From positions 6,683-70,682 of the forward strand of contig NZ_CAJMEH010000002.1 in assembly GCF_905212365.1 (NCBI RefSeq): a stretch of DNA of 64,000 bases. Direction: 5' to 3'. Every line of letters starts with the position of its first letter. Positions within the stretch are counted from its first letter, which is position 1. The stretch comes from an uncultured Phascolarctobacterium sp. GTDB lineage: Bacteria > Bacillota > Negativicutes > Acidaminococcales > Acidaminococcaceae. The translations under genes were made by a program, and so were the position numbers. The notes below the pieces were generated by a model. That model saw only the letters and a list, made by a program, of their open reading frames with translations. It had not been told where the DNA came from and did no database searches. Positions 1-64,000 of this stretch are shown here, piece after piece.

Positions 1-420
1 AGAATTTAACCATTCTTCTACAATACCTTTTTTGCCTAAAGTAAATCCATAATTATAAGATTTGCAGCTATTACTTTTATGATCTACAAAATAAACTTCA
101 AAAGAAGAAACCTCTTCTTTACTTTGAATATCAAACAAAAATGGAGTCTGTTGAATTCCCGGGCTATTTGATTTTTTATCCTCTAAGCTTCCACCAAAAG
201 CAAATGAATTAACAACATAATTCATCATAAAACGAAAAGCTTTTATAACATTTGATTTACCACTGGCATTAGCACCAAAAATAGCTGCCGTTGGTAATAT
301 TTTTTCATTACCAACACAAACAATCCTATCAACATATTCTGTAATCTTGGTTGCAGAAAGGTCTAAAATCGTATCATCTTTAAAGGATTTAAAATTTTTA
401 AAACGGAATTGCATCAACAT
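1..420 (-). CDS. AAA-family ATPase, N-terminal 140 aa only. The gene continues beyond the window start. It resembles the AAA_15/AAA_21-type ATPases found in abortive-infection and anti-phage modules.
   Basis: Reverse-strand ATG at 418-420 is preceded by an AGGAG ribosome-binding site and a TATAAT-like -10. Translation is MLMQFRFKNFKSFKDDTILDL...IFGANASGKSNVIKAF. Walker A motif GANASGKS plus the FKNFKSF N-terminal signature. Not in the ORF track because the ORF is open at the window edge. Confidence 0.55.
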   Translation of the reverse strand, partial: MLMQFRFKNFKSFKDDTILDLSATKITEYVDRIVCVGNEKILPTAAIFGANASGKSNVIKAFRFMMNYVVNSFAFGGSLEDKKSNSPGIQQTPFLFDIQSKEEVSSFEVYFVDHKSNSCKSYNYGFTLGKKGIVEEWLNS

Positions 421-1161
421 CTCAATCACTCCTTATTTCAATTATAATCACTTTAAAGAAAAAAAGCAACGCCAAACGAGATAAAAGCTCATTTAAGCGT
501 TGATTTTAGTGCTTTATTATTTATTGTATACTATTTCAGGCATAGAGCTCGACTTCCATCATGTTTTGCGTAATAGCTTAATTGCAAAACAAAGGTAAGT
601 TCTATGCCTATTTTTATAATAAAGTATACATGGATTCCATATCTAGGAAATTCAAGAGTGTGTGAGAGTGAGTGGGGGATGCGGATAAAAATTTGCGCAA
701 AACTATTGACAGTACCCTAAAAACGCCGTGCACGTGTAGCTCTCGGCGTGAAAATTACATACAAAATAACGTACCAAGAAAAAATCATTATCTTTCTCTC
801 AGCCGAAAACATTTCTTTTATTAAATCAACTGCAGTAAATTTATAATCACATACATAATATGCTAAACCTGTAATAAGTCCAGCCGGTTAAAAATGCAAA
901 AACTGCGACTACGGCGAAGCCAGCAAATAAATCAATAATATCAGCATATGGCCGCAAATATGGATAGGAAATACTTTCAATATACCATTGAGGGAAACCG
1001 AAAGAATGCTCCATAATCATCAGAAAAACTGCTATTCCTTTTTCGTAAGCTCTCTTGTCAAGATAACACCTCTAGTATGTTGAATAGTATTATGCAAAAT
1101 ATTATTATATCTCTATACTTTTTATTGCCATGCACTGACAATAGTTCTATATCATTCTGCT

Positions 1162-2193
1162 CTATCTCTTTAGTTTATCTATTTTTCTTTTCCAATACCA
1201 AGACAAATAATTTTTTGTTTCAGTTTTCTCAACTAATTTACTCAAGCCAATAAATTGCAATATATTAGCTTCTTCCATAGAATAATCACGTAAAGGAGAT
1301 ATATCTCTATGCTTGTATCCAGTAAATTCTTCACAACTTAAAATTAATTTATCTCTAAAAGATTTATATAAATCACTATTTTCTGTAGGATTATTAATAT
1401 TAAAAAAATCAAGATTTTTCAGATACTCCTGCGTGCTCATGTGCCTTACAAAATTTTCCAGCCCACCAAAACGATATTCATTTTTATTATCATTTATTAA
1501 CAAAACAGGCGTTTCTAAGGCCAAAGAAGGCATTGCACAATGTAATCTGCTAGTAATAATACAAGAAGCAGACTGATATGCGTCTAACAATTTAAATGCC
1601 AAATTATATTTATATTGGATATCAAAAAAGCAATTGTTAGGAAGTTGCGGACTAATGCAATAAATCTTTTTTCTAGTGTTTTTTCGTAATACTGCTATCA
1701 ATTCATCGCTAACATCCACACATAATATATAATCTTGCTTCACAATTCTATCATTTTTTGGAAGAGTTAAAGTTAGGCAACCTGAAAAATAGGCCTTTAT
1801 ACCATGCTTTTCTAACAACTGCATTGTATTTAAATCTCGCGCTCCTATAGGCTGATACTGTTTTAAATATTCTATATTTTTACTATAAAATAAATTGTCG
1901 ACAAATTCTTTATTGGATGGATTTATATGTATAGAAATCAATAACGGAGTTATAACATCACAAGGAGGCCCCTGCTTAGCATCATGTTGATACCATGCAT
2001 TCATAATCATCTTTATTTTATCATTATTAATGTTTATCGTGGGGGCAAATGATTTAATGTTTTCTCTATCAATATAACAATCAATTCTAGGTAAGAAGCA
2101 ACTTGCTGCAATACTTTGAATTTCATCGCCCAAATTAACTGATTCTGTATTTTTTAATCTACCATATTCATAACACAATAATCCATACTTCAT
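1162..2193 (-). CDS. polysaccharide pyruvyl transferase family protein (CsaB/WcaK-like)
   Basis: 343 aa. C-terminal motif ITSRLHCAMPSLALETPVLLI is typical of the PS_pyruv_trans family. Lies in a low-GC glycan cluster. Confidence 0.5.
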   Translation of the reverse strand: MKYGLLCYEYGRLKNTESVNLGDEIQSIAASCFLPRIDCYIDRENIKSFAPTININNDKIKMIMNAWYQHDAKQGPPCDVITPLLISIHINPSNKEFVDNLFYSKNIEYLKQYQPIGARDLNTMQLLEKHGIKAYFSGCLTLTLPKNDRIVKQDYILCVDVSDELIAVLRKNTRKKIYCISPQLPNNCFFDIQYKYNLAFKLLDAYQSASCIITSRLHCAMPSLALETPVLLINDNKNEYRFGGLENFVRHMSTQEYLKNLDFFNINNPTENSDLYKSFRDKLILSCEEFTGYKHRDISPLRDYSMEEANILQFIGLSKLVEKTETKNYLSWYWKRKIDKLKR

Positions 2194-2254
2194 TTAGAAT
2201 CCCTCACTTCATATTTTATATTATTTTTATCAATATATGGCAAATAACTATTCA

Positions 2255-3418
2255 TTAGTTATCATTTACGACTTTAAATATAAGTTTTTCCCATTCATTC
2301 CAAATATTTTCAGGAGCATATTGCTTCATACTTTTTTTGGCAGCTTTTCCCATCTCTATGCGTTTATCATCATTTTCAATCAAAATGCTTAATGCACTCG
2401 CTAATGAATCTACGCCATAATCACACAAAATTCCAGTTTTTCCATCTTCAATAAGTTCATTAACTGAGATTGCGTTTTTATACCCCACACTTGGTAATCC
2501 TGCGCTCATTGCCTCAGTTAATGCTAAAGAAAATCCTTCAAAACTACTTGGGAAAGCAAAAATTTTAGCTCTCAACAATTTACCTTTTATGTCATCAGAA
2601 GTTCCACAAAACTTTATTCTATCCTGCAAGTTATTTTCAAAAATTAATTTATTACAATAACTATAATATTTTTCATCACCAAGCTCTACATCTCCCCAAA
2701 ATTCAACCTTCCATGAAGAATATTTTTTAGCAATCTTACAAAAAGCTTTTATCAATAAATCCTGTCGTTTTTGCAAACTATCTACACGACTAACATTGAT
2801 AATGATGTTATCCCTATCATACCCACAATCATCTTCGTATTGTGGGACACAATTGGGTATATATACTACATCCGTATTATGAATATATTCTTTAGTCTTT
2901 TCTATGAAGCTAGGCAATAGCACTTGAATACAATCGCTTTCTTCTAATGCTTTTTTTGTATCTTCAGTACAACCTTCTAATATATGTTCAGGGTTAAAAT
3001 GAAACATTGTAACGATAGGACAACTTATCTTTAAATGTCTTTTTAATAATCTTGTAGCTCCTACATTATATGAAATAATAACATCTGGTTTTTCTCTATC
3101 AACCACAGGTGCTATCAATGCAGCTTTTTGTTTATCAACAATATTCTCTCTATAAGAGTGTCTAGTATTCCTATTTCCACATATCTTCCCCCATATATTT
3201 TGATAAACAGTAAATTTAGGTTCATACCCTAAGCCTACATTTATAAATAAAACTTTATCCGATACATCAAAAAAAGGCTTTCCTATTTTGTTCTCACAGG
3301 CTAGCGCTACTACCTCATTCCCCTTTTCGGATAAAGCATTGGCCATATTAAAGAACACCTTTTCTGTTCCTCCTTTGGAATCAATAACCGGCCACAAATT
3401 TATCAATAATATTTTCAT
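2255..3418 (-). CDS. glycosyltransferase family 4 (GT-B fold)
   Basis: 387 aa. C-terminal EGFSLALTEAMSAGLPSVGY matches the EX7E motif region of GT4 enzymes. Confidence 0.8.
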   Translation of the reverse strand: MKILLINLWPVIDSKGGTEKVFFNMANALSEKGNEVVALACENKIGKPFFDVSDKVLFINVGLGYEPKFTVYQNIWGKICGNRNTRHSYRENIVDKQKAALIAPVVDREKPDVIISYNVGATRLLKRHLKISCPIVTMFHFNPEHILEGCTEDTKKALEESDCIQVLLPSFIEKTKEYIHNTDVVYIPNCVPQYEDDCGYDRDNIIINVSRVDSLQKRQDLLIKAFCKIAKKYSSWKVEFWGDVELGDEKYYSYCNKLIFENNLQDRIKFCGTSDDIKGKLLRAKIFAFPSSFEGFSLALTEAMSAGLPSVGYKNAISVNELIEDGKTGILCDYGVDSLASALSILIENDDKRIEMGKAAKKSMKQYAPENIWNEWEKLIFKVVNDN

Positions 3419-3547
3419 TTTCTATTCCTCATTTGTTTTAATCTACAATGTTCACCATCACACCATAAATATACCATGTCTATCTTATTTTCCATTTGCT
3501 AAACTCCTTCCCATTCTATATATCTTATAAAATATATAATTAAGTCC

Positions 3548-4207
3548 TTACTGAATTTTTAAACTCAACAATTTTTGCACTTTCACCATCCAAGATATTC
3601 TTTTAATGCAAATCTTCTCAATAATATTATTTTTCTCATCGCGCAGCTCCAGTTCAACCTGCTTGACGGCTTCAGGTATTTTTAAGCGATCTTTTTCCCA
3701 AACAACATTATTGTCTTTAAGAAAAATGCTGGCCGCTTCAGAAAAATTATATTTGTAAATACTAACGGGCAGCACGGTTTCTTTACCGATATAATATTCG
3801 CCGTAAGCAAAATTATCATTTATCAATATTTTACATATACTTATATCATTAGCATCTACATTCTCATTAAAATACGCAGTTTCATTATAAAATCGAAAAT
3901 TTAAAGGAGCATGTAATTCCGCAATATTTTCTAAAGCAAATAAGCTGACTTTCCCGTTAATGACAGGCATTCTCCAAAATACAACGTCGGAATTAACGAT
4001 CCTGCCAATTCTTTCGCGTAAATACTGCGATTTATGCTGGCAAATTGCATCAATTAAAATATTATTCCACAAATTTCTTTTGCAGCACCTTTCTGAAACA
4101 GGAAAGCGTACACGCGCATTCCAAGAAAAACAGGGATTATCTAATTCCGTTGCAGCATTATAAGCTAATTGGCTTTTATCGGGTTTATATACAGGCAGCA
4201 AATTCAA
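3548..4207 (-). CDS. hypothetical protein with no recognisable motif; TTG start
   Basis: 219-aa ORF, codirectional with flanking glycan genes. A reverse-strand TTG at 4205-4207 is used as the start. Confidence 0.35.
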   Translation of the reverse strand: MNLLPVYKPDKSQLAYNAATELDNPCFSWNARVRFPVSERCCKRNLWNNILIDAICQHKSQYLRERIGRIVNSDVVFWRMPVINGKVSLFALENIAELHAPLNFRFYNETAYFNENVDANDISICKILINDNFAYGEYYIGKETVLPVSIYKYNFSEAASIFLKDNNVVWEKDRLKIPEAVKQVELELRDEKNNIIEKICIKRISWMVKVQKLLSLKIQ

Positions 4208-4259
4208 ATCTTAAAAAAAATCATTTTGACCTTCGTAGGTTGTAGAATATGCAAATCCC

Positions 4260-4811
4260 TTATAAATAATTTGGGGAGGTATTTAAATCATTGTTTTGCA
4301 AAATATTCTCAATACATTCCTCAAAAGTAAGCGAACAAAGCCGATGGTCATGATGTCCGTCAATATCCGTACAAAAAATTATCTCCGGCTTGATGTCAAT
4401 AATAAGCTCTGTAAGATCTTCACATAAACCGGCATAATTAGTTAAGCTGTGACGCTTTGATTTCTCCATTCTGTATTCTTGCTTCATCGTACAGCCATAG
4501 GTATAATAGCCATTTTTACCTAATACTGGCTCACTAGCATGATAAATAGAATGATCAACTACATCGCTGGCGTCAGGATAGCCTAAAAAATATACTTGTC
4601 GTCTATCTATGCCCAAACATTCCAAGGAAGCCAATGCCTCTTGCAGACGCACAGCGGCATGAGCTGCAAAATCTCCGTTAGTCAAAAAGCACACCTGTAC
4701 TTCAGCTCCCAACTCCACTAATAACGGCAACAAACCTCCCATTAAATTAATTTCATCGTCCTCATGCGGTACTAGTATCAATATTTTCTTATTGCCATGT
4801 AAGTTCAGCAT
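4260..4811 (-). CDS. PIG-L/LmbE family N-acetylglucosaminyl deacetylase
   Basis: N-terminal ILILVPHEDDEINLMGG and downstream HHDH (HxDH) motifs characteristic of the LmbE/PIG-L zinc deacetylase fold. Confidence 0.7.
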   Translation of the reverse strand: MLNLHGNKKILILVPHEDDEINLMGGLLPLLVELGAEVQVCFLTNGDFAAHAAVRLQEALASLECLGIDRRQVYFLGYPDASDVVDHSIYHASEPVLGKNGYYTYGCTMKQEYRMEKSKRHSLTNYAGLCEDLTELIIDIKPEIIFCTDIDGHHDHRLCSLTFEECIENILQNNDLNTSPNYL

Positions 4812-4824
4812 CTTATAATCTCCG

Positions 4825-5992
4825 TCATTTTTCAGGTTGAAAATTTTGTTGTAAGCATAAAATGCCCCACAAGAAGAAATAAATAAGCATATGATATCTT
4901 AAAGTAGCGTTAACATCTACAAGTTCATGCACTAACATACCTATAATAATAGCAGTATAGACATTTTCATACGTCCACAATACGTTCATGTTGCGCAAAA
5001 CATTTTTGCAACATACTTTAAGCTGCCATAATATTAAAGCCAAATATGACACAAAGCCTACAAGGCCGCGCTCTGACAACAAAAATAAATACAAATTATG
5101 GGGATGAGGCAATCCTGGCTCTTTAGCCAACGGACTTATATAGCCAGATATATAATATTCAGACCATCTATGTAACCCCACACCCAATACAGGATAGTCA
5201 AAAAACATCTTAATGGCAGATTCCCATAGTAACAACCTTTCGCTATCATAACTACGCACATTAAACTTATAAAAAATTAATAGTGAAACAATAAATAGAG
5301 CAGCAAAAGACAATATGGCCATCTTATTCAACGCCATCTTGCACTTATTTACTAAAAACTATTACTTCAGCAATTATAGCCAACATAGCGCCCCTGCTAC
5401 CGGAAGATACGACACAAAAAAGTACGCCTAACAACGTAATGGAAAATATTAAGGAAAGTTTTTTATTATCTCTGTATTTATAAACTGCATATGCAAATAC
5501 AGGCACCATAATCTCCATACTAGAACCTAAAGCATTGGGATGTCCAAATAACCCTCCTACCCGTTTACCATACTTAGCTACATGAGTTAATAAGTCATGC
5601 ATGACAAAAATATCGTTAACAAATAATCCTGCGGCCATTCCCAAAAGCGCAAATAAAAAGCTTTTTTTGGGATTGTTGATAAAAAAATAAATTATCAATA
5701 GAGGAATAATTTTTTCAAAATCGCGCACGATGTACTTCATCGCGCCAAAATTATCCTGAAAAACTGCGCACAATGCTAATACTATCATATTTAACAGAAA
5801 TAAGAGCAGCGTTTTATTGAAATAAGAGCTGCGCACATTAGCTAGTCTGTGCTTATCTTTATAAAAAGCGTAAATAGCAAAAGGCAACGCAGCAGCATAA
5901 CAGCCTCCCGTAGATGTGGCTACTCCTGTTCCTATCACAAAAAGTGCTGCGGCTTTATAATAATCAGTATCTATACTCTTCAAATTCATCAT
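4825..5992 (-). pseudogene. waaL: O-antigen ligase (WaaL/Wzy_C family) split into two ORFs (5345..5992 and 4825..5337) by a frameshift
   Basis: The upstream ORF is multi-TM and ends with SGSRGAMLAIIAEVIVFSK, the conserved Wzy_C serine/arginine region. The downstream ORF continues with RLLLWESAIKMFFDYPVLGVGLHRW...HPHNLYLFLLSERGLVGF, the periplasmic loop and H motif. The two ORFs are 8 bp apart and in different frames. Confidence 0.6.
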
Positions 5993-6007
5993 TGCTCTAT
6001 CCCAACC

Positions 6008-7312
6008 TTACCATAAGCCGGAAAAGTGGTGCACACAATGTGTCTTTCCGGTAACTAAATAATGGTCTTTTTCCAATTCCGGTGAAAAATATTCTTTCGG
6101 ATAAACATGTACCCCCTCACAAGATAAATATGTATGACCGCCATCTAATTTTACACCATAATGTATGCGTGTGATTTTGCTGACAATCTTAGCGTTGGCT
6201 ATTTCCGTATAATCTTCATCACAATGCACGCAATCATACCATAATAATAATTCGGCAATCCATGGATGAAATTTTTTAGCGCCTACGGTGCTAATACAAA
6301 TGTGATTGCAAGGACCATACGTAGCGAAGGCGTCTTCCTGCAAAAAATCATCAAAATTTTTTAAAACCTCTACATCAGTATCTAAATAAATGCCGCCTTC
6401 ATAATATAAAGCATGCAGTCTCGCTATGTCGGCAATAAAAGCCCACTTTTTATTCGCCAAAGCCTCCTGAGCAAATCTGTATTTTTCTATGGGGAAATTA
6501 TTTTCATTCCATAATTTTATGGTGTAGCCCGGCAAAGCCTTTTCCCAGCTATCAACAAATTTTTTTACCGACTCTGGCATATTGGGATTACCAAACCAGC
6601 AATAGTGTATAACCTTGGGAATATAACCCTCGCCAGAAAATTTTTGCTTATATTTTTTGCTAAATTTATTTTTCAGCCAATGCTTAATCAAATCTTTATG
6701 AAATTTTATTTTCTGCCGCAATTCATTCAGATGATAACGCCAACCGATATATTTTCTTCTGTTGTTCAAATGCAAAACTAAAATATCTTCTAAATTTTCC
6801 TGCTGCAATAAATGCAGATTATATATTTTGCTAATCTTTTCTGCATCTGCAACATCCTCATAAATTCCAACATGTATATTGCGGAATCTATCCAAATACT
6901 CTACCAGCTTGATAAATTCCTGCATATCTTTAGTGGCTACGTTGTCTACGCAAAAAAGAACATGCTTAGCAGATAACTGCAAATAACTTTGTTTAATATT
7001 TTTCAAAAGCTCCCAGTTATGCAGCGGAACTATTACAGACTTTCCTAAATTACCAGCACTCAGCTCTGCATGAATTGCATTAAGCAAGCTTACTGTTTTC
7101 TTCTTATCTATTTTATTAACAGGCAAACTATCGCTCCATACTTTTTTGGCTTGTATCCCGCACATGAAACTATCAGGAAAATTCTTTCCTGTTACAACAT
7201 GCAGTTCATTATCAGTTTTTAATCTATCAATTAGATATTCAGAAAACGCAATCTCCGACGCTATCCTATCATATAAATAAATAACGGAAATCTGCATAAT
7301 ACCATCCCCCAA
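6008..7312 (-). CDS. glycosyltransferase with a C-terminal GT32-like sugar-binding/DXD domain
   Basis: 434 aa. C-terminal half has IPKVIHYCWFG...KKWAFIADIARLHALYYEGGIYLDTDVEVL, the Gly_transf_sug DXD signature. N-terminal domain unassigned. Confidence 0.55.
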   Translation of the reverse strand: MGDGIMQISVIYLYDRIASEIAFSEYLIDRLKTDNELHVVTGKNFPDSFMCGIQAKKVWSDSLPVNKIDKKKTVSLLNAIHAELSAGNLGKSVIVPLHNWELLKNIKQSYLQLSAKHVLFCVDNVATKDMQEFIKLVEYLDRFRNIHVGIYEDVADAEKISKIYNLHLLQQENLEDILVLHLNNRRKYIGWRYHLNELRQKIKFHKDLIKHWLKNKFSKKYKQKFSGEGYIPKVIHYCWFGNPNMPESVKKFVDSWEKALPGYTIKLWNENNFPIEKYRFAQEALANKKWAFIADIARLHALYYEGGIYLDTDVEVLKNFDDFLQEDAFATYGPCNHICISTVGAKKFHPWIAELLLWYDCVHCDEDYTEIANAKIVSKITRIHYGVKLDGGHTYLSCEGVHVYPKEYFSPELEKDHYLVTGKTHCVHHFSGLW

Positions 7313-7325
7313 TTAAACAGCTTTT

Positions 7326-8264
7326 TCAAAATATTTTCTTCACCAAATCAGCCCACTTCAAGCGCCACAGCTGCCTGCTGATAGAATGTTTCTTTTTTTT
7401 CAAATTAGGCTGCGGCATAACGGCGTCCCGATATTCTGTCAACGACAAATATTCATAATACTTGTCGTTAAATCCTTTATAAACCGCATACTCCCAAGGC
7501 TTATAGCCTCCTGCGTAATGCAGTATGGCAATATCAGCCAAAGCCACCAAAGCTTTCCGGCGTAATGTCTTATTCCATACTATTCTCAACATCATATTAA
7601 AAACAGGAGGAATAACATTCCAACGCAAAGGCAACGCCGCCCATCGGTTCATAAATAAATAATTTAAAGCGTCCTGGTCATGGTGCCTGAATTTTTTTTC
7701 TGCAATGAGCTGCACTAATTTGGCTGAAATATTTTCCTGCCGCCACTGCTGCAAATCCATTAATAAGACACCCGAATTAAAATAAGAATATTGCGGCTGC
7801 CAGCCTAAATTTTTGGCTTTTTCAGCGCATTTTCCTTTAGAGGATAAAATGCCAAAATCCTCAGCGGCCGCCAAAGGTTTACTCTGCATATCAAAACGCC
7901 AAAGCTCTGCAATATCGGCCAAAACCAGCAAATCGCAGTCTAAATATATTACCTTTTTAATAGCTTCAGGCACTATATTGGGAATATCCAAGCGCAAATA
8001 AGCCGCTCTGGTTAAATTCCCGCTTACAAAAACATTGCTGAAAGCCTGCGTATCTGCGCACACAAAATCAATTTGGGCGCTAAATTGGGCAACAGACTGC
8101 CGCATCTTCGCTTTATTGGCCTCGTCTATGCCATCGTCAATCACAAAAAAATGTACTGCTTCCGGTCTTGCAGTATTGCATAAAACCGAAGTCATGGCAA
8201 CGGTTGCATGCTGCGCGTAATTTTTATCAGTGGCTAAAACAATATTAATACTTTCATCAATCAT
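7326..8264 (-). CDS. glycosyltransferase family 8, LPS alpha-1,3-hexosyltransferase-like (RfaI/RfaJ type)
   Basis: NIVLATDKNYAQH, YLDCDLLV, NSGVLLMDL and HHDQDALN motifs of GT8. Contains two A8 tracts: 7692-7699 (mid-gene) and 7393-7400 (near the 3' end). Confidence 0.8.
   Translation of the reverse strand: MIDESINIVLATDKNYAQHATVAMTSVLCNTARPEAVHFFVIDDGIDEANKAKMRQSVAQFSAQIDFVCADTQAFSNVFVSGNLTRAAYLRLDIPNIVPEAIKKVIYLDCDLLVLADIAELWRFDMQSKPLAAAEDFGILSSKGKCAEKAKNLGWQPQYSYFNSGVLLMDLQQWRQENISAKLVQLIAEKKFRHHDQDALNYLFMNRWAALPLRWNVIPPVFNMMLRIVWNKTLRRKALVALADIAILHYAGGYKPWEYAVYKGFNDKYYEYLSLTEYRDAVMPQPNLKKKKHSISRQLWRLKWADLVKKIF
7692..7699 (-). repeat. A8 homopolymer (coding strand) inside the GT8 glycosyltransferase ORF; second A8 at 7393-7400
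   Basis: Plus strand reads attttttttc. It encodes ...AEKKF... in frame. Confidence 0.85.
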
Positions 8265-10137
8265 CTTTACGCGGTTCCTTATCCTCAGTCAATTTTCTGG
8301 TTCCTAAATTTGTAGTCAGCGTTTCACGAGTAAATTTATACTTACTGTTTAGCAGACTGTTACTCTCGTCGTAATGATTAGATTGAATCTGTAATAAATT
8401 GCAAACAACCTCATAAATCATATCATTAGTAAAATAAGCGTTTTTCTGCTTTTTAAAAACTTCAACAGACTCTTTAAACAGATTTTTATATTCGTCGGAA
8501 ACATAGACAAACATCGGTACCTGCAAGGATTTAAAGCCAGCTACATCAGGATGGCGCTTTCTGTAAGGGTCGCCGCCATGATCTGAAAAATACAGCATTG
8601 CCTGCAGGTTTAATTTATTAATGGCATACTGATGTACCTGCTGCAAAACATAATCTGTATAGGCCAAGCTATTATCATAGTTTAAAACCGTATCAAATTT
8701 ATGCGGCTCGCCAAATTTAGTAAACTCCGGCGGATATCTATTGATGCAGTCCTCATGACTGCCCATAAAATGCAAAACGACAAAATTATTTTCCTCAGGA
8801 TTTACCTGCTCCAAGCATTTTAATAGATCACCGTCATACTGATATTTGCCATTAAGCTCTTTATTTTCACTCAACCATTCCGCATGATCCGCCGTTTTGG
8901 CAACTAAGGTAATAGGCGTATCCGCGCCGCCTATATATCCCTGATTGCTGAACCAATAAGTTTTATAGCCCGCTTTTTTAGCTATATCGATAACTGTCAA
9001 GCTTTGATTAAATTCCTTATCATTATATTGATTTTTTTCTGTCAATGCTCTTTCCAAAGCAGGAACGGTCTGGCACTTGCTTGTATATGCGTGAGTAAAA
9101 ACGACAAAATTATCGTTCTTCTTCATATTGCGCAGCCAAGGCGTATTATCATTCTGCGTATCACTGTACGCGCTCATATAATAAGAAGAAGCAGATTCGC
9201 CAATTACTATGATAATAGTTGACGGCTTAGCAAAAACAGGTGCAGAAGGCGTAACAGTTAAATTATTAAAATTCTCCTTGTGATAAACTGTAAAATTATT
9301 AGCCCGCGTAAAATAATCTCCCGCTGCTACATAAGTTTTCATCACACCGGTATCCTTAAACATTTTAGCACCATAGCCTACGGTTGCCAAAATTACCACC
9401 GACAAAACAGCTACAGATTTTTTCCCAAAAGAACTGATTTTAATCTTATCTGCCGTAATTTCCTGCAAACTATTAAGCTTATACATCGTCATAAACAACG
9501 CTATGAAAAAAATTACAATGCCAGCCAAACCAGTAAAGCCAAAATTGAGCAGCAAATACTCTTTGGCCTCGCCGGGATTAGTTTGCAGTAAAGCGAGGGA
9601 TGCATCTTCAGTAACGGGATATTTATAATAGGCAAAATAAATTATTTGCACGACAGGTATAATTAACGCCGCTGTATGCAAAAAAGCAAACCCCCGCTGG
9701 CAAACGGCAGTATCCTGCCCTTTTCCGCGCCGCAATAAAATTAAGCGCAAGCATACGGAAAAGGCAAAAAAATACGCGCCAAAAGCCTGGTCAAAATGCT
9801 TATCAATAAACGTAAAAGTATTATGGTAAGTAATCCAATAACAAACCGGATATACCCAAATCCACAAAAAGCTTACGATCGCATGCGGCAGCAACATTTT
9901 ATAATTATAACCAGCACGCCGCCACAAATCGCAAGCTAACGCCACCGCTACAGCACAAGGTAAATATCTGCGCATTTGTAAAAAGAAAGTACTGTTTCTG
10001 ATACCCACGGCTGTAAAATAATATGCAGCAACCAGCAGCAAATATGTCGAAACTAAAACGATAAAAAATGTTCTATGTTTTCTAAATAAGTCCACTTTAT
10101 ATTTTCCTTTCTGCAAGCTATTTATTTTGCAGCTCAT
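8257..10137 (-). CDS. phosphoethanolamine transferase, EptA/EptB-like: N-terminal 5-TM domain plus sulfatase-fold domain, intact
   Basis: 626 aa. Contains PSTIIIVIGESASS, WFSNQGYIGGADTP and HFMGSHEDCINRYPPEF (the H-x-GSH / RYP motif of phosphoethanolamine transferases). Overlaps the upstream GT2 gene by 20 nt. Confidence 0.75.
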   Translation of the reverse strand: MSCKINSLQKGKYKVDLFRKHRTFFIVLVSTYLLLVAAYYFTAVGIRNSTFFLQMRRYLPCAVAVALACDLWRRAGYNYKMLLPHAIVSFLWIWVYPVCYWITYHNTFTFIDKHFDQAFGAYFFAFSVCLRLILLRRGKGQDTAVCQRGFAFLHTAALIIPVVQIIYFAYYKYPVTEDASLALLQTNPGEAKEYLLLNFGFTGLAGIVIFFIALFMTMYKLNSLQEITADKIKISSFGKKSVAVLSVVILATVGYGAKMFKDTGVMKTYVAAGDYFTRANNFTVYHKENFNNLTVTPSAPVFAKPSTIIIVIGESASSYYMSAYSDTQNDNTPWLRNMKKNDNFVVFTHAYTSKCQTVPALERALTEKNQYNDKEFNQSLTVIDIAKKAGYKTYWFSNQGYIGGADTPITLVAKTADHAEWLSENKELNGKYQYDGDLLKCLEQVNPEENNFVVLHFMGSHEDCINRYPPEFTKFGEPHKFDTVLNYDNSLAYTDYVLQQVHQYAINKLNLQAMLYFSDHGGDPYRKRHPDVAGFKSLQVPMFVYVSDEYKNLFKESVEVFKKQKNAYFTNDMIYEVVCNLLQIQSNHYDESNSLLNSKYKFTRETLTTNLGTRKLTEDKEPRKDD

Positions 10138-10864
10138 ACAGTTTCAAATACTTCATCATCGTATAAATAAAATGCTGTAAGCTGGAATATAATCCGCTCC
10201 AGCCATCCACAAATCCCAGCTGCAAAAAATACGCTCTCAAAAAGCCATACGCCGCATGCCCAAAACATGCGGCCAACGAAGTTTTTTTGCCGCGTTCGTA
10301 ATTATCCTGCGCCCAAATCGTCGTATAATTGCCAGCTTTATCCCACCATTGCTGCCAACAAGTATAAGTATAATGCTCAATGAAGCCTTTTAATTTTTCT
10401 TTTGGCAAATCACAAACCGGATGCTCATGTACTTTATTTACCCAATGCACTTTATCAGAGGGAAACAGTCTTAATACTTCGTCAGGTTTAAAAATGCCAT
10501 GCATATATGTAAATCCAAAGGCATGAATTTTTCGCATCATACTATATTGTTTTATTTTGTGATTTGCAGCAGCAGCTTTTATAGCAGAACAAAGTTCTTG
10601 ATTAAGCCTTTCATCAGCATCTAAATACAATACCCATTCCGTAGCGATATGCTGCAAAGCAAAGTTACGCTGCGCAGAAAAATCATCATCCCAAGCGCGA
10701 TAGATAACGCGCGCTCCGTTTGCTTCCGCTAGGGGCACAGTCTTATCCGTACTGCCGGAATCGACTACTAGCACGCAATCTGTAAGCTGCCGCGCGTTTT
10801 GCACTACGTCGGCTATATTCGCTTCTTCATTTTTAGTTAGTATCACAACGCTTAATTTTGACAT
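10118..10864 (-). CDS. GT2 family glycosyltransferase, WaaE/KdtX-like LPS core glycosyltransferase
   Basis: SVVILTKNEEANI...VVDSGSTDKTV...DDDFSAQRN is the canonical GT2 N-terminus of WaaE-type enzymes. Confidence 0.75.
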   Translation of the reverse strand: MSKLSVVILTKNEEANIADVVQNARQLTDCVLVVDSGSTDKTVPLAEANGARVIYRAWDDDFSAQRNFALQHIATEWVLYLDADERLNQELCSAIKAAAANHKIKQYSMMRKIHAFGFTYMHGIFKPDEVLRLFPSDKVHWVNKVHEHPVCDLPKEKLKGFIEHYTYTCWQQWWDKAGNYTTIWAQDNYERGKKTSLAACFGHAAYGFLRAYFLQLGFVDGWSGLYSSLQHFIYTMMKYLKLYELQNK

Positions 10865-10882
10865 AAATGTTATCCTTTGCTC

Positions 10883-12391
10883 TTAAGAGTTTATATGCAC
10901 TATCCATTCGCCTTTACGGTCGGACCCCTGACGTTCAATAATATTTTTATCTTTCAGCTTTCGCATCAACCTAGATACTGCTGATTTACTTAAACCAAGT
11001 TGTTGAGCAACTTCTCTAACACTTACTCTTGGGTCATTTAATAAAATATCTAGTAACCGTTTTTCTTCTACCACCTTAATTTGTCCCGCATTTTGTCCCG
11101 GTTTTTCTCCTATTTCTCCATTTTGTCCCGCATTTTGTCCCGGTTCTTTCGTTATCTCTTGAGTTTGTCCCACAGTTTGTCCCGGCTGCTTCGCTATTTC
11201 TTGCGTTTGTCCCGCGTCCAAATTCCGATAAATATTGAACCGCAGTTCCGTCTCTCCGCCCAAAATTTCCAGTTTTTCTAAGCCAGCATCTTTAATCATC
11301 TTTGCAACACGTAACATCCCCGTACCCCAGCGTTCGATTAAATGCATATAGCTAAATGCCATAGCTAATGCTTCATTGCGCACTTTGGAATAGCCTTCAC
11401 GCATTTTTTGGATAGTCTGTCCAATAGGCAATTTGCCTGGAGAAGTTATCTCTAATCGATTATCAAAAATCGCCACTTGAATATTCCCGTTATCCAAATA
11501 ACTACGATGCACAGCTGCATTTATAATCAACTCGCGGATAGCAGCAGGAGGAATTTCATAGACATCCTGCCTATACAGACCTTCAATTACTGCACCAAGA
11601 TGAATGTTACGCAATACAAAATGATAAGCATTTTCGATTATATCCTGTACCGGCCCTGTAAATTCACGTCTGTCAACAAAAATAACGCGTTCATTATCCT
11701 TAAAAACTGCACATTGAAAAGTACAATGCAAAATAGCTGACCCAGTAAGAATCGCATAAGCGTTGGTCGGAAGCATTTTCCCTTCTTGCTCCACCAAAAC
11801 ACCCCATGACAGCAATTGTTTAGCAGAAACATCCTTCACCAGCGCTTGTTCTTCCTTGCTGCTGCAATTGCACAAAGCTACTTCTTTCATACGCCGACAA
11901 AGATTTTCAATATCCGCTTCGCTAACCTGCAACCCCAAACAAATAGTTTTATCGAAGAAGCGGTTATTTCCTTCAAAAAGCAATTCTTTCACCATATATT
12001 CATCTGCCGCTCTAGTAGTACCTGCCACACGCACATATACACCGTATGGCAAGCCTTCTGCCGCAAGATAATAAGGCCTTTGCCGACCTGGTTCTATATC
12101 AACAATGATAATAGTTGCGCCATCAATCGTCTGCATATAAATATCAGGAATAATCGCAGGCTTACAACTGTCAGATATAGCATTAGCTACAGAATCCATA
12201 ATATTAAAGGCATCATTTTTATCGACGCCGACAATTCTTCTCGTCTCGTCCTCAACACCGATGACCAGCTTACCACCTTGCCCATTAGCGAAAGCAATGA
12301 TAGTTTTCATGTATTTGCTACTTTTAGCTGGCAGGCTTTCTTTAAATTCAACATTCTTAGATTCGCCTGCAAGAATTTCCTCTATCGTCAT
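10883..12391 (-). CDS. putative regulator with three domains: AlbA_2 (Schlafen-like), HATPase_c_4 and a C-terminal winged HTH
   Basis: 502 aa. N-terminus KNVEFKESLP...AFANGQGGKLVIGV is AlbA_2. The middle has RELIINAAVHRSY...ITSPGKLP (HATPase_c_4). The C-terminus is an HTH. The linker contains imperfect ~42-bp tandem repeats encoding PGQTVGQTQEITKE / PGQNAGQNGEIGEK. Confidence 0.65.
   Translation of the reverse strand: MTIEEILAGESKNVEFKESLPAKSSKYMKTIIAFANGQGGKLVIGVEDETRRIVGVDKNDAFNIMDSVANAISDSCKPAIIPDIYMQTIDGATIIIVDIEPGRQRPYYLAAEGLPYGVYVRVAGTTRAADEYMVKELLFEGNNRFFDKTICLGLQVSEADIENLCRRMKEVALCNCSSKEEQALVKDVSAKQLLSWGVLVEQEGKMLPTNAYAILTGSAILHCTFQCAVFKDNERVIFVDRREFTGPVQDIIENAYHFVLRNIHLGAVIEGLYRQDVYEIPPAAIRELIINAAVHRSYLDNGNIQVAIFDNRLEITSPGKLPIGQTIQKMREGYSKVRNEALAMAFSYMHLIERWGTGMLRVAKMIKDAGLEKLEILGGETELRFNIYRNLDAGQTQEIAKQPGQTVGQTQEITKEPGQNAGQNGEIGEKPGQNAGQIKVVEEKRLLDILLNDPRVSVREVAQQLGLSKSAVSRLMRKLKDKNIIERQGSDRKGEWIVHINS
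11086..11230 (-). repeat. intragenic imperfect tandem repeats (about 3 units of ~42 bp) in the linker of the AlbA_2/HATPase_c_4 regulator
   Basis: The motif ttgtcccg recurs about every 30-45 bp. The encoded protein shows a repeated (E/K)PGQxxGQ pattern. Confidence 0.6.
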
Positions 12392-12427
12392 GTTTTGTCA
12401 CCTTATAAGCTTTTTTAATTATAATAT

Positions 12428-12898
12428 TCACAGCTCTTTGAAAGTTTTTATATGCACTATCCATTCGCCTTTACGGTCGGACCCCTGACGTTCCAATAGC
12501 TTTTGCATCTTTAATGAACGTATAGCTCTCGTGACGTGGCTTCGGCTAAGGTTTATATCATTGCACAACTTCAAAATTGTACTTTGAGGATGCCTCTTAA
12601 AATATTGCAAAACTGCTTTTTCTACATCATTCAAGCTATCATTTTCAGTCTCATTTTCACTTTTAGTCTCACTTGATTCTAAAAATGCAGGATGAATAAA
12701 AATGGTAGACGTAAAAGAAAGTCTATCGTCGTCCGTTTCAAAAAGCGGCTTAGGCGATCCGTTAGCTTCCAAAGCGTTTAATATTTTTCTAAAGCCGGTA
12801 TTACGGTACGGCCAAATACCCTTAGCCGCTTGCGCCAGCGCGTCGTTCTTTACACCTTTACTTGACTCTAGTATAATATAAATATAGTTGATTATCAA
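12428..12898 (-). pseudogene. truncated paralog of the upstream regulator, keeping only the C-terminal HATPase_c_4 tail and the HTH
   Basis: The 156-aa ORF ends ...LERQGSDRKGEWIVHIKTFKEL. The last 15 aa and a 47-bp DNA stretch (12457..12503) are identical to the 3' end of 10883..12391 (10889..10935). It lacks the AlbA_2 N-terminus. Confidence 0.5.
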
Positions 12899-12917
12899 GG
12901 AAAAGAGAGTTAATTGA

Positions 12918-12981
12918 GCATAAAAAAAGAATAAAAAGCAGGACGCTATGTTAAAAATATAATCACCATAGCGCCCTGCTT
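12918..12981 (-). terminator. rho-independent terminator downstream of the second EptA-like gene
   Basis: 15-bp stem (aagcaggacgctatg / catagcgccctgctt, one mismatch) followed on the minus strand by a T-rich run. Confidence 0.5.
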
Positions 12982-12993
12982 TTATCTTATTTA

Positions 12994-14779
12994 TTAAATA
13001 TGCGTATGCCCGGCATTGGTTAATAAATCCTCCCGGCGGTATTTAAAATTCGGCGAAGCCAGCGAATTGGTTTCGTCAAATTTATTGGACTGCACGTTAA
13101 AAACGCTGCACAATAATTCATACGCTAAATCGTTGGTCCAATATAAATTTTGGTGTTGGCGCAGCGTTTCCACCACGTTTTTATTTTTAGCGATGTATTC
13201 GTCAGAAAAATAAGTCACTAGCGGAATGCGCACACTGCCCATGCCGTCGAAATTAGGCGAGCGCCGTCCGTCCGGAACCGTGGCGTGGTCGGAAAAATAA
13301 ACCATCGCCTGCAGGTTTAATTTTTCCTGGGCGTAAGCGAAAATTTTGCTCAAAACATAATCCGTATACGCAATGGAATTGGCGTAATTTAATTCTAATT
13401 CATATTTGCCGGGCGTACCGAATTTAGTAAATGCTTCTGGATAACGATTGAGAAAATTAAAGTGGCTGCCTTTAAGATGGATAACGACGAAATTGTTGCT
13501 CTGCGGGTCTACCTCGTCTAAAAAATCCAAGAGCGATTCATCATACTGCACAGTATTTAATTGCTGCTTCGTCCACTTCGCCACGTCGGCGGTATCGGCA
13601 ATTAAAGTTACCGGCGTATCTGCCGAGCCCAAATGGCCCTGATTACTATACCAGTGAATCCTGTACCCCCCCCAGTGCACGCACTACATCTATGATGGAG
13701 CAGGCTTCATAAAATTTTTTATCGTTATACTGATTGATTTCCGTCAACGCATTTGATACGGCCAAAACTGTATTGGCGCCGATGGAATAAGCGTTAGGGA
13801 AAATAATGCAATTCGACATTTCGTTGAGTTTATTCAGCCACGGCGTCGTGTTGTGCGGATACGCCGGGTTGACAGCTTGCATATAATCGCGCGATGCCGA
13901 TTCGCCAATCACCAGCAAAATGGTCGACGGCTTGGCAAACTTTTCCGCTAACGGCTGCACCGTTAAATTTTTAATGCGCTCCCGCATATTAGATTTGTAT
14001 AATTTATTAGTTTCCAAATAGGTTTTGACGTCCAAATAAAATTCCACGATGGCGGTACGAATAAATACGCCGTGCTTTTTCTTCCACAAGTAGCAAGACA
14101 AAAAAGCTACGATAGCCGCTAAAATTGCCACAGAATATAAAGACAACGGCTGCGTTTGCGTCAACGCGCCGTAATTTGCCCAGCTGCACACGCCTATCAT
14201 TAAGACAACGCCTAACACCGAAAAAATATTGTACGCCAAAGGCAGGGATTTAAAATATTCGATGATCTCATTGTAATGCGTTTCTTGCAGCATCTGCATA
14301 CCGTTTTCGTTGATGCAGGCTTTATACAAAGCGAAATAACCTAACTGCGCCAAGGGTATCAATAAGAAAATTATTTCCAGCACAGTTATAACAACAGCTG
14401 CAGGCAGTGCCAACGCAGAAATTTGCCGTGCCAAAATCCCCAAAGACGATATCCAGCTGATAATATACAAACCAAAAACAGCCTCAAAATGAAATTCAAA
14501 ATCCGAAGACACCTTATGATTGCTGATATAATACAGAGTTGGATATGTTAATATCCACAGCCAGCAAATAATAGTGGGAATAACAAATAGTGGTGAAGAC
14601 AGCGGCAGCTGTGTGACAGCCGCAGGCAGCAGCGCCAAAATAGCGCAGGGCACAAAACGGCGCATCTGCAGATAGGTTGCTTTATTTCCAAGGCCATGGG
14701 AAATTGCAAAATAATAACCATATGACAAAATATAAAACGCAATGGCAACATAGATATAAGCATCATACATGATAAGCAT
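12994..14779 (-). pseudogene. second EptA-like phosphoethanolamine transferase, frameshifted at a G8 tract into ORFs 13646..14779 and 12994..13680; putative phase-variable gene, currently OFF
   Basis: The upstream ORF has the membrane domain plus KPSTILLVIGESASRDY. The downstream ORF begins HWGGYRIHWYSNQGHLGSADTP and contains HLKGSHFNFLNRYP. A G8 tract on the coding strand sits exactly at the junction. Removing one G gives ...DVVRALGGYRIHWYSNQG..., which aligns colinearly with the intact paralog (DIAKKAGYKTYWFSNQG). Confidence 0.75.
13666..13673 (-). repeat. homopolymeric G8 tract (C8 on the plus strand) at the frameshift site of the EptA-like gene
   Basis: Plus strand reads ctgtacccccccc agtgcac; counted directly. 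Confidence 0.9.
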
Positions 14780-14880
14780 TAATCCTTTCTAAATTAAGTA
14801 TGAATATTCTTTATAAATTAAATCCATTAATATTGTATTACAGATGCAGTGGATAGTCAATTACGCATATAGCAAAGACC

Positions 14881-14917
14881 CAAAAAATAAGAGCCTTCGG
14901 ATTTCTCCAAAGGCTCT
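14881..14917 (-). terminator. rho-independent terminator immediately downstream of the partial tRNA-Ser copy
   Basis: Stem agagcctt / aaggctct with an 11-nt loop, followed on the minus strand by TTATTTTTTG. Confidence 0.55.
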
Positions 14918-14930
14918 AAAACCGCATGGT

Positions 14931-14989
14931 TGGCGGAGTGGGTGGGATTCGAACCCACGCACGGGGTAAACCGTCTAACGATTTAGCAA
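14931..14989 (-). repeat. 59-bp partial copy of the 3' end of tRNA-Ser(GCU): T-arm, acceptor 3' strand and CCA. Direct repeat of 16607..16665.
   Basis: Identical to the intact tRNA over 59 nt (tggcggagtgggtgggattcgaacccacgcacggggtaaaccgtctaacgatttagcaa), then diverges. Confidence 0.8.
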
Positions 14990-15120
14990 CTCACGCCTGC
15001 CCATTGCATTGCTTCTAGGCACTCTTTTATTTCCATATTTTCAACTGGTTTAGATATATTATAAATTAATTCTATATTTTACACATATTCGTCGAAGATA
15101 AGCCCCCTAAATCACCTATC

Positions 15121-15540
15121 TTAAGAGATACCATCCTCAATAGCTTCTTTTTCATGAAAAGATTTTACCGCCGCAACGAATCCATTGGCTTCATCTACTA
15201 ATTTCAGCACATCTTCTTCAGATAGCTCAAAATAGTCATCGTAATCACTCATTGAGCGACTTGCAAATAGATTAGAAATTGTATCAGACAAATCCTTCCC
15301 AAAAACACCATTCTTAACATAGTGCATTCTGAAATACGATATCACACCAGAATGCTTAGAAAAATCTTTCCCATCAGTAGCTAAAACAGAACGCATAGCA
15401 TGAAACACAGCATAATAAGCCCTATTGACAGCCCCACGACTATCTCCTATGGCAAGCAGTGCATTTGCTGCCTTAAGGCATTGGTGCGCCTGCTCTAATC
15501 TAAGGCTAGCAAGACTCCGCTTCTCCTCATCATGCAGCAT
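15121..15540 (-). CDS. HEPN domain protein, toxin component of a HEPN/MNT pair
   Basis: 139 aa. Overlaps the upstream nucleotidyltransferase by 11 nt. RAYYAVFHAMRSVL is the HEPN helix pattern. Confidence 0.75.
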   Translation of the reverse strand: MLHDEEKRSLASLRLEQAHQCLKAANALLAIGDSRGAVNRAYYAVFHAMRSVLATDGKDFSKHSGVISYFRMHYVKNGVFGKDLSDTISNLFASRSMSDYDDYFELSEEDVLKLVDEANGFVAAVKSFHEKEAIEDGIS

Positions 15541-15871
15541 AAACCACTACACCATCCTTCTCGATATTTTGGTAAAAAGGTAAAATAGGTTTTCTAGCAT
15601 GGAATGCCTTCTTATCCAAAAGAAACATTGACAACAAAATATCGTGTTCCAATCCTACACGGCTGAAGATTTTATTTAATGTCCAAAGTATTTTCCTGTT
15701 CTCTTCTGGCTCCATATTCGTTAACACCAATACATCCACATCAGACTCCTCGGTATTATCGCCGCGAGCATAGGAACCATACAAAACTACTTTGTCGAGC
15801 TTATCACCCAAAAGATCATAAATCTGCTCGGTCAGCTCTTTTAAAACAATATCTAACTCACTACGTTTCAT
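15530..15871 (-). CDS. minimal nucleotidyltransferase (MNT) antitoxin
   Basis: VVLYGSYARGDNTEESDVDVLV is the G[SG]x9-13Dx[DE] nucleotidyltransferase motif. Confidence 0.8.
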   Translation of the reverse strand: MKRSELDIVLKELTEQIYDLLGDKLDKVVLYGSYARGDNTEESDVDVLVLTNMEPEENRKILWTLNKIFSRVGLEHDILLSMFLLDKKAFHARKPILPFYQNIEKDGVVVYAA

Positions 15872-15983
15872 AGCAATTTCCTCCTTGCAGACCTATTTCT
15901 ATAATAATTATACACTTACTTCACATTACCAGCAAGAGAAAAGTCTTTGACAATACGATATTCAAAACTCTTGACTAAATAAC

Positions 15984-16292
15984 TCATAAGCCTAATTCCT
16001 TTTCCAAATTAGCGAAAACTTCAGAAGCAGGCTTTACTCTACCTGCGAGCACATCCTGATATCCCTTTTCCAAAGCTTCATCAAGTTCGGCTTCTGTCAT
16101 TTTACTCATATCCAGCGGATGCCTATATGGTATTTTAACATCAAAAGGAATTCCTCTTTGCAGGATAATTTGCTTATAAAACATATTAATGGCGTTCGAT
16201 ACAGGAGTCCCTAAAGTCGATAAAATTTCTTCAGCTTGTTTTTTCACATCTGGCTCAATTCGAGCATAAAGATTTGCAGTTTTGCTTGCCAT
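15984..16292 (-). CDS. RelB/DinJ family antitoxin, orphan: no cognate toxin ORF is adjacent
   Basis: MASKTANLYARIEPDVKKQAEEILSTLGTPVSNAINMFYKQIILQRGIPFDV is the DinJ ribbon-helix-helix family. The track ORF extends to 16358 through an implausible N-terminus; the likely start is the ATG at 16292. Confidence 0.65.
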   Translation of the reverse strand: MASKTANLYARIEPDVKKQAEEILSTLGTPVSNAINMFYKQIILQRGIPFDVKIPYRHPLDMSKMTEAELDEALEKGYQDVLAGRVKPASEVFANLEKELGL

Positions 16293-16552
16293 ATTATCAA
16301 CTCCTCTACCTGTTAGCTTCTTTTTCTTTATTATACATATTTGTAAGTACAAAAGCAATACTAATGTAGATGCTTTGTGTAAGAAAGCTCAAAACTCTAA
16401 GAGTTAAGAGAGCATCCATACAGAATCGCCAAATTGATATTCCTTGCGTTATTTCTAAGATAATGGATTTTTTATCATAAGCCCCACGTGTATAAAACTT
16501 AATACAAATTACTCTCAGTTATACAGCTAATACTCCATCTTTTCTTTTGCTA

Positions 16553-16594
16553 GGCAAATAAAAACGGCTTCGTAGATTATCTCTACAAAGCCGT
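16553..16594 (-). terminator. rho-independent terminator immediately 3' of tRNA-Ser(GCU)
   Basis: 12-bp stem acggcttcgtag / ctacaaagccgt (one mismatch), followed on the minus strand by TTTTTATTT. Confidence 0.6.
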
Positions 16595-16606
16595 CGTTTA
16601 TTGTGT

Positions 16607-16698
16607 TGGCGGAGTGGGTGGGATTCGAACCCACGCACGGGGTAAACCGTCTAACGATTTAGCAAACCGTCCTCTTCAGCCAGCTTGAGTACCACTCC
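16607..16698 (-). tRNA. tRNA-Ser (anticodon GCU), 92 nt, encoded CCA
   Basis: Hand-folded. Acceptor stem GGAGTGG / CCACTCC, anticodon loop TTGCTAA, long variable arm, T-arm GTGGG-TTCGAAT-CCCAC. Confidence 0.85.
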
Positions 16699-16766
16699 AT
16701 TAGACTACTATATTAGTATAACAGAAGTTTTACTTTTTGGCAAGAGCTTCTGCACAATTTTTTATT

Positions 16767-16856
16767 TGGCGGAAAGGGTGGGATTCGAACCCACGGAAGG
16801 CTTGCGCCCTCGCTAGTTTTCAAGACTAGAGCCTTAAACCGCTCGGCCACCTTTCC
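16767..16856 (-). tRNA. tRNA-Ser (anticodon UGA), 90 nt, encoded CCA
   Basis: Hand-folded. Acceptor stem GGAAAGG / CCTTTCC, D-arm GCC-GAGCGGTTTAA-GGC, anticodon stem-loop CTAGT-CTTGAAA-ACTAG, long variable arm. Confidence 0.8.
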
Positions 16857-16901
16857 ATATAAATGTAATTATACGTTAAAAGCGTCCTTCCGTCAAGCCT
16901 T

Positions 16902-17534
16902 TTACGCTAAAGCTGCGTCCGTGGCCTGCAACGTCCTTGCCTCCAACAGCGCCGCCTGTTCCAGCATAGCCGTCAGCTCCCTGCTCACCGCTTTGTTATA
17001 CTCCGCGTCCTTCGTCAGCTGTAAATTGATGCGCACATTATAATCGGCGCAGCGCAAAGCCGCACGCGCCAGCAAAGCGCTGCACGCACCATCGGTGATT
17101 ACGCCCGGATTGCCAACCGCCACCAGCCTGTCTGCCAGCTGCAGCGCCAGCAAAGCCGTGCGGGCAATGGCTAACGGCACCGCCGCCGCCCGCTTTGCTG
17201 CCATGCGCACAGCCTGCGTCCGCGCTGCCTTTTCCTCCTCCGTCGCTTTCGGCAGCCTGTAACACGCCATAAAGCTTTCAAAGGCCTTAGCGTCGTCCTC
17301 TGCCAGCTGCAAAAGCTCCGAGCGCGCGGCTTCGGCCTGCGACAAAAGCTCCTTAACCTCCGCTTCCTGCGCGGCAAAGCGCTCCTTCCCCACAGTGAGA
17401 TTACCCACCATGGAAGCCAGCGCCGCCGCCAAAGCCCCGGCCATAGCGGCAGGGCCGCCGCCCCCCGGAGTGGGCGCTGCCGAAGCCAAAGCCGTCAAAA
17501 AAATTTTGCTGCTCATTTCGGTCAGATTCTGCAT
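16902..17534 (-). CDS. cyclodeaminase/cyclohydrolase family protein (FTCD C-terminal domain-like)
   Basis: N-terminal APTPGGGGPAAMAGALAAALASMVGNL is the hallmark glycine-rich helix of the formiminotransferase-cyclodeaminase C-terminal domain. Confidence 0.65.
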   Translation of the reverse strand: MQNLTEMSSKIFLTALASAAPTPGGGGPAAMAGALAAALASMVGNLTVGKERFAAQEAEVKELLSQAEAARSELLQLAEDDAKAFESFMACYRLPKATEEEKAARTQAVRMAAKRAAAVPLAIARTALLALQLADRLVAVGNPGVITDGACSALLARAALRCADYNVRINLQLTKDAEYNKAVSRELTAMLEQAALLEARTLQATDAALA

Positions 17535-17606
17535 ATTTTACCTCTTTTCTGTACAAACGGCTATGCAGCGCAAGCCTTCTGCTCACGTCTGCATAGCCGT
17601 AAACTA

Positions 17607-18011
17607 CTAACTCTTATTTTGCGCCAGCCAGCGCCGCACCTGTACCACCGCCGCATAAGCGTCCAGCGGCTCAGGCGGAACCTGCAGGCCTAAGGGCAAA
17701 AGCCTCCGCCAACCCTTAGGCGGATTTTCCTGCCAATACAAGCTGCGCGCTTCCTCCGTACTATGCGCTTCGCCAACTAGCGCTAAAACCGTATTGGGAA
17801 AAACCTTCTGCACCGCTACGCCGATGGCCTTACTATTAGTGCCGTCGCCCATAATAATCTGCGCCGGCTGCTCCTGACCAGCAAAAATGCGCAGTTCGCT
17901 GGCAATGCTATCCGTAACTGCAATGCGCAGCGCCAGAATACTGCCGTCAGCTGCCACCAAAGCCAAGCCTGTTTTGCTGCGTCCTGGGTCGATTCCCAAA
18001 TACTTATTCAT
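17607..18011 (-). CDS. hypothetical protein, possibly an RNase-H-fold (YqgF/RuvC-like) nuclease
   Basis: N-terminal LGIDPGRSKTGLALVAADGSIL resembles the resolvase-like first strand/Asp. Weak. Confidence 0.3.
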   Translation of the reverse strand: MNKYLGIDPGRSKTGLALVAADGSILALRIAVTDSIASELRIFAGQEQPAQIIMGDGTNSKAIGVAVQKVFPNTVLALVGEAHSTEEARSLYWQENPPKGWRRLLPLGLQVPPEPLDAYAAVVQVRRWLAQNKS

Positions 18012-19155
18012 TATCGGGCAGCACCTCCAGCCGCACCCTTACTGGCCCGGCCGTAGTAATATCTCCCTTGGCATAAGCTCTGAGCGTAAATTTACCGTTA
18101 GTACGCCGCATAGCGTTGCTGGTTTCAATCATCGTCGCCGCATCCATGTTGCCAACCTTGCCGGTCAACGGATCCGGCAACACGCCTGCTTCCACAGCAC
18201 GATGATTTACCTGAGTCAGGAAAGCCATAATAATATTTTCGTAGCTCTCCGGAACAGCATCTGCATACTCCTGGCTTAAAATCAAAGAGCCGTCGGGATA
18301 AATAAATTGATTCTCAAAAATTTCAATTTCACAAACGACTAATTCGCCCACAATGATATTCGCTACTGTGCGTATCCGGAAAAACAGATTGCCCTTGCTT
18401 TGGTCCAAAGCGTTGATAGCGTCCGTTACTATATTTTTAGAAATCCAGATAGCCTGCAAAGGCTGTTCCTCCTGCTGCACGCCCAAGCGTTGCAAGGCTA
18501 TCTCATTAGCATTTTGCAGCAACCAATTAACTTGCGCCACATTTTCCTCGTGCTTCAGGCCGCCGCGCATTACCCCGGCGTAAACTATCTCGCCGGCACG
18601 ATAATAAACCTGCCCCTCGCGCATATTGATAATACCCTTGCGCAAAGCGTCGGTAGTCTTTTCCAGATTTTCTATTTCGCCGGTAAGCTGCACTTTAGCG
18701 TCAGTTAAGCTTGCTACCTCCGCCTGAGCCTGACTGTACATCTCATTCATTTGCGCCAGTTTAGCGTCCATTGCGTCGTTTTCTCTGGTGCTTTCCTTAA
18801 TCTTCGCGTCCAGAATACTGATCTGCTGATTTTGTTCATCCACTTTATTTTTCGCCTCAGACAGCGCATCGGCCGCATCGGCCTTTTCTTCGTTCAACAG
18901 CTTTAATTCCTGCTGCAGCTTTTCCATACCGAACAACGCGGTACGCGCGCTTTGCGAAGCGATGGTCATTACGCCGATGGTCAGCACGGCAATCATGGTA
19001 CCGCTGATTACCGTCAGCAAAATAGAAGTATATTTGGGACGCAGGCCAAAAACGGACATTTTCTTTTTGCCGATTTTACTGCCCATTTTATCTGCAATAT
19101 ACGCGATCAACCCGCCGACGATGGCCATAATAATAATCATTCTGATGCCTACCAA
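18004..19155 (-). CDS. membrane-anchored coiled-coil protein, DUF3084-like
   Basis: N-terminal TM helices, a long coiled-coil (LQQELKLLNEEKADAADALSEAKNKVDEQNQ...) and a C-terminal globular domain. Confidence 0.35.
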   Translation of the reverse strand: MVGIRMIIIMAIVGGLIAYIADKMGSKIGKKKMSVFGLRPKYTSILLTVISGTMIAVLTIGVMTIASQSARTALFGMEKLQQELKLLNEEKADAADALSEAKNKVDEQNQQISILDAKIKESTRENDAMDAKLAQMNEMYSQAQAEVASLTDAKVQLTGEIENLEKTTDALRKGIINMREGQVYYRAGEIVYAGVMRGGLKHEENVAQVNWLLQNANEIALQRLGVQQEEQPLQAIWISKNIVTDAINALDQSKGNLFFRIRTVANIIVGELVVCEIEIFENQFIYPDGSLILSQEYADAVPESYENIIMAFLTQVNHRAVEAGVLPDPLTGKVGNMDAATMIETSNAMRRTNGKFTLRAYAKGDITTAGPVRVRLEVLPDNE

Positions 19156-19191
19156 ATAACCGCCTCCCTAAAATTATCGCACAGCTTTCGC

Positions 19192-20283
19192 TTATACGTT
19201 TTTCTTTTTCATCAAGTACAGTCCCGTAAACAGGCACAAAATATTAGGCAGCGCACAGGCCAGCAGCGGCGGCATTGCTCCGCCCTTCCCCAAGCCGGTG
19301 GTAAAGGTCATGATCGCGTAATAAATAAAAATTACGATGATACTGATGCCCAAACCAATGGACGAGCTGGTACGCTGCTTCTGCGTGCCTAAGCACGCGC
19401 CAATCATCGCGAAAAAGAAGCTGGCCAACGGAATATTGATACGCATAAATATTTCGCACCATTGCCTGTTGGTAGGCGTCTGCTGCTTTTCCAGCATGCC
19501 AATATATTCCCGCAGCTCGCGAATAGTCATCTCCTCCGGGTCCTTTTGCTCCCAGGATATCTGCTTGGGAGAAAAGTTCAGCGGAATGATTTGCTCCTTA
19601 AACTTCGCCGTGCTTTGCACGCCTTCCTCGTCGTCTAAAGCGAAAACATTGCCGTTGACAATGCGCCAGGTTCCGTTTTCCCAATAGCCCTCTCTGGCCG
19701 TTTGAATGCGGGATATTCTTCCCTTATTGAATTCTTCGATAGTGATATCGGTCATTTTGCCAAGCTTTTCGTCAAATTTATTGGCGTAGGTAACGCGCTG
19801 CGTATCTCCGCTGATAGTTTTGATGACGATATGGCTTTGGGTAGACGGTCTGCTGTTATGCCTGATTTCTTCATTAAGTATTCTCGAAGCCTCCGCCTTA
19901 GAGGCAGGCACTACCTTTTCCGCCCACACCATAGAAAACATGCTGACGATAAAGCCAACCACCAGCACCGGCGCTACAATGCGGTAATAGCTGACGCCGC
20001 CGGCCTTCATAGCCACAATCTCACTGCTGCCGGACAGCTTGCCAAAAGCCATCAGCGCAGCCAGCAGCATGGACATCGGGAAGGTATAATTGATAATCTC
20101 CGGCAAATTATACATGAATAAACGCCCTACGGTTTCCAGAGAAGCGCCGTAACGAGTCATGTACTGAGTAATTTTAAACAGCATGGTGCTGGCAATAAAA
20201 ATACTGGAGAAAGCGGCGATACCGAAAACGAAGGGATACAGCAGTTCCCTTAATACATAACGGTCTAATAAACGTAAACCCAC
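19192..20283 (-). CDS. lptG: LPS export ABC transporter permease, LptF/LptG family
   Basis: MGLRLLDRYVLRELLYPFVFGIAAFSSIF is the conserved LptF/G N-terminus. 6 TM helices plus a periplasmic beta-jellyroll. Confidence 0.8.
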   Translation of the reverse strand: MGLRLLDRYVLRELLYPFVFGIAAFSSIFIASTMLFKITQYMTRYGASLETVGRLFMYNLPEIINYTFPMSMLLAALMAFGKLSGSSEIVAMKAGGVSYYRIVAPVLVVGFIVSMFSMVWAEKVVPASKAEASRILNEEIRHNSRPSTQSHIVIKTISGDTQRVTYANKFDEKLGKMTDITIEEFNKGRISRIQTAREGYWENGTWRIVNGNVFALDDEEGVQSTAKFKEQIIPLNFSPKQISWEQKDPEEMTIRELREYIGMLEKQQTPTNRQWCEIFMRINIPLASFFFAMIGACLGTQKQRTSSSIGLGISIIVIFIYYAIMTFTTGLGKGGAMPPLLACALPNILCLFTGLYLMKKKNV

Positions 20284-20294
20284 TTTTCTTCCTC

Positions 20295-21014
20295 CTACAT
20301 ACTAAAATTATCGCCAAGGTAATACTTTCTGGCAATAGGATCGTTGGCGATAGTTTTACTGTCGCCGTGCAGCAAAATCTTGCCTTCTGCCAGAATATAG
20401 GCCTTATTGACAATGCTCAGCGTTTCGCGCACATTATGATCCGTAATTAATACGCCAATGCCGCGCTGCGCTAAATGAGCGATCATGCCCTGAATATCGG
20501 CAACCGCGATGGGGTCGATACCGGCGAAAGGCTCGTCCAGCAAAATAAAGGCCGGATCGGTAGCCAAAGCGCGGGCAATTTCCACGCGGCGGCGCTCGCC
20601 GCCTGACAGCGCTTTACCCTCGCTTTTACGCACATGGTTTAAACGAAATTCGTCCAGCAAAGCGTTCATCTTTTCCTCACGCTCGGCCGCAGCCAGGGAT
20701 GTGGTTTCCAAAATCGCCATAATATTGTCTTCTACCGTCATTTTGCTGAAAATAGAAGCTTCCTGAGGCAAATAACCAATACCGTTGCGAGCCCGCTCAT
20801 ACATGGGCATACCGGAAATATCCCTGCCGTCCAGGGTAACTTTACCGGAATCAGGCTTTTCAATACCGACAATCATGTAGAAGGTCGTCGTCTTGCCCGC
20901 GCCGTTAGGCCCTAAAAGCCCCACTACGCTGCCCTGCTCCACGCTTATGCTGACGCCGTCAACTACATGGCGTCCTGAATATATCTTGACAAGATTATCT
21001 GTTTTAATAACCAA
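20295..21014 (-). CDS. lptB: LPS export ABC transporter ATP-binding protein LptB
   Basis: Walker [10 protein letters not shown], signature LSGGERRR, Walker [12 protein letters not shown]. 239 aa, typical of LptB. Confidence 0.9.
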
Positions 21015-21032
21015 GCTTGTGCCCTCCGTTAA

Positions 21033-21797
21033 TTAAGCTGTGGCCTGCTCGCCCTGCTGCTCCTTACCGGGAACAGCAGGCTGCTTTTCCGGAATGTAAT
21101 GAATTTTTACATTGCCGTCGGCAACGGCTACATTGGTATTGGTCAGACGCAGCTTATCTCCGGCTACAGAATTACCGTTCTGCATAGCCTTGGCGTTGCC
21201 AATAAGCTCCACATAACCGCTGTTATCCGTTTTATAAACTGCACTGTCAGAAGAAGCCTTCAGGTCGCGGGCCGGGCTGTCAATATCAACGCCGCCGTAA
21301 GCGTTGGCTACGCCCTGCGCCATATCGTAATCTATTTTAGCCGCATTCATTACGCTACCGTCAACATCGGTCAAGCGCGCCCAGCTGCCAATAGTTTCCG
21401 CAAACTGACGCTCCTTATAATAATCCACTCTATCGGCGCTGAGGCTCTTGCCCGCTTTAGTAATAACTGCGCCGCCTACAGCGGAAAGATCGTTTTCATT
21501 ATGAGCGATAAATTCATTGCAGACAATATGCGCATCCTCACGGTCGGCAATAACGTTGCCTATCAATGTGCCGCTTTTCGTTTTACTGTTAAATTTAGCA
21601 TAATCAGCCGTAGCCTTGCCGCCGTTTTGCAGTAAAACCACATGACCCTTGGCCTCGCCCTCGCCGGTCTGCAAATTATATTCCAGCTCGTCGGCCTGCA
21701 CGCTGAAATTATCCGCAGCAGCCAGGCAGGTAGCGCTCAGCCCCAGCGTCAACAGCGCGGCAGCAGCCGTCAGCAAAATTTTCTTAGTATAATTCAT
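21033..21797 (-). CDS. lptA: periplasmic LPS transport protein, LptA/OstA-N family
   Basis: Signal peptide followed by the repetitive beta-jellyroll pattern (GNV...ADxxxY). Positioned between lptC and lptB. Confidence 0.55.
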   Translation of the reverse strand: MNYTKKILLTAAAALLTLGLSATCLAAADNFSVQADELEYNLQTGEGEAKGHVVLLQNGGKATADYAKFNSKTKSGTLIGNVIADREDAHIVCNEFIAHNENDLSAVGGAVITKAGKSLSADRVDYYKERQFAETIGSWARLTDVDGSVMNAAKIDYDMAQGVANAYGGVDIDSPARDLKASSDSAVYKTDNSGYVELIGNAKAMQNGNSVAGDKLRLTNTNVAVADGNVKIHYIPEKQPAVPGKEQQGEQATA

Positions 21798-21798
21798 C

Positions 21799-22353
21799 TT
21801 ATTCGCCGCCTTTCACAACTTTAGCATTTCCTTTAAGCTTTACACTTTTAAACGCACTGGTAGTTACCGCCTTATCCGCAGTAGCAGTCCAAGCATCCTT
21901 CAGCATTTTTACATGCCCTTCGCCGGTTATCAGCTCCTGCGACTGTCTCCAGACAATTTTATCTGCGTAAAGCTCGCCGCCAGTATTCAGCACGGCCTTA
22001 ACATTTCCCTCCAAAGCAAAATCATTTTTATTGATTTCGGCATAGCCCTTTTCCGCTGCAATGTCCAAATAGCTACCGTCACTGCGGAAAACCTTGCCCT
22101 TGATGCCTTTAAGGTACGCCATATTTTTTTGCTTATCGTTGACTACCTCTTCTACCGTAAACTGCCACAGCTTTTTGCCGTCCTTTTCCCGCTGCAGGAC
22201 GCTGTTTTTCAAAGAAGCGTTCAGCTGCGCGCTAACGCCGTCGCCCACCTTAACGCTCACGGGCTTTTCGCCGCCCAGCATCAGCCAGGCGATTACAGCA
22301 CCGGCGATGAGGATGCCTGCAGCAATGGACAGGACTATCTTTTTATTTTTCAT
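21799..22353 (-). CDS. lptC: LPS export protein LptC
   Basis: 184 aa with a single N-terminal TM helix and a periplasmic domain. Conserved position upstream of lptA. Confidence 0.5.
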   Translation of the reverse strand: MKNKKIVLSIAAGILIAGAVIAWLMLGGEKPVSVKVGDGVSAQLNASLKNSVLQREKDGKKLWQFTVEEVVNDKQKNMAYLKGIKGKVFRSDGSYLDIAAEKGYAEINKNDFALEGNVKAVLNTGGELYADKIVWRQSQELITGEGHVKMLKDAWTATADKAVTTSAFKSVKLKGNAKVVKGGE

Positions 22354-23299
22354 CTGCTTCCTTTTCCTCCTCCGGCGGCGTATACGGCGTATTCCAGCGG
22401 TGCTGGAACCAAATCCAGTTATCGGGGTATTCCTTAATGATTTTTTCGACCTCCTGGGTCATCTTCAAGGTTACGTTATAATCGTCGGCCTTTTGGTCGC
22501 CGGTAAATTTATAGCGAATCGGGTCGCGGACGATAGCCTGATGCCCATAGCCGTCAGGCTTACGAATAATAAAGATAGGAATAATCGGCGCTTTAAACTT
22601 GCGGGCAAAATAAGCGGGGCCCGTAGGCGTAGAAGCCATCTTGCCCAAAAAGGGTACGAAAATTCCGTCGTAGCCGCCGTCCTGGTCGGCAATCAGCCCC
22701 AGCATGCGGCCCTTTTTCATAGCGCGGGCACAGCCCAGTATTTCGCTGGTACCGCGTGAAAAAATTTCCTGCCCCACACCGGTGCGCAGCTCGTTCATAA
22801 AATCGCTGTACACTCTGTTGGGCTGGGGCTTTTCCACCGCGCTCAGCGGAAAGCCGTTCAGCGCCAGGCCTGCTCCCAGCCATTCCCAGTTATCCATATG
22901 GCAGGCCAGCATAACCACGCCGTGCCCCTCATGCACTGCATCCCACAGCACCTCAGGCCGGTCAAATGTTACTAAGCCACGGATATTATCACGATTCAGA
23001 GCCGGCATATATAAAATTTCCATAAAGGTAATGCCCAGCTTGATGAACAATGACTTAATCGTGGTCTGGGACTGCTCCTCGCTGTAGCCCAGACATTCGC
23101 GAATCGTCGCTTCCGCGCGCAGCCGCTGCTTTTTCGCAATCTTATGGTACAAATGGCCCATACCCTTGCCAATTACCACTACCGCTTTATAGGGCAGCCA
23201 GGACACTACCGTACTTATCGTTTTCAGTAAATAATACAACCACATTATTGTCGATCTCCTTGTCCGGCATGCAGATAAGCCGCCACCAAAGATTGCCAT
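22343..23299 (-). CDS. lpxL: lipid A biosynthesis late acyltransferase, LpxL/HtrB family
   Basis: The Lip_A_acyltrans layout (N-terminal TM helix, HxxxxD-type region MLACHMDNWE) matches, and there is clear paralogy to 35047..35937. Confidence 0.7.
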   Translation of the reverse strand: MAIFGGGLSACRTRRSTIMWLYYLLKTISTVVSWLPYKAVVVIGKGMGHLYHKIAKKQRLRAEATIRECLGYSEEQSQTTIKSLFIKLGITFMEILYMPALNRDNIRGLVTFDRPEVLWDAVHEGHGVVMLACHMDNWEWLGAGLALNGFPLSAVEKPQPNRVYSDFMNELRTGVGQEIFSRGTSEILGCARAMKKGRMLGLIADQDGGYDGIFVPFLGKMASTPTGPAYFARKFKAPIIPIFIIRKPDGYGHQAIVRDPIRYKFTGDQKADDYNVTLKMTQEVEKIIKEYPDNWIWFQHRWNTPYTPPEEEKEADEK

Positions 23300-23853
23300 T
23301 TCCCCTGCGCCCGCAGAATCAGCTCTGCCGCTTCACGAACTGCGCCGTTGCCGCCAAAAGCCAATGTAATATAGTCGGCGGCAGCGCAAACCTCGTTAAC
23401 GCCGTCATGGGGAGCAAGGCTCAGCCCTGCCGCTTTAAAAGCCGGCAAATCGTTCAAATCGTCCCCCATATAAGCGACCTGCTCCTGCCGCAGGTTCAAG
23501 AATTGCCGCAGCTGGCTTAAAGCTGCATACTTATCCTTCACGCCCTCGCATAGCAGTGTAATGCCCAGCTCCTCTGCGCGGCGGTGAATAATTTCACTTT
23601 TTCGTCCAGTAACAATAGCTACCTGCAGGCCGCTGCGCAGCGCGCAGCTGATGCCCAGACCATCCTTGGCGTTAAAGCCTTTAAAGACTTCGCCATTAGC
23701 TCCTATATTGATAGTACCGTCGGTCAGTACGCCGTCCACGTCCAGAGCCAGCAGCCGCAGCTTTGCCAGCCGCGGCTTCAATGTCGCCAAATAATCATGC
23801 TCTGCGCCCAGCCCATCCTGATACCAAGCCTGCCGTTGTGCCTGCTCAGCCAT
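23245..23853 (-). CDS. kdsC: 3-deoxy-D-manno-octulosonate 8-phosphate phosphatase KdsC (HAD family)
   Basis: LALDVDGVLTDG...VTGRKS...YMGDDLNDLP are HAD motifs I to IV of KdsC. The ORF 5' extension overlaps lpxL; the true start is probably internal. Confidence 0.85.
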   Translation of the reverse strand: MAEQAQRQAWYQDGLGAEHDYLATLKPRLAKLRLLALDVDGVLTDGTINIGANGEVFKGFNAKDGLGISCALRSGLQVAIVTGRKSEIIHRRAEELGITLLCEGVKDKYAALSQLRQFLNLRQEQVAYMGDDLNDLPAFKAAGLSLAPHDGVNEVCAAADYITLAFGGNGAVREAAELILRAQGKWQSLVAAYLHAGQGDRQ

Positions 23854-24839
23854 TATACCACTCCCTGCCTTACCAGGTCGGTCATATGCAGCAGACCGAT
23901 AACCTTACGCTGCTCGTCGATAACCGGCAGCACCGTAATCGGCTTGGGGCGGTTGCTTTCCATAAGATGCAACGCCTGCGCCGCCAGCTTATCCTGCGTA
24001 ATAGTTTTAGGATTAGCCGTCATCAGCTCCTTAACCGGACGCTGCAAGAAGCCCACGCCCTTGCTGAGCCCGCGGCGGATATCTCCGTCCGTCAGCACGC
24101 CCTGCATAATACCGTTTTCGTCCACCACGGACACAGCGCCCAAGCCCTTGTCCGTAATGACAAAGAGCGCGTCCTGCACCTTCGTATCGGCCAAAACCGT
24201 GGGGTTTTCTTCACCCTTATGCATAATATTGCCTACGGTCAGCAGCAGCTTGCGTCCCAGGCTGCCGCCCGGATGGAAAATAGCAAACTGGCTGGCCGTA
24301 AAATTATGCTTTTGCAGCAGCGCCAAGGCTAAAGCGTCGCCATAGGCCAGCGCCGCCGTCGTGCTGCTGGTAGGCGCCAACCCTAAGGGGCAGGCCTCTT
24401 TAGTAACGCCCACATTTAAAATAACGTCCGCATTGCGTCCCAACGTGGAATTGGCATTGCCCACCATAGCGATGATTTTCGCGCCAATACGGCGCAGGGA
24501 CGGCAGAATATTAAGCACCTCGCCCGTCTCGCCGCTGTTGGACAGAGCGATAACCACATCGTGACAGGTTACCATGCCCAAATCGCCGTGAATGCCTTCG
24601 GCAGGGTGCAGGTAAAAGGACGGCGTGCCGGTGCTGGCCAGCGTAGCCGCCATCTTGCGGCCAATCAAGCCGCTTTTGCCCATACCGGTAATTACCGTGC
24701 GGCCCTGACACTCCAAAATCAGGCTTACTGCCGCTGCAAAGTTTTTATCTATCCGAGGCACTAGCTCCAGCACGGCCTCCGCTTCCATGCGCAGAACCTC
24801 CTGCGCATGCTCCAGCATTGCTTCCATATCTGCCGCCAC
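23853..24839 (-). CDS. kdsD: arabinose-5-phosphate isomerase KdsD/KpsF (SIS plus tandem CBS domains)
   Basis: GRTVITGMGKSGLIGRKMAATLASTGTPSFYLHPAEGIHGDLGMV is the SIS domain of the KdsD family. C-terminal CBS pair. Confidence 0.9.
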   Translation of the reverse strand: MAADMEAMLEHAQEVLRMEAEAVLELVPRIDKNFAAAVSLILECQGRTVITGMGKSGLIGRKMAATLASTGTPSFYLHPAEGIHGDLGMVTCHDVVIALSNSGETGEVLNILPSLRRIGAKIIAMVGNANSTLGRNADVILNVGVTKEACPLGLAPTSSTTAALAYGDALALALLQKHNFTASQFAIFHPGGSLGRKLLLTVGNIMHKGEENPTVLADTKVQDALFVITDKGLGAVSVVDENGIMQGVLTDGDIRRGLSKGVGFLQRPVKELMTANPKTITQDKLAAQALHLMESNRPKPITVLPVIDEQRKVIGLLHMTDLVRQGVV

Positions 24840-24850
24840 CTTTCTACAGC

Positions 24851-25669
24851 TTAACCGCGCACAATTTTATCAATAGCGAGAACGTCGGCCAGCAGCTTTT
24901 CCAAAGCGTCCAAACGCACCATATTGGGTCCGTCGGACAAAGCCTCCGCCGGATTATCGTGTACCTCCAGGAACAGCGCATCGATGCCAACTGCCGCAGC
25001 GGCCCGCGCCATATGGGGCACATACTGGCTCTGACCGCCGCTGGACGTGCCCTGGCCGCCGGGAATTTGTACGCTATGGGTAGCGTCCATTACTACAGGA
25101 TAGCCCAGCTCGCGCATAATTGCCAGACCGCGCATATCCGTCACCAGCGTATTATAGCCGAAGCTGGCGCCGCGTTCCGTCAGCAGCAAATTACGATTGC
25201 CTGCTTCCTCCACCTTTTTTACGACATTCTTCATATCCCAAGGCGCAAGGAACTGCCCCTTTTTTACGTTGATTGTTCTGCCGGTTTTCGCAGCGGCCCA
25301 TACCAAATCGGTCTGACGGCACAGGAAAGCCGGAATTTGCAGAATATCAGCCACCTCGGCGGCCTTTTCTGCCTGCCAGGGCTCGTGGATATCCGTAACC
25401 ACAGGTACGCCCAAATCTGCCTTAATCTGCGCTAAAATTTTCAAGCCTTCGTCAATGCCGGGCCCGCGAAAGGAGGCATAGGAAGAACGGTTGGCTTTAT
25501 CAAATGAAGCCTTAAACACATAGGGAATCCCCAGCTTAGCACAAATAGCCTTCGTGCGCCGGCCAATCGTCAGGCTGCGCTCGTAGCCCTCCAAAACGCA
25601 GGGGCCGGCCATCAGCATCAGAGGATGACCCTGTCCTACCTCATAATTTCCAACTTTAACTATCTGCAT
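24851..25669 (-). CDS. kdsA: 3-deoxy-8-phosphooctulonate synthase KdsA
   Basis: [11 protein letters not shown]...[12 protein letters not shown]...[13 protein letters not shown] are conserved KdsA motifs. Confidence 0.95.
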
Positions 25670-25681
25670 AGTCAGCCTCCT

Positions 25682-26413
25682 TTATTTATTCATTTTAGCA
25701 AACAGCTCGTTGACTGCCGCCAAATCCTCCGGCGTATCTACGCCGATACCTTGAAAATCGCTTTCCAAAACCTTAATTTTATAACCGTTTTCCAACGCGC
25801 GCAGCTGCTCCAGGCTTTCCGCTCTTTCCAGCGGCGTCGGCGTCAAGGCGGCATATTTCAGCAAAAAGCTGCGGCGGTAGGCGTAAACGCCCACATGCTT
25901 AAAGACCTTGAAATCCTCCGGCTTTTTGCGGGGATAGGGCAGCAGGCTGCGAGAAAAATACAGCGCATAGCCGTTTAAATCGGTAACAACCTTAACGGCG
26001 GCCGGATTATCATATTCCTCCTCGCGCATAACAGTTTTCAAGGTTGCCATCTGCAAATTTTCATCAGCAAAAGCTTCCGCTAAACGGTCGATGACCTCCG
26101 GCGGCAGCATGGGCTCGTCACCCTGTACATTAACGATAACGTCGGCGTCAGGATAGCTCAGCACCACCTCGGCCAAACGGTCGGTACCGCTTGGATGGTC
26201 GGGAGAGGTCATCATAACCTTACCGCCGAAGCTTTCCACAGCCTTTTGCACCAGCTCGTTATCCGTAGCCACCACTACCTCGTCCGGCAGCGTGGCCTGA
26301 CAAGCGCGCTCATAAACGCGCTGAATCATCGGCTTACCGGCAATCAAAGACAAGGGCTTGCCCGGCAGCCGGGTCGAAGCGTAACGGGCGGGAATGACAC
26401 ATAACACCTTCAT
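25682..26413 (-). CDS. kdsB: 3-deoxy-manno-octulosonate cytidylyltransferase KdsB
   Basis: VIPARYASTRLPGKPL...VNVQGDEP is the KdsB signature. Confidence 0.95.
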   Translation of the reverse strand: MKVLCVIPARYASTRLPGKPLSLIAGKPMIQRVYERACQATLPDEVVVATDNELVQKAVESFGGKVMMTSPDHPSGTDRLAEVVLSYPDADVIVNVQGDEPMLPPEVIDRLAEAFADENLQMATLKTVMREEEYDNPAAVKVVTDLNGYALYFSRSLLPYPRKKPEDFKVFKHVGVYAYRRSFLLKYAALTPTPLERAESLEQLRALENGYKIKVLESDFQGIGVDTPEDLAAVNELFAKMNK

Positions 26414-28944
26414 TATTTATCAAGCTCCTTTTTAATGGCATTATTAATATATTCTTTGAACTTATCCATACCCTCGGTAATGCAGATATCCATGTTCAGG
26501 ATATACAGCGGTATTTCGCGGGTTGAATAAATAAATTCGGTAGGAATCTTAACGGCGTCCTTCGCCGTAGCAATCATGGCCACAGCTTTCAAGCTGCTGG
26601 CGCGTTCGTTAATGTACTGCATTTCCAGCATACCGTAATCGTGGTGGTCGGGATAACGCACCGACTCCAAAATATTCAGGCCGATGCTGGACAGCGTTTG
26701 TTCAAAGGAGGACGGATTGCCGATAGCGGAAAAGACCATAACATCCTTGCCGCGCAGCTCGTCCAAATCCTTAATATTTTCGGAAATGCCCTTATACCAA
26801 TCGGCGATTTCCACAAAGTTTTTCGGATGATGCACGCTCTCTACTACCGGAGCCTCGGCGTTGTACTTGGCGATAATATTGCGCAGCTGTATGCGGCTCA
26901 GCTTGCTGCTCTGGTCCGTCTTAGTCAGCAGGAACAGGTCGCCGCGAGCTAAGTTTTGCAAAGGCTCACGCAAGGTGCCGCGCGGCAGTACGCAGCCGTT
27001 ACCGAACATATTCAAAGTGTCCACTAATACCATATCAAGATTGCGCTCCAGCTGCCAATGCTGATAGCCGTCGTCCATGATGATAACCTCGGCCTTCAGC
27101 TTATTCACGGCGTAACGGCCGGTAACGGCGCGGTTTTTACCGATAATAACCGGAATACCCGGCAATGTTTTCGCCATCAGGTAGGCCTCGTCGCCTGCCT
27201 CATAAGCCGTCATAAATATTTTATTGCCGTCGGATACGACGCCCAGCTCCTTGCCCCAGTGAGAACGATAGCCACGGTTCAGGATAACAACGCGGTAGCC
27301 CATGTCCTTAATAAGCGCCGCAACCTTCTGCGCCGTGGGGGTTTTGCCCGTACCGCCGACAGTAATATTACCAATGGAAATTACGCAGCAGTTCAGCTTT
27401 TCCCTCTTTAATAAGCCGGATTCATACATATTCAGCTTACAGCACACGCCGAATTCATACAAATAAGACATGCCCCGCAGCACGGCCAGCAGCAGCCAGC
27501 CCATGAAAGGCGTTTCCGGCCCGTAAGCAATCTGATAAATATATTGGATTACCGCATCGCCGTGACGCAGCCGCGCGCCGCCCTCGTCCGTAAGATTGCG
27601 GGTATTGACAGGATAAACGGCGTATTCCCGCGCCGGCACGGCCGTCAGGTCCAGCAGCTCCTTTAAGTAGCGGATGCTGCGCACATCAGCGCCGCGGTTT
27701 TCTTTGATGACCTGCAGGGAGGCCGCACCCATTTGCGCCCGGCGCTCGCCGTTCTGCAGAATATCCAGCATTTCGCTGGTCAACTCCGCCTGACTGTGCA
27801 CCATTTTGCAGGCCTTTACCTTGCTGAGCAAAGCGTAGGAATCCTTAAAGTTTTGCATACTGGGGCCTACCAAAATCGGCTTGGCATGAGCCGCAGGCTC
27901 CAGCACGTTATGACCGCCGGTGTTACTGAAGGAGCCGCCGACAAAGATCACATCGCCCACGGCATAAATGCGACCCAGCTCGCCGATAGTATCGATAAGC
28001 AGCAGCGGATATTCTGCTCGCTCGCCCTGCTGCTCCAGCATTTTAGAGCGATAGCCTGCTTCATAGCCGTAATGCGCCGCCAGCTTGGCAATTTCGTCGG
28101 CGCGAGCCGTTTTACGTGGGGCGATTACCAGACGGGCATGGGGATAGGTTTCACGCACAGCCTTAAAGGATTCCAGCAGAACCTTCTCCTCACCAGGGTG
28201 AGTAGAGCCTGCCACAATCACAGGATAATCCTCTTTCAGCCCCAACTCCAAACGATATTTTTCCAAATCCTCAGGAGTTACCTCCGCATAGGTCTGGTCA
28301 AATTTTGTATTGCCGGTAACGAAGATTTTTTTGCGGTCTGCGCCCAAATGCGCGATATAATCGGCGTCAATGCTGGACTGCATGCAGAAACGGCTGACAG
28401 TGTTCAGCATATCGTCCCAAATGCCGTAAAGATATCTGTAGTTTTTCACGGATTTTTCCGAAATACGTCCGTTGACCATCATTACAGGAATGTGACGCTC
28501 ACGGATAGCCCGCAGGAAATTAGGCCACAGCTCCGTTTCTACCGGCATAAATACACCGGGATGAATACGCTTCACCAAGGATTCGGCCACAAAGGGCAAA
28601 TCCAAGGGGAAGTAAATAATAGCGTCCGCTTCGGGAATGATTTGCTTAGCCATATTATAGCCGCCCACAGTAAAAGCGGATACTAAAACCGGCCTGTCCG
28701 GCATTTCCTTGCGTATTTGCTTAACCAAGGGGCTGGTAGCGACAATTTCTCCTACGGACGCGCCGTGAATCCACACGCAGTCCTTGCGCATTACCTTGGC
28801 TATCTCCTCGCTATTGATGCGGCCAAAGACCTGCTGCTTGAAGCGCAGCGCAAAGCCCTTTTCCGTAAACAGGCGATAGGTATAGTAAGGTATTACAAAA
28901 ATTACCAGCACTATTAAAATAAGAATATTATACAGAAGATACAT
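26413..28944 (-). CDS. waaA-lpxK: bifunctional fusion: N-terminal Kdo transferase WaaA (KdtA) fused to C-terminal tetraacyldisaccharide 4'-kinase LpxK
   Basis: 843 aa. Residues 1 to about 430 contain CVWIHGASVGEI... (WaaA). Residues about 500 to 843 contain ISIGNITVGGTGKTP (the LpxK P-loop). One continuous ORF. Confidence 0.85.
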   Translation of the reverse strand: MYLLYNILILIVLVIFVIPYYTYRLFTEKGFALRFKQQVFGRINSEEIAKVMRKDCVWIHGASVGEIVATSPLVKQIRKEMPDRPVLVSAFTVGGYNMAKQIIPEADAIIYFPLDLPFVAESLVKRIHPGVFMPVETELWPNFLRAIRERHIPVMMVNGRISEKSVKNYRYLYGIWDDMLNTVSRFCMQSSIDADYIAHLGADRKKIFVTGNTKFDQTYAEVTPEDLEKYRLELGLKEDYPVIVAGSTHPGEEKVLLESFKAVRETYPHARLVIAPRKTARADEIAKLAAHYGYEAGYRSKMLEQQGERAEYPLLLIDTIGELGRIYAVGDVIFVGGSFSNTGGHNVLEPAAHAKPILVGPSMQNFKDSYALLSKVKACKMVHSQAELTSEMLDILQNGERRAQMGAASLQVIKENRGADVRSIRYLKELLDLTAVPAREYAVYPVNTRNLTDEGGARLRHGDAVIQYIYQIAYGPETPFMGWLLLAVLRGMSYLYEFGVCCKLNMYESGLLKREKLNCCVISIGNITVGGTGKTPTAQKVAALIKDMGYRVVILNRGYRSHWGKELGVVSDGNKIFMTAYEAGDEAYLMAKTLPGIPVIIGKNRAVTGRYAVNKLKAEVIIMDDGYQHWQLERNLDMVLVDTLNMFGNGCVLPRGTLREPLQNLARGDLFLLTKTDQSSKLSRIQLRNIIAKYNAEAPVVESVHHPKNFVEIADWYKGISENIKDLDELRGKDVMVFSAIGNPSSFEQTLSSIGLNILESVRYPDHHDYGMLEMQYINERASSLKAVAMIATAKDAVKIPTEFIYSTREIPLYILNMDICITEGMDKFKEYINNAIKKELDK

Positions 28945-28963
28945 GTACTAACCTCTTTTCGCC

Positions 28964-30697
28964 TTAATCGGCTTCTTTGCTGCGATACTGGATTTTATAA
29001 AGATGGGCGTACAAGCCGTCCTTAGCCATGAGCTCGTCGTGCGTGCCCACTTCCGCCAGGCAGCCTTTTTCCAAAACCATAATTTTATCGGCGTTCTTTA
29101 TCGTGGACAAACGATGAGCGATAACGAAGGATGTCCTACCCACCATCAGCCTGTCCAGCGCCTCCTGCACTACGCGCTCGCTTTCCGTATCCAAGGCGGA
29201 GGTTGCTTCGTCCAAAATAAGGATTTGCGGGTTTTTCAAAATAGCCCGCGCGATGGAAATACGCTGGCGCTGCCCGCCGGAAATATTGACGCCGCGGTCG
29301 CCCAGCATAGTTTCATACCCGTCCGGCAATTCCATAATAAAATTATGAGCGTTAGCCGCCTTGGCCGCAGCCTCAATTTCTTCCTTAGTAGCGTCCAGGC
29401 GTCCGTATAAAATATTATCGTACACACTGCCGTTAAACAGCACCGTTTCCTGCGGCACAATGCCTACCTGCTCGCGCAGGGAACTGAGCGTCACACTGCG
29501 GATATCGTGCCCGTCTATAGTAATACTGCCTTCCGTTACATCGTAAAAACGCGGCAGCAGGCTGGCAACCGTAGACTTGCCTGCGCCCGAAGGACCGACA
29601 AACGCAATCATTTCGCCCGGCTTTACGTCAAAGCTGACATGTTTCAATACTACCTCGCCGGGATTATAAGCGAAGGTAACATCGTTAAAGCTTACGTTAC
29701 CCTTTACCATGGGCAGCGCCTTAGCGTCCGGCGCGTTTTTAATAGTTTCCGGCAAATCCAGCACGTCAAAAACGCGCTGCGCTGCGGCCAGCGCTTTTTG
29801 GATATTGCCGATAACGCGGCTCAAGCGCTTAATCGGATTGGAAATATTAACAGCGTAAGTCAAAAAGGCAACTAGGCTGCCTGCCGTAATCTTGCCGTCA
29901 ATAACGCTGTTGCCGCCGTACCACAAAATAATGGTTACGCCTACAGCCGCCACAAACTCGATGGTCGGCGTCAGCGTGGCCGACAACTGCGCATATTTCA
30001 TATTAGCGCGGAAGTTATTGAGGTTTTCGCGTTCAAAACGCCCCACTTCGTAACTTTCACGAACAAAGGACTTAATAACTCTGGCCGAAGAAACCGTTTC
30101 CTGCAGGACTGACGTAATATCCGCCGTGGCCTCCTGGATGCGGCTGCCCGATTTACGTATCCTTTTACCAAACCAATCGATAAACAGCAGCACGACAGGA
30201 AAGGTACTGAAGGTAACTAAAAACAAGCGCCAGTCCAGATAAACCATCATCACGATGGACGCAATAAGAATAACGCTTTCCGTTACCATTTCCACCACGT
30301 TTTCCACCATAGCGGACTGTAAAGCGCTAACGTCGTTGGTTACATAGCTCATAATGGTACCGGTTTTGTTTTTATCGTAAAAGGTCAGGCTCAAGCGCTG
30401 TAATTTTTCAAAAACAGCTTTACGGATATCGATAATCACACGCTGGCCTACGTAGTTCATCAAATAGCTTTGCCCATAATAGGCGAAGCCGCGGATAACA
30501 AAGACCACGATAATGCTGACCACGATATAATTGAGCATCTCGGTGTTTTTTTCCTTAAGCACCTGGTCGACCATATCTTTAATAATCCATGGCAAATATG
30601 CCGTGCCGCCCGCCGCGATAGCGGTGCAGACAGCGGCGCACAAGCCGCGGAATATATAGGGGCGTATATATTGCAATGCGCGAAAATATAAATTCAT
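28964..30697 (-). CDS. msbA: lipid A export ABC transporter MsbA (fused permease and ATPase)
   Basis: 6-TM N-terminal domain, Walker A GPSGAGKST, signature ISGGQRQR, Walker B ILILDEATSALD. Confidence 0.85.
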   Translation of the reverse strand: MNLYFRALQYIRPYIFRGLCAAVCTAIAAGGTAYLPWIIKDMVDQVLKEKNTEMLNYIVVSIIVVFVIRGFAYYGQSYLMNYVGQRVIIDIRKAVFEKLQRLSLTFYDKNKTGTIMSYVTNDVSALQSAMVENVVEMVTESVILIASIVMMVYLDWRLFLVTFSTFPVVLLFIDWFGKRIRKSGSRIQEATADITSVLQETVSSARVIKSFVRESYEVGRFERENLNNFRANMKYAQLSATLTPTIEFVAAVGVTIILWYGGNSVIDGKITAGSLVAFLTYAVNISNPIKRLSRVIGNIQKALAAAQRVFDVLDLPETIKNAPDAKALPMVKGNVSFNDVTFAYNPGEVVLKHVSFDVKPGEMIAFVGPSGAGKSTVASLLPRFYDVTEGSITIDGHDIRSVTLSSLREQVGIVPQETVLFNGSVYDNILYGRLDATKEEIEAAAKAANAHNFIMELPDGYETMLGDRGVNISGGQRQRISIARAILKNPQILILDEATSALDTESERVVQEALDRLMVGRTSFVIAHRLSTIKNADKIMVLEKGCLAEVGTHDELMAKDGLYAHLYKIQYRSKEAD

Positions 30698-31830
30698 TTC
30701 TTCTCCTCAGCTATTCTTAAAATTAGTTGGGCTACGCGTCCTACAGCGCCGGGCTCGCCTAAGCGCCGCTTCATATAGGCTAAATCAGCGTCCAGCTGCG
30801 GTCGGCGTCCCGGCGCCAGCAGCTCTGCTGCCGCTGCCGCCAGCTTAGCGGGCGTAAAATCATCCTGCAGCAGCTCCGGCAGAATCTGCCTGCCTGCCAC
30901 AATATTGGGCAAACCGATATTGGGTATGTTGATGACCAAACGGGCGATAAACGCGTTCAGCGCCGAAGTGCGGTAGACAATAACGCTGGGCAGGCCGCAC
31001 AAGGCCGCCTCCAAGGTAACGGTACCGCTGGTTGCCAGCGCCAAATCGGCAACGCTGAATAAATCGTAGTTATGCCCTTCCGTTATTTTAACCTCCAAAC
31101 CGGATTCCTTAATCTTACTCTGCAGCAGCTCCAAAGGAATTGTTCCGGCCCGCGGCATAGCAAACTGTACCTCCGGCATTTGCTTCTGCAAAATCCTAGC
31201 TCCTGCCAGCAGCGTAGGCAGCATTTTTTCAATCTCCATCAGCCTGCTGCCCGGCATGAGCAGCACCAACCTTTTGCCCGGCTCCTTCCCGGCCCAGGCC
31301 GCCGCTTCCTCCCGCGTCATAGCAGGCTGCACTATATCCAGCAGCGGATGCCCGACAAATTCCACGGGCGCTCCGGCTTCTTTATATACGTCGTATTCAA
31401 AGGGAAAAATACAAGCCACCTTATCCACGAGCTTAGCTACGTTCTTGGCGCGGCCCTTATTCCAGGCCCAGGCCGAGGGCGCGATATAAGATACTACCGG
31501 TATGCCCTTATCGTGGGCCAGCTTCGCCAGCTTCATATTAAAGCCGGGGTAATCGACTATCACAAGACAATCTGGCTTGCACTCGTCCATAACCCTGCCG
31601 AAGTCGCTGCGCAGCTTGAACAAATCCGGCAGCTTGCGGATAACCTCCACAAAGCCCATGACGCCGTGGTCCTTAATGTCGAACAGCACCTCGCCGCCCG
31701 CTGCACGCAAAGCGTCGCCGCCCATGCCAAAGATCTGCGCTTCGCTGTCTATACTTTTTATGGCAGCGGTAACTGCCGCTGCATGAATATCGCCGGAGGC
31801 TTCACCGGCGGATATGAGAATTTTCGCCAT
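30694..31830 (-). CDS. lpxB: lipid-A-disaccharide synthase LpxB
   Basis: MAKILISAGEASGDIHAA...GMGG is the canonical LpxB N-terminus. Confidence 0.9.
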   Translation of the reverse strand: MAKILISAGEASGDIHAAAVTAAIKSIDSEAQIFGMGGDALRAAGGEVLFDIKDHGVMGFVEVIRKLPDLFKLRSDFGRVMDECKPDCLVIVDYPGFNMKLAKLAHDKGIPVVSYIAPSAWAWNKGRAKNVAKLVDKVACIFPFEYDVYKEAGAPVEFVGHPLLDIVQPAMTREEAAAWAGKEPGKRLVLLMPGSRLMEIEKMLPTLLAGARILQKQMPEVQFAMPRAGTIPLELLQSKIKESGLEVKITEGHNYDLFSVADLALATSGTVTLEAALCGLPSVIVYRTSALNAFIARLVINIPNIGLPNIVAGRQILPELLQDDFTPAKLAAAAAELLAPGRRPQLDADLAYMKRRLGEPGAVGRVAQLILRIAEEKK

Positions 31831-31934
31831 AATAACTCCTCGTTACAACCTACACATATTCAGTATATATTATAACACAAAAAGCGGCTGACATAAGCTG
31901 CCAACCGCTAAGAAATGCGAAATTTTTACGATAT

Positions 31935-32747
31935 TTATTTAACCAGAATAGTAATATTGTGCTTATCAGCCAAAGAAATGACCTTTTCACGCTCCACAAC
32001 CAGAGTATTGCCGGCTTCAATGACAATGCCGGTAGCTCCCGCGTAAATCATGGACTCCATGGTTTTGGTGCCGAATCCGGGAATATCGAAGCGCTGATCC
32101 TGGGACGGCTTAGCAGCCTTAGCCACAATAACGCCGCCCTTGCCTAAATAGCCGCCGCGCAGAATGCAGGCATCCGTGCCTTCGATAGCCTCCACCGCCA
32201 TCACTGCGCGGTTTTTAACCACCACAGTCTGACCAATGTCCAGCCCGCCGATAGCCTTTGCCATTTCAAAGCCGAATTCCATATCGGCCAGCTCTGCCTC
32301 CGTAGGCTTGCGCTTAGTCAGCACGCCGGGCTGCGGCAGCAGCGGCTTGATCAGCACTGTCTGATCCATAACCTCGATGCCCTCGCCCTCCAGCTCCTTA
32401 ACGATAGCGTTCATAATAGTATCGTCCTTGCGGTCGGGCACGCTGGCTAAAATTTTAATAGCCCGCAGATCGGGAACGATAGCGCCTGCCTTATACAGAA
32501 CCTCCTTCGTCACCTTGCCGATCATGGTCACGCGGGTAACTTTATGCTTTTTCAGCGTGGAAATAATTTTACCTATTTTACCGATATTGATATCGTAATA
32601 AAAGTCAACGCTATCCGCCAGCTCCTCGTCGATGCCGGGAACCACGCCTACGGCTACAACCTCATAGCCCAGGCTCTTGGCAGACCGCGCCACCTCCACC
32701 GGCAGATGCCCAATGCCGGAAAGTACGCCTAAAACTTCCATGACCAT
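31935..32747 (-). CDS. lpxI: UDP-2,3-diacylglucosamine hydrolase LpxI (DUF1009)
   Basis: 270 aa located between lpxA and lpxB. Has the pattern EVLGVLSGIG...VTRVTMIGKV...DDT typical of LpxI-type hydrolases that replace LpxH. Confidence 0.65.
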   Translation of the reverse strand: MVMEVLGVLSGIGHLPVEVARSAKSLGYEVVAVGVVPGIDEELADSVDFYYDINIGKIGKIISTLKKHKVTRVTMIGKVTKEVLYKAGAIVPDLRAIKILASVPDRKDDTIMNAIVKELEGEGIEVMDQTVLIKPLLPQPGVLTKRKPTEAELADMEFGFEMAKAIGGLDIGQTVVVKNRAVMAVEAIEGTDACILRGGYLGKGGVIVAKAAKPSQDQRFDIPGFGTKTMESMIYAGATGIVIEAGNTLVVEREKVISLADKHNITILVK

Positions 32748-33580
32748 CAGCCCTTGCGGGTGCGGATAATACCGCGCTCCACAGTGCGCAGGAAGCGCAT
32801 CAAATGCTCTATCGGCTCGCAGCTGTTAAGCTCCGCTTCCATGGTAGCAATAGCCTCCTGCAAGGGCAGGCCGCTGCGGTACAGAATGCGGAAAGCCTTT
32901 TTCAGCTCGCTGCGTTCCTCCTGCGGCATACCTGCGCGGGCCAGACCCACGCTGTTCAAACCGGAAACAAAGGCCGGGTCGCCGGCTACAATCATAAACG
33001 GCGGAATATCCTGGGAGGCGCGAGCCATGCCGCCTACCATAGCGTTGCGGCCGATTTTGCAGAACTGGTGCACAGCCGCCAAACCGCCGATAACGGCGCG
33101 ATCCTCCACAATAACGTGGCCTGCCAGCGTAGCTACGTTGGACATAATTACGTTATTGCCAACGATGCAGTTATGAGCCACATGAGTATAAGCCATCATC
33201 AGAATATTATTGCCGATGCGCGTTTCGTTGCCTTCGCCGCAGGCTCTGTTGACGGTACAGCATTCACGGAAGGTACCGCCGTCGCCAATAATCGTCCGCG
33301 TTTGCTCGCCGACAAATTTCAAATCCTGCGGTACGGCGCCAATCGAGCAGCCGGGGAAAAATCTGTTGTTTTTACCCACGGTAGTATATTTATGAATCGT
33401 AACATGAGCGCCAATCACACATCCGTCGCCAATAACGGTATCCTCATCTATAACGGCATAAGGTCCTACCTTTACGTCCTTCCCAATAACTGCATTCGGA
33501 TGGATAATTGCTGTTTCATGGATTCCGCTCTCAGGCATTATTATCGAACTCATTATCTTCACTCCCAAAAAATTAATCAA
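32747..33580 (-). CDS. lpxA: acyl-ACP--UDP-GlcNAc O-acyltransferase LpxA
   Basis: Hexapeptide repeats IHPNAVIGKDVKVGPYAVI... and a C-terminal helical domain. The true start is probably an internal Met (MSSIIMPESG). Confidence 0.95.
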   Translation of the reverse strand: MINFLGVKIMSSIIMPESGIHETAIIHPNAVIGKDVKVGPYAVIDEDTVIGDGCVIGAHVTIHKYTTVGKNNRFFPGCSIGAVPQDLKFVGEQTRTIIGDGGTFRECCTVNRACGEGNETRIGNNILMMAYTHVAHNCIVGNNVIMSNVATLAGHVIVEDRAVIGGLAAVHQFCKIGRNAMVGGMARASQDIPPFMIVAGDPAFVSGLNSVGLARAGMPQEERSELKKAFRILYRSGLPLQEAIATMEAELNSCEPIEHLMRFLRTVERGIIRTRKG

Positions 33581-33729
33581 ACAATTAAATTCAAATATAA
33601 TACTATAATCACAGCCGACAAACTTTTTTCACAGGGTAAAAACAGCATTTATCCTTAATTTAATCTGAAATAAGCCGTCTAGCTCGTTTATACTACTTAT
33701 TTCTGCTTGTTTGATAATTTTCTCGCGTT

Positions 33730-34173
33730 TTAATTTTTCGGGTCCATGATAGCAAAAGTGCAGTCGCATTCGCAGGCCACCTTGCCGTCCACCTTACCCT
33801 CGCAATGGATAATGCCCATATTCCCGCGCATAATCTTCGTTACCTCGGCGGTAGTTACAACCTGATCGCCGGGCACTACCTGCTTGCGGAAGCGCACATT
33901 ATCAATTTTAGCAAAAACGGCGATTTTGCCGCGGTTTTCTTCGGGATACAGCATAGCTACGCCGCCAACCTGCGCCATAGCTTCAATCAGCAATACGCCG
34001 GGCATAATGGGCTCATTGGGGAAATGACCTAAAAACTGCATTTCGTTAGCCGTAATATTTTTGATACCTACAGCGCGTTTCATCGGCTCTATCTCCAAAA
34101 TACGGTCCACCAGCAGCATAGGATAACGATGGGGCAGAATCTTTTTTATTTCGTTAATATCCAGAACGGTCAT
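33730..34173 (-). CDS. fabZ: 3-hydroxyacyl-ACP dehydratase FabZ
   Basis: [16 protein letters not shown]...HFP is the FabZ hot-dog signature. Confidence 0.95.
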
Positions 34174-34176
34174 GAT

Positions 34177-35046
34177 TTACTCCTCCTTTGTTCTATAAGC
34201 CTGAATCTGCTTAGCGATTTGCGAATTAAAGGCGTGCCCAGTTTTTACGGCGATAACATGCGCCTTAATGGGGCCTAAAAGATACAGGTCGCCAATCACA
34301 TCAAGGATTTTATGACGAATCAGCTCGTCCTCAAAACGCGGCACGGAAAGAATCTTATTCTCGTCAAAAACAACCACATTTTCCAAGGAACCACCCAGGC
34401 CCAAGCCCATTTTGCGCAGCATTTCCAGCTCATGGGTAAAGGCCACTGTGCGGGCAGGCATAATTTCCTTTTTATAGCTTTCCTTATCCAAAAGAATATC
34501 AAAATACTGGGTGCCCAGCATAGGATGCTTATTAATAGAGGTAAAGGAAATTCTGTAGCCGTCATAGGGCAGCACGGCGATGTAACGGTCCCCGTCGTAT
34601 ACTGTAAACGCTTTATCTACGGCATAAACCTCGCGCTCCGCCTCCTGCTCCTGCAGGCCGGCCTTCTCCAGCAGCTCGCAGAAAACCTTGGCGCTGCCGT
34701 CCGTTACCGGCGGTTCAGGGGAAGACATTTCAATATAAATATTATCGATAGCCATCATGGCTAAGGCGCTCATCAAATGCTCGACCGTAAAAACCTCGGC
34801 GCCGTTAGCGCTCAAAGTGGTAGCCTTCACCGTGGAGCTGACGTTTTCTGCAAGCGCTTTGATTTCCGGACGCCCCGGAAGGTCGGTGCGCACAAAAATA
34901 ATGCCTGCACCGGCGGCAGCCGGCTTAAAGGTCATCAGCACATCCTTGCCGGAATGAAGCCCGATTCCCGAATAGGAAACCTCTTTGGCGATGGTATGCT
35001 GCCTTGCTTTATTTTGCTCGGACATCTTCATCCTCCTTATTATCAT
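34177..35046 (-). CDS. lpxC: UDP-3-O-acyl-N-acetylglucosamine deacetylase LpxC
   Basis: QHTIAKEVSYSGIGLHSG...EHLMSAL...HELEM motifs. Confidence 0.95.
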   Translation of the reverse strand: MIIRRMKMSEQNKARQHTIAKEVSYSGIGLHSGKDVLMTFKPAAAGAGIIFVRTDLPGRPEIKALAENVSSTVKATTLSANGAEVFTVEHLMSALAMMAIDNIYIEMSSPEPPVTDGSAKVFCELLEKAGLQEQEAEREVYAVDKAFTVYDGDRYIAVLPYDGYRISFTSINKHPMLGTQYFDILLDKESYKKEIMPARTVAFTHELEMLRKMGLGLGGSLENVVVFDENKILSVPRFEDELIRHKILDVIGDLYLLGPIKAHVIAVKTGHAFNSQIAKQIQAYRTKEE

Positions 35047-35937
35047 TTATTTTTTCCTGCCAAATCGCTGCTTGCCGTCCTTCCAGCGATCATGCACCCA
35101 AAACCACATTTCCGGATGGGCTGTGATCTCCTGCTCTAAAACGTCCACCAGCTTTTTAGTAACATCGTAAAAATCCTGCTGCTTATCCTTAGTCCGCGGC
35201 GTGTACAGCGGCGGATAGATTTTAGCCGTGCAGGTACCGTCGTCGTTATTATGCAAAAAGATAGGCAAAATCGGCGAGCCGTAAATACGGGACAAAGCCG
35301 CAGCTCCCAAGGGTATAATGGAGCGCTTGCCGAACAGCTCGATTTCCACGCCGTCGTCGTTAGTATCCTGATCGTACAGCACGCCCAACAGATGCTTTTC
35401 CTTAAGCATTCTGCTGATAGCCAGCAAGCCGTGACCGCCGCGGTTATACGTTACCTTCTGTCCCACCATCTGGCGGAACTCGTTAATAGCCTTATCCATA
35501 TAGCTATTGTTCTGCTTGCGGGTAATGGACAGCATGGGATAGCCGTGCAGCGCTACCGTAGCGCCCAAAAGCTCCCAGTTGCCGTAATGGCCCGTACACA
35601 TAATAACGCCCTTATCCTCGGCGTAGGCCCGTTCCAGATATTCCAGCCCTTCAACCTGCACCAGCTCATGAATATTGTCTTTATTGAGCAATGGAAAACG
35701 CAGCACCTCGACCACCATACGCCCAAAACGATGCAGGCTGTCCTCGGCTATCTGCCGCGCTCTTTTAGCGTCCACGCCCAAGCATTCCTGCACGTTGGCA
35801 GCCGCCATCTGCAAACGCCAGCAGGGCACCACCAAAACGGCCACCCTGCCCAGAAAGGCTGCGAATAAATTCCGCAGGCAGGCAGGCAGAATACACATCA
35901 ATTTGCTGAAAAATTTTACAGTATAATAACCAAACAC
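35047..35937 (-). CDS. second LpxL-family lipid A late acyltransferase
   Basis: Same domain layout as 22343..23299 (CTGHYGNWELLG is the HX4D-like region). Confidence 0.7.
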   Translation of the reverse strand: MFGYYTVKFFSKLMCILPACLRNLFAAFLGRVAVLVVPCWRLQMAAANVQECLGVDAKRARQIAEDSLHRFGRMVVEVLRFPLLNKDNIHELVQVEGLEYLERAYAEDKGVIMCTGHYGNWELLGATVALHGYPMLSITRKQNNSYMDKAINEFRQMVGQKVTYNRGGHGLLAISRMLKEKHLLGVLYDQDTNDDGVEIELFGKRSIIPLGAAALSRIYGSPILPIFLHNNDDGTCTAKIYPPLYTPRTKDKQQDFYDVTKKLVDVLEQEITAHPEMWFWVHDRWKDGKQRFGRKK

Positions 35938-36002
35938 TTTACCTCACGCTCGGCGCGCACTGCTGCTATGCTCCTGGCACTTGCTTGCGCGCCGGCCATC
36001 GT

Positions 36003-37025
36003 TTATTTTTTCAATTGCGCCAATTCCTTTTCCAGAGCTTTAAGGCGCTTGAACATATCTCCCACCTTGCGCACATTGGCCTCCTGGCGCAGCCATTCCT
36101 TCATGGGCATGGCAGGGAAGCCTCCCATCACGGAATTATCGGGCACGTCGTTGGTAATGCCCGTTCTGCCGCCAAAGACGCAGTTATTGCCGATGGTAAT
36201 ATGTCCAACCGTACCGACCTGTCCGGCGAAGGTAACATTATTGCCCACGGTTACGCTGCCGGAAATGCCCACGTGAGCCACTACCAGGCAATTCTCGCCC
36301 AGAATATCGTTGTGCCCCAAGTGTACCAGATTATCGATTTTAGTGCCCTTGCCTACGATAGTGCTGTCCACCGTAGCCCGGTCAATACAGGTATTGCTGC
36401 CGATTTCCACATCGTCCTGCAAAATTACGTTACCGGTCTGCAGCACCTTGCTGTGCTTGCCGTTTTGGGTAATATAGCCAAAGCCGTCGCCGCCGATAAC
36501 GGCGCCGGACTGCAAAATTACGCGGTCGCCCAGCACGCAGTCCTCACGCACAGTGGTATTAGGATAAAGCGTACAATCCTTGCCCATTTTTACGCGCTTG
36601 CCCACATAGGCGTGAGGATAAAGCACACAGCCGTCGCCAATCTCAGCTCCGTCCTCTACGACGGCAAAGGGCTGCACAGCCACGTTGCTGCCGATCTTAG
36701 CCTTCGGAGAAACATAGGCCAAAGGGCTGATTACGCGCTCCACATCCTCCTGCGGGCGGAACAGTTCCAGCAGTGCGGCAAAAGCGGCGCGGGGATTTTC
36801 CACGCGAATAACAGGACGCCCGTCCAGTTCCGGGTCAGCAGGACTGAGCACCATAACGCCGGCCTTGCTTAAATGGCAATGCTCCACATGGGGCGGTACG
36901 GCAAAAGATATATCCTGCGGGCCGGCTTCTACCAAACCGTTTACGCCGGTAATCTTCAGCTCCGGATTATCATGCTCCACTGTGCCATGTAAAAATTTTG
37001 CTAATTCTTGTACACTCTTCTCCAT
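36003..37025 (-). CDS. lpxD: UDP-3-O-acylglucosamine N-acyltransferase LpxD
   Basis: N-terminal uridine-binding domain plus a long left-handed beta-helix of hexapeptide repeats. C-terminal helix. Confidence 0.9.
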   Translation of the reverse strand: MEKSVQELAKFLHGTVEHDNPELKITGVNGLVEAGPQDISFAVPPHVEHCHLSKAGVMVLSPADPELDGRPVIRVENPRAAFAALLELFRPQEDVERVISPLAYVSPKAKIGSNVAVQPFAVVEDGAEIGDGCVLYPHAYVGKRVKMGKDCTLYPNTTVREDCVLGDRVILQSGAVIGGDGFGYITQNGKHSKVLQTGNVILQDDVEIGSNTCIDRATVDSTIVGKGTKIDNLVHLGHNDILGENCLVVAHVGISGSVTVGNNVTFAGQVGTVGHITIGNNCVFGGRTGITNDVPDNSVMGGFPAMPMKEWLRQEANVRKVGDMFKRLKALEKELAQLKK

Positions 37026-37114
37026 TTCAAACCTCCATCAAATACATCGCGCCAGCAAAATATTTTACTGAACACGAAAAGCGGACGGGCCAACCCGCCC
37101 GCTCAGGGTGCGCT

Positions 37115-37543
37115 TTATTGCATTTTGGCAATGACTTCTTTAGTAACGTCGGTGCCGCCTTGAGGAACGGCTTCTTTAATCATAATAGCGCCTAAATTCT
37201 TTTCCTTAGCTACCTGATTAAGAGCGGTATCCAGGCTGGCCTTCAGCTTATTCTGTGCCTCGCTTTGAATCAGCTTGGCCTTAGCGCCGTAATCCTCGGC
37301 AATCTTGGCGGCTTCTTCGCCGTTCTTGCCTTCCATATCCTTATCCATTTGCGCCTTTAAGTCGGTCATCTGCTTGGTTACGTCTTCCTTAGTGTTTTTA
37401 ACTACGGGAGCTTCCGTTTCCACCTGCTTCATATCAACCACGCCAAATTCCGCGTTGCGGCCGCTGCAGCCAAAGGTCAGCATAGAGACTGCAACCAGCA
37501 AGCCTGCAATTATTTTTTTCATGTTCAAAACCTCGCTTATCAT
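37115..37543 (-). CDS. skp: OmpH/Skp family periplasmic chaperone (copy 1), probable lipoprotein
   Basis: Signal peptide with LTFGCSG lipobox. Lys/Glu/Ala-rich coiled-coil of about 140 aa. Confidence 0.6.
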   Translation of the reverse strand: MISEVLNMKKIIAGLLVAVSMLTFGCSGRNAEFGVVDMKQVETEAPVVKNTKEDVTKQMTDLKAQMDKDMEGKNGEEAAKIAEDYGAKAKLIQSEAQNKLKASLDTALNQVAKEKNLGAIMIKEAVPQGGTDVTKEVIAKMQ

Positions 37544-37553
37544 ATTCTTTGCT

Positions 37554-38474
37554 TTATTGTTTATTCAGATTTCTGATCACAAGGTCCGTTATATCTTCGG
37601 CCTTGAGATTAACCTTATATTGATTAAATACTATGGTATAGCCGCGTTCGTGGGCCAAACGCACAGCCTGACTTTCAATATCCTTATTAATCTGCTGCTT
37701 GAGCCGGTCGTTCTTATCCTGCTGCTTGGCAATCTCGCGGTCCATAATCGCCAATGCGTTCTGCAGCGCTTTGGGAGCGGCGCTCATCAGCTCCTTGTCC
37801 CGGGCGTCCTTATCCGACAGCTGCGACTGCATTTTGCTGCGGTAAGCTTCTGCAGCCTGCGCCATACGCTGCTGCATCTGCGCCACGTAAGGCCGCACCT
37901 TAGCGTCCACCAAAGCGCGCTGTTCCCGCTCCAGCTCCATAATACGGCGGCCGCGTTCCAGCTGCATTTCCTGCAGCTCCTTTTCCAACGCCTGACGCTC
38001 GTCGCGCTTGAGCCTGATGGATTCCAGCAGGGCCCGCAGATTAAAAATTTTCAGCTGATAGCTGTCCTCGATTTCCTTTTTCCGCGGAGCCAGCTGCTCT
38101 GCCGCTTCCTTCTCGGCTGCGGCGATAAAGCTTTGCAGCTTTTTATTTTCTATTTCCCGCTGCTCTACCATCCTGGTATTAAAGTCAGCAGTCAAATAGC
38201 TGTGCTCGCTGAGCTGCCGCAAATTGCGCAGCTTATTCAAGCTGCCCATTTGCGCCTGCGCCAGCTTTTCCTGTCCCTGCCGTTTTCCCAGCAAATCCTT
38301 GAGCACGCCCTCGCCCTGCTTAAGCTTGCCGTATTGCGGATGCTCGCTGAAAGCTCTCTCCCAGTTAACCACGGCGATCTTATCCTGCTGTCCCAAACTA
38401 CTGACGCCGCAAGCTGAAATCAGCAGGGCCGCTGCTGCTACAGCGGCTATCTTCCCCAGCCGTTTCCCAACCAT
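37554..38474 (-). CDS. OmpH-like coiled-coil periplasmic protein (copy 2, extended)
   Basis: Signal/lipobox LLISACG, a 306-aa coiled-coil, and a C-terminus (VFNQYKVNLKAEDITDLV) resembling Skp. Confidence 0.45.
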   Translation of the reverse strand: MVGKRLGKIAAVAAAALLISACGVSSLGQQDKIAVVNWERAFSEHPQYGKLKQGEGVLKDLLGKRQGQEKLAQAQMGSLNKLRNLRQLSEHSYLTADFNTRMVEQREIENKKLQSFIAAAEKEAAEQLAPRKKEIEDSYQLKIFNLRALLESIRLKRDERQALEKELQEMQLERGRRIMELEREQRALVDAKVRPYVAQMQQRMAQAAEAYRSKMQSQLSDKDARDKELMSAAPKALQNALAIMDREIAKQQDKNDRLKQQINKDIESQAVRLAHERGYTIVFNQYKVNLKAEDITDLVIRNLNKQ

Positions 38475-38551
38475 GACAACCTCCTCATGCCGACAACACG
38501 ATAATCTGCCCTACGGCTCAAATAGAAACATCTTTATAAGGCGCTAAAGCC

Positions 38552-39082
38552 TTATTTACCGGACTGCAAAGCCTTGGCTACCTCATCCGTAATATCCACG
38601 CCGCCGTAAACTACGGTACTCTTTTCCACAACAACGGACAAGCCCTTCTTATCGGCTACTTTTTTAATCGTTGCTTCGATGCTTTTAATCACCGGGTCCA
38701 TAAGCTCCTTCTGCTTATTTTGCAAACGCTCCTGAATCTGGGTATAATAGCGTCTCTTTTCGGCCTCGTTCATTTCCTTGCTTTTTTCGTCAAAATCCTT
38801 TTGCGCATTCTCGATTTCCGTCTTCATAGCGTCGTCCACGCCTTTCAGGTCGGGGCTTTGCGAAATCAGCATCTGATAATTTACCACGCCGATAGCCGAT
38901 TCGCTGGACGCTGCGGAAGCAGTTTTGCCAAAGCCGCTTTGAGTCAAGGACAAAGCAAAGCAGCCTAAAACAAAGATGGCCGCTACAAAGAGAGACACCA
39001 GTTTTACATTTTTAGGATTACGCAATTGCTGCATCATAATCAGAATCCCTACTTTCTTTAATAAAAATTTAGATAGATACAC
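38552..39082 (-). CDS. skp: OmpH/Skp family periplasmic chaperone (copy 3)
   Basis: Signal peptide, coiled-coil and a C-terminal GLSVVVEKSTVVYGGVDITDEV, the Skp family C-terminus. Confidence 0.6.
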   Translation of the reverse strand: MYLSKFLLKKVGILIMMQQLRNPKNVKLVSLFVAAIFVLGCFALSLTQSGFGKTASAASSESAIGVVNYQMLISQSPDLKGVDDAMKTEIENAQKDFDEKSKEMNEAEKRRYYTQIQERLQNKQKELMDPVIKSIEATIKKVADKKGLSVVVEKSTVVYGGVDITDEVAKALQSGK

Positions 39083-39128
39083 ATATATAGTTTATTATAG
39101 CAGTCTGCAACCATTCTTTCAAGAATTG

Positions 39129-40406
39129 CTACAGATTTCCTATAATTCGTAAATAAAATTCATCGCCGCCATAGACGTACTCGGCGCTCAGGAATTCGTG
39201 AATGCGGTACCGCACACCAAATTCATTGCGGTCGTCTCCCGAAAAATGCTCAGCACGCAAGCGCCACTTGGGGCTTAAATTATATTCCAGCCGGTAATCG
39301 TTATCGCCTATGGGCATCCGCCGCATATAGCTCCACACGCTTTTACCCCAATAGCGGGCATAGCCTGCGCCGAAGCGCCACTCTACGTCGTCCAGAATAA
39401 CCTCCGCTTCGCCGAAAGCCTCGTCCCGCGGCGAAATAAACTTGCCTATATGCGCCTTGCCGGAAAGGTTATCGCTATCGCGGCCAATATCGCCGTAACC
39501 CTCGAACCACAGCTTATAATCGTCCGAATTAATCATAATATTCACGCCAAGATTAGCGCCCGGCGTGAGCCGTACCGACGGCTGTAAATGAAATTTCTGC
39601 ACTGCCGTTTCCGCCAGCAGCTTATCCGTCAGCATTTGCTCCAGCTCGGCCTTGTGGGCCTGCACATAAGCTACCGGCAGCCCCCGCAGCCTGTCGCATT
39701 CAGACAGGTACTTATATTTCAGCTCCATAAGCAGAATATTAGGAATGGCTTCGCTGCGCAGCTCGTATTTAATATTGCTCACCAGCTGCCCTACGGGATA
39801 AATAACCACCTGCACTACGGTACTTTGCCTATCCTGCACCACGTCCACAGCCGCCTTAAATTCCGGCAGCCGTTCTTCTACCTGCTGCCGCGCCATTTTA
39901 CGCAGCACGCCGCCGGCCCAATCGCCTGCGTCCTCGGACGCGCCGCTGATGGCCTGCTCCAGCTCCCGCTTGAGCGACGGTATCCGCTGCTGCAGCAGCT
40001 CCGCTGTCTGCGGCTCCACGCCGGAAAACTGCAGATCCACTGTCGGCTGGCTGATAATCCTGTTCCAGGGCCTGGCATAAAGCACAATCTCAGTATGCGC
40101 GCCCGGCTGCAGCCGCACCTCGCTCAGCTCGTAGCCCGTAAAAACACGGTCGCCTATTTCCGTCAGCAAGCGTTTATAATCCTCTCCGGCGGCGGCTACT
40201 TTAGCAACGTCCTTGTCCAAAAAAAGCTGGTCGGCGACCACCTGCATACTGCCGCTCATTTTATCCAGCAGGATCTGGCTGGTGCCGCCGTTAACGTCCA
40301 CCACCTGCACGCTGACATTTTCAATTTGCGCAGAAAAAGCTTGCTGCAATGGCAAGCATGTCATTGCAGCAAGGATTAAAATTGTATTCAGCTTCATTAC
40401 AGCCAT
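39129..40406 (-). CDS. hypothetical secreted, probable outer-membrane protein
   Basis: Signal peptide MAVMKLNTILILAAMTCLPLQQAFSA. The C-terminal 150 aa are rich in alternating aromatic/Gly beta-strand patterns. Located between skp and bamA. Confidence 0.35.
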   Translation of the reverse strand: MAVMKLNTILILAAMTCLPLQQAFSAQIENVSVQVVDVNGGTSQILLDKMSGSMQVVADQLFLDKDVAKVAAAGEDYKRLLTEIGDRVFTGYELSEVRLQPGAHTEIVLYARPWNRIISQPTVDLQFSGVEPQTAELLQQRIPSLKRELEQAISGASEDAGDWAGGVLRKMARQQVEERLPEFKAAVDVVQDRQSTVVQVVIYPVGQLVSNIKYELRSEAIPNILLMELKYKYLSECDRLRGLPVAYVQAHKAELEQMLTDKLLAETAVQKFHLQPSVRLTPGANLGVNIMINSDDYKLWFEGYGDIGRDSDNLSGKAHIGKFISPRDEAFGEAEVILDDVEWRFGAGYARYWGKSVWSYMRRMPIGDNDYRLEYNLSPKWRLRAEHFSGDDRNEFGVRYRIHEFLSAEYVYGGDEFYLRIIGNL

Positions 40407-40417
40407 CGCCCCACAGC

Positions 40418-42559
40418 TTAGAACTGTCCGCCAAAGCTAAAGTGGAACTTGCCGCCGTCCTCACCGTAGCCATAATCCAGTTTAACAGGGCCCAAAGGAG
40501 AATTGATGCGCAGGCCCACGCCGTAGCTGTTCTTAATCAGGCCGAAATCAAATTCATCCTCATGGCGTTTATCCCAAGCGTAACCGTTATCGGTAAAGAG
40601 TACGCCCTGTACCTTTTTGACAATGGGGAAGCGGTATTCCAGCGTGGCCTTAACCATGCTGTTGCCGCGGAACTGATCGTCCTCGTAGCCGCGCAGGGTA
40701 TCGCTGCCGCCCATGGAGAAGCGCTGGCTCAGCGGCATATCGCCGTCGGCATAGCCTGCGCCCAGGTTCAAAGCCCAAACGCTTTCGCCGCCAGCACGGT
40801 AATAGTAGCGGTAGTCGGCGGTAAATTTAGTAAAGTCAAAATCGCCGCCCAGACCGCCGGCCCACTCTAAGCTGTAGCCGATACGTTTGCCCTCGTGGGG
40901 GTCGTAAATATTATCGCGGGAATCGAAAACGCGCCCCAGCGTAATACTGCGCGTCGTACCGAAGTTTTCCTTACGGCGTTCTTCGGCAGTTGGCGGCATC
41001 CAGCTTTCTTCGAATTTACCGCTTTCGTTAAACTGGTCCTCATAATATTGGTCTTTATCGTCTTCGTAGCCGTCAGCTTCGCCCTTATAAATATCCTCGC
41101 GGTTTTTCAGAGTAACGTAATTGCTTACATACTCGTTATTGGTTTTGCGGCTGAAAGTAATTTCCTGGCCGCGGCGCTTTTTATCATAACGCGCAATTTC
41201 GTCGCCATGAATATCATAGTCGGCGTATTCGTTAGTAATATCGTACAAATTCAGCGTAGCGCTGGTTTCCTTATTGTCAATCCACGGACGGGTATAGCTG
41301 AAATCATAGTTCTTGTTATCCTCGCCGCCAAACTCCCAACGGATATTGATTTTATCGCCGGTGCCGCGGAAGTTCTTATCGCCAATGGAAATCATACCGA
41401 CAAAGCCGTCGGCGTTGCTGTAGCCTGCGCCAATGCCGAAAGTACCGGTATTCATTTCCACTACCGAAATTTCTACCTCTACGGAATTAGGCTCGCGGCC
41501 GGGGTTCAGCTTAATATTAACGTCTTCAAAATAGCCCAGGTTGTACACGCGCTGCATACTGCGGCGAGCATCCTTGGCGTTAAAGGGCTTACCCTTTTTC
41601 AGCTTCATTTCGCGGGTAATGACGTAATCCTTACATTTTACATTGCCCTTTACCTTGAAGTCCTCAACAATGCCCTCGTTGACAGTCACGTTCAGCGTAC
41701 CGTCCTGCTCCATATGCACGTCCGTTACGCGCGCCAGAATATAGCCGTTGGAACGGTATTCCTCCTCCAGCCTCTGCACGCTTTTATTGATTTGCTTCAA
41801 ATTGGCGACCTTGCCCTGCTCCAGGTCAAAGCAGGCGTCCACCTTTTTGCTGTCGATAACCGTATTGCCCTGCACCTTAACGGACTTATACACGGGGTTT
41901 TCCAGCACATGGTAAATAACCTGCACGCCCTCCGGCACAGCTTTAAATTCCGGATGCAGATCGTAGAACCAGCCCATATCGTAAATGGCGCTCAAGTCCT
42001 CCGTCAGTCCGGCTTCCGTAAATTCCATACCGGGTTTAGTCTTCAGCACCGCTAAAACCTCCTCTTCGGGAACGGTAGCGTTGCCTTCGATTATCTGCTT
42101 GGTAATGGTTTTGCCCACATACGGCTCCAGCCTGTTTTCTTCTTGCTTCTGCTCCTGAACGGCAGCTGCTTCTGCCGCAGGCTCCTGCACAGCTTCGGCT
42201 GCAGGCTCTGCTTGCTTCTCAGGCTCCTGCGCCTTTTGCGCGTCAGATTCCGCCGACACGGCAGCAGCCTCGGGCTCGTCTGCGGGAGCTGCCGCAGCTG
42301 CGTCGGCAGGCGCTGTATCCTTCTGAGCGCCGGCTGCAGCCGCAGTCTGGGCAGCGTTTTCACGCGCCGCAGCAGCGTAGGCTGTTTCCACGGAGTCCGT
42401 TTCTGCAGCAGACTCCAGCACGGCTGGCGGAGTCGCAGCCTCCGCAATTTGTATATCATCAGCATAAACCGGCAAGCCCAGCAGCATTGCTGCCAAGCCC
42501 ACCCTCAAAGGCTGCCGTAGGGTTCTTTTCATCAATGGATTATCCTCCTTGCGCTTCAT
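40418..42559 (-). CDS. bamA: outer membrane protein assembly factor BamA (Omp85) with an N-terminal Ala/Glu/Pro-rich low-complexity extension
   Basis: POTRA-like repeats and a C-terminal beta-barrel ending ...KFHFSFGGQF (terminal aromatic). 713 aa. Confidence 0.85.
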   Translation of the reverse strand: MKRKEDNPLMKRTLRQPLRVGLAAMLLGLPVYADDIQIAEAATPPAVLESAAETDSVETAYAAAARENAAQTAAAAGAQKDTAPADAAAAAPADEPEAAAVSAESDAQKAQEPEKQAEPAAEAVQEPAAEAAAVQEQKQEENRLEPYVGKTITKQIIEGNATVPEEEVLAVLKTKPGMEFTEAGLTEDLSAIYDMGWFYDLHPEFKAVPEGVQVIYHVLENPVYKSVKVQGNTVIDSKKVDACFDLEQGKVANLKQINKSVQRLEEEYRSNGYILARVTDVHMEQDGTLNVTVNEGIVEDFKVKGNVKCKDYVITREMKLKKGKPFNAKDARRSMQRVYNLGYFEDVNIKLNPGREPNSVEVEISVVEMNTGTFGIGAGYSNADGFVGMISIGDKNFRGTGDKINIRWEFGGEDNKNYDFSYTRPWIDNKETSATLNLYDITNEYADYDIHGDEIARYDKKRRGQEITFSRKTNNEYVSNYVTLKNREDIYKGEADGYEDDKDQYYEDQFNESGKFEESWMPPTAEERRKENFGTTRSITLGRVFDSRDNIYDPHEGKRIGYSLEWAGGLGGDFDFTKFTADYRYYYRAGGESVWALNLGAGYADGDMPLSQRFSMGGSDTLRGYEDDQFRGNSMVKATLEYRFPIVKKVQGVLFTDNGYAWDKRHEDEFDFGLIKNSYGVGLRINSPLGPVKLDYGYGEDGGKFHFSFGGQF

Positions 42560-43041
42560 TTAGAGTTGCTCAACTCTAATCGTGCCGACTGTACCAGTCT
42601 GTGCATATCGGCTTTAGATATATTAACCTGCTGCTTTTCAGACGCTGCCGCCTGAGCAGGAATATCCTGCTTAACTATTTTTTCCACAACAACCGCCTTG
42701 ACAGGCGCTGCCTGCCGTACCGGCACAACCGCAGAAGCTGCCGTATGTGCTTCTGCCGGAGCCGCCACGGCTCTGCGCTGTAAATAATGGTCCTTGGCGC
42801 AATACCAGCCGCCGAAGCCCGTCAGCACTAGCAGCACTGCGGCACAGGCCGCCAAAAGATGGCGGTTCCAGCTCCAGGGAACGTCCTTTTTCCGGCGCAG
42901 GTTTTTCAGCTCGGCTTCCGCCAGCATCAGGTCAAGCTCGCCGCGAATATCCTTATTGTCCAAAAAGCTGCGTTCCGCATTATCCAAGCTGCTTTTAACG
43001 CAGCGGATACGCTGAAACAGCGAACGGCTTGAGCGCTCCAT
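42556..43041 (-). CDS. putative membrane-anchored anti-sigma factor
   Basis: 161 aa with a cytoplasmic N-terminus, one TM helix (LLAACAAVLLVLTGFGGWY) and a periplasmic tail. Immediately downstream of the sigma factor. 4-nt overlap with the bamA start. Confidence 0.35.
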   Translation of the reverse strand: MERSSRSLFQRIRCVKSSLDNAERSFLDNKDIRGELDLMLAEAELKNLRRKKDVPWSWNRHLLAACAAVLLVLTGFGGWYCAKDHYLQRRAVAAPAEAHTAASAVVPVRQAAPVKAVVVEKIVKQDIPAQAAASEKQQVNISKADMHRLVQSARLELSNSK

Positions 43042-43206
43042 AGTAAAACCCCTTTCTGCCGGAATAAAATAAGCTAAATAACTATACTTACAATAATCAT
43101 CTGCGCCGCTTATATTTTTACGGCTCGTTTTCGCAGATTTTTCCTGTTTTAAAGCGATTTACGCTGAAATACTTCTGTTTACTCAATAAATGCACTTATA
43201 AATAAA

Positions 43207-43872
43207 TTATTCCTTATTAAAATCGTGCATAAAACGGGAAAGCATGCCGCGAATACGGCGCACTCCCTGCTTCTGCAGACGGTACACATGCCCCAGACTG
43301 ACATCTATAGCCTCGGCCACGGCCTGCGCGGGCCTGTCCTCCAGATACATACCCTGCAGCACCTGCTGTTCCTTAGCAGGCAGGCGGTCCATAGCCTGAG
43401 CCACTTTTTCCTGCAGCAGCTTACGCTCAGCCAGCTCCGTAGGCGAAGCCAGCGCCGACGGCAGCGCGTCGCTTAAAGTAAAGCCCTGACCGATATCGCT
43501 GTCCAGATACAGCAGTCCCTTGTCCGAGCTGCGGCGCAGATAATCCACCATACTGCCTTTAATACGGTAGGTAGCAAACAGGCTGAAGGCTACCTGACGC
43601 TTATAATCGTAATTTTCCGCTGCCTCCAGCAGGCCAACCATACCTTCCTGGATAAGCTCCAGCGTTTCTGCCTCCGGCAGCTTAAAGCCGACAGCCAGCT
43701 TAAAAACCAACGGCTGATAAGCCGTCATCAAGCGCTGGTGCGCCGCAAAATCGCCCGCCGCTGAACGCTCCCACAAAGCGCGTTCCTCCTGCGGCTCCAG
43801 CAGCGGCGTTTTGCGCAGCTCATCCAAATAGCTTTGCAGCATGCTTCCACCTCCCCTCTTACTGGTTATCAA
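43207..43872 (-). CDS. RNA polymerase sigma factor, sigma-70 family group 3 (FliA/SigF-like)
   Basis: Region 2 (LVFKLAVGF...LIQEGMVGLLEAAENYD) and region 4 HTH (LPAKEQQVLQGMYLEDRPAQAVAEAIDVSLGHVYRLQKQGVRRIR). Confidence 0.7.
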   Translation of the reverse strand: MITSKRGGGSMLQSYLDELRKTPLLEPQEERALWERSAAGDFAAHQRLMTAYQPLVFKLAVGFKLPEAETLELIQEGMVGLLEAAENYDYKRQVAFSLFATYRIKGSMVDYLRRSSDKGLLYLDSDIGQGFTLSDALPSALASPTELAERKLLQEKVAQAMDRLPAKEQQVLQGMYLEDRPAQAVAEAIDVSLGHVYRLQKQGVRRIRGMLSRFMHDFNKE

Positions 43873-43878
43873 GCAAAA

Positions 43879-46800
43879 TTAAAAGCTGATTTTATATTCC
43901 AAGCCGTACCAATCTTCCGTATCCGACATATCGTAGCTGCGGGAGTAAGTAATATTAAAATGCCTGCTAATATCGTACTGCCCGAAAACACTTCTGTCAA
44001 GAGCGTCAAAGCTGGTTGTGTAACCTATCATCAATTTATCGTTCAGATATTTACTTACCAATACATTGTACTGGTTGCGCTCGTCCGGCGTAAGCTCCTG
44101 ATTGCGGTCTTTAGAGCTTTCAAAGCCGATACCGGAACGCACCTTGCCCGTATAAATGCGGAACTGGTCCAAGCCCAGCGTTTGCTTAACCCATGTTTCC
44201 ACGTCGCCCAGCACCGTCATTTGCAGGCCCACGGTCATCAGGTTATTCATGTCCTCGGACGTGACCTCGTTGCTGCCTGCCGTATCGCGCTGCAGCGTCA
44301 GCATTCTGATAATGGTATTGCGCTCCATGGGCGGATCGCTCTGCAGCTGCAAATCCATATTTTCCACAGGTCCGTTAATCTTCATAAAGATATTATAACG
44401 GCTGAAGCGAGCCGTGCTTTCCAGATTAACATTGGGCAGGAAGCTTCCCGGTTCAATCCAGTTCAGGCTTGCCTTATTCAGCTTAAAGTCGGTACGCAGA
44501 TAAGTAACGCTGCCCTTCTCCGCCCGAATCGTTCCGTCGATTAGCGGATACTTGCTGCTGCCTTTAATCTGAATGCCGCCGCCCAGCCAAATATCGTATA
44601 AATAGCTGTTATACAAATGAATTCTGCGCCCTAAATCCACGCGCATATCAAGTCCGATATTGCTTTCGCCCTCGCCCAGCTCCGGAATAGTCGGCATATT
44701 TACCAACACGTCGTCCAAAAGCACGCTGCCCTTAACCAAAGGACGATAAGCCATGGGAGGCGGCGCGTTATTGCTGCGCGGCTTACTAAAGTCGCGGTAT
44801 TTTTGCGGCTCGATAGTCACGTCGCTGTTAATGCTTCCGGTAAATATCTGGGAGGCAATTTCCGCATTCTTAGCCATAATATGCAGGCTGTAGCCTGTAT
44901 CCATGGACGTATTCAGCGCGTAGCTGCCCTCGGCAGCCAGCGTACCCTTGCCTAATTTAGTGGAAAGGTCGCGCAGCAGCACCGTATTACCGTTAAAATC
45001 AACGTCCAGGTTAATATTTTCCAGCACCGTATCTATATATTTCAGTTTTACCGCGCCTTCGGTAATCTTCAAAGAGCCAAAGAGCAAGGGCTCCTCCAAG
45101 GTACCGGCTAAACGTACCTGTCCCTGGGTATCGCCCACGCCCCATTCCACCATTTTGGTCATGGCCGGTAAAATTCCCATACGCGCCTCGTTCAAATCCG
45201 CAATAATATTCATCTGCGCGTGAGGATTGCGGCGCTGCTCCCGCGAGCGGAACAAATCCAAAGGAATATCGCCCTCGGCCTTAACGCCGTAGGCGTCCTT
45301 AACGGCAGAAAATTGCTGCAAATGGATATTATCATTATTCAGCGACAGCATAGCGGTTAACCGGTCTATGCTGACTCCGGCCACAGAGCCGTCGGCGATT
45401 TCCAAAGAGCCTGTTCCCTGAGGCTCGTCGATAGTGCCGCCCAGCTTCACCGTCATATCCATTTCGCCCTTAATCTCCGGCGGGTCCTTCATTACCGCCG
45501 TCACAATCGCCGGGTTAGCCTTGACGGAGGACAACGCCATATCCATGCCTTTCTTGCGCAAATCTATGCGTCCGTCGGCAACAATCAGGCCACGGTCGCT
45601 GACATCCTTTTGCTCCTGCAGCTTGACGTTATCAAAACTTACAATACCATTTTGCAGATGGCCGTTAAAATTCATATGGGCATAATTCAGCTCATGTATT
45701 TTAACGTCGTCGGCATTAACGGCAATGGTAATACCGCTGCCCTTGCCCTGCGGGTTAAAGCTCAGCTCGCCCTGCATCTGGCCGTTAATATCATAATCCT
45801 GCCGCGCCATACGCAGCAAACCGCCAATATCGCCCCATGCCATCAGCACCTTACCCTGTACAAAGCGCTGCACAGTATCGATATTGATATCGGCGCTGTA
45901 AATGCCATAGTTAAGCGGGTCGTCCTTATAAGGCTGCTTAAAGGATACCTGAAAAATATTTTTTTCTTTAGCGTTGCTGTCCAGCGTACCTTGCAGCTCG
46001 GACAGCACCTCGCCGTTAATGTAAATTTTTTCGCTGGCAATATCGCCGTTAAAGGTAGGACTGTTCAGCACGCCGCCTAAATGGCCCTTGGCGTCCAGCA
46101 AGCCGTCTAAATCCACAGTTTCATCTTTAATGGGCAAATGGGCCAAATCCACATTCTTAGCGTCCATATTAAAATCCAGACGCTGATCTGCCGTCATTAC
46201 GCCATCCAGCTTAATGCTGGCCAGGAAGGCCTGGATAAGGAAATTGTGCAGCTCCAGCCTGCCGTCCTCATAAATATAGCGCCCCGATACGCTGTTAAAC
46301 AGCTGCTTGGCCGCACTGCCGTCCGTAGCGTGAACCTCGCCATACACGGACGGATGGCTGACCGTGCCGCTGAGCTGCATAATATTATCCAAATTGCCCG
46401 TTACCGAAGCATCCGGCGCCAAAAGCTGCATAATGGGCTCGATGCGCACGCCCTGAGTTTCCAAGGACAGCTCGAAGGCAGGCTCCTCGCCGCGCAAATC
46501 TATGCTGCCGTCCAGGAAATGCTTGCCCTGTTCCATATTTGCCACCAGATTTTTAATCGTCAGCACATTGTCCTTCAAGCTGATAAAGCCGTGAGCCTCG
46601 TCAATCTTCTGCTTCAAAAATTCAGCCTGCGTTAGCTGTACCATACCGGAAAATTCCGGAGCCGTCAGCTTGCCGCCGATGGCAAAGCCCGTGGAGCACA
46701 GGCCGCTGGCTTCCTGCCCCGCCGCGATATCCAGCAAAGGATTTATGGGGAAATCGGCCATGCGTCCCTGCAAAGCCACCGTGCCGTCCTTCGCCACGCT

Positions 46801-48168
46801 GCCGCTGACCGCCAGACTGCCGTTATTGCCGGCAAAAGCGCTGAAATGGTCTATTTTTAAACCGGCTTCGTCCAGCGCGCCGTCCAAAGCCATTTTGTTA
46901 ATCGTCAGACTGCGCCAACGCAAATCAAAGGTATCCGCCGCAGCGTGCAGCTCCACCTTATCCTGCAAAGCCTTGCCCAGCACCGCCAGCTTGGCGTTGA
47001 CGTGAACGTCGTCCGCAGGCCGGTCAGGCAGATGATGGGTTACATTTTGCAGCTGAACGTCGGCTGTCAGCACCTGCTCCTTAATGCTGTAAGCGCCGTT
47101 AGCCCTTATGCTGCCGCCGCCATATTCCGCTTGGAAGCCGTCTAAAATAATATTTTCTTTATCGGCGCGGAAGGGCAAGCGCAGCTTAGCAGCCTCGTAG
47201 CTGCCATAAGCCAAGCTGTCCGCCGTCACTACGCCCTCGCCCCGAGGCGCTTCGATATCGCTCAGGTCGGCCTCACCCTCCAGGCGCAGCTTTTGCCCGT
47301 CCACGCCCACGTCAAGGCCATTGACCTGCACCACATTATCACGAGCGCGCAGCAAACCGTTCAGCGCTACCTTATGCTTTTCGTTCGCCGCCAGTATTTC
47401 GGCTTGCAGCCCAGCTAAAGCCACCTCGCCAGAAAAGCTCTGCCCGCCGTTTTCATTGACATACAAAACGGCTAGCTTGCCCAGTCCGCCCTGCAAATTA
47501 TCCAACCCGGCGTAGCGTTTCGCCAAAGCGCCATAAGCCGCCAGCGCCAGCTTATCGCCCTTCACCTGCAAGCGGCCTTCGCCCTTGGAAGTCAGCAAAC
47601 CGCTAACGCCCAACCTGTCCGTACCGCTGGTCAGCTGCATATCAACGCCAAATTTCGGATTAGCGCCGCCGTTCAGCGTGCCCTCCACGCCAAAATCCCA
47701 TTGACCCTCAGGCGTCGCTACCCGCAGGCTGCCGCCGGTAATTTCCAATAGGCCATAAAAGGGCGTTTCGTCGGAATCAGAAGGCTTGAGCAAATGCTGC
47801 ATATTCCATTGCTCGTTGTCATTCATCGCCAAATAAGCCTTCGGACGCATCAGCTCTATTTTGCTTACGGCTCGCGCGCCCTTATCCAGCGCCAGCCATG
47901 GGCGCAAATGCACAATGGTACGCGGCAGCTCGGCTACCGTGCTGCCGTTAGCGTCCCTTATCACAACATTGTCTATCTCTGCGCTCAGGCCGCCGTTCCA
48001 GGTCAGCTCGCCGATGGACACGCTGCCGTTGATATAATCGTCGGCCATAGCCTCCGCCTGCGGCACCAGCTGCCGCAAATAGGAGGGCATAACCGTATGC
48101 ACCAGAAAAATATAGCCTGCGCTGAGCAGCACTATTAAAAAACCTAGGAATCTGAAATATTTTTTCAT
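43879..48168 (-). CDS. tamB: translocation and assembly module protein TamB (AsmA-like, DUF490)
   Basis: 1429 aa. Single N-terminal TM, a long beta-rich periplasmic domain and the DUF490 C-terminus ...DWYGLEYKISF. Confidence 0.8.
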   Translation of the reverse strand: MKKYFRFLGFLIVLLSAGYIFLVHTVMPSYLRQLVPQAEAMADDYINGSVSIGELTWNGGLSAEIDNVVIRDANGSTVAELPRTIVHLRPWLALDKGARAVSKIELMRPKAYLAMNDNEQWNMQHLLKPSDSDETPFYGLLEITGGSLRVATPEGQWDFGVEGTLNGGANPKFGVDMQLTSGTDRLGVSGLLTSKGEGRLQVKGDKLALAAYGALAKRYAGLDNLQGGLGKLAVLYVNENGGQSFSGEVALAGLQAEILAANEKHKVALNGLLRARDNVVQVNGLDVGVDGQKLRLEGEADLSDIEAPRGEGVVTADSLAYGSYEAAKLRLPFRADKENIILDGFQAEYGGGSIRANGAYSIKEQVLTADVQLQNVTHHLPDRPADDVHVNAKLAVLGKALQDKVELHAAADTFDLRWRSLTINKMALDGALDEAGLKIDHFSAFAGNNGSLAVSGSVAKDGTVALQGRMADFPINPLLDIAAGQEASGLCSTGFAIGGKLTAPEFSGMVQLTQAEFLKQKIDEAHGFISLKDNVLTIKNLVANMEQGKHFLDGSIDLRGEEPAFELSLETQGVRIEPIMQLLAPDASVTGNLDNIMQLSGTVSHPSVYGEVHATDGSAAKQLFNSVSGRYIYEDGRLELHNFLIQAFLASIKLDGVMTADQRLDFNMDAKNVDLAHLPIKDETVDLDGLLDAKGHLGGVLNSPTFNGDIASEKIYINGEVLSELQGTLDSNAKEKNIFQVSFKQPYKDDPLNYGIYSADINIDTVQRFVQGKVLMAWGDIGGLLRMARQDYDINGQMQGELSFNPQGKGSGITIAVNADDVKIHELNYAHMNFNGHLQNGIVSFDNVKLQEQKDVSDRGLIVADGRIDLRKKGMDMALSSVKANPAIVTAVMKDPPEIKGEMDMTVKLGGTIDEPQGTGSLEIADGSVAGVSIDRLTAMLSLNNDNIHLQQFSAVKDAYGVKAEGDIPLDLFRSREQRRNPHAQMNIIADLNEARMGILPAMTKMVEWGVGDTQGQVRLAGTLEEPLLFGSLKITEGAVKLKYIDTVLENINLDVDFNGNTVLLRDLSTKLGKGTLAAEGSYALNTSMDTGYSLHIMAKNAEIASQIFTGSINSDVTIEPQKYRDFSKPRSNNAPPPMAYRPLVKGSVLLDDVLVNMPTIPELGEGESNIGLDMRVDLGRRIHLYNSYLYDIWLGGGIQIKGSSKYPLIDGTIRAEKGSVTYLRTDFKLNKASLNWIEPGSFLPNVNLESTARFSRYNIFMKINGPVENMDLQLQSDPPMERNTIIRMLTLQRDTAGSNEVTSEDMNNLMTVGLQMTVLGDVETWVKQTLGLDQFRIYTGKVRSGIGFESSKDRNQELTPDERNQYNVLVSKYLNDKLMIGYTTSFDALDRSVFGQYDISRHFNITYSRSYDMSDTEDWYGLEYKISF

Positions 48169-48340
48169 CTATACTTCACCAGCCGTAAATCCTCCAAAAG
48201 TACCGTTTCAGACAACCACTGTACAGCCTGCCTGAACGTAAGCAAAATTTTCGCTAAGCCTATAGCTAGACTTTTATTATTTCGACATTACGGCTATTCT
48301 TCCTCTTTATTTCCAATTATTTCACAAATAGGCGAATAAA

Positions 48341-48379
48341 CGCAAAAAAATAACCGGCAAAGCAGCTTCCTTGCCGGTT
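48341..48379 (-). terminator. rho-independent terminator downstream of tolC
   Basis: Stem aaccggcaa / ttgccggtt with a 10-nt loop, followed on the minus strand by TTATTTTTTTG. Confidence 0.6.
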
Positions 48380-48402
48380 ATCAGTTGCATATTCAAAGAT
48401 AT

Positions 48403-49806
48403 TTATTCTGCCGCCTTTTCAGCGCCTGCTTCAGCTTGCTCAGTCTTAGGAGCCTCTACGCTGATTTTTGTCGGGAACGCCATAGGTACGCCGATAGCGG
48501 TTTCCAGAGAGGTCTTGGAGGTATTGTAATCATACAAGGCCTGCAAATAGTTTGTCTTAGCCGTGGTCAAAGCCACCTGCGCGTCCAGCACGTCGGTGTT
48601 GGTGCCCACGCCGTTCATGTAACGCAGCTGAGCGATACGGTAATCCTCATCAGCCTGGTCAACTGCCAGATGCGTAGCGTCGATACGCTTTTCAGCTTCG
48701 CGCAGGCTTAAATAATTAGTACGCACGTCCAAATTTACAGAATCAACTTTATCGCGATAGGTTTCATGAGCCTTAGCCAAATCAGCCTCTGCACCGTGAA
48801 TCCTGGAATTGGTCACGCCGGTATCGAATAAATTCCAGTTGACATTCAGTCTAACGTCCCAGTTACCGTTTTCATCACCAGGCCAATTAGTATTGTTCCA
48901 GTTTTGGCTGGCGCTGGCTGTAACTTGCGGCATATGACCGGAAATGGCTACGCGCAGCGCGCCTTTAGCGGCTTCTACATTCTGCTTAGCCTGCTCCAGC
49001 TCCGGACGGTGTTCGGACGCATAATTCAAGCAAGCCTCCAAATCCTTATCGTAAGGCGTATAGACTAAAATATTATCCAGCTTGAGCTGGGTATCCATGG
49101 GCAAGCCCACGATTTTATTCAGATTAGCTTCGGCGATTTGATAATTATTTTCGTACTGAATCAAGGTCTGCTTGGCGTTGGCCAGCTCTACCTGGCTGCG
49201 CAGCACGTCGACCTTAGCGACAACGCCGACTTCATATTGCGCTTCGACGTTTTTCAGATGGTCGGCCAGCTGCTCCACGGACTCGCGTCCCAAGTCCTGC
49301 ATATTGCCGGCCTGCAGCATATCGAAATAACCGTTGGTTACGGTAGAACGCATATCGTTGTAAGCCTTTTGCACGCCTTCTACCGTATACAGGTAGTTAG
49401 CCTTAGCCTGTTTAACTGTACCGCTCAACTTGCCGCCAGTGTAAATAGGAATAGAAGCCGTCAAGCTATTAGAATGAGTATTGCCAATGGCTTTATAATA
49501 TTCACCTGTCCAAAAGCCGTCGGGGTTCGTTTTTCTTACAACATTATCGTCGTAACCGCTGCGCTGAGTACTGTGATTAGCGCTGATGGTAATACCGCGG
49601 CTTTGGCGGGCGGCGTTGTAATTAGCGCGTGCGCTGTCGCGTTCATACCCGGAGATAGTAATCGCGGGGTTGGTATTAAAGGCGCGCTCCATGGCGTCCT
49701 GCAAATTCAGCTCCACGGTTTCACCGGCAAAAGCTGATTGGCACAGCAGCAAAGATACGGCAGCCGACAGAGTCAGCAATCGTTTACTTAATTTATGTCC
49801 ACTCAT
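48403..49806 (-). CDS. tolC: TolC-family outer membrane efflux protein
   Basis: Signal peptide and two OEP repeats (coiled-coil/beta-barrel periodicity). 467 aa. Confidence 0.8.
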   Translation of the reverse strand: MSGHKLSKRLLTLSAAVSLLLCQSAFAGETVELNLQDAMERAFNTNPAITISGYERDSARANYNAARQSRGITISANHSTQRSGYDDNVVRKTNPDGFWTGEYYKAIGNTHSNSLTASIPIYTGGKLSGTVKQAKANYLYTVEGVQKAYNDMRSTVTNGYFDMLQAGNMQDLGRESVEQLADHLKNVEAQYEVGVVAKVDVLRSQVELANAKQTLIQYENNYQIAEANLNKIVGLPMDTQLKLDNILVYTPYDKDLEACLNYASEHRPELEQAKQNVEAAKGALRVAISGHMPQVTASASQNWNNTNWPGDENGNWDVRLNVNWNLFDTGVTNSRIHGAEADLAKAHETYRDKVDSVNLDVRTNYLSLREAEKRIDATHLAVDQADEDYRIAQLRYMNGVGTNTDVLDAQVALTTAKTNYLQALYDYNTSKTSLETAIGVPMAFPTKISVEAPKTEQAEAGAEKAAE

Positions 49807-49928
49807 CGATAAACCTCCATTTCATTCTGACCAACCAGTCAGTATAAAGAAATTATATTTTTTTTCTTCTAAAATGTCAAATGAAATTTCTGTAAACCTC
49901 CACAGTATGCGCCTCTACTGCTGCAAGC

Positions 49929-51284
49929 TTAAAAATAAGTTCTTACGCCCATATAGGTATCGCGCTTGCTGCCGCGCACATCCATGGTCTCGCCGTACAG
50001 GGAAAAGCTGTCTGTCAAGCGCAGCTCGCCGCCCACGCGCACCTTGGCGTCGTCAAAATCGTAAAGCTGGGAATACAGCTTAAAATCGCGGCTCAAGTCG
50101 TAGCTCAGGCCCACGCCGAACTCCCCCTGCATAGCGCCCATGCTTACTCCGGCATGGCCCAGCTGCCGTCCGACAATAAAGTCAAATTTATTAGCGTCGC
50201 CGATATCATAGCCGCCCATATACAAAAAGGCCTCGTCGCTGGGCCGCAGCGTTACGCCTAAATTCCCGCGCCAATCGCCGCCCTTGGCCGCATAGCCTGC
50301 ATCTGCCGAAACTTCTGCCTCCGTCAGCGTACCTAAAATTTTATTAGCCTTAGCGCTGGTTTCCTTGACGTTAACCAACGTGTCCTTTAAGGACTGCTGT
50401 GTTACCGGGTCCTGCGCAACAGATTCCAGCATCTGCACAATGTTTTCCATGCGTTCGCTGGTCTGCTCTATATTAGCGACAATCGCGGCTATATTACGCC
50501 CTGTCTGACCGTTATTATCCACGCCGTCCATAATGCTTTCAATATGCGAAACCGTGCCGTTCATATGCTGGCTTAACTCGCTCATCTGCTGTATCATGCG
50601 GCTGATATCCTGCTGGTTAGCCACGGCGACGTCGGCCATTACCTTAGTAAAGGTATTCATATTCTCGCTGATATCGCGCATATTTCTAAAGCCGTCCTTC
50701 ATGGACTCCTGTACTTCCTTATCGCCGAAGATATTTTCAAACGCGACAGCGATATTTTCCAGACGGCCGACTAAATCGCCGGAATTAGCAAAGAACTCGT
50801 CCATACCGCCGCCGGGCAGACCTTTAATCGTACTGCCTTCGGCAATAAAGCCCTGCCCCATTTTTTGCGGCGGCGCTACGTTCACGTATTTTTCGCCCAT
50901 GATGCCGTCCGCAGCGATGCTGAACACAGCTCCTTGAGGAATTTTAATATGGTCGTCTATTTCAGCAATAACCTCAACCTTGTCGGGAGATACCTTCAGC
51001 TCCTTTACCGTGCCCACCTGCACGCCGGCATAGCGCACTACATGGCCCGGCATCAGGCCGCTGACCTGCGGATAATTGATGCGCAGCTCATAGCCCTTTT
51101 TGCCGAAGGAAAACGCTCCCATAAAGGTAATGATGCCTGCCAGCACCACTGCGCCGCCTAAGGCGAATGCACCTACTTTAACCTCACTGCTGCCCATCTG
51201 CATCCTCCTCTTTCCATTCCAATCCGTTGATAAAAGCGTGTACAACCGGATTACCGCTGTTTTTGATTTCATCCACCGTACCAA
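49929..51284 (-). CDS. mlaD: MlaD (MCE-domain) protein with a long C-terminal extension ending in a beta-strand-like segment with terminal Phe
   Basis: The N-terminal TM plus MCE domain (YELRINYPQVSGLMPGHVVRYAGVQVGTV) occupies about 150 aa. About 300 further aa of helical then beta-rich sequence end in ...GVRTYF. The likely start is the internal MQMG, at about 51203. Confidence 0.8.
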   Translation of the reverse strand: MVRWMKSKTAVIRLYTLLSTDWNGKRRMQMGSSEVKVGAFALGGAVVLAGIITFMGAFSFGKKGYELRINYPQVSGLMPGHVVRYAGVQVGTVKELKVSPDKVEVIAEIDDHIKIPQGAVFSIAADGIMGEKYVNVAPPQKMGQGFIAEGSTIKGLPGGGMDEFFANSGDLVGRLENIAVAFENIFGDKEVQESMKDGFRNMRDISENMNTFTKVMADVAVANQQDISRMIQQMSELSQHMNGTVSHIESIMDGVDNNGQTGRNIAAIVANIEQTSERMENIVQMLESVAQDPVTQQSLKDTLVNVKETSAKANKILGTLTEAEVSADAGYAAKGGDWRGNLGVTLRPSDEAFLYMGGYDIGDANKFDFIVGRQLGHAGVSMGAMQGEFGVGLSYDLSRDFKLYSQLYDFDDAKVRVGGELRLTDSFSLYGETMDVRGSKRDTYMGVRTYF

Positions 51285-51957
51285 GCTGCACTATCCTGCC
51301 CTTGTACAGCATAGCTATGCGGTCGGCCGCCGCATAAGCCGAAGCCATATCGTGCGTTACCAAAACCGACGTCACTCCCAACTGCCGCTGCGTCTTGCGT
51401 ATCAGCCTGCTGATGGTCATAGTCATTACCGGGTCCAGCCCCGACGTGGGCTCGTCATAAAAAACTATCTGCGGCTCCATAGCCAGCGCCCGCGCCAGGC
51501 CGACGCGCTTTTTCATACCGCCGGATAATTCCGACGGCAGCAACTTTTGCGTATCCGGCATACCCACCATTTGCAAAAGCTCGCTCACGCGCTCAGCTAT
51601 CTCTTCTTCCGACAGGCGCAGCTGCCGCCGCAGGCCGAAGGCTACATTATCGCCCACATTAAGGAAATCGAACAGCGCGGAATATTGAAAAACAACGCCC
51701 ATACGCTTGCGCAGCGCGTCCCATTGCTCCTCGCCAAAGCTGCCGGTTTCCTGCCCGTCGATGACCACGCTGCCGCCGGTCGGCGGCAACAGCCCCGTCA
51801 GCACCTTGATAACCGTGCTTTTACCGGTACCGGATGGGCCGATGATGGCCAGCGTTTCTCCGGCATAGACGTCCAAATCCATATTATTGAGAACGACCTT
51901 GTCCCCAAAAGCAATTTTCAGTTGGCGAATTTTAATCATCGGCTCTTTATTCTGCAC
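51184..51957 (-). CDS. mlaF: phospholipid ABC transporter ATP-binding protein MlaF
   Basis: Walker A GPSGTGKST, signature LSGGMKKRV, Walker B VFYDEPTSGLD. Confidence 0.9.
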   Translation of the reverse strand: MQNKEPMIKIRQLKIAFGDKVVLNNMDLDVYAGETLAIIGPSGTGKSTVIKVLTGLLPPTGGSVVIDGQETGSFGEEQWDALRKRMGVVFQYSALFDFLNVGDNVAFGLRRQLRLSEEEIAERVSELLQMVGMPDTQKLLPSELSGGMKKRVGLARALAMEPQIVFYDEPTSGLDPVMTMTISRLIRKTQRQLGVTSVLVTHDMASAYAAADRIAMLYKGRIVQLGTVDEIKNSGNPVVHAFINGLEWKEEDADGQQ

Positions 51958-51969
51958 AGCGCCAACTCC

Positions 51970-52740
51970 TTATACATAAATCACGATGGATAAGAAATAA
52001 TTAAAAATAAAAATCAGGATAATAGAAAGAACTACCGACGCCGTTGTAGCCAGCCCGACGCCCTCCGCGCCGTTAGGAGCGTTCAGTCCCTTATAGCAGC
52101 CCACAATGGCGATAATCGCGCCGAAGAAACAGCTTTTAAGCATACCGCCGAACACGTCGTAAAATTCCGCCAGCGTCCTGATAGAATTTTCATAAGTAAA
52201 GGTACCGATGCCCGCATAATAGTGAGCCACAATCCAGCCGCCGATATTGCCGATAAAATTAGCGAAAATAACCAGCACCGGCATCATCAGCACCACCGCC
52301 AAAAAACGCGGCACCACCAAAAAGCTTATGGGATTAGCCGCCATAACGCGCAAAGCGTCTATCTGCTCCGTGACCTTCATGGTTCCCAGCTCCGCCGCAA
52401 TCGCCGCGCCAATGCGCCCCGCCACGACCACGCCTACTAAAACGGGCACCAGCTCGCGGGCCATGGCGATGGCTACAATGCCGCCGACGGTGGAGGCGGC
52501 GCCCAAGCGCACAAACTCCTTAGCCGTCTGCACGGAAAATACCATGCCCGTACACATAATGGTCATCAGCACAATGGGCAGGGAGTCGGCTCCCAAAAGA
52601 GCCATCTGCCGCACTACCTCTTTCATATCCGCGTCCTTTAAACGGCGCAGCGTCGCTATAAAAAGCAGCGTCAGCCTGCCGCTGGCAGCGCAAAAATCCA
52701 ATATTCGTTTGCCCAGAGCTCTACAAATTGCTTGCAGCAT
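51970..52740 (-). CDS. mlaE: phospholipid ABC transporter permease MlaE
   Basis: 256 aa, 5 to 6 TM helices, MlaE-family conserved core. Adjacent to mlaF and mlaD. Confidence 0.85.
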   Translation of the reverse strand: MLQAICRALGKRILDFCAASGRLTLLFIATLRRLKDADMKEVVRQMALLGADSLPIVLMTIMCTGMVFSVQTAKEFVRLGAASTVGGIVAIAMARELVPVLVGVVVAGRIGAAIAAELGTMKVTEQIDALRVMAANPISFLVVPRFLAVVLMMPVLVIFANFIGNIGGWIVAHYYAGIGTFTYENSIRTLAEFYDVFGGMLKSCFFGAIIAIVGCYKGLNAPNGAEGVGLATTASVVLSIILIFIFNYFLSIVIYV

Positions 52741-52818
52741 ATGCTTAACCTTCTACTTCCGCTTTTGTTATACTAATTATACTAAAAAATATGACATTTA
52801 TATGGCGCAGGGAAATTT

Positions 52819-54501
52819 TTATTTGCTTACCTCTAAGACAATCTCCTCTTCGCCGTCAATGATAAAATCAAAGGGATATTTCTGCTTAAATGGCGAACCC
52901 TGCAGCAGTCCGGCCAGCCCCGCGTCGTTCTGCATCATTTCAGGGTTCATCTGGCCCGTGGCGATGTCGATAATCAGCTCGTTATTTTTATCGGCGTTAT
53001 TAACGCTCCTGACAAAATCGCCCAAGGTGCGGCGCGTTTCCTTCTTCTGCTGCGCCGCAGGCACGCCCTCCTCCTGCTGCTTGCGCAAAAGGTTCATAAC
53101 CCAGGCCATGCTGCTGCCGCCGCGCACATTCAGCGCTAAACGGCCGCCGGGATGGTCCTTGGGCACTTTAAAATATACTGTTTTAGTAAATTCTGCGCCG
53201 CGGTAGGGCTTCATTACCACCTCAACGGCAGCTTTATCGCCGGGCCTTACGTTTTTATTGACGGCCCTCACGCTCTGGATTTCGGCCACCTGCACCTGCT
53301 CGCTGACCTCGGCCTCCACAGTGATGCCGTAAATGTTGACCGGCTCAAATTTATTCTGCATTAAAATATTTACTGCTTCCATCAGCTCCACATTCACATT
53401 TTTTAGCAGCGAATCGCTGGAATAAAACATATTTTCCCTGTCGATATGCAGCATTTGCTTCTTACTGTCCACGCCAGTAATAATAAAATGCAGCTTGGCC
53501 GTACCGCCGCCGTTGCGGTCCACAGCCTTGCTCAGCGTATTGATAACGGCGGCGTCCACAATAGTAGGCACCAGCATTTCATCCTCCACCAGCCGCACGC
53601 GAATGCTGGTTCCCTGGCCGCGGCTGCTGTCGTTGACCGTAACAAATAAGGGTATGGTTTTGGGCTGCGTTCCCTGCTTGCCGCCGATGCCGCTGGCGCG
53701 GTCCTGAGTAAAGCTGCCCACAGCCTCGCCCATATTGCCCACCTTATAGCTGCTCTGCATATTAGGCACTACGCCCAATACCCACACCTTGTTCATAAAG
53801 AAATTGCTGTCGCCACGCTGCATAAAGGGATGCCCGAAGGCCAGCACCCGGCCGGAGTCGTCCGTCCAGGTGACGGTACCCATAGCGCCCAAAGTCAAAT
53901 CTCCCTGCATGAGCGAAGCGCCCACCGCGCTGCCAGGCTGCAAAGAGCCTGACGCAGCGGCACTCGTACCGCCGCTGCCCACAGCCTCCAGCCCCAAAGG
54001 TTTAAGCTTTTCCTGCAAATACGCCAAGCCGTAGTCCGTAAAGCCTCCCGCTAACAGCGAGGTCCCTTTGGTCAACCAGCCCGCAGGCAGCGGACGCGGC
54101 TTATCCAGCAAGGGCAGCATACTGCCGATAGACGTCAAAAAGCAATAATGAGGGTCGTTAAAGGTGCGGCCAAAAGCCACAGCTCCCACTAAACGCCCGT
54201 CAACATACACGGGGCTGCCGCTCATTCCCTGAGCCACGCCGCCGGTCTTTTCAATTAAATCGCCGTAAAGACGTACAAAAATGCTGTAGCCGGTGGCTTC
54301 GCTGCCGCTGACGCCCAAAATTTCCACGTTAAAGTTTTCAATAGTATCGCCGCTGATAACGGTTTTGCCCACTCCCTGCATTCCCGGCCGCAAATCGCGC
54401 ACAGGCATCAGGGGAACATTGGCAGCCGCTGCCGCCAGCATTTGGCAGCACAGCAGTAAGGCTATCACAAATATTTTCATATAAACTCCTATATACCGCA
54501 A
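52819..54501 (-). CDS. SpoIVB-like S55 family serine peptidase
   Basis: The catalytic-serine motif GVAQGMSGSPVYVDGRLVGA matches the SpoIVB GxSGSP motif. Signal peptide present. 560 aa. Confidence 0.5.
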   Translation of the reverse strand: MRYIGVYMKIFVIALLLCCQMLAAAAANVPLMPVRDLRPGMQGVGKTVISGDTIENFNVEILGVSGSEATGYSIFVRLYGDLIEKTGGVAQGMSGSPVYVDGRLVGAVAFGRTFNDPHYCFLTSIGSMLPLLDKPRPLPAGWLTKGTSLLAGGFTDYGLAYLQEKLKPLGLEAVGSGGTSAAASGSLQPGSAVGASLMQGDLTLGAMGTVTWTDDSGRVLAFGHPFMQRGDSNFFMNKVWVLGVVPNMQSSYKVGNMGEAVGSFTQDRASGIGGKQGTQPKTIPLFVTVNDSSRGQGTSIRVRLVEDEMLVPTIVDAAVINTLSKAVDRNGGGTAKLHFIITGVDSKKQMLHIDRENMFYSSDSLLKNVNVELMEAVNILMQNKFEPVNIYGITVEAEVSEQVQVAEIQSVRAVNKNVRPGDKAAVEVVMKPYRGAEFTKTVYFKVPKDHPGGRLALNVRGGSSMAWVMNLLRKQQEEGVPAAQQKKETRRTLGDFVRSVNNADKNNELIIDIATGQMNPEMMQNDAGLAGLLQGSPFKQKYPFDFIIDGEEEIVLEVSK

Positions 54502-54637
54502 AACCGGCGGGATGCACCTCGCCGGTATTCGATGCGCGTCCCAGCGCTAAGCGCCGCAACGCTTGTTTACTGATTAGCTGCGCTTTAATAATCTGCTTTA
54601 ATTATACAGCCATCCGCAGTTTTTGACAAGCATTTCA

Positions 54638-56026
54638 CTATTTTGTAAACAAGCCCAAACCAATGCTGACGCTGCGTTCCTTGCCGTCGGACGGCTTATT
54701 GACCACCTGCCCGTTAATAGCCATTACGCTGCTGCCGCCGCCGTCAAAATTAACTGCGTCCCGCGCGCCCAGCCGCAGCATATAGGCGGCCAGCTCCGCC
54801 AGCGTCAGCCCGGCAGAATTATTATTGCGTCCGTCCACTACCACCAAAAGCACCGTGCCGTCCTTCTTCACGCCCACTGCGGTACGCGGCGCCTTGCCTT
54901 TGGCAATATCGGGAGCAATGTTTTCCTCCTGCACCCGCACCTTCACACGTCCGCGTTCCACTAAAAGCGGACCGCCGCTGACCACGGTAGCTGCTGCATC
55001 GGCGGCGGCGCTGCCCAGACCTTCCGTCAGCTCCACCCTATCGCCTACGCGCAGGGAAGCCAGAGCCGCCGCATTAACGCCATGCCCGGAAATAATCACG
55101 CTGCCCGGCGTAATCGGCATATTGCCAGCAGTGGATACGGCTGTGACACGATTATTCGTCAGCTTCACCTCGCGGCCAAAGCTGTTGGTTTTAGTCGTAG
55201 GCGCATAATAGCTGTTGTACAGCACTAAATCGTCGGCAATCCGCGCCCGGTTCATGCCCTTGATATGCAGCACGCTGCCATTGGGCAGACGCAGGCTGCC
55301 GGTATAGCCTATATCGGCCAGCACGTCGGTCGCGCCGTTCGTTACGATGATACCGCTGCGGGGCTGCTCGTCCATGGCCATCATCAAGCCCTGATTTTTA
55401 ACCGTACCAATTACCCAGCCGTCGCTGTCAAAATAAGAAGCGTTAATAGCCGCCAGCATTTTTCTGACCGCCGCCTGCCGCGATACCAATCCGCGTCCGT
55501 TATAGGTTCCTGCCGCCGAAAAGGGCAGCAGCCTGTATTTAGCCGTTGGCGCAACCTCTACCGCATAAGCCTGAATCTGCCGCCCGTTCATCTCGTCCTG
55601 CAAATAGCTGTAGGTCACGCCCTCGGCCAGCTTTTTGCTTTGCTTCACGATATTGATGCGGAAAATATCCACCACCAGACGGTGAGGCTCCTGCAGCTGG
55701 TAAATCTTGTATTGGCAATCCTTTTTCAAATCGATAAGCAGTCTGGCGGAAGTCTTGCCCGCAGGCTCCAGCCGCACGCTCTTGATAGAGCCGTCGTTAA
55801 TTTTCGGCTGCTGCTTCTTCGCCGTACTCTGCGGCAGCTCTAGTTCCAGCCTTAAATTATCTTTATCCGCCTTATAAGCGATAGGCTCCTTACTGTCCAG
55901 TACGATACGCACGCGCGCCGGACTGACGCTGGCGCGCAAATTATCGATAGGAGCGGCGTAAGCCAAGGACGCCAGCCCTAATAAAACGCAGGCTAAAGCG
56001 CCGCTGAAAAATTTTCTCACTTGCAT
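54638..56026 (-). CDS. AMIN domain plus phosphodiester glycosidase (NAGPA-like, DUF2233) family protein
   Basis: N-terminal AMIN-like beta domain (VRIVLDSKEPIAYKADKDNLRLELELP...RLVVDI). C-terminal ...VNFDGGGSSVMAING is typical of DUF2233. Confidence 0.45.
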   Translation of the reverse strand: MQVRKFFSGALACVLLGLASLAYAAPIDNLRASVSPARVRIVLDSKEPIAYKADKDNLRLELELPQSTAKKQQPKINDGSIKSVRLEPAGKTSARLLIDLKKDCQYKIYQLQEPHRLVVDIFRINIVKQSKKLAEGVTYSYLQDEMNGRQIQAYAVEVAPTAKYRLLPFSAAGTYNGRGLVSRQAAVRKMLAAINASYFDSDGWVIGTVKNQGLMMAMDEQPRSGIIVTNGATDVLADIGYTGSLRLPNGSVLHIKGMNRARIADDLVLYNSYYAPTTKTNSFGREVKLTNNRVTAVSTAGNMPITPGSVIISGHGVNAAALASLRVGDRVELTEGLGSAAADAAATVVSGGPLLVERGRVKVRVQEENIAPDIAKGKAPRTAVGVKKDGTVLLVVVDGRNNNSAGLTLAELAAYMLRLGARDAVNFDGGGSSVMAINGQVVNKPSDGKERSVSIGLGLFTK

Positions 56027-56132
56027 ATAAGCCTCCCTGCTCTATAAAAGCTGTTCTGCGCAAAAATAAAAGAAAGGCTCCCCAATACGGGGAGCTCATC
56101 CGCACAACGCCCTGCGGCGCCGGCAGCTTCCT

Positions 56133-57158
56133 TTAAATATCCAAATTAGAAGCGGTATAAACAGTACCGGGATGCAGCTTATCCAAATTATCCAAAGCCT
56201 TGCCCGTACCTAAGGCTACGCACTCCAAGGGATCGTCGGCAATATGCGTGGTGATGCCGGTTTCCTTCTGCAGTACCTCTGCCAAACCGTCCAGCAGCGC
56301 GCCGCCGCCGGTCAGATAAATACCGTTATCCACAATGTCGGAGGCCAGCTCCGGCGGGCATTTTTCCAATACGCTGCGCACCGTAGCGATTAAGGAAGCG
56401 ATGGAATCCTCCAAAGCCAGACGGCAGTCCTCGCTGGTAACGCTGAAGGTCGTAGGCAAGCCGGTCACAAGGTCTCTGCCGCGCACGGTAATGGATTCGC
56501 TGCGCCCATGGGGCGATACGGTAGCCACCTTCATCTTAATTTCTTCGGCAGTACGCTCGCCGATGGACACATTATGCACCTTTTTCACATAGCGCACGAT
56601 GGCGTCGTCAAAATGGTCGCCGCCGATGCGGATGGAAGAATCCACCACAATACCGCCCAGGCTTAAAACGGCTATATCCGTAGTCCCGCCGCCGATATCC
56701 ACCACCATATTGCCGCGCGGCACGGAAATATCGATGCCTGCGCCTAAAGCGGCGGCCAAGGGCTCCTCAATCAAATAGGTTTTCGCCGCGCCGCCGTTGG
56801 ATGTAGCCTCCATTACGGCGCGCTTCTCTACGGAGGTGATGCCGATGGGCACGCAGGTCATAACGCGGGGCTTAAAGAAAAGGCTTTTTCCCGCTACCTT
56901 TTCGATAACGTAGGTTAATAATTTCTGGGTCACAGTATAATTGGCGATAACGCCTTCCTTTAACGGACGAATGGCCTCGATGCTGCCGGGCGCGCGCCCC
57001 AGCATTTCACGGGCGTCCTCGCCCACGGCCAGCACCTTATTGCGCACCTTATCGATAGCCACTACGCTGGGCTCCTTTAAAACTACGCCCTTACCCTTCA
57101 CAAACACAAGGATATTAGCCGTGCCAAGGTCAATGCCTATATCCATACTTTTAAACAT
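56133..57158 (-). CDS. mreB: rod shape-determining protein MreB (or Mbl-like paralog)
   Basis: DIGIDLGTANILV...MVVDIGGGTTDIAV are the actin-fold phosphate-1/2 motifs of MreB. Confidence 0.9.
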   Translation of the reverse strand: MFKSMDIGIDLGTANILVFVKGKGVVLKEPSVVAIDKVRNKVLAVGEDAREMLGRAPGSIEAIRPLKEGVIANYTVTQKLLTYVIEKVAGKSLFFKPRVMTCVPIGITSVEKRAVMEATSNGGAAKTYLIEEPLAAALGAGIDISVPRGNMVVDIGGGTTDIAVLSLGGIVVDSSIRIGGDHFDDAIVRYVKKVHNVSIGERTAEEIKMKVATVSPHGRSESITVRGRDLVTGLPTTFSVTSEDCRLALEDSIASLIATVRSVLEKCPPELASDIVDNGIYLTGGGALLDGLAEVLQKETGITTHIADDPLECVALGTGKALDNLDKLHPGTVYTASNLDI

Positions 57159-57196
57159 GTTCTTTCTCCTGTTCTTTTCTGCTCTCCGGTCAGAGC

Positions 57197-58459
57197 TTAA
57201 TCCACATTAACGCGCTCAATCTCGGCGCCCAGATTCTTCAGCTTTTCTACAATGTTCTCATAACCGCGGTCTATATGGTGCAGGTCGCCGATACGGGTAA
57301 CGCCCTCGGCCACCAGGCCTGCCAAAATCATCGCCGCTCCGGCGCGCAGATCGGTAGCCCGCACATCACAGCCCGTCAGCTGGCAGGGTCCCTCGATAAC
57401 GGCGCTGCGGCCCTCGGTAGAAATATTAGCGCCCATGCGGTTAAGCTCTACCACATGCATAAAGCGATTCTCAAAAACTGTTTCCGTCACCTTGCTGCGG
57501 CCTTCGGCAATGACCATCATAGCCATCATCTGCGCCTGCATATCCGTAGGGAAGCCTGGATAGGGCAGCGTTTTAACGGACACGGCCTTCAAGGGCAGCC
57601 TGCCCACTACGCGCACCTTATCGATATCTTCTTCCACCAATGCGCCTGCCTCGCGCAGCTTGGCAATCAGTGGCTTCTGATGCTCCGGCAGAACATTTTC
57701 CACCACCACGTCGCCGCCCGTCATAGCGGCGGCAATCATATAAGTCCCCGCTTCAATACGGTCGGGAATAATCGTATAATCTGTGCCGTGAAGCTCCTTA
57801 ACGCCCTCGATGCGAATAGTATCGGTACCTGCGCCGCGTATTTTAGCGCCCATCTTATTCAGATAGTTAGCCAAAGCCACAATTTCCGGCTCCTCCGCCG
57901 CATTTTCCAAAATAGTGGTACCTTCGGCCAGGGACGCCGCCATCAAAATATTTTCCGTCGCGCCCACGCTGGGGAAGTCGAAATAAATGCTCGTTCCCTT
58001 CAAGCCATTTGGAGCGCTGGCTTCAATATAGCCGTGTCCCTGCTCGATCTTCACGCCCAAAGCCTCAAAGCCCTTCAAATGAATATCAATAGGACGCGCG
58101 CCGATAGCGCAGCCGCCGGGCATGGAAATCCGCGCCTTGCCGATACGCGCCAGCAGAGGTCCCATCACAAGGAAGGAAGCGCGCATAGTGCGCACCAGCT
58201 CGTAGGGCGCTTCATAAGCCGTAATCGTTCTGCTGTCTATATCAAGAGAGTTGGGCTGGTTGCAAGCAACGGATAAACCCAGGCATCTCAAAACCTCGCT
58301 GATTGTATGCACATCCTCCAGCATGGGCACCTCGTCCAAATGACTGGGCGTCGTGCCTAAAATAGAGGCCGCAATAATTGGGAGCACAGCGTTTTTCGCA
58401 CCACTGGTCTTGACCGTACCAACAAGACGAGTACCGCCCTTCACAATTAACTTTTCCAA
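57197..58459 (-). CDS. murA: UDP-N-acetylglucosamine 1-carboxyvinyltransferase MurA
   Basis: [28 protein letters not shown]...; active-site loop region present. 420 aa. Confidence 0.95.
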
Positions 58460-58575
58460 AATAATCCTCCTGTATGTGCGAAGCTACAATAATTTGTTGT
58501 AACCAACATTCTATCATTGCCGCAGGTAATATTTCAATACCAGCTGCAAAGAAAAAGCCGGCAGTTGCTTCCGGC

Positions 58576-58761
58576 TTAGAAATTGATCCGCTGGCGGTCT
58601 GCAAGGATATTATAATAAGTTTCTTTTTCCATCAGCTCACGGCGAATTGCCTGCTTCGCCGTTTCGTCTGTACATTCGGCCAGGCGCTGACGCAAAAACG
58701 CAATGTCCTGCTTAAGCAGCAGCATTTTATTGCCTGCCAGACTTTCTACAATATCAGCCAT
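58576..58761 (-). CDS. small hypothetical protein, 61 aa
   Basis: ORF between murA and the terminator. Helical and charged. No recognised motif. Confidence 0.25.
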   Translation of the reverse strand: MADIVESLAGNKMLLLKQDIAFLRQRLAECTDETAKQAIRRELMEKETYYNILADRQRINF

Positions 58762-58885
58762 CCTACAGCCCTCCTTTTACACTTATAGAATACTATAAGC
58801 ACGAGCTTTATGCAAGAAAAAAATCGTTGACAGCGCTTCTTCTGCATGGCAAATACAGTCAGCTGCCGCTGTGCTGCACGCCGCT

Positions 58886-58955
58886 TATTTTTATATGCAA
58901 AAGGCCCGGACAATGCAGAAAAGCTGCTGTCCGGGCGTTATAATTCAAAGTTTTT
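58886..58955. terminator. bidirectional rho-independent terminator downstream of the flavoprotein gene
   Basis: 9-bp GC-rich stem gcccggaca / tgtccgggc, flanked by T-rich runs on both strands. Confidence 0.5.
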
Positions 58956-59012
58956 AATTATTGCCAGTAAGTTCTGCGCCAGAATCCCGCAGCCAGCGTT
59001 CTGCTTTCACGC

Positions 59013-60620
59013 TTATCTGGCGTTTCTGCCGTGAGTATAAACAGGCAGCAGCTTCGGCGACAGCTCGCCCTGCACGCCCGCCTCGCGTTCTTCCGCCGCG
59101 TAGCGCGCCACATGCTCCAGACTCAGCCTGCCCAATTTAACCGTTTTGGCAGCAGCGGCAGCCTTAGTGCCGGCAATGCGGCCAAAAACGATAATATCCA
59201 GCAGGCTGTTGCCCATCAAGCGATTGGTGCCGTGAATGCCGCCCACTGCCTCGCCGGCTACAAACAAGCCCGGTATTTTAGTCTGCGCGTCTTTATCGAT
59301 TAAAATACCGCCGTTCTGATAATGCAGCGTAGGATAAATCAAAATCGGCTCCTTGCGCAAATCGATGCCGAATTTAGCGTACATGCGCAGCATACCGGGA
59401 ATGCGCTTGGCAATCGTGCCCTCGCCGTGCAGCATTTCAATCAGCGGCGTATCCAGCCACAGAGCCACGCCGTCCAGCGCTTTAACGCCCTTGCCGCGCA
59501 CGGTGCATTCGCGAATAATAGAAGCCGCCGACACGTCGCGGGTTTCCAAGGGGTGCATAAAAATCTCGCCCTCGCTGTTGACCAGCTGCGCGCCGATAGA
59601 GCGCACCTTTTCCGTTACCAAAGCGCCGTAAATCTGCGCCGGATAAGCCACGCCCGTCGGATGATACTGAATAGCGTCGGCATAAATCAGCGGCGCGCCC
59701 GCACGGTAAGCCATCACCAGTCCGTCAGCCGTAGCGCCGTAATGATTGGAGGTAGGAAAGCCCTGATAATGCAGGCGTCCCGCGCCGCCCGTAGCCATAA
59801 TCACCGCCTTGGCGCGCACCACCTTGTACTCGCAGCTGTCGTAATCCCACAGCACAGCGCCCGCCGCTTTACCCTCGTCGTCCAGCAAAAGCTCGATGGC
59901 CGGAGCGAACTCCAGCGTAGGGATGCCGCGGTTCTGCACCTCGTCCCGCAGCACGCGCATAATTTCCGCGCCGGTGTAATCGGCGCAGGCATGCATACGC
60001 TTACGGCTGGTGCCGCCGCCATGGGTCGTCACCATATTGCCGTCCTGCTCCTTATCGAACATCACGCCTAATTTGCTGAGCCAGTCGATAGCCAGCGGCC
60101 CGTTCGTCACCAGCTCCTCCAACAGCTCCGGAATATTTTTATAGTGACCGCCGCCAAAAGCGTCCAGATAATGCACCGCCGGCGAATCGTTAGCCTTATC
60201 GGCAGCCTGAATGCCGCCCTCGGCCATCATCGTATTGGCGTCGCCCATACGCAGCTTAGTTACCAGCAAAACGCTGGCGCCGCCGTTAGCTGCCTCCAGC
60301 GCCGCGCTGGCTCCCGCGCCGCCGCCGCCGATAACCAAAACGTCCACATCATAATCCAACCGTTCCAAATCCAGCTCCACGCCCTCTAAACGGCTCTTGC
60401 CCTCCAAAAGACGCGCCAGCTCCACCGGCACCTTCTGTCCCTTATTGGGGCCCACTTCCAGCACCTTAAAGCCCTTGGCGCTGTAATCGGGATGAAATTC
60501 CTGCAGCAGCGCTTCCTTTTCCTCAGCGCTGAAGCGTTCAATGGAGGCATGCAGGCGGGAAGCGCGGGTAGCCTCCACCTTCGCCCTGGATTTCAACATT
60601 TCTTCCGTAAATGCGCTCAT
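59013..60620 (-). CDS. FAD-binding flavoprotein of the fumarate reductase/succinate dehydrogenase flavoprotein superfamily
   Basis: Rossmann dinucleotide motif VDVLVIGGGGAGASAALEAA, plus the central and C-terminal FAD-binding segments typical of Frd/Sdh/AprA-like flavoproteins. Confidence 0.65.
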   Translation of the reverse strand: MSAFTEEMLKSRAKVEATRASRLHASIERFSAEEKEALLQEFHPDYSAKGFKVLEVGPNKGQKVPVELARLLEGKSRLEGVELDLERLDYDVDVLVIGGGGAGASAALEAANGGASVLLVTKLRMGDANTMMAEGGIQAADKANDSPAVHYLDAFGGGHYKNIPELLEELVTNGPLAIDWLSKLGVMFDKEQDGNMVTTHGGGTSRKRMHACADYTGAEIMRVLRDEVQNRGIPTLEFAPAIELLLDDEGKAAGAVLWDYDSCEYKVVRAKAVIMATGGAGRLHYQGFPTSNHYGATADGLVMAYRAGAPLIYADAIQYHPTGVAYPAQIYGALVTEKVRSIGAQLVNSEGEIFMHPLETRDVSAASIIRECTVRGKGVKALDGVALWLDTPLIEMLHGEGTIAKRIPGMLRMYAKFGIDLRKEPILIYPTLHYQNGGILIDKDAQTKIPGLFVAGEAVGGIHGTNRLMGNSLLDIIVFGRIAGTKAAAAAKTVKLGRLSLEHVARYAAEEREAGVQGELSPKLLPVYTHGRNAR

Positions 60621-60632
60621 CTTTCTGCCTCC

Positions 60633-61307
60633 TTACTTTTCAATCTCGCGTTTATTATACAGCTCCTTGATCTCGTCAAGAGGCATCTTTTTCAGCTTAG
60701 CCAGCAGCTCCGCATAATCGCCGTTTTCAATCTCCGCCACGCGCTGCGCCAAATGCTCGCACTTAGGCGCAATATATTTTCCAGTCAAGCGGCGGCACAG
60801 CAGGCCGACGGCGCTGTGGCTGATTTGCGCCGGGCAGCGGGACGCGCAGATATTGCAGCCCACGCAGTCGAACGAAGCGTGCGCGGCCTTCGCGTACTCG
60901 CCGCGCTGAGCGTAAGCGATGTACTGCATAACGTTCAGCCCCTGCGGGCAACCCTTAGTGCAGGCATTGCAACCAATGCAGCTGTAAATTTCCGGGTACA
61001 GCTGCCCCACAATATTGTCCGTCGCCTTAATTTCCTCTATATTAAAGGTACGCTTATTGACGGGGAAGGAATCGATTTTACCCACGCACATACCCTCTTC
61101 CACCTTAGTTTGGCAGGAAAGCACCACCTTCAGCTCCGTGCTGCCCTTAATGCGGTAAATAACAGCGCAGGCCCCGCAGAAGCCGCTGCGGCAGCCGCAG
61201 CCCCGCACCAGCTTAAACCCGGCATATTCCATGGCGTCCATAATGGTCAGGGCGGCAGGCACAGAATACTTCTTGCCCAGCAGATATACTGTTACCATAT
61301 CTTCCAT
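60633..61307 (-). CDS. iron-sulfur subunit: 2Fe-2S ferredoxin-like N-terminus plus a 4Fe-4S dicluster domain
   Basis: CGCRSGFCGACAV and two CxxCxxCxxxCP motifs (CIGCNACTKGCP, CVGCNICASRCP). Confidence 0.6.
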   Translation of the reverse strand: MEDMVTVYLLGKKYSVPAALTIMDAMEYAGFKLVRGCGCRSGFCGACAVIYRIKGSTELKVVLSCQTKVEEGMCVGKIDSFPVNKRTFNIEEIKATDNIVGQLYPEIYSCIGCNACTKGCPQGLNVMQYIAYAQRGEYAKAAHASFDCVGCNICASRCPAQISHSAVGLLCRRLTGKYIAPKCEHLAQRVAEIENGDYAELLAKLKKMPLDEIKELYNKREIEK

Positions 61308-61345
61308 TTATTTTTCCTCCTAAGAATTAAGGATGTTGTTTTTAT

Positions 61346-62179
61346 TTAATATTCATCCGGTATGCTATCTAACTCATCGCACGTAAACACCGGCCCATCC
61401 TTGCACACATACTTCCTGCCAATATTGCAGCGGCCGCACTTGCCTACGCCGCACTTCATGCGCAGCTCCAGCGTAGTATAAACCTGGCTTTTCTTGAAGC
61501 CCATCTCCACCAGCTTGGCCAGGCATAATTTAATCATAATAGGCGGCCCGCACAGCAGCACGGTTTTATCCGGCGTAAAATTCAGCTGCCGCAGGAAGGC
61601 CGGCACAAAGCCTACGTTGCCGTTCCAACCCTCCTGGGGTCTGTCTATCGTCAGATGCACCCGCGTATTTTCCTGCTGCGGCCACACCTGCGTCAATTCC
61701 TCGTAACGCACAAAATCTTCTTTACTGCGCGCGCCGTAGACAATATCGATACTGCCGTAATCGCCGCGCTTATCCAGCATATAATTGATGACGCTGCGCA
61801 AAGGAGCTAAACCGATACCGCCGGCGATAAAGAGCAAATCCTTGCCCAGCAGCTTGTCTTCCACCGGGAAATGATTGCCGTAAGGCCCGCGTACTGCAAG
61901 CTCCTGTCCTGCCTCTACATCAAAATGCAGGAAATCCGTTATGCAGCCGCAGCGCTTAATGCTGAACTCCATATATTTTTCATTAGTAGGCGAAGAAGTG
62001 ATGGAAAAAATAGCCTCGCCCTTGCCCGGCACGGAAAGAATGGCGCATTGTCCCGGCAAATGCTCAAAAAGCTTGCCGCCGCCAGGCTTTTCTACGCGAA
62101 AGGTTTTGACGTCGGCGGTATCGCTGTACACATCCGTCACTACGCCCACCTGCGGAATCAGCGTATCGTTTTTATACAT
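61346..62179 (-). CDS. FAD/NAD(P)-binding oxidoreductase with a C-terminal 2Fe-2S cluster, AsrB/PyrK-like
   Basis: Ferredoxin-NADP reductase fold motifs (LLFIAGGIGLAPLRS) and C-terminal CGVGKCGRCN. Confidence 0.6.
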   Translation of the reverse strand: MYKNDTLIPQVGVVTDVYSDTADVKTFRVEKPGGGKLFEHLPGQCAILSVPGKGEAIFSITSSPTNEKYMEFSIKRCGCITDFLHFDVEAGQELAVRGPYGNHFPVEDKLLGKDLLFIAGGIGLAPLRSVINYMLDKRGDYGSIDIVYGARSKEDFVRYEELTQVWPQQENTRVHLTIDRPQEGWNGNVGFVPAFLRQLNFTPDKTVLLCGPPIMIKLCLAKLVEMGFKKSQVYTTLELRMKCGVGKCGRCNIGRKYVCKDGPVFTCDELDSIPDEY

Positions 62180-63209
62180 CCTCGCTCACCTCCAAAGCCT
62201 TGGCTACCTTAACAATGTTTAAGTTCACCGGACATTTTTGCAGGCAGCGGCCGCAGCCTACGCAGGCAAACGCGCCCGCGTTATTTTCCGGGAAATACAC
62301 CAGCTTGTGCATATATCTTTGGCGGAAGCGTTCCAAACGTGTTTTGCGCGGATTGCCGTGAGCCATTTTAGTAAAATCGCTGGCCATGCAGCTGTCCCAG
62401 CAGCGGAAGCGCTGGGTTTTGCTGTCCGTAGCCTGATAATCGCGAATATCGTAACAATGGCAGGTAGGGCAAATATAAGTGCAGGTACAACAGGACAAGC
62501 AGGACGGCGACAAACGCTCCCACACGCTGCTGCGGAAAACCTCCAGCTCCTTCTGCGGCAGCTTATCGTTTACCTTAAAATCATGCAGCGGCAGCAGGCC
62601 TAAAATTTTATGCGTTAGCTCCTGCTGCTCTTTTACTGCGCCAGCATCGTCCGTTTCTGTCAAAAGAGCGCCTAATTTTTCCGTCAGCGCTGCGCCCCGT
62701 TCCGTTACCGGCTGCCAATACAAAGCGTCCGCCGTCAGCCAGGTCTGCACATCGGCGGCAGGCTTGGCCGCGTCGATGCCAAAGGCATGGCAGAAGCAGG
62801 TTTCCTCCGGCGCGCTGCACCCCAGACCAATAATCAGCGTATGGGCCCGGCGCGTTTGGTAGTAAGTATCCACCGGCTCCTGCAAAAACACCATATCCAG
62901 CAGCTCAAAGCTGCGCGCGTCGCAGGCCCGCACGCCCAGCAAAATCACCTGCTCCTCACCGGGGCGCTGCTGCTCGATGGACAAGCTCTTGCCGCTGGTT
63001 GTAAAGGTCAGCAGCTGTTCTACCTGCGGGAAGAACACGTCCTTAGCAGAGCGCGCCGTCAAAGGCGCGTCCAAAGCGACCTGCGCCTGTTTGTTGTAAG
63101 CGGCAAAATCCACCTTGCCGTTTTTATCGGCGCAGGGCAAAAGCAGCCTGCCCTCCTGCGTCAAAGCGGCGTACAGCTCAGGCAAATTCGTCCGACTCAG
63201 CTTATACAT
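62172..63209 (-). CDS. 4Fe-4S cluster protein, AsrA/sulfhydrogenase-beta-like
   Basis: Cysteine clusters CxxCxC...CPTCHC and CVGCGRCLQKCP. Confidence 0.5.
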   Translation of the reverse strand: MYKLSRTNLPELYAALTQEGRLLLPCADKNGKVDFAAYNKQAQVALDAPLTARSAKDVFFPQVEQLLTFTTSGKSLSIEQQRPGEEQVILLGVRACDARSFELLDMVFLQEPVDTYYQTRRAHTLIIGLGCSAPEETCFCHAFGIDAAKPAADVQTWLTADALYWQPVTERGAALTEKLGALLTETDDAGAVKEQQELTHKILGLLPLHDFKVNDKLPQKELEVFRSSVWERLSPSCLSCCTCTYICPTCHCYDIRDYQATDSKTQRFRCWDSCMASDFTKMAHGNPRKTRLERFRQRYMHKLVYFPENNAGAFACVGCGRCLQKCPVNLNIVKVAKALEVSEDV

Positions 63210-64000
63210 GGCGCTCGCCTCCCTTCAGCGCGATTTCCGTTTCAGCGTCGTTCAGCCTGTAGTCCGTCAGGGGCGCAGGCGTAACGGCGTCCTCTCCCGC
63301 CTGATAAGCTCCAAAGAAGCTGTTAATATCCTTAATAAATTTCATATTCAAAAGCCCCAGCTTAACTCCCTGAGGACAAACGCGAGCGCACTCGCCGCAG
63401 CCCACGCAGCGCCCCGCTACGTGATAGGCGCGGATAATATGAAAGAGCTGCTCCTCCACCGGGTCGGCATAGGCCTTGCCTGCTACCGGAGAATCCGGCT
63501 TGTCAAAAATGCACTGCTCGCAGCTGCACGCCGGACAAATATCGCGGCAGGCGTTGCAGCGAATACATTTGCTCAGCTCCTGCTGCCAAAAGGCAAAGCG
63601 TTCCTCCGCGCTCATGGTCTCCACAGCCTTCACCCCGGCAAATTTATCGCCGGTAAACGCAGGCGTTTCCAAGGGCTGGCCCAGCTCGTCGTCGGCAATT
63701 TTATAAGCGCTGCCCTTGCACATTCTGCACTTATCCAGCAGTACCTCCCGCTTGGGCATAGTTAAATTGCCCGCGGCAGTAGTCACCTGCACCTGCTCGC
63801 CGTCGCAGACTACCTTAACGATAGCCTTCGCTCCAGCCGCTTTAATTTTCTTAATATCGACCATACCGGAGCAGGGCGTACCCACTGCGTAAACCAGCTC
63901 CCGCTTTACGCGGTGGTCCTTCAAAAGCTGGTTTAACCCATAAGTATCGCAGGGTTTGAGAAAGACTGCCGTTCTTAAACCCCTGCGGCTGGTCTGCATC
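63202..64000 (-). CDS. Fe-S protein (FrhB/HdrA-like cysteine motifs), possibly N-terminally truncated at the window end
   Basis: CIRCNACRDICPACSC...CVGCGECARVCP motifs. The ORF reaches the last bases of the window. Confidence 0.4.
   Translation of the reverse strand, partial: MQTSRRGLRTAVFLKPCDTYGLNQLLKDHRVKRELVYAVGTPCSGMVDIKKIKAAGAKAIVKVVCDGEQVQVTTAAGNLTMPKREVLLDKCRMCKGSAYKIADDELGQPLETPAFTGDKFAGVKAVETMSAEERFAFWQQELSKCIRCNACRDICPACSCEQCIFDKPDSPVAGKAYADPVEEQLFHIIRAYHVAGRCVGCGECARVCPQGVKLGLLNMKFIKDINSFFGAYQAGEDAVTPAPLTDYRLNDAETEIALKGGERHV

Follow-up and report, generated by a model that had tools for sequence, protein, structure and literature searches.

Homopolymer-driven phase variation of lipopolysaccharide (LPS) is textbook biology in the host-restricted pathogens Neisseria, Haemophilus, Campylobacter and Helicobacter. 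Neisseria meningitidis and Neisseria gonorrhoeae vary the phosphoethanolamine (PEtN) transferase gene eptA (lptA), and Campylobacter jejuni, an organism without MutS/MutL-type mismatch repair, carries a poly-G 'phasome' of LOS, capsule and flagellar glycan genes whose tracts are usually G8–G13. To our knowledge, the eptC genes of Escherichia coli (cptA) and C. jejuni are not phase-variable. In gut commensals, attention has so far been on invertible promoters, and the LPS biology of diderm Firmicutes is, as far as we know, almost uncharacterised. The phasome concept has been reviewed (PMC11868660), and in Bifidobacterium breve sortase-dependent pili are switched on and off when an intragenic G-tract slips during replication, as measured directly by maximum-depth sequencing (PMC9187656). 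We searched the literature for links between Phascolarctobacterium, Negativicutes or Veillonella and phase variation or homopolymeric tracts, and no relevant paper came up. Here we describe an LPS gene of a Phascolarctobacterium (Negativicutes) from the human gut that is probably switched by such a tract; the mechanism is well known from Neisseria eptA, and the host group is new.

We analysed a 64,000-nt stretch of DNA from an uncultured Phascolarctobacterium sp., referred to throughout as the window, which contains a large LPS cluster (Table 1). Read directly from the sequence, a G8 run on the coding (minus) strand (C8 on the plus strand; minus-strand context ...GTGCACT-GGGGGGGG-TACAGG...) sits within the 35-nt overlap of two ORFs that are offset by one base, confirming the original prediction that the tract marks the exact frameshift between them. 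The 5′ part starts with a multi-pass membrane domain and continues through one third of a catalytic domain, including the Glu of the GES motif (Glu293) and a conserved Thr (Thr337), and its 377-aa product ends in the out-of-frame tail VQDSLV; the 3′ part reads through to the native stop and carries no secondary lesion. Removing one G in silico gave a 594-aa ORF reading ...RALGGYRIHWYSNQGHLGSADTP..., in which the tract is translated in frame as CTG GGG GGG TAC (Leu-Gly-Gly-Tyr). This fusion, also foreseen, is matched by an intact protein from other samples (P0001, 99% identical) that reads exactly as the G7 repair and whose DNA tract is G7. The frame is restored by G7 and by G10 and not by G9, the longest stop-to-stop ORF over the tract being 597 codons for G7 and 598 for G10, and 392, 380 and 393 for G6, G8 and G9, respectively. 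A change of one repeat unit thus switches the reading frame, a defining property of SSR-mediated phase-variable (contingency) loci.

Table 1 Features of the window and allele states at the poly-G tract
Feature	Position	Strand	Details
Surrounding LPS cluster	1162..30706	-	MsbA-like, WaaA-LpxK fusion, KdsB/A/D/C, lipid A acyltransferase, LptC/A/B/FG; further members: GT1, GT2, GT8 and DXD-type glycosyltransferases, split WaaL-like ligase, pyruvyl transferase
Intact paralogous PEtN transferase	8257..10137	-	626 aa; without G/C run >=6
Whole PEtN-transferase gene, EptC/CptA-like	12994..14779	-	594 aa when tract G7
3′ gene part, other frame	12994..13680	-	228 aa; rest of catalytic domain: HLKGSH 434-439, SDH 496-498
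5′ gene part as read in G8 (OFF) state	13646..14779	-	377 aa; 374 aa from MYDAY start at 14770
Poly-G tract	13666..13673	-	G8 here; encodes Gly370-Gly371 when G7; +1 frameshift site
Terminator-like hairpin, then sigma-70-like promoter match	14832..14917	-	hairpin 14917-14890; promoter match 14860-14832 (TTGACT-17-TACAAT); consensus match only
G6 alleles			L028, L029; OFF
G7 alleles			L001, L005, L006; ON
G8 alleles			L030, L031, L037; OFF
Interrupted alleles			L002-4, G5AG (Gly to Glu); L007, GGGAGGG (synonymous); ON

RefSeq splits the gene into two proteins: WP_293727942.1 (P0146), which is identical to the 5′ part, is 374 aa long and bears a separate 'sulfatase-like hydrolase/transferase' annotation, and WP_293727941.1 (P0145), a 212-aa call for the 3′ part. 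Databases start the gene at the second Met (374 aa), and a database look-up with the 377-aa N-terminal product returned no entry; OFF fragments are buried within 90% clusters and were seen on listing the cluster members, not in a homology search with the N-terminal half. A hairpin followed by a promoter match lies just upstream of the start codon, which suggests that the gene may be transcribed on its own, with such terminator- and promoter-type sites being no more numerous in the region than in shuffles.

The repaired protein scored 111.5 bits against Pfam Sulfatase (PF00884; cut-off 25) over residues 286–545, across the junction at residues 370–371, as expected if the two ORFs are halves of one transferase of about 600 aa. 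All hydrophobic 19-residue windows in a crude Kyte–Doolittle scan (mean >1.6; no topology predictor) fall in residues 1–233, and GES (E293), T337, the HxxGxH motif HLKGSH and SDH all have aligned counterparts in E. coli EptC (5zzu). We take the Glu, Thr, His and Asp-His to be the metal-site and nucleophile residues established for the family. By fold, membrane domain and conserved residues, the predicted protein thus belongs to the sulfatase-fold PEtN transferases (EptA/EptB/EptC/MCR superfamily). The initial 'EptA-like' label had to be abandoned, and the HMM search proposed with it succeeded for PF00884 and failed for EptA_B_N. The best solved-structure match is E. coli EptC 5zzu (E = 6.5e-21; C. 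jejuni EptC 4tn0, E = 3.3e-14), the top-scoring model is NCBIfam CptA NF007933 (E = 1.1e-39), the EptA model NF007160 reached 90 bits against a cut-off of 561, and EptA_B_N (PF08019) had no match at E<=0.01 in the repaired protein. The 136 bits for CptA fall below that model's 404-bit cut-off, which makes the protein CptA-like rather than an equivalog. By these similarities, its nearest relatives are enzymes of the core-heptose type, EptC/CptA. The acceptor is probably not lipid A but a sugar or phosphate of the inner core.

The second PEtN-transferase gene of the window is intact and aligns colinearly with the repaired gene across the junction (E = 3e-134), as originally described. Its identity of a mere 38% suggests that it is probably not redundant; a role on another acceptor is more likely than one as a spare copy. 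The locus around the switch candidate is mosaic, with a toxin–antitoxin insertion and gene fragments, and another LPS gene of the window, for a WaaL-like ligase, is also broken, apparently by the loss of 16 nt. Aligned to P0166, this ligase has a gap of 5 residues where its two parts meet, which indicates a deletion of ~16 nt and rules out a second homopolymer slip.

Comparison of tract length among strains and metagenome contigs, the check first suggested for this locus, found G6, G7 and G8 at the same site, all three in alleles 98–100% identical in DNA, where every comparison sequence is a metagenome assembly and hence a majority consensus rather than a clone. Across alleles 87–99% identical, G6 is off, G7 is on, G8 is off in three lineages (L031 being the third), and an interrupted tract is on (Table 1). 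L005 (G7) and L030 (G8) align over 10,577 bp with 0 mismatches and 1 gap, so that the tract indel is their sole difference and sets a rough switching bound of one indel per 0 substitutions in 10.6 kb. In total, the site has undergone at least four independent indels in both directions, one of them on that 0-substitution background. The off alleles are scattered among on alleles and none carries a second lesion, as would fit OFF states that are short-lived and can revert; nor did any relative compared show the split with an unchanged tract. The original prediction had named the same split without a homopolymer as the mark of a fixed pseudogene. The tract is not strictly conserved, as it is interrupted in two lineages and absent from a more distant 70%-identical group, which has one Gly fewer. 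A scan of its 5′ flank against JGI metagenome contigs gave no match. Taken together, the assemblies show repeat-number polymorphism among near-identical genomes, a further property of phase-variable loci.

Homopolymer length is a classic miscall and our source is a metagenome-assembled genome, both of which would fit a sequencing or assembly artefact in which the true tract is G7 and the gene intact. We regard this as very improbable. The artefact concern, raised at the outset, is countered by a separately assembled ENA contig (L037) of another length (21,369 nt vs 74,144 nt), which reproduces the G8 and is 100% identical to the window over 4.6 kb. Likewise, L028 and L029 come from two separate runs, are mutually 100% identical and share the same G6, and other lineages again show the +1 and the −1 state. 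None of the 27 window A/T runs of >=7 breaks a real gene, and we rejected the notion of an assembly riddled with homopolymer errors on the ground that wherever such a run falls in a real gene, the ORF stays intact. One T7 run (22124-22130) flagged as OFF was spurious, lying in shadow ORFs opposite real minus-strand genes. We give almost no credence to recoding, in which +1 ribosomal frameshifting or slippage during transcription would keep the G8 allele expressed and thus not really OFF. RNA polymerase and P-site tRNAs can both slip on long homopolymers, but the A/T runs known to give efficient transcriptional slippage have at least 9 bases, more than the G8 here. Most alleles have G7 and are simply in frame, and the G6 also seen would require the opposite shift.

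The gene is under strong purifying selection, with dN/dS of 0.08 against L005 and 0.05 against L006; its C-terminal half, downstream of the tract, is equally constrained (0.05 against L005). GGG makes up just 10% of Gly codons, and the GGG-GGG pair is nonetheless kept in L006 at dS >2. G/C runs of lengths 3 to 7 in the window number 859, 120, 12, 1 and 0, followed by 1 at length 8. These counts drop 7–12 fold per extra base, so by our own extrapolation the G8, the sole G/C run of >=7 in 64 kb, stands ~100-fold over the trend. Run-length spectra from the window and from LPS-centred loci served as background in place of dinucleotide shuffles, which were uninformative (1 run found vs 1.98 expected) because they fail to reproduce the genome's avoidance of G/C runs. 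The repeat therefore exceeds the genome background, as repeats of phase-variable loci do.

These data also bear on whether the tract is a mutational hot spot with no evolved switching, that is, a Gly-Gly G7 run arising by chance in an accessory LPS gene that the cell can do without. Slips there would be loss-of-function mutations of the usual kind, which certain hosts tolerate or favour, on the path to pseudogene decay. The shortness of the tract (7–8), its interrupted alleles and its absence from the 70% group would all fit, as would the mosaic surroundings, the non-homopolymer deletion in the WaaL-like gene of the same strain and an allele of the gene itself (P0157) that is broken at a T6 run, the last two indicating that plain loss of function also happens at this locus. 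We nevertheless consider it unlikely, given off alleles free of second lesions, constraint that persists beyond the tract, recurrent indels in both directions at one site, retention of a rare codon pair, and the concentration of 11 coding-strand poly-G sites in glycan genes of a genome that otherwise avoids G/C runs.

Those sites emerged from related Phascolarctobacterium LPS loci, in which G/C runs of lengths 5 to 8 number 34, 14, 15 and 9, a plateau at lengths 6–8, whereas A/T runs decay smoothly. Every G/C run of >=7 (25 of 25) lies inside an ORF with G on the coding strand, and the glycan-gene families tested (PEtN-transferase paralogues, Acyl_transf_3, GT1, GT2, GT8, hexapeptide transferase and YrbL-like) contain 11 distinct sites, showing that coding-strand poly-G is over-represented in LPS genes of the genus. 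By our own count, 14 of the 25 runs have the intact-ORF length and about 11 are off; a stricter automatic rule called 14 ON, 8 OFF and 3 unclassified. Ten of the 11 sites are ON at length 7. Among A/T controls, none of 18 runs of >=8 was off and 179 runs of 7 yielded no real case, an A7 flagged OFF in L017 being spurious and reflecting only an adjoining C6 tract. At one site in a second PEtN paralogue (30% identical), we found C7 in four cases, C8 in three and C6 in one. On balance, and with some reserve, we favour the view that Phascolarctobacterium has a Campylobacter-like LPS poly-G 'phasome' of at least 11 sites, usually ON at G7 and independently ON or OFF among strains; this would be the first contingency system based on simple repeats to be reported from Negativicutes. 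Its members would include three PEtN-transferase paralogues, an O-acyltransferase, GT1/GT2/GT8 glycosyltransferases, a hexapeptide transferase and a YrbL-like protein.

For the gene itself, the recurrence of G6, G7 and G8 in near-identical strains, two of which differ by the indel alone, upholds the slipped-strand switch first proposed, and we think it likely that poly-G slippage turns this EptC/CptA-like gene on and off, with the G8 state OFF and G7 ON. By the standards of the phase-variable tracts recognised in Neisseria and Campylobacter, G7 and G8 are near the lower limit of length. In the model we propose, an inner-membrane, periplasm-facing enzyme would add PEtN to LPS, and G7 or G10 would give the full 591/594-aa protein. 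Slipped-strand mispairing at replication would gain or lose one G, and with G8 or G6 the frame would shift after residue about 371. The OFF product would retain the membrane domain, Glu293 and Thr337 and lack the His and Asp-His metal-site residues, and it is therefore predicted to be inactive. Another slip would bring back G7, leaving a population that mixes cells with and without PEtN-decorated LPS. Mixed decoration may in turn alter surface charge and epitope, and with them exposure to cationic peptides, antibodies or phages. We infer replication slippage as the cause, along with reversibility, rate, acceptor and selective agent.

If this is true, a diderm Firmicute that is abundant as a commensal in the human gut would vary its LPS combinatorially, and Phascolarctobacterium endotoxin would not be one fixed molecule. 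Surface charge, recognition by TLR4/MD-2 and antibodies, sensitivity to cationic peptides and polymyxin, and phage receptors could then all vary within a strain. Metagenome annotation would keep splitting such genes or labelling them pseudogenes, and the idea would be directly testable in public read sets. The gene offers a tractable entry into the LPS biology of diderm Firmicutes.

Like Neisseria eptA, the locus encodes a predicted sulfatase-fold PEtN transferase acting on LPS; however, Neisseria EptA modifies lipid A head groups, whereas the Phascolarctobacterium protein is EptC/CptA-like, has no detectable EptA_B_N domain and falls below both the EptA and the CptA cut-offs. The organism that carries it is a gut commensal among the diderm Firmicutes rather than a proteobacterial pathogen, and the base and position of the tract are unrelated. 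With E. coli and C. jejuni EptC it shares the Glu, Thr, His and Asp-His motifs and the order of membrane domain then periplasmic domain. The resemblance to B. breve lies in a human gut commensal switching a surface structure through an intragenic G-tract; B. breve, however, is a monoderm actinobacterium in which pilus genes are the target and slippage was measured, whereas in Phascolarctobacterium the target would be LPS and slippage is deduced from assemblies. The C. jejuni phasome is similar in its many intragenic poly-G tracts in surface-glycan genes, its gut association and its strain-dependent ON/OFF states, and differs in tract length, its usual G8–G13 contrasting with the ON length of 7 that prevails in Phascolarctobacterium.

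The original prediction placed a split in this phosphoethanolamine (PEtN) transferase gene exactly at a poly-G tract, and its coordinates and the run itself are borne out on the minus strand. The strand reads GTGCACT-GGGGGGGG-TACAGG, with a run of eight G residues (G8) inside the 35-nt overlap of two ORFs whose frames differ by one base; in RefSeq each half has its own protein entry (WP_293727942.1 and WP_293727941.1). As predicted, removing one G yields a 594-aa ORF reading ...RALGGYRIHWYSNQGHLGSADTP..., and this G7 repair is matched exactly by an intact orthologue (P0001; 591 aa, 99% identical). G10 also restores the frame and G9 does not. We consider it probable that the tract is a slipped-strand switch in an EptC-like LPS PEtN transferase, frameshifted (OFF) here and one of a set in LPS genes of the genus; slipped-strand mispairing would change the G count and so toggle the frame. 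Recoding is a barely credible account of the split gene. The window contains only two G/C runs of at least 6 nt and none of exactly 7 (lengths 3–7: 859, 120, 12, 1 and 0; length 8: 1), and by extrapolation the length-8 run lies about 100-fold over the run-length trend. A dinucleotide-shuffle null expects about two such runs in the window and is indecisive because it does not model the strong avoidance of G/C runs.

The enzyme had been called EptA-like. Its placement among sulfatase-fold PEtN transferases stands, as a Pfam Sulfatase domain covers residues 286–545 of the repaired protein and crosses the frameshift junction. The protein is not EptA: a Pfam search of the repaired protein did not detect PF08019 (EptA_B_N), the best match among solved structures is to E. 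coli EptC (5zzu, E=6.5e-21) and the next to C. jejuni EptC (4tn0), with MCR-1 much poorer (E ~4e-6), and CptA ranks first in NCBIfam (E=1.1e-39, yet far under its cut-off) with weaker scores for EptA. The motifs GES (E293), T337, HLKGSH (434–439) and SDH (496–498) align with EptC, and all hydrophobic windows fall within the N-terminal 233 residues. On the basis of the domain, structure match, motifs and NCBIfam ranking, we assign the predicted product to the EptC/CptA type of the PEtN-transferase superfamily, as the equivalog of no curated family. Because the frameshift parts the Thr from the His and Asp-His residues, neither half could be active, judging by the active site known for the family.

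Variation in tract length among strains and metagenome contigs, as the switch model anticipated, was found: G6, G7 and G8 all occur at the site. The gene is intact (ON) with G7 in the compared loci L001, L005 and L006 (99%, 91% and 81% protein identity). It is OFF with G6 in L028 and L029, mutually identical loci from two runs, and with G8 in the window, in L037 (an ENA contig that was assembled separately and matches the window at 100% identity), in L030 and in a further lineage, L031 (95% nucleotide identity to L030). Interrupted tracts are ON, with G5AG in L002–L004 changing Gly to Glu and GGGAGGG in L007 being synonymous. Two database protein clusters (90%) hold alleles of the gene, each with two alleles that are OFF at the tract; among the members listed for cluster 1, LGGY occurs in ten and LGEY in one, and LGEY also occurs in P0002, which falls in its own cluster. 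In the 70%-identical group the tract is absent and there is one Gly less. Splits coincide with tract-length change except in P0157 (257 aa, 1,984-nt Logan contig), which is OFF through a frameshift at a T6 run, reflecting either a genuine alternative way of losing function or an error in the contig. From the distribution of G6, G7 and G8 over lineages, the tract has changed length independently on at least four occasions, in both directions. Between L030 (SRR9333268) and L005 (SRR9333284), 10,577 aligned bp contain no mismatches and one gap, the poly-G tract itself (G8 versus G7). Since one indel stands against no substitution in 10.6 kb, the tract indel rate must, as a rough inference, greatly exceed the rate of substitution per base, an estimate that selection could inflate.

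Positions of the split gene, its surroundings and poly-G tracts in other genes
Feature	Locus	Positions	Strand	Product
PEtN transferase, 5′ ORF	window	13646..14779	-	377 aa
PEtN transferase, 3′ ORF	window	12994..13680	-	228 aa
G8 run	window	13666-13673	-	
T6 run (frameshift in P0157)	window	14100-14105	coding	
Neighbouring PEtN paralogue	window	8257..10137		
WaaL-like O-antigen ligase (Wzy_C)	window	4825-5992	-	215 aa + 170 aa
Schlafen AlbA_2/HATPase_c_4/winged-helix protein, with fragment of a second copy	window	10883-12898	-	502 aa + 156 aa
RelB-like antitoxin, nucleotidyltransferase/HEPN pair	window	14989-16605		
WaaA (Kdo transferase, Glycos_transf_N)–LpxK (lipid A 4′-kinase)	window	26413-28947	-	844 aa
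Acyl_transf_3 tract	L017	4045-4051		
Acyl_transf_3 tract	L018	3954-3960		
Acyl_transf_3 tract	L021	3951-3958		
Acyl_transf_3 tract	L027	4059-4066		
Second PEtN paralogue tract	L017	10923-10928		
Second PEtN paralogue tract	L019	10146-10153		
Second PEtN paralogue tract	L021	11384-11390		
Second PEtN paralogue tract	L032-L036			
YrbL/PhoP-network-like tract	L005	5554-5561		
YrbL/PhoP-network-like tract	L030	7484-7491		
YrbL/PhoP-network-like tract	L007	5553-5560		
GT8 tract	L002	11711-11717		
GT8 tract	L003	6122-6128		
GT8 tract	L006	6186-6192		

In the related Phascolarctobacterium LPS loci (~277 kb), counts of G/C runs plateau over lengths 5–8 (34, 14, 15 and 9) and those of A/T runs decay smoothly (1539, 576, 156 and 13). 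With the window's counted, all 25 G/C runs of at least 7 nt lie within ORFs whose coding strand carries the G. They map to 11 distinct sites, at ten of which the ORF-intact length is 7; by hand count 14 runs have that intact length for their site and the other 11 depart from it, and a stricter automatic rule gave 14 ON, 8 OFF and 3 unclassified. Families tested by Pfam at these sites comprise three different PEtN-transferase paralogues with differing tract positions, an Acyl_transf_3 acyltransferase, GT1, GT2 and GT8 glycosyltransferases, a hexapeptide transferase and a YrbL-like protein. None of 18 A/T runs of at least 8 nt was OFF, and neither of two OFF flags among 179 A/T runs of length 7 proved real on inspection. 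These clean A/T runs, the independent contig L037 and the replicated G6 make it very unlikely that G8 is an assembly artefact.

Individual sites vary likewise. The Acyl_transf_3 gene beside LPS genes, in four genomes 90–96% identical with the same flanks, is intact (366 aa) in the two with C7 (the G tract seen on the opposite strand) and split in the two with C8. A separate poly-G site, with flank CGAAGTTGTCTTTTA-C(n), lies in a second PEtN paralogue that shares 30% identity with the window gene. It reads C6 in one, C7 in four and C8 in three of eight copies, three from the genome collection (mutually ~99.2% identical DNA) and five on metagenome contigs found by exact flank match; the paralogue's ORF is undivided at C7 only, at 590–596 aa where the contig spans the whole gene. 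The YrbL/PhoP-network-like gene, <0.5 kb from the PEtN-transferase orthologue, has G8 in three of three genomes, and G7 would extend its ORF from 192 to 243 codons; the GT8 gene, ~4 kb away, is intact with G7 at three loci. Six contigs with Phascolarctobacterium-type PEtN transferases (L009, L014, L016, L019, L025 and L027) are binned as Escherichia coli, Bacteroidaceae, Segatella copri, Bacteroides sp., Prevotella sp. and Mollicutes, probably through mis-binning.

The tract could instead be a non-adaptive hot spot within a decaying accessory gene: it is short, alleles with an interrupted tract occur and the window strain has a second broken LPS gene. We regard this as unlikely in view of the recurrent length changes, the coding-strand poly-G excess across the genus and strong purifying selection, with dN/dS of 0.08 against L005 (dS 0.58) and 0.05 against L006 (dS above 2). 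The segment 3′ of the frameshift is constrained at least equally (0.05 against L005), and we found no additional stop or indel in OFF alleles. GGG is the rarest Gly codon (10%); L006 keeps GGG-GGG after a G-ending Leu codon despite saturated synonymous divergence, a single post-hoc observation.

The gene lies in a large LPS cluster of a human-gut Phascolarctobacterium, with genes for MsbA-like, WaaA-LpxK, KdsB/A/D/C and lipid A acyltransferase proteins, for LptC/A/B/FG, for glycosyltransferases of the GT1, GT2, GT8 and DXD types and for a WaaL-like ligase. WaaA and LpxK are fused in one ORF. The predicted nearby intact paralogue is present, at a mere 38% identity to the window gene; between the two lie a Schlafen-type protein and, directly upstream of it, an incomplete second copy of 156 aa. 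L001, L002 and L028, loci otherwise 98% identical, lack the RelB-like and nucleotidyltransferase/HEPN genes that immediately precede the PEtN gene; this 1.6-kb segment is a toxin–antitoxin gene insertion into the cluster. The WaaL-like ligase is broken into two ORFs; a homopolymer slip was rejected there, as aligning it with its most similar intact homologue (P0166, 73% identical) leaves a 5-residue gap at the junction and therefore implies a ~16-nt deletion. No near-identical intact copy is on record, and the strain may lack O-antigen ligation.

Searches of full-text literature, incompletely covered, gave no report of a switch of this kind for Phascolarctobacterium, Veillonella or Negativicutes. 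The switch type is already known: Neisseria eptA is an established case of a PEtN-transferase gene that phase-varies through a homopolymer within it (PMC10525099), poly-G phasomes are established in Campylobacter and Neisseria (PMC11868660), and the gut commensal Bifidobacterium breve switches pili by G-tract slippage (PMC9187656). Because of these precedents, what is new here is the host group and the enzyme-family branch; a genus-wide LPS phasome is a reading of greater novelty. The Phascolarctobacterium gene resembles Neisseria eptA as a PEtN transferase with an intragenic homopolymer and differs from it in enzyme-family branch and host group.

What the first reader, a model, noticed from the sequence alone, without database searches (positions are those of the whole stretch)
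14881..16698. 59-bp direct repeat of the tRNA-Ser(GCU) 3' end brackets a 1.6-kb islet of toxin-antitoxin genes: remnant of site-specific integration at the tRNA
14931..14989 is identical over 59 nt to the 3' part of the intact tRNA-Ser at 16607..16698 (T-arm, acceptor strand and CCA), in the same orientation. Each copy is followed by its own, different, rho-independent terminator hairpin. The 1.6 kb between the copies carries a HEPN/MNT pair and an orphan RelB/DinJ antitoxin but no integrase. This is the architecture of attL/attR duplication after integration of a mobile element into the 3' end of a tRNA gene, followed by decay.
Basis: seen in the sequence. Interest (0 to 1): 0.55.

Follow-up and report, generated by a model that had tools for sequence, protein, structure and literature searches.

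The report
Integrase-less toxin-antitoxin islet at tRNA-Ser
A 1.6-kb piece of foreign DNA carrying toxin-antitoxin genes sits in the 3' half of a serine tRNA gene of a gut Phascolarctobacterium, bracketed by an exact 61-nt duplication of that tRNA; it is an ordinary remnant of a site-specific integration, and strains of the same species without it were found.

Summary

**The repeat.** An exact 61-nt direct repeat (14929-14989 = 16605-16665) covers tRNA-Ser(GCU) from the first base of the anticodon loop to CCA, plus 2 nt. It brackets a 35% G+C islet carrying RelB, MNT and HEPN genes and no recombinase.

**Empty site.** Three public contigs of the same species (flanks 97-98% identical) have the intact tRNA followed directly by the 14890-14917 terminator and the next gene. 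The insertion is exactly 1676 bp.

**Decay.**
- A relative (L110) has the same element-borne terminator followed by a tyrosine-integrase remnant.
- Another relative (L097) keeps a resolvase and a complete RelB-ParE pair.
- The window keeps only the first three or four codons of ParE.

**Spread.**
- The MNT-HEPN module and right arm are 95-97% identical in another Phascolarctobacterium species, at the same tRNA. That species' flanks are only 74.5% identical.
- The ~116-nt right arm is conserved next to three different cargoes.
- At least five element types use this site.

**Classification.** The islet fits the definition of a cis-mobilizable element (CIME). Present-day mobility is not shown, and one circularly permuted contig is not reliable evidence for it.

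**Verdict.** This is a new member of a known kind, of modest interest.

The parts
16607..16698 (-). Intact tRNA-Ser(GCU). Its 3' 59 nt (16607-16665) lie inside the repeat, so this is the attL side.
   Evidence: ARAGORN; Rfam tRNA 52.1 bits.
16605..16665 (-). Direct repeat copy 1 (61 nt): anticodon loop to CCA plus 2 nt.
16563..16595 (-). Terminator B, which is element-borne. It follows the intact tRNA in every occupied site, in the window's species and in a second species.
   Evidence: 92-93% identical in L120-L127 and 90% in L110. Absent from the empty sites.
16293..16562 (-). Non-coding left part of the islet. It includes a segment (16389-16466) shared with the islet of the other species, and the region upstream of RelB.
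15984..16292 (-). RelB/DinJ-family antitoxin (102 aa), orphan in this window.
   Evidence: Pfam RelB; DinJ structures 4q2u and 4ml0; homologues named RelB/DinJ.
15975..15987 (-). Remnant of the cognate ParE-type toxin gene. Only the first three or four codons (ATGAGTTAT...) remain, overlapping the RelB stop codon.
   Evidence: Comparison with L097 3400-3732, a ParE_toxin gene starting MSYF.
15906..15972 (-). Conserved ~65-nt segment with a perfect TATAAT upstream of the MNT ribosome-binding site. It is shared with islets that carry other cargo and is a probable promoter (inferred).
   Evidence: It occurs twice in L042.
15530..15871 (-). MNT (minimal nucleotidyltransferase), the predicted antitoxin.
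   Evidence: Pfam NTP_transf_2/Polbeta; PDB 9xbd chain E. The identical protein is in 1736 blocks of the assembly collection. All 5-6 nt differences from the other species are synonymous.
15121..15540 (-). HEPN protein of the AF0298-like HEPN-T type, the predicted toxin. It overlaps MNT by 11 nt.
   Evidence: Pfam HEPN; PDB 2hsb and 9xbd.
14990..15105 (-). Conserved right arm of the element (~116 nt next to the core). It is a probable site for arm-type integrase or excisionase binding (inferred).
   Evidence: Conserved next to three different cargoes in L042, L097, L105 and L119-L127.
14929..14989 (-). Direct repeat copy 2: the displaced chromosomal 3' part of the tRNA (attR side).
   Evidence: ARAGORN does not call it a tRNA.
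14890..14917 (-). Terminator A, the native terminator of the tRNA gene.
   Evidence: It directly follows the intact tRNA in the empty sites L132, L137 and L138 and in the sister species L001.

Best explanation
The 1615-bp islet is the decayed remnant of an integrative element that inserted by tyrosine-integrase site-specific recombination into tRNA-Ser(GCU) of a Phascolarctobacterium.

How it arose:
- The element's attP carried the tRNA sequence from the anticodon loop to the 3' end. This is the 'anticodon-centred' class of tRNA att sites.
- After integration, the element-borne copy and its own terminator B complete the working tRNA (attL).
- The original chromosomal 3' part, with the native terminator A, was displaced 1676 bp downstream (attR).
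- Deletions then removed the integrase, a resolvase and the ParE toxin.

What is left: the two att copies, the conserved arms, an orphan RelB antitoxin and an intact MNT-HEPN toxin-antitoxin pair.

Current state: the element cannot move on its own. It matches the definition of a cis-mobilizable element (CIME), that is, attL and attR retained with the integration and transfer genes lost.

Shown here: the duplication, the empty site, the element-borne terminator, the integrase remnant in a relative, and horizontal sharing between species.

Inferred: the crossover lies in the anticodon loop, the arms serve as protein-binding sites, and the toxin-antitoxin pair stabilises the islet or defends against phage.
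For: - Repeat: exact 61-nt direct repeat in the same orientation, starting at the first base of the anticodon loop.
- Composition: islet G+C is about 35%, against 47-60% in the core genes to the right.
- Same-species empty sites: L132, L137 and L138 have precise boundaries and flanks 97-98% identical. Occupied and empty strains form two groups, so a single gain or loss is enough.
- Terminator B travels with the islet into a second species. That species' own terminator then follows the partial copy.
- L110 has the tRNA, then terminator B, then a tyrosine-integrase C-terminal remnant (Phage_integrase, E = 7e-17; 60% identical to the L001 integrase, which sits in the same place and orientation).
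- L097 has a resolvase, then RelB, then ParE, then the same right arm and the partial tRNA.
- The MNT-HEPN module with the right arm is 95-97% identical between species whose 9-kb flank is 74.5% identical.
- The site is a hot spot. At least five different sequences lie upstream of partial copies that share one downstream flank.
- Definitions: CIME in PMC5704250; anticodon-centred attP class in PMC4383910.
Against: - No full-length parent was recovered with an integrase plus both ends of this islet. The parent is reconstructed from two partial relatives.
- No conjugation or phage genes are tied to the islet family, so the type of parent (ICE, IME, phage or satellite) is unknown.
- The empty-site contigs are Logan assemblies with k = 31, shorter than the 61-nt repeat. 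An assembly path that skips the islet cannot be ruled out absolutely. Against this, it would need the islet branch to be missing in three samples representing two strains.
- The crossover position inside the 61 nt is not determined.
Confidence: 0.85

Rival explanations
1. The islet is not a dead remnant. It is a still-mobile, integrase-less mini-element that is excised, transferred and integrated by the integrase of a related element using the same tRNA-Ser att site. This could happen in trans, or in cis after tandem accretion.
For: - attL and attR are 61/61 identical.
- The ~116-nt right arm and the terminator-B left end are conserved next to different cargoes.
- The cargo is near-identical in a species with 74.5% flank identity.
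- Tandem arrangements with other elements at the same site occur in L105 and L120-L124.
- Integrase-bearing elements use the same tRNA in L001, L031, L035, L100 and L106.
- Contig L010 has the attP-type junction: HEPN side, then core, then terminator B.
Against: - No integrase lies in the 64-kb window.
- L010 comes from a k = 31 assembly. A cycle through a 61-nt repeat exists in the graph whether or not a circle exists, so L010 is not evidence.
- Within the species, one gain or loss explains the pattern.
- The islet is no less diverged than its flanks between the two occupied strains.
- Transfer between species could have happened while the parent still had its integrase.
Confidence: 0.25
2. 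The islet spreads, and is lost, by RecA-dependent homologous recombination rather than by an integrase. The tRNA sequences on both sides are identical in all Phascolarctobacterium, and they serve as the homology for double crossover after DNA uptake and for deletion between the 61-nt repeats.
For: - The tRNA and core are 100% identical across species, and about 226 nt around the tRNA is 93% identical.
- The islet boundaries coincide with the ends of these conserved stretches.
- Internal modules look shuffled. The RelB module is flanked by a 10-nt repeat, AGAGTTTTGA, and is absent from the other species' islet.
Against: - 61 nt is short for efficient homologous recombination.
- The identity block starts exactly at the anticodon loop, which is the signature of integrase att sites.
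- Integrases and an integrase remnant sit at this very site.
- The original insertion still needs a non-homologous step.
Confidence: 0.1
3. The 61-nt copy is an old local partial duplication of the tRNA gene, or a generic repeat, and is unrelated to mobile DNA.
For: Partial tRNA copies with almost nothing between them do exist at this locus in another species. In L076, a degenerate copy (about 82% identical) with its terminator lies 119 nt downstream of the first.
Against: - Precise presence or absence of the 1676 bp within one species.
- Low-G+C foreign cargo.
- The same cargo in another species.
- Only two copies in the window.
- The L076 structure is better read as a fully decayed islet.
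Confidence: 0.02

Closest known systems
CIME (cis-mobilizable element), as defined for ICESt1/ICESt3-related islands of Streptococcus thermophilus (Pavlovic et al. 2004 and Bellanger et al. 2011, as cited in PMC5704250)
   Same: - It is flanked by retained attL and attR.
[quoted passage not shown]
- It lies at the 3' part of a conserved gene used as an att site.
- It is found in tandem with other elements at the same site.
   Different: - The parent is unknown and no conjugation genes are seen, so descent from an ICE or IME is not shown.
- Mobilisation has not been demonstrated.
- The target is a tRNA anticodon-loop site in a Negativicute.
- At 1.6 kb it is very small, and its cargo is only toxin-antitoxin genes.
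tRNA-integrated genomic islands with an anticodon-centred att site (class A of Williams 2002; Islander database, PMC4383910)
   Same: - There is an intact tRNA plus a 3' fragment in the same orientation.
- The identity block runs from the anticodon loop to the 3' end.
- The element supplies the new 3' half.
- Related elements place the integrase gene next to the intact tRNA.
   Different: It has no integrase, so it would fail Islander's integrase filter. Most listed islands are much larger.
HEPN-MNT (HepT/MntA) type VII toxin-antitoxin systems (Shewanella SO_3166/SO_3165, PMC7641770; Legionella, PMC11586414)
   Same: It is a two-gene MNT-HEPN operon with overlapping genes. MNT has the GS-x-ARG and DVD nucleotidyltransferase motifs.
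   Different: - The HEPN is Pfam PF05168, AF0298-like (HEPN-T), not the HepT/DUF86 type.
- The canonical Rx4-6H motif is RSMSDY here, with no H.
- PMC3710099 describes this variant as having an alternative conserved His. That His is present here (KHSG, aligned to the His of AF0298).
- Activity is untested.
RelB/DinJ-ParE type II toxin-antitoxin modules
   Same: The RelB-family antitoxin has relatives that sit directly upstream of a ParE toxin (L097, L129, L130).
   Different: In the window the toxin gene is reduced to its first few codons, so RelB is an orphan.

Membership tests
tRNA-integrated genomic island (Islander criteria) | Intact tRNA gene plus a cognate 3' fragment in the same orientation, bracketing the island | tested here: met
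tRNA-integrated genomic island (Islander criteria) | Integrase gene inside the island | tested here: not met
   No integrase in the islet or the window. A remnant is present in relative L110.
tRNA-integrated genomic island (Islander criteria) | Uninterrupted (empty) site in related genomes | tested here: met
   L132, L137 and L138, same species, precise 1676-bp difference.
Anticodon-centred (class A) tRNA att site | Identity block between attL and attR begins in the anticodon loop and extends to the 3' end of the tRNA | tested here: met
   The repeat starts at tRNA position 34, with the anticodon at 36-38. The crossover point itself was not determined.
CIME (cis-mobilizable element) | Retains attL and attR | tested here: met
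   61/61 identical cores. Conserved arms across relatives.
CIME (cis-mobilizable element) | [quoted passage not shown] | tested here: met
CIME (cis-mobilizable element) | Derived by decay from an ICE or IME | tested here: inconclusive
   An integrase remnant and a resolvase are found in relatives. No relaxase or conjugation genes are linked to the family, so the parent type is unknown.
CIME (cis-mobilizable element) | Can be mobilised after accretion with an incoming element | not testable with these tools
   Tandem arrays exist (L105, L120-L124). Excision or transfer needs reads or experiments. L010 is not reliable.
HepT/MntA type VII toxin-antitoxin | Adjacent MNT and HEPN genes in one operon | tested here: met
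   MNT 15530-15871 and HEPN 15121-15540 overlap by 11 nt.
HepT/MntA type VII toxin-antitoxin | Rx4-6H RNase motif in the HEPN toxin | tested here: not met
   The aligned motif is RSMSDY (AF0298 has REESDY). PMC3710099 describes this HEPN-T variant as having an alternative His.
HepT/MntA type VII toxin-antitoxin | MNT AMPylates HEPN and so neutralises its toxicity | not testable with these tools
   This is a biochemical property (PMC7641770).
RelB/DinJ-ParE type II toxin-antitoxin | Antitoxin gene followed by its cognate toxin gene | tested here: not met
   Only ATGAGTTAT... of the toxin remains in the window. The complete pair is present in L097, L129 and L130.

The most novel reading that the evidence does not exclude
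The islet may belong to a family of miniature (~1.6 kb) integrase-less cassettes. Each has the same att core, a conserved left end (terminator B) and a conserved ~116-nt right arm, but exchangeable toxin-antitoxin or defence cargo: MNT-HEPN, RelB-ParE, a DUF4160 pair, or Fic. On this reading the cassettes are still moved between Phascolarctobacterium species by borrowing the integrases of larger elements that target tRNA-Ser(GCU). The tRNA would then act as a docking site for a swappable array of defence cassettes.
Probability: 0.25. Interest if true: 0.5.

Novelty: new member of a known kind. Interest (0 to 1): 0.3.

Why it matters
The case itself is a textbook one, now fully documented: intact tRNA, displaced fragment, element-borne terminator, empty site and integrase remnant in a relative.

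It also shows that tRNA-Ser(GCU) is a busy integration hot spot in a common human-gut genus that is little studied genetically. All stages of decay are visible there, from integrase-bearing islands through a 1.6-kb toxin-antitoxin islet to a 119-bp scar.

The MNT protein of this islet is very widespread in gut metagenomes, occurring in 1736 blocks of the assembly collection.

If the mini-islets prove to be mobilised by resident integrases, they would be a compact natural vehicle for inserting cargo at a defined site in Phascolarctobacterium.

For annotation, such islets are missed by tools that require an integrase, and they break short-read assemblies at the 61-nt repeat.

Tried and rejected
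- Exact-protein look-up of the window's FTCD_C protein found nothing on record.
- My first RelB look-up used a start one codon too far upstream and found nothing. The corrected look-up found only the window's own strain.
- The genome-contig scan with FTCD_C returned no genome of the window's species, only a sister species at 88%.
- The metagenome scan for an 'intact tRNA + terminator A' pattern gave 0 hits. The second scan, with the 59-nt core, gave 99 stretches, none from the window's species. The empty site finally came from a look-up of the LptB protein.
- Contig L010 is circularly permuted (1681 bp, a 1676-bp unit). I first read it as an excised circle and then rejected it as evidence: Logan assemblies use k = 31, shorter than the 61-nt repeat, so the cycle exists in the graph regardless. 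Why it ends with a 5-nt overlap at 'AGAGT' is unexplained.
- Contigs L133 and L134 stop inside the tRNA at position 47. That break is not at a core boundary and most likely reflects tRNA variants from other organisms in the sample. It says nothing about the islet.
- No plasmid or phage record carries the islet. Only RelB-like genes and tRNA-Ser genes match weakly. No viral contig has the islet's right arm next to the core.
- I tested whether the islet is less diverged than its flanks between the two occupied strains. It is not an outlier: 99.4% against 94-99.75% per 800-nt window.
- The context of the closest long-contig RelB homologue (P0005) is a RelB-ParE-resolvase module elsewhere in the genome, not a parent element at the tRNA.
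- What I first called the 'native flank' of the commonest species turned out to be shared at 99% with a third species. It also contains an older degenerate att copy, so it is not a clean chromosomal flank.
Full report
**1. The observation**

ARAGORN finds two tRNA genes on the minus strand: tRNA-Ser(GCU) at 16607-16698 and tRNA-Ser(UGA) at 16767-16856. Rfam agrees.

A 61-nt exact direct repeat links 14929-14989 to 16605-16665. There are two copies in the window and none in 100 shuffles. No further fragment of this tRNA occurs anywhere in the 64 kb.

The repeat begins at tRNA position 34. ARAGORN places the anticodon at position 36, so position 34 is the first base of the 7-nt anticodon loop. 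The repeat then runs through the variable arm, T-arm, acceptor strand and CCA, plus two more bases.

Each copy is followed by its own hairpin-plus-T-run. Terminator B lies at 16595..16563 and terminator A at 14917..14890.

The 1615 bp between the copies is about 35% G+C, against 47-60% in the core genes to the right. All three genes in it are on the minus strand:
- RelB, 15984-16292.
- MNT, 15530-15871.
- HEPN, 15121-15540.

**2. Organism and neighbourhood**

The flanking genes (Lpt, LpxK, KdsA-like, DUF3084, FTCD_C) match Phascolarctobacterium assemblies. The nearest species representative, L001, is 89% identical over 10 kb.

To the left of the islet lies a sulfatase-family gene. It is intact (591 aa) in other strains but split in two in the window.

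**3. Empty site in the same species**

A look-up of the window's LptB protein returned three contigs, L132, L137 and L138 (Logan assemblies). In each, FTCD_C, the two tRNAs and the sulfatase gene are contiguous.

At sequence level, window 26700..16605 and window 14989..12447 both align at 97.4-98.4% to these contigs, and both abut one single 61-nt copy (L132 10675-10735). The intact tRNA is followed directly by terminator A. The difference is exactly 1676 bp, which is the islet plus one repeat.

L132 and L138 are the same strain and L137 is another. The two occupied strains (the window and L006) are closer to each other than to the empty ones. One gain or one loss therefore explains the pattern.

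One caveat applies. These are k = 31 assemblies. A contig that runs through the tRNA without a break implies that the islet branch was absent from the graph, which is good evidence but not read-level proof.

**4. Which side is foreign**

Terminator B travels with the islet. In a different Phascolarctobacterium species (L120-L124, L127), the 9-kb flank is only 74.5% identical to the window. There, the same tRNA is followed in turn by:
- terminator B (92-93% identical);
- about 390 bp of unrelated sequence;
- a 78-nt segment shared with the window islet;
- MNT-HEPN and the right arm at 95-97% identity;
- a 59-nt partial tRNA;
- that species' own terminator.

So the copy attached to the working tRNA, together with terminator B, is element-borne. 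The displaced copy with terminator A is the original chromosome. Terminator A also follows the intact tRNA in the sister species L001.

**5. Evidence of decay**

- In L110, the tRNA and a 90%-identical terminator B are followed by a 73-aa C-terminal fragment of a tyrosine integrase (Pfam Phage_integrase, E = 7e-17). It is 60% identical to the full integrase that occupies the same position and orientation in L001. The fragment is fused to the N-terminal part of a resolvase.
- In L097, a complete resolvase, RelB (92% nucleotide identity to the window's RelB region) and a ParE-family toxin precede the same right arm and a partial tRNA.
- In the window, only ATGAGTTAT... of the toxin gene survives, overlapping the RelB stop codon. 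The sequence then switches to a conserved ~65-nt segment that precedes MNT.
- The window has no integrase or resolvase at all.
- In the commonest species, many 'empty' sites still carry a degenerate (about 82% identical) second copy of core plus terminator 119 nt downstream. This is the end point of the same decay.

**6. The site is a hot spot**

Scanning public collections for the 59-nt core gave 6 viral and 99 metagenomic stretches.

Partial copies are preceded by at least five unrelated sequences. They can share one and the same downstream flank with intact tRNAs.

Integrases of two families lie next to the tRNA:
- 60% identical to the L001 integrase in L031.
- 37% identical in L035, L100 and L106.

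The right arm of the window islet (about 116 nt next to the core) is conserved next to three different cargoes:
- MNT-HEPN.
- RelB-ParE, in L097.
- A DUF4160 pair, in L042.

**7. The genes**

- MNT has the GS-x-ARG and DVD motifs, read directly from the sequence. It matches the nucleotidyltransferase chain of PDB 9xbd.
- HEPN matches AF0298 (PDB 2hsb) and the HEPN chain of 9xbd. At the canonical Rx4-6H position it has RSMSDY. PMC3710099 describes exactly this HEPN-T variant as lacking the H but having a second conserved His upstream. That His is present here (KHSG), aligned to the His of AF0298.
- Between species, all 5-6 nucleotide differences in MNT are synonymous, while most in HEPN change the protein. 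The numbers are small.
- In characterised HepT/MntA systems, MNT neutralises HEPN by AMPylation (PMC7641770). Whether this pair works the same way is inferred, not shown.

**8. Is it still mobile?**

The points in favour:
- The att cores are identical.
- The arms are conserved.
- The cargo is shared between species.
- Tandem arrays exist (L105, L120-L124).

These all fit the CIME concept (PMC5704250).

The only direct hint of excision is contig L010, a circular permutation of the 1676-bp unit. I do not accept it as evidence, because a k = 31 graph contains that cycle whenever a 61-nt repeat brackets a segment.

Within the species, nothing requires more than one event. No plasmid or phage record carries the islet.

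**9. Verdict**

It is a new, well-documented example of a known kind: a decayed, integrase-less, att-flanked island at a tRNA.

The modest extra interest lies in its spread across gut Phascolarctobacterium species, and in the possibility that it belongs to a family of mini-islets mobilised by other elements.

Noticed in passing
window 12994-14779 (-): The sulfatase-family membrane protein is split into two overlapping ORFs (377 and 228 aa, overlapping at 13646-13680). It is one intact 591-aa gene in L006, L132, L137 and L138. This is a frameshift in this strain, and the same split is seen in contig L013 from ERR321601.
   Followed up: partly
window 12428-12898 (-) and 10883-12391 (-): A 156-aa ORF looks like a truncated paralogue (end of HATPase_c_4 plus a winged HTH) of the neighbouring 502-aa SLFN_AlbA_2/HATPase_c_4/HTH protein. 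The last ~80 nt of the two genes are 84-86% alike.
   Followed up: partly
window about 10323 and leftwards: Synteny with strain L006 (98%) ends near 10323. The glycosyltransferase cluster to the left differs between strains, so it is probably a variable LPS or O-antigen region.
   Followed up: no
window 16389-16398 and 15962-15971: A 10-nt direct repeat (AGAGTTTTGA on the minus strand) flanks the RelB module. The islet of the other species (L120) has a single copy and no RelB. The module may have been gained or lost by recombination at this short repeat.
   Followed up: partly
L120 9447-9833 (also L119 9500-9760): In place of RelB, the other species' islet has a 31-codon, very hydrophobic ORF (VLTVDTFVGILSFGVACFGLGFALGSLHSKK). 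A GC-rich stem region precedes it and a terminator follows. It resembles a type I toxin locus. No Rfam family reaches threshold.
   Followed up: partly
L010 (Logan SRR13594480, 1681 bp): This contig is a circular permutation of the 1676-bp unit, with a 5-nt overlap (AGAGT) at its ends and an attP-type junction. It could be an excised circle, a tandem array or an assembly cycle, and these cannot be told apart without reads. The position of the break is unexplained.
   Followed up: partly
L076 (reverse strand) about 4662-4900, and many similar loci: In the commonest Phascolarctobacterium species, the tRNA and its terminator are followed after about 20 nt by a degenerate (about 82% identical) second copy of the tRNA 3' part with another copy of the terminator. 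This is a 119-bp scar with no cargo. The flank beyond it is 99% identical in a species whose core genes are about 72% identical.
   Followed up: partly
L001 10975-11010; L019, L031, L105 and others; L035, L064, L100, L115: Integrase-bearing elements at this tRNA have short tandem repeats right after the terminator: GGTGGACAA-N4-GGTGGACAA in one family and GGTGCAATGATGGTGCAAT in another. These are probably arm-type integrase binding sites.
   Followed up: no
window 15530-15871 versus L119-L127: All 5-6 nucleotide differences in MNT between species are synonymous. In HEPN, 3-5 of 4-9 changed codons alter the protein. The antitoxin appears more constrained than the toxin.
   Followed up: partly
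L126 and L119: The identical MNT gene also occurs away from the tRNA. In L126 it sits in an array of small toxin-antitoxin and HTH cassettes with PDDEXK_2 genes. In L119 it lies next to chromosomal-looking genes, with a partial tRNA but no intact tRNA within 10 kb.
   Followed up: no

Follow-up and report, generated by a model that had tools for sequence, protein, structure and literature searches.

What is a sigma factor gene doing between tamB and bamA, and is the small membrane protein encoded behind it the partner that restrains it? The question arises from a window of 64,000 nucleotides from a gut Firmicute, an uncultured Phascolarctobacterium sp. (GCF_905212365.1, NZ_CAJMEH010000002.1:6683-70682), where the minus strand of the contig carries tolC, a terminator, tamB, the sigma gene, a 165-nt spacer, a sonB-like gene, bamA, sonA, three skp genes and lpxD. 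A preliminary description had placed a sigma-70 gene and a small ORF with a single transmembrane (TM) segment inside the tamB-bamA interval, followed by bamA and, further on, skp and lpxD. Both genes are there, all on the minus strand, and ORF calls and Pfam bear out the order. The span it gave, 42556-43872, is right at the edge of the small ORF (42556) and wrong at its end, 43872, which stems from extending the ORF to an upstream TTG, an improbable start. The features on which the argument turns are these, in window coordinates.

48349..48382, minus strand: intrinsic terminator 3' of tolC (14-bp stem and T run)
48281..48304, minus strand: promoter-like motif 5' of tamB, AGGAAG-N11-TGTCGAA, the sole exact match in 64 kb
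43879..48168, minus strand: tamB, 1429 aa, AsmA-like, predicted first gene of the tamB-sigma unit (Pfam TamB, AsmA, DUF748)
43207..43842, minus strand: sigma-70-family factor, 211 aa (Pfam regions 1.2, 2 and 4), 36 nt after the tamB stop
43042..43206, minus strand: AT-rich sigma/sonB spacer, 165 nt
43092..43122, minus strand: sonB-type promoter-like motif, CGTAAA-N18-GATTAT, a weak copy of the family consensus
42556..43041, minus strand: sonB-like gene, 161 aa, candidate anti-sigma factor (SonB assignment from position and family)
40418..42532, minus strand: bamA, Omp85 with POTRA domains (Pfam; start from start-codon comparison)
39129..40406, minus strand: sonA-like gene, 425 aa, no Pfam match, in the position of the POTRA-bearing barrel SonA
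33604..33632, minus strand: another sonB-type motif, GTGAAAAAAGTTTGTCGGCTGTGATTATA, between fabZ and lpxA, the window's best matrix match

The terminator at 48349..48382 is predicted to set tolC apart from the tamB-sigma transcription unit. Domain content and fold identify the ORF at 43207-43842 as a genuine alternative sigma factor of the sigma-70 family. It starts at an ATG 8 nt downstream of GGAGG, and its homologues are all 210-212 aa long with an MLxxYL N-terminus. By Pfam and in the AF2 model the protein consists of regions 1.2 and 2, a 25-aa linker and region 4, without a sigma-3 domain; the model shows the sigma-2 and sigma-4 helical bundles with a pLDDT of 92. Region 1.2 is present (PF00140, 26.5 bits, cut-off 22) and region 3 absent, and PF04542 and PF04545 score 54 bits (cut-off 24) and 41.2 bits (cut-off 24.1). 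Lack of region 3 would suit an ECF (group 4) factor, whereas ECF factors have no region 1.2. The preliminary description had labelled the factor 'Group 3, FliA/SigF-like' and had named HMM classification as a check on its type. Run here, this classification leaves every specific NCBIfam model far under its cut-off, and the superfamily model TIGR02937 alone passes (92.3, cut-off 42.9). The FliA/WhiG model TIGR02479 reaches 87.1 against 189.6 and matches as two separate stretches; SigBFG (TIGR02980) reaches 69.1 against 234, SigG 60 against 372, SigK 57 against 252 and the SigH-like PRK08295 49 against 212, and the sole ECF-type equivalog among the top 25 models scores 61 against 353. Part of the label survives, in that region 2.4, RIKGSMVDYLRR, is FliA-like and nearly equals that of Aquifex FliA, RIKGAIYDYLRS; the missing sigma-3 domain contradicts the rest, and in the alignment about 17 residues stand where FliA region 3 has about 70. 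Foldseek returns sigma-32, SigA, SigS, SigH and FliA, and the best specific HMM, PDB-sequence and Foldseek matches are to FliA, RpoS, RpoH and SigA. We place the protein outside FliA, SigB/F/G, SigH, SigK, RpoH and RpoS, in what reads as a family of its own. Among the best 120 homologues listed identity is 74-99%, and 57-93% for the corresponding SonB homologues; the factor is strongly constrained and has no closer named family.

What, then, is the small ORF? It is homologous to ORFs in the same position in Megasphaera and in the Sporomusaceae-type genomes of Sporolituus and Anaerospora, and it fits the definition of SonB, having a TM helix and lying directly upstream of bamA in a sonB-bamA-sonA-skp1-type order. 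By position and family we judge that it corresponds to SonB. In Acetonema longum (F7NM24; sonB-bamA-sonA-skp1 cluster) this protein has been described as a putative outer-membrane lipoprotein (Nat Commun 2026, PMC13018214) and reported to be co-expressed with BamA and SonA, and BamA co-immunoprecipitation in that organism yielded no major partners (PMC13018214). The name SonB and the lipoprotein reading are thus already known from that paper, which does not mention the adjacent sigma gene (0 occurrences of 'sigma').

The preliminary description had let the stop of the small ORF overlap the bamA start by 4 nt (ATGA), with translational coupling. This is an artefact of taking the longest ORF, which sets the bamA start at 42559; in a comparison of start codons that ATG has no ribosome-binding site and is missing from many relatives. 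What the relatives conserve is an (A/G)GGAGG directly after the stop of the small ORF, with a start codon 7-9 nt further on, and the window's ATG at 42532, behind AGGAGG, yields a normal signal peptide (MKRTLRQPL..LLGLPVYA). The true bamA start is most likely ATG 42532, so that sonB and bamA would be 23 nt apart and would not overlap. In most loci compared the gap is 13-23 nt and contains a ribosome-binding site only; sonB and bamA are tightly linked and probably co-transcribed. The sigma/sonB spacer is always at least 136 nt long in the relatives compared and has its own promoter-like motif, and in none of these relatives is sonB translationally coupled to sigma. The window's spacer (43042..43206) showed no terminator, and an Rfam scan of 42400-44000 assigned it no RNA family.

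The SonB-like protein is predicted to comprise a cytoplasmic helix (4-52), a TM segment (about 60-82), a disordered linker (97-138) and a C-terminal helix (143-159). Conservation peaks in the N-terminal 55 residues, with a column identity of 0.72 versus 0.25 in the linker, and the AF2 model renders the cytoplasmic part as a single long helix, not a four-helix anti-sigma domain. Across the family the TM segment begins at about residue 62, K+R number 5.0 before it versus 1.9 after it, and the excess lies on the N side in 84 of the 85 sequences. These features suggest that SonB is an inner-membrane protein oriented N-in, whose cytoplasmic helix is highly conserved, rather than an outer-membrane lipoprotein. 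Taken as a bacterial lipoprotein, the family should show a short signal peptide in which a hydrophobic core precedes the lipobox [LVI][ASTVI][GAS]C. In the window protein LAAC occupies residues 63-66, behind the conserved 60-residue N-terminus and at positions 3-6 of the hydrophobic segment; only 27/85 members have a lipobox-like LxxC, and theirs opens that segment instead of closing it. We reject the assignment. Membership of a known anti-sigma family (ZAS/zf-HC2, RskA, RsgI_N, RseA, FlgM and others) is rejected as well, no HMM match being reproducible and no zinc motif being present. Pfam returned nothing for the window protein or seven diverse homologues, and an NCBIfam 'antisigma' match to the window protein (E=0.008), which takes in the TM region plus flanks of about 10 to 35 residues, was not reproduced in the homologues. 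A PDB sequence search gave no relatives, the HxxxCxxC zinc motif is absent, and residues 1-55 contain no histidine.

Conservation of the arrangement in related outer-membrane clusters, which the preliminary description had named as a further check, proves strong, with the small ORF always accompanying sigma. A narrow scan of genomes with the sigma alignment gave 80 loci, almost all from Acidaminococcales, and deeper lineages were reached through representative proteins and contig look-ups. The order tamB-sigma-spacer-sonB-bamA is found in every sufficiently long locus among the 80 Acidaminococcales and related loci and also in Megasphaera, Sporolituus and Anaerospora. Three deep lineages (L086, L087 and L089) keep tamB-sigma-sonB-bamA with a sigma only 35-41% identical. 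The SonB signature GEL(D/N)L..A(E/Q)A follows sigma in 84/86 records, and looser forms of it do so in the three deep lineages. In L086 and L089 SonA is missing after bamA, with sigma and SonB both kept; the pairing of sigma with SonB appears tighter than that with SonA. Veillonella parvula, for which SonA and SonB are reported absent (PMC13018214), has TamB (Vpar_0526) and BamA (Vpar_0527) adjacent, and its tamB-bamA junction is therefore without sigma; sigma and SonB are thus both missing there. A sigma relative in a phage-like contig (L088) is followed by an ORF that is not SonB-like, and a scan of a viral collection found nothing.

Evolutionary rates, compared over 51 related sequences and carrying no valid p-value, make sigma and the SonB N-terminus mutual best partners (partial r 0.43). 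After correction the SonB N-terminus correlates negatively with BamA. The TamB N-terminus covaries almost equally with sigma and with the SonB N-terminus (0.38-0.39; 0.38 for the SonB N-terminus), and the sonA-like protein covaries with the BamA POTRA region.

Which promoter might sigma read? Upstream of tamB, AGGAAG-N11-TGTCGAA (48281..48304) occurs once in 64 kb where 0.02 chance matches are expected, and the tolC-tamB gap showed no sigma-70/sigma-A-like promoter. The GTCGAA box recurs in 49/66 unique tamB upstream regions, nearly all of which, Sporolituus included, also have AGGA(A/T/G)G upstream; Anaerospora has a close variant. Within the 20-kb loci the conserved AGGAWG-N11-TGTCGAA is confined to the tamB upstream region, and no credible second site was found there or, with up to 2 mismatches, in the window. 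FliA-class -10 elements have a CGA core. The tamB motif does not fit sigma-A, and its own CGA core resembles such an element; we regard it as a candidate cognate, autoregulated promoter of sigma. In the Succiniclasticum clade and Megasphaera, sigma-A-like promoters replace the motif and the sigma-SonB pair is still kept.

The motif of the sonB spacer is of another kind. Its family consensus is TGTGAAAA-N14/15-GATTATA; in the window 57 nt separate the GATTAT box from the sonB start, and a box of this type stands 25-91 nt ahead of that start in 71/81 unique spacers. A GGATTAT-like box is conserved out to Sporolituus, Anaerospora and L089, and Megasphaera has GGATTTTAT. A matrix trained on sonB spacers only finds its best match in the window at the fabZ-lpxA motif GTGAAAAAAGTTTGTCGGCTGTGATTATA (23.5 bits), and the fabZ-lpxA gap is the top non-training match in 33/49 unique loci, counts that come from related and hence non-independent loci. 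The copy at sonB in the window scores weakly (13.6 bits), and one of ten simple shuffles of the window reaches the top score. The motif is retained in clades without the tamB motif. One of its hexamers resembles TATA(A/G)T, and Succiniclasticum-clade copies overlap a perfect TTGCCA-N17-TATAAT promoter; the whole may therefore be a sigma-A promoter combined with an additional operator. The window also contains clear sigma-A promoters (TTGACA-N17-TATAAT before tolC, the tRNA genes and the S55 peptidase gene). As a Rex/CRP-type operator, TTGTGAA was rejected: inspection by eye of two promoters, L018 sonB and L005 lpxA, showed no second half-site.

Based on these observations, we propose that sigma and SonB make up a regulatory module dedicated to the outer-membrane biogenesis cluster and ancestral to Negativicutes, a reading to which we give a little less than an even chance. 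Synteny, co-retention without SonA, co-loss in Veillonella, the N-in architecture, covariation, the constraint on sigma and the tamB promoter count in its favor; membership in no known anti-sigma family, the single-helix AF2 model, the linkage of sonB to bamA rather than to sigma, the loss of the tamB motif in some clades and the existence of two motifs count against it. The role of SonB as anti-sigma factor is plausible, at roughly the same strength, just short of even, and draws on covariation, co-retention, co-loss, the conserved cytoplasmic domain, topology and position. In predicted N-in single-pass topology, conserved cytoplasmic N-terminus and linkage to a sigma gene SonB resembles membrane-anchored anti-sigma factors, a class defined by physical binding to the sigma. 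The analysis establishes gene anatomy, domain architecture, predicted topology, conservation, synteny, covariation and the promoter motifs; binding of sigma to SonB, the signal and the promoter read by sigma are inferred. A tamB-sigma transcript starting from AGGAWG-N11-TGTCGAA would make sigma, and sigma itself probably reads that promoter, which would create positive feedback. SonB, encoded at the head of the adjacent sonB-bamA-sonA-skp unit, would be an inner-membrane protein oriented N-in, and its cytoplasmic helix of about 55 residues would keep sigma inactive. The flexible periplasmic linker would bear the C-terminal helix, which may sense the condition of the periplasm, of the BAM/TAM machinery or of the outer membrane. 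Expression of tamB, and perhaps of bamA and lpx too, would thereby be matched to the state of outer-membrane assembly.

The three alternatives differ in how much of this they retain. Sigma could be a FliA or sporulation (SigF/G/E/K/H) orthologue that controls genes elsewhere; it would then lie in the cluster by chance, and the small ORF would have nothing to do with it. Public automatic names ('FliA/WhiG subfamily', 'sporulation-specific sigma factor') favor this, as does FliA_WhiG being the best specific HMM. The scores for FliA_WhiG, SigBFG, SigH-like and SigK nevertheless lie well under their cut-offs, there is no sigma-3 domain, and members of the family are found in non-motile, non-sporulating genera (Phascolarctobacterium, Megasphaera and Succiniclasticum). 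The far-from-threshold HMM scores and this host range lead us to conclude that sigma is not a flagellar or sporulation orthologue. The position between tamB and sonB-bamA is, moreover, fixed down to 35% identity, and the distribution of SonA and SonB does not follow that of sporulation (PMC13018214). This reading is largely refuted and we consider it very improbable. A different objection is that sigma directly drives the sonB-bamA and lpxA operons through TGTGAAAA-N14/15-GATTATA, so that lipid A would be made in step with the assembly of outer-membrane proteins; another factor would own the tamB motif, and SonB may or may not be an anti-sigma factor. The breadth of the GATTAT-type box (71/81 spacers, with kin in Sporolituus, Anaerospora, Megasphaera and L089), the recovery of the fabZ-lpxA gap by a sonB-trained matrix (33/49 loci and best in the window), the difference from the window's clear sigma-A promoters and the survival of the motif where that of tamB is lost all speak for it. 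Against it stand the TATA(A/G)T-like hexamer with its sigma-A-type overlap in Succiniclasticum, the 13.6 bits of the window sonB copy, the one shuffle in ten that equals the top score, the relatedness of the loci behind the counts, and the lack of a CGA core to suit a FliA-like region 2.4; we find it improbable. As the two non-sigma-A motifs differ, one sigma cannot account for both.

SonB might also be a structural or accessory part of the BamA/SonA/TamB assembly machinery, in line with the 2026 Acetonema paper, and exert no control over sigma, which would be cluster-specific and otherwise regulated, for example only by expression from the tamB promoter. We rate this as possible, if rather unlikely. 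The tight coupling of sonB to bamA (13-23 nt in most loci) suits the published BAM accessory role, co-expression with BamA and SonA has been reported (PMC13018214), a long flexible linker with a conserved C-terminal helix could reach periplasmic partners, the SonB N-terminus covaries with the TamB N-terminus too (0.38), and SonB resembles no anti-sigma family. However, an accessory factor acting in the periplasm or outer membrane would hardly be expected to be best conserved in the 55 residues predicted to be cytoplasmic. LxxC appears in only 27/85 members and at the wrong end of the hydrophobic segment, Acetonema BamA co-immunoprecipitated without major partners (PMC13018214), SonB stays with sigma where SonA is absent (L086, L089), and its N-terminus is negatively correlated with BamA after correction.

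If sigma and SonB do form a regulatory module, a bolder version of it can be imagined, which we offer as speculation and think unlikely in full. SonB would span the envelope as a sensor, its C-terminal helix docking, on a 50-100-residue linker, on the POTRA domains of BamA/SonA or on TamB; when assembly falters, the cytoplasmic helix would free a FliA-derived two-domain sigma to activate tamB and perhaps also the bamA and lpx operons. The system would be ancestral to Negativicutes and lost with SonA in Veillonella, and, if real, would be the first sigma/anti-sigma system for envelope stress in diderm Firmicutes, unrelated to RpoE-RseA, which the preliminary description took this class to lack. 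What is newly identified here is a lineage-wide sigma fixed in the tamB-bamA interval, a plausible membrane partner and two conserved candidate promoters, all bearing on the regulation of outer-membrane biogenesis in diderm Firmicutes; in the searchable literature on the Negativicutes outer-membrane cluster no paper mentions this sigma gene. The predicted topology of SonB challenges its outer-membrane-lipoprotein annotation and touches models of BamA assembly in Negativicutes. Veillonella parvula, genetically tractable and with a tamB-bamA junction naturally lacking sigma, SonB and SonA, offers a convenient, clean host for reconstitution.

How does the pair compare with known systems? Acetonema SonB shares with the window protein a place immediately 5' of bamA and a predicted TM helix; its paper calls it a putative outer-membrane lipoprotein, whereas in the window family the lipobox is unconserved and misplaced, the N-terminal 55 residues are the best conserved and the charges indicate N-in. 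SigH of B. subtilis is of similar length (about 210-220 aa), and a Foldseek match to a SigH model covers the whole chain (212 columns), but the window sigma misses the SigH-like model by a wide margin (49; cut-off 212), and SigH is not known to have an adjoining membrane partner gene or an outer-membrane context. FliA (sigma-28) gives the best specific HMM and an almost identical region 2.4 (Aquifex FliA), and its -10 element, GCCGATAA, shares the CGA core with the candidate GTCGAA; its partner FlgM is a helical anti-sigma factor without a defined fold of its own, as SonB, likewise helical, may be. Here, however, the sigma-3 domain is missing, the score is under half of the family cut-off, there is no flagellar context in these non-motile hosts, and SonB is predicted to be membrane-anchored whereas FlgM is secreted. 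From the ECF pairs RpoE-RseA (E. coli), SigW-RsiW (B. subtilis) and CnrH-CnrY (C. metallidurans, CnrY having a short class II anti-sigma domain) the window pair differs in that sigma has region 1.2 and is nearer groups 1-3 by sequence and fold, SonB has no recognizable anti-sigma domain or zinc motif, and the genes are split by a promoter-bearing spacer and not co-translated, sigma following tamB and SonB heading the bamA unit. It shares with them a sigma built of sigma-2 and sigma-4; RseA, RsiW and CnrY are small N-in single-pass proteins with a cytoplasmic N-terminal domain and a periplasmic C-terminus, as predicted for SonB, and the envelope theme is common to all, with autoregulation via a CG-containing -10 a likely further parallel.

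The mla–tolC–tamB–sigma–sonB–bamA–skp–lpx set is an outer-membrane cluster typical of Negativicutes, and the minus strand that carries it also carries all other sizeable genes in the window.

Features of the outer-membrane cluster (window positions; (-), minus strand)
mlaE, mlaF and mlaD (-): upstream of tolC
48403-49806 (-): tolC
48349-48382 (-): strong intrinsic terminator after tolC
48281-48304 (-): AGGAAG-N11-TGTCGAA, the sole such site in the window
43879-48168 (-): tamB
43207-43842 (-): sigma-70-family gene, its ATG 8 nt past GGAGG and 36 nt past the tamB stop
42556-43041 (-): small membrane-protein gene (sonB-like)
42532 (-): start ATG of bamA, downstream of the sonB-like gene
39129-40406 (-): 425-aa gene without a Pfam hit (SonA-like), downstream of bamA
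Downstream of the 425-aa gene (-): three skp/ompH genes, then lpxD, a lipid A acyltransferase gene, lpxC, fabZ and lpxA

The order given in the preliminary description, a sigma gene and a small ORF ahead of bamA with skp and lpxD further on, is seen in the window. Its upstream limit of the sigma gene, a TTG at 43872, is not credible because homologues are nearly all 210–212 aa long among the matches listed, with a few longer calls, and family members start with ML..YL. An identical sigma protein is also encoded on the MAG contig NZ_JAUNOQ010000010.1.

Phascolarctobacterium is not known to sporulate. The mla–tolC–tamB cluster is headed by a SpoIVB-type S55 peptidase gene (52819-54501, -), and at least three related loci likewise have it immediately ahead of mlaE or tamB. 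Vpar_0521, a conserved protein of diderm Firmicutes that has been flagged as unexplained, is its probable counterpart. Positions 1-16000 have a GC content of 31-41%, against 48-56% in the remainder, and this block, which includes an apparently split sulfatase-family gene (12994-13680 and 13646-14779), starts beside tRNA-Ser genes and was therefore probably acquired horizontally. The 3' part of tRNA-Ser(gct) recurs as an exact 59-bp direct repeat (14929-14987 and 16605-16663, -) on either side of a 1.6-kb islet with an MNT/HEPN toxin–antitoxin pair (15530-15871, 15121-15540) and a RelB antitoxin-domain protein (15984-16358); this layout suggests a small element inserted at the tRNA-Ser(gct) gene.

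What kind of sigma factor is encoded between tamB and sonB? Pfam matches regions 1.2, 2 and 4, and region 3 is absent. The generic sigma-70/ECF superfamily model is the only NCBIfam model passed; the FliA/WhiG, SigB/F/G, SigG, SigK, SigH-like, RpoH, RpoS and RpoD models of that collection give about half their cut-off or much less. SigA and FliA are the best PDB sequence matches, and in this comparison some 17 residues stand for the roughly 70 residues of FliA region 3. Region 2.4 (RIKGSMVDYLRR) is almost identical to that of Aquifex FliA (RIKGAIYDYLRS). The AlphaFold model, built from a 38-sequence alignment (pLDDT 92), places a region 1.2/2 bundle at residues 1-108 and a sigma-4 bundle at 134-210, joined by a 25-residue low-confidence linker; its best 50 Foldseek matches are sigma-32, SigA, SigS, SigB, SigH and FliA, with no ECF factors. 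On these domain, PDB, AlphaFold and Foldseek results, the protein is best read as a two-domain sigma factor derived from the group 1–3 lineage, ECF-like in its two-domain architecture but not in sequence. The earlier label of a FliA/SigF-like group-3 factor thus holds for region 2.4 but not for the missing region 3 or the model scores. A flagellar or sporulation identity is essentially excluded.

Searched exhaustively, 1.8 billion representative proteins gave about 43 clusters with E below 1e-30; the full-length ones (about 195–220 aa) match the query end to end, and beyond this value the matches grade into ordinary sigma factors that align as two separate stretches. Named hosts are Phascolarctobacterium, Succiniclasticum, Megasphaera, Anaerospora, Sporolituus, Dendrosporobacter, Pelosinus, Pelorhabdus, Lucifera, Anaerosporomusa and 'Veillonellales' MAGs. 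Among 80 GTDB species loci, every sufficiently long contig has the sigma gene directly behind tamB and, after it, the small ORF, bamA, the 425-aa gene, skp and lpxD. The order tamB–sigma–small ORF–bamA extends to Megasphaera, Sporolituus and Anaerospora and to three metagenomic lineages with 35–41% sigma identity, so the proposed arrangement is conserved in related outer-membrane clusters. The single exception among the 89 loci read (88 fetched plus the window) is L088, a short metagenomic contig (12 kb) whose ORF downstream of the sigma gene is unrelated. It encodes a 221-aa sigma relative (8001-8666, 38% identity) in a phage-like or mobile-element gene set that includes a pentapeptide-repeat protein, an RNA ligase/kinase/phosphatase fusion and many small unknown ORFs; no SonB-like neighbour was found beside it, and the viral collection, when scanned for relatives, gave none.

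In Acetonema longum the gene upstream of bamA has been named SonB (F7NM24) and the downstream barrel gene SonA (2026, PMC13018214). SonB, BamA and SonA are co-expressed during germination of that organism, and SonA and SonB occur in all Negativicutes examined there except V. parvula and Acidaminococcus fermentans; the word 'sigma' is absent from the paper (PMC13018214). By position, the ORF at 42556-43041 is the Phascolarctobacterium member of the SonB family, and it is homologous to the same-position ORFs of Sporolituus and Anaerospora. The N-terminal ~55 residues of SonB are conserved and predicted to be helical, with the signature NAE.SF......RGELDLMLAEAE, whose invariant Gly may break the helix in two; the deepest lineages keep it as KAWLDKAE......GEL.L.LAQAE. 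One TM helix begins at about residue 62, followed by a variable Pro/Ala/Gln-rich linker with predicted disorder and, at the extreme C-terminus, a conserved basic helix of ~20 residues (..MR.LV.SAR.EL). Column identity is 0.72 in the N-terminus, 0.65 in the TM segment, 0.25 in the linker and 0.63 in the C-terminus. Lys plus Arg average 5.0 before the TM helix and 1.9 after it, the N side being richer in 84 of 85 sequences, and the N-terminus is therefore predicted to be cytoplasmic. A lipobox-like motif occurs in only 27 of the 85, where it falls within the hydrophobic segment, 3-6 residues from its start, and not past its end. Since one would not expect conservation to peak in a signal peptide that is cleaved off a lipoprotein, we read SonB from its sequence as a probable inner-membrane protein with a functional cytoplasmic domain, whereas Acetonema SonB was described as having a TM helix and as a putative outer-membrane lipoprotein (PMC13018214).

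The 4-nt ATGA overlap of the small ORF with bamA, reported earlier, does not stand: it needs a bamA start at 42559, an ATG that has no Shine-Dalgarno sequence and that many relatives lack. Outside the Succiniclasticum-like clade, every lineage compared has (A/G)GGAGG after the stop of the small gene and, 7-9 nt on, a start codon. This conserved start is ATG 42532 in the window, gene calls in relatives concur, and the product begins with a basic N-terminus, a hydrophobic core and an AxA-like cleavage site. The sonB–bamA gap is therefore 23 nt, and the two genes are almost certainly co-transcribed. In the Succiniclasticum-like loci L054 and L066 the gap is longer and contains a near-perfect sigma-A promoter, TTGTCA-N17-TATAAT.

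Which promoters might the sigma factor read? Where the window has clear sigma-A promoters, they follow the canonical TTGACA-N17-TATAAT; no sigma-70-like promoter was found in its 234-nt gap before tamB. Upstream of tamB a GTCGAA box is present in 49 of 66 unique loci, nearly all of these with the full motif AGGAWG-N11-TGTCGAA; the box recurs in Sporolituus, with a near-variant in Anaerospora, and nowhere else in the 20-kb loci. Sigma-A-like promoters replace the motif in the Succiniclasticum clade and Megasphaera. In L054 and L066 the tamB upstream region has an extended -10 sigma-A promoter and no AGGAWG/GTCGAA; it looks as if the cluster promoters were rewired throughout the Succiniclasticum-like clade, with sigma and SonB kept. 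The sigma–sonB spacer, at least 136 nt long in all 84 cases measured and with no terminator detected in the window, carries TGTGAAAA-N14/15-GATTATA; GGATTAT-like boxes are kept in the spacers of Sporolituus, Anaerospora and the deep metagenomic lineage L089, and GGATTTTAT in Megasphaera. With a matrix trained on these spacers alone, the best match in the window is the fabZ–lpxA gap (33604-33632, 23.5 bits, a score reached in one of ten shuffles), which is also the best outside match for 33 of the 49 unique loci. As the target, the CGA-containing tamB motif would be favoured by the FliA-like region 2.4 and by the operon position, the sonB/lpxA motif by its wider conservation. By eye, a hairpin lies just upstream of the GTGAAAA box in Phascolarctobacterium spacers such as those of L003, L005 and L009. 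Its stem varies between species by paired substitutions (CAGTGC..GCACTG, ACGGC..GCCGT, CAGC..GCTG); the loop contains TAAT, and no T run follows. The hairpin might serve as an operator or weakly terminate the tamB–sigma transcript.

Is SonB a partner of the sigma factor or of the assembly machinery beside it? The two genes always adjoin in the SonB-bearing loci compared and stay together in the deep lineages L086 and L089, which have no SonA after bamA. In V. parvula, TamB and BamA have the consecutive tags Vpar_0526 and Vpar_0527, so no sigma gene lies between them, and the Veillonella junction is also devoid of SonB. Rate covariation over 51 non-identical loci, controlled for the mean of the other cluster proteins, makes the sigma factor and the SonB N-terminus mutual best partners (partial r 0.43, a descriptive value from related sequences). 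The TamB N-terminus follows closely (0.38-0.39). As a sanity check, the method couples the BamA POTRA region to the BamA barrel (0.62) and to SonA (0.56), the latter being the strongest covariation of the SonA-like protein (39129-40406); it would fit a physical BamA–SonA contact. We tentatively prefer a sigma/membrane-bound regulator module, which would be built into the outer-membrane cluster and in which SonB would plausibly act as the anti-sigma factor. The main rival, somewhat less probable, has SonB as a BAM/TAM accessory protein and the sigma factor under some other control.

No paper discussing the tamB–bamA sigma gene was found in open-access full text. In its logic the sigma–SonB pair resembles the ECF/anti-sigma envelope systems. 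Three features set it apart: the origin of the sigma factor, a SonB without any known anti-sigma domain, and split operons, where the sigma gene lies behind tamB and SonB heads the bamA unit.
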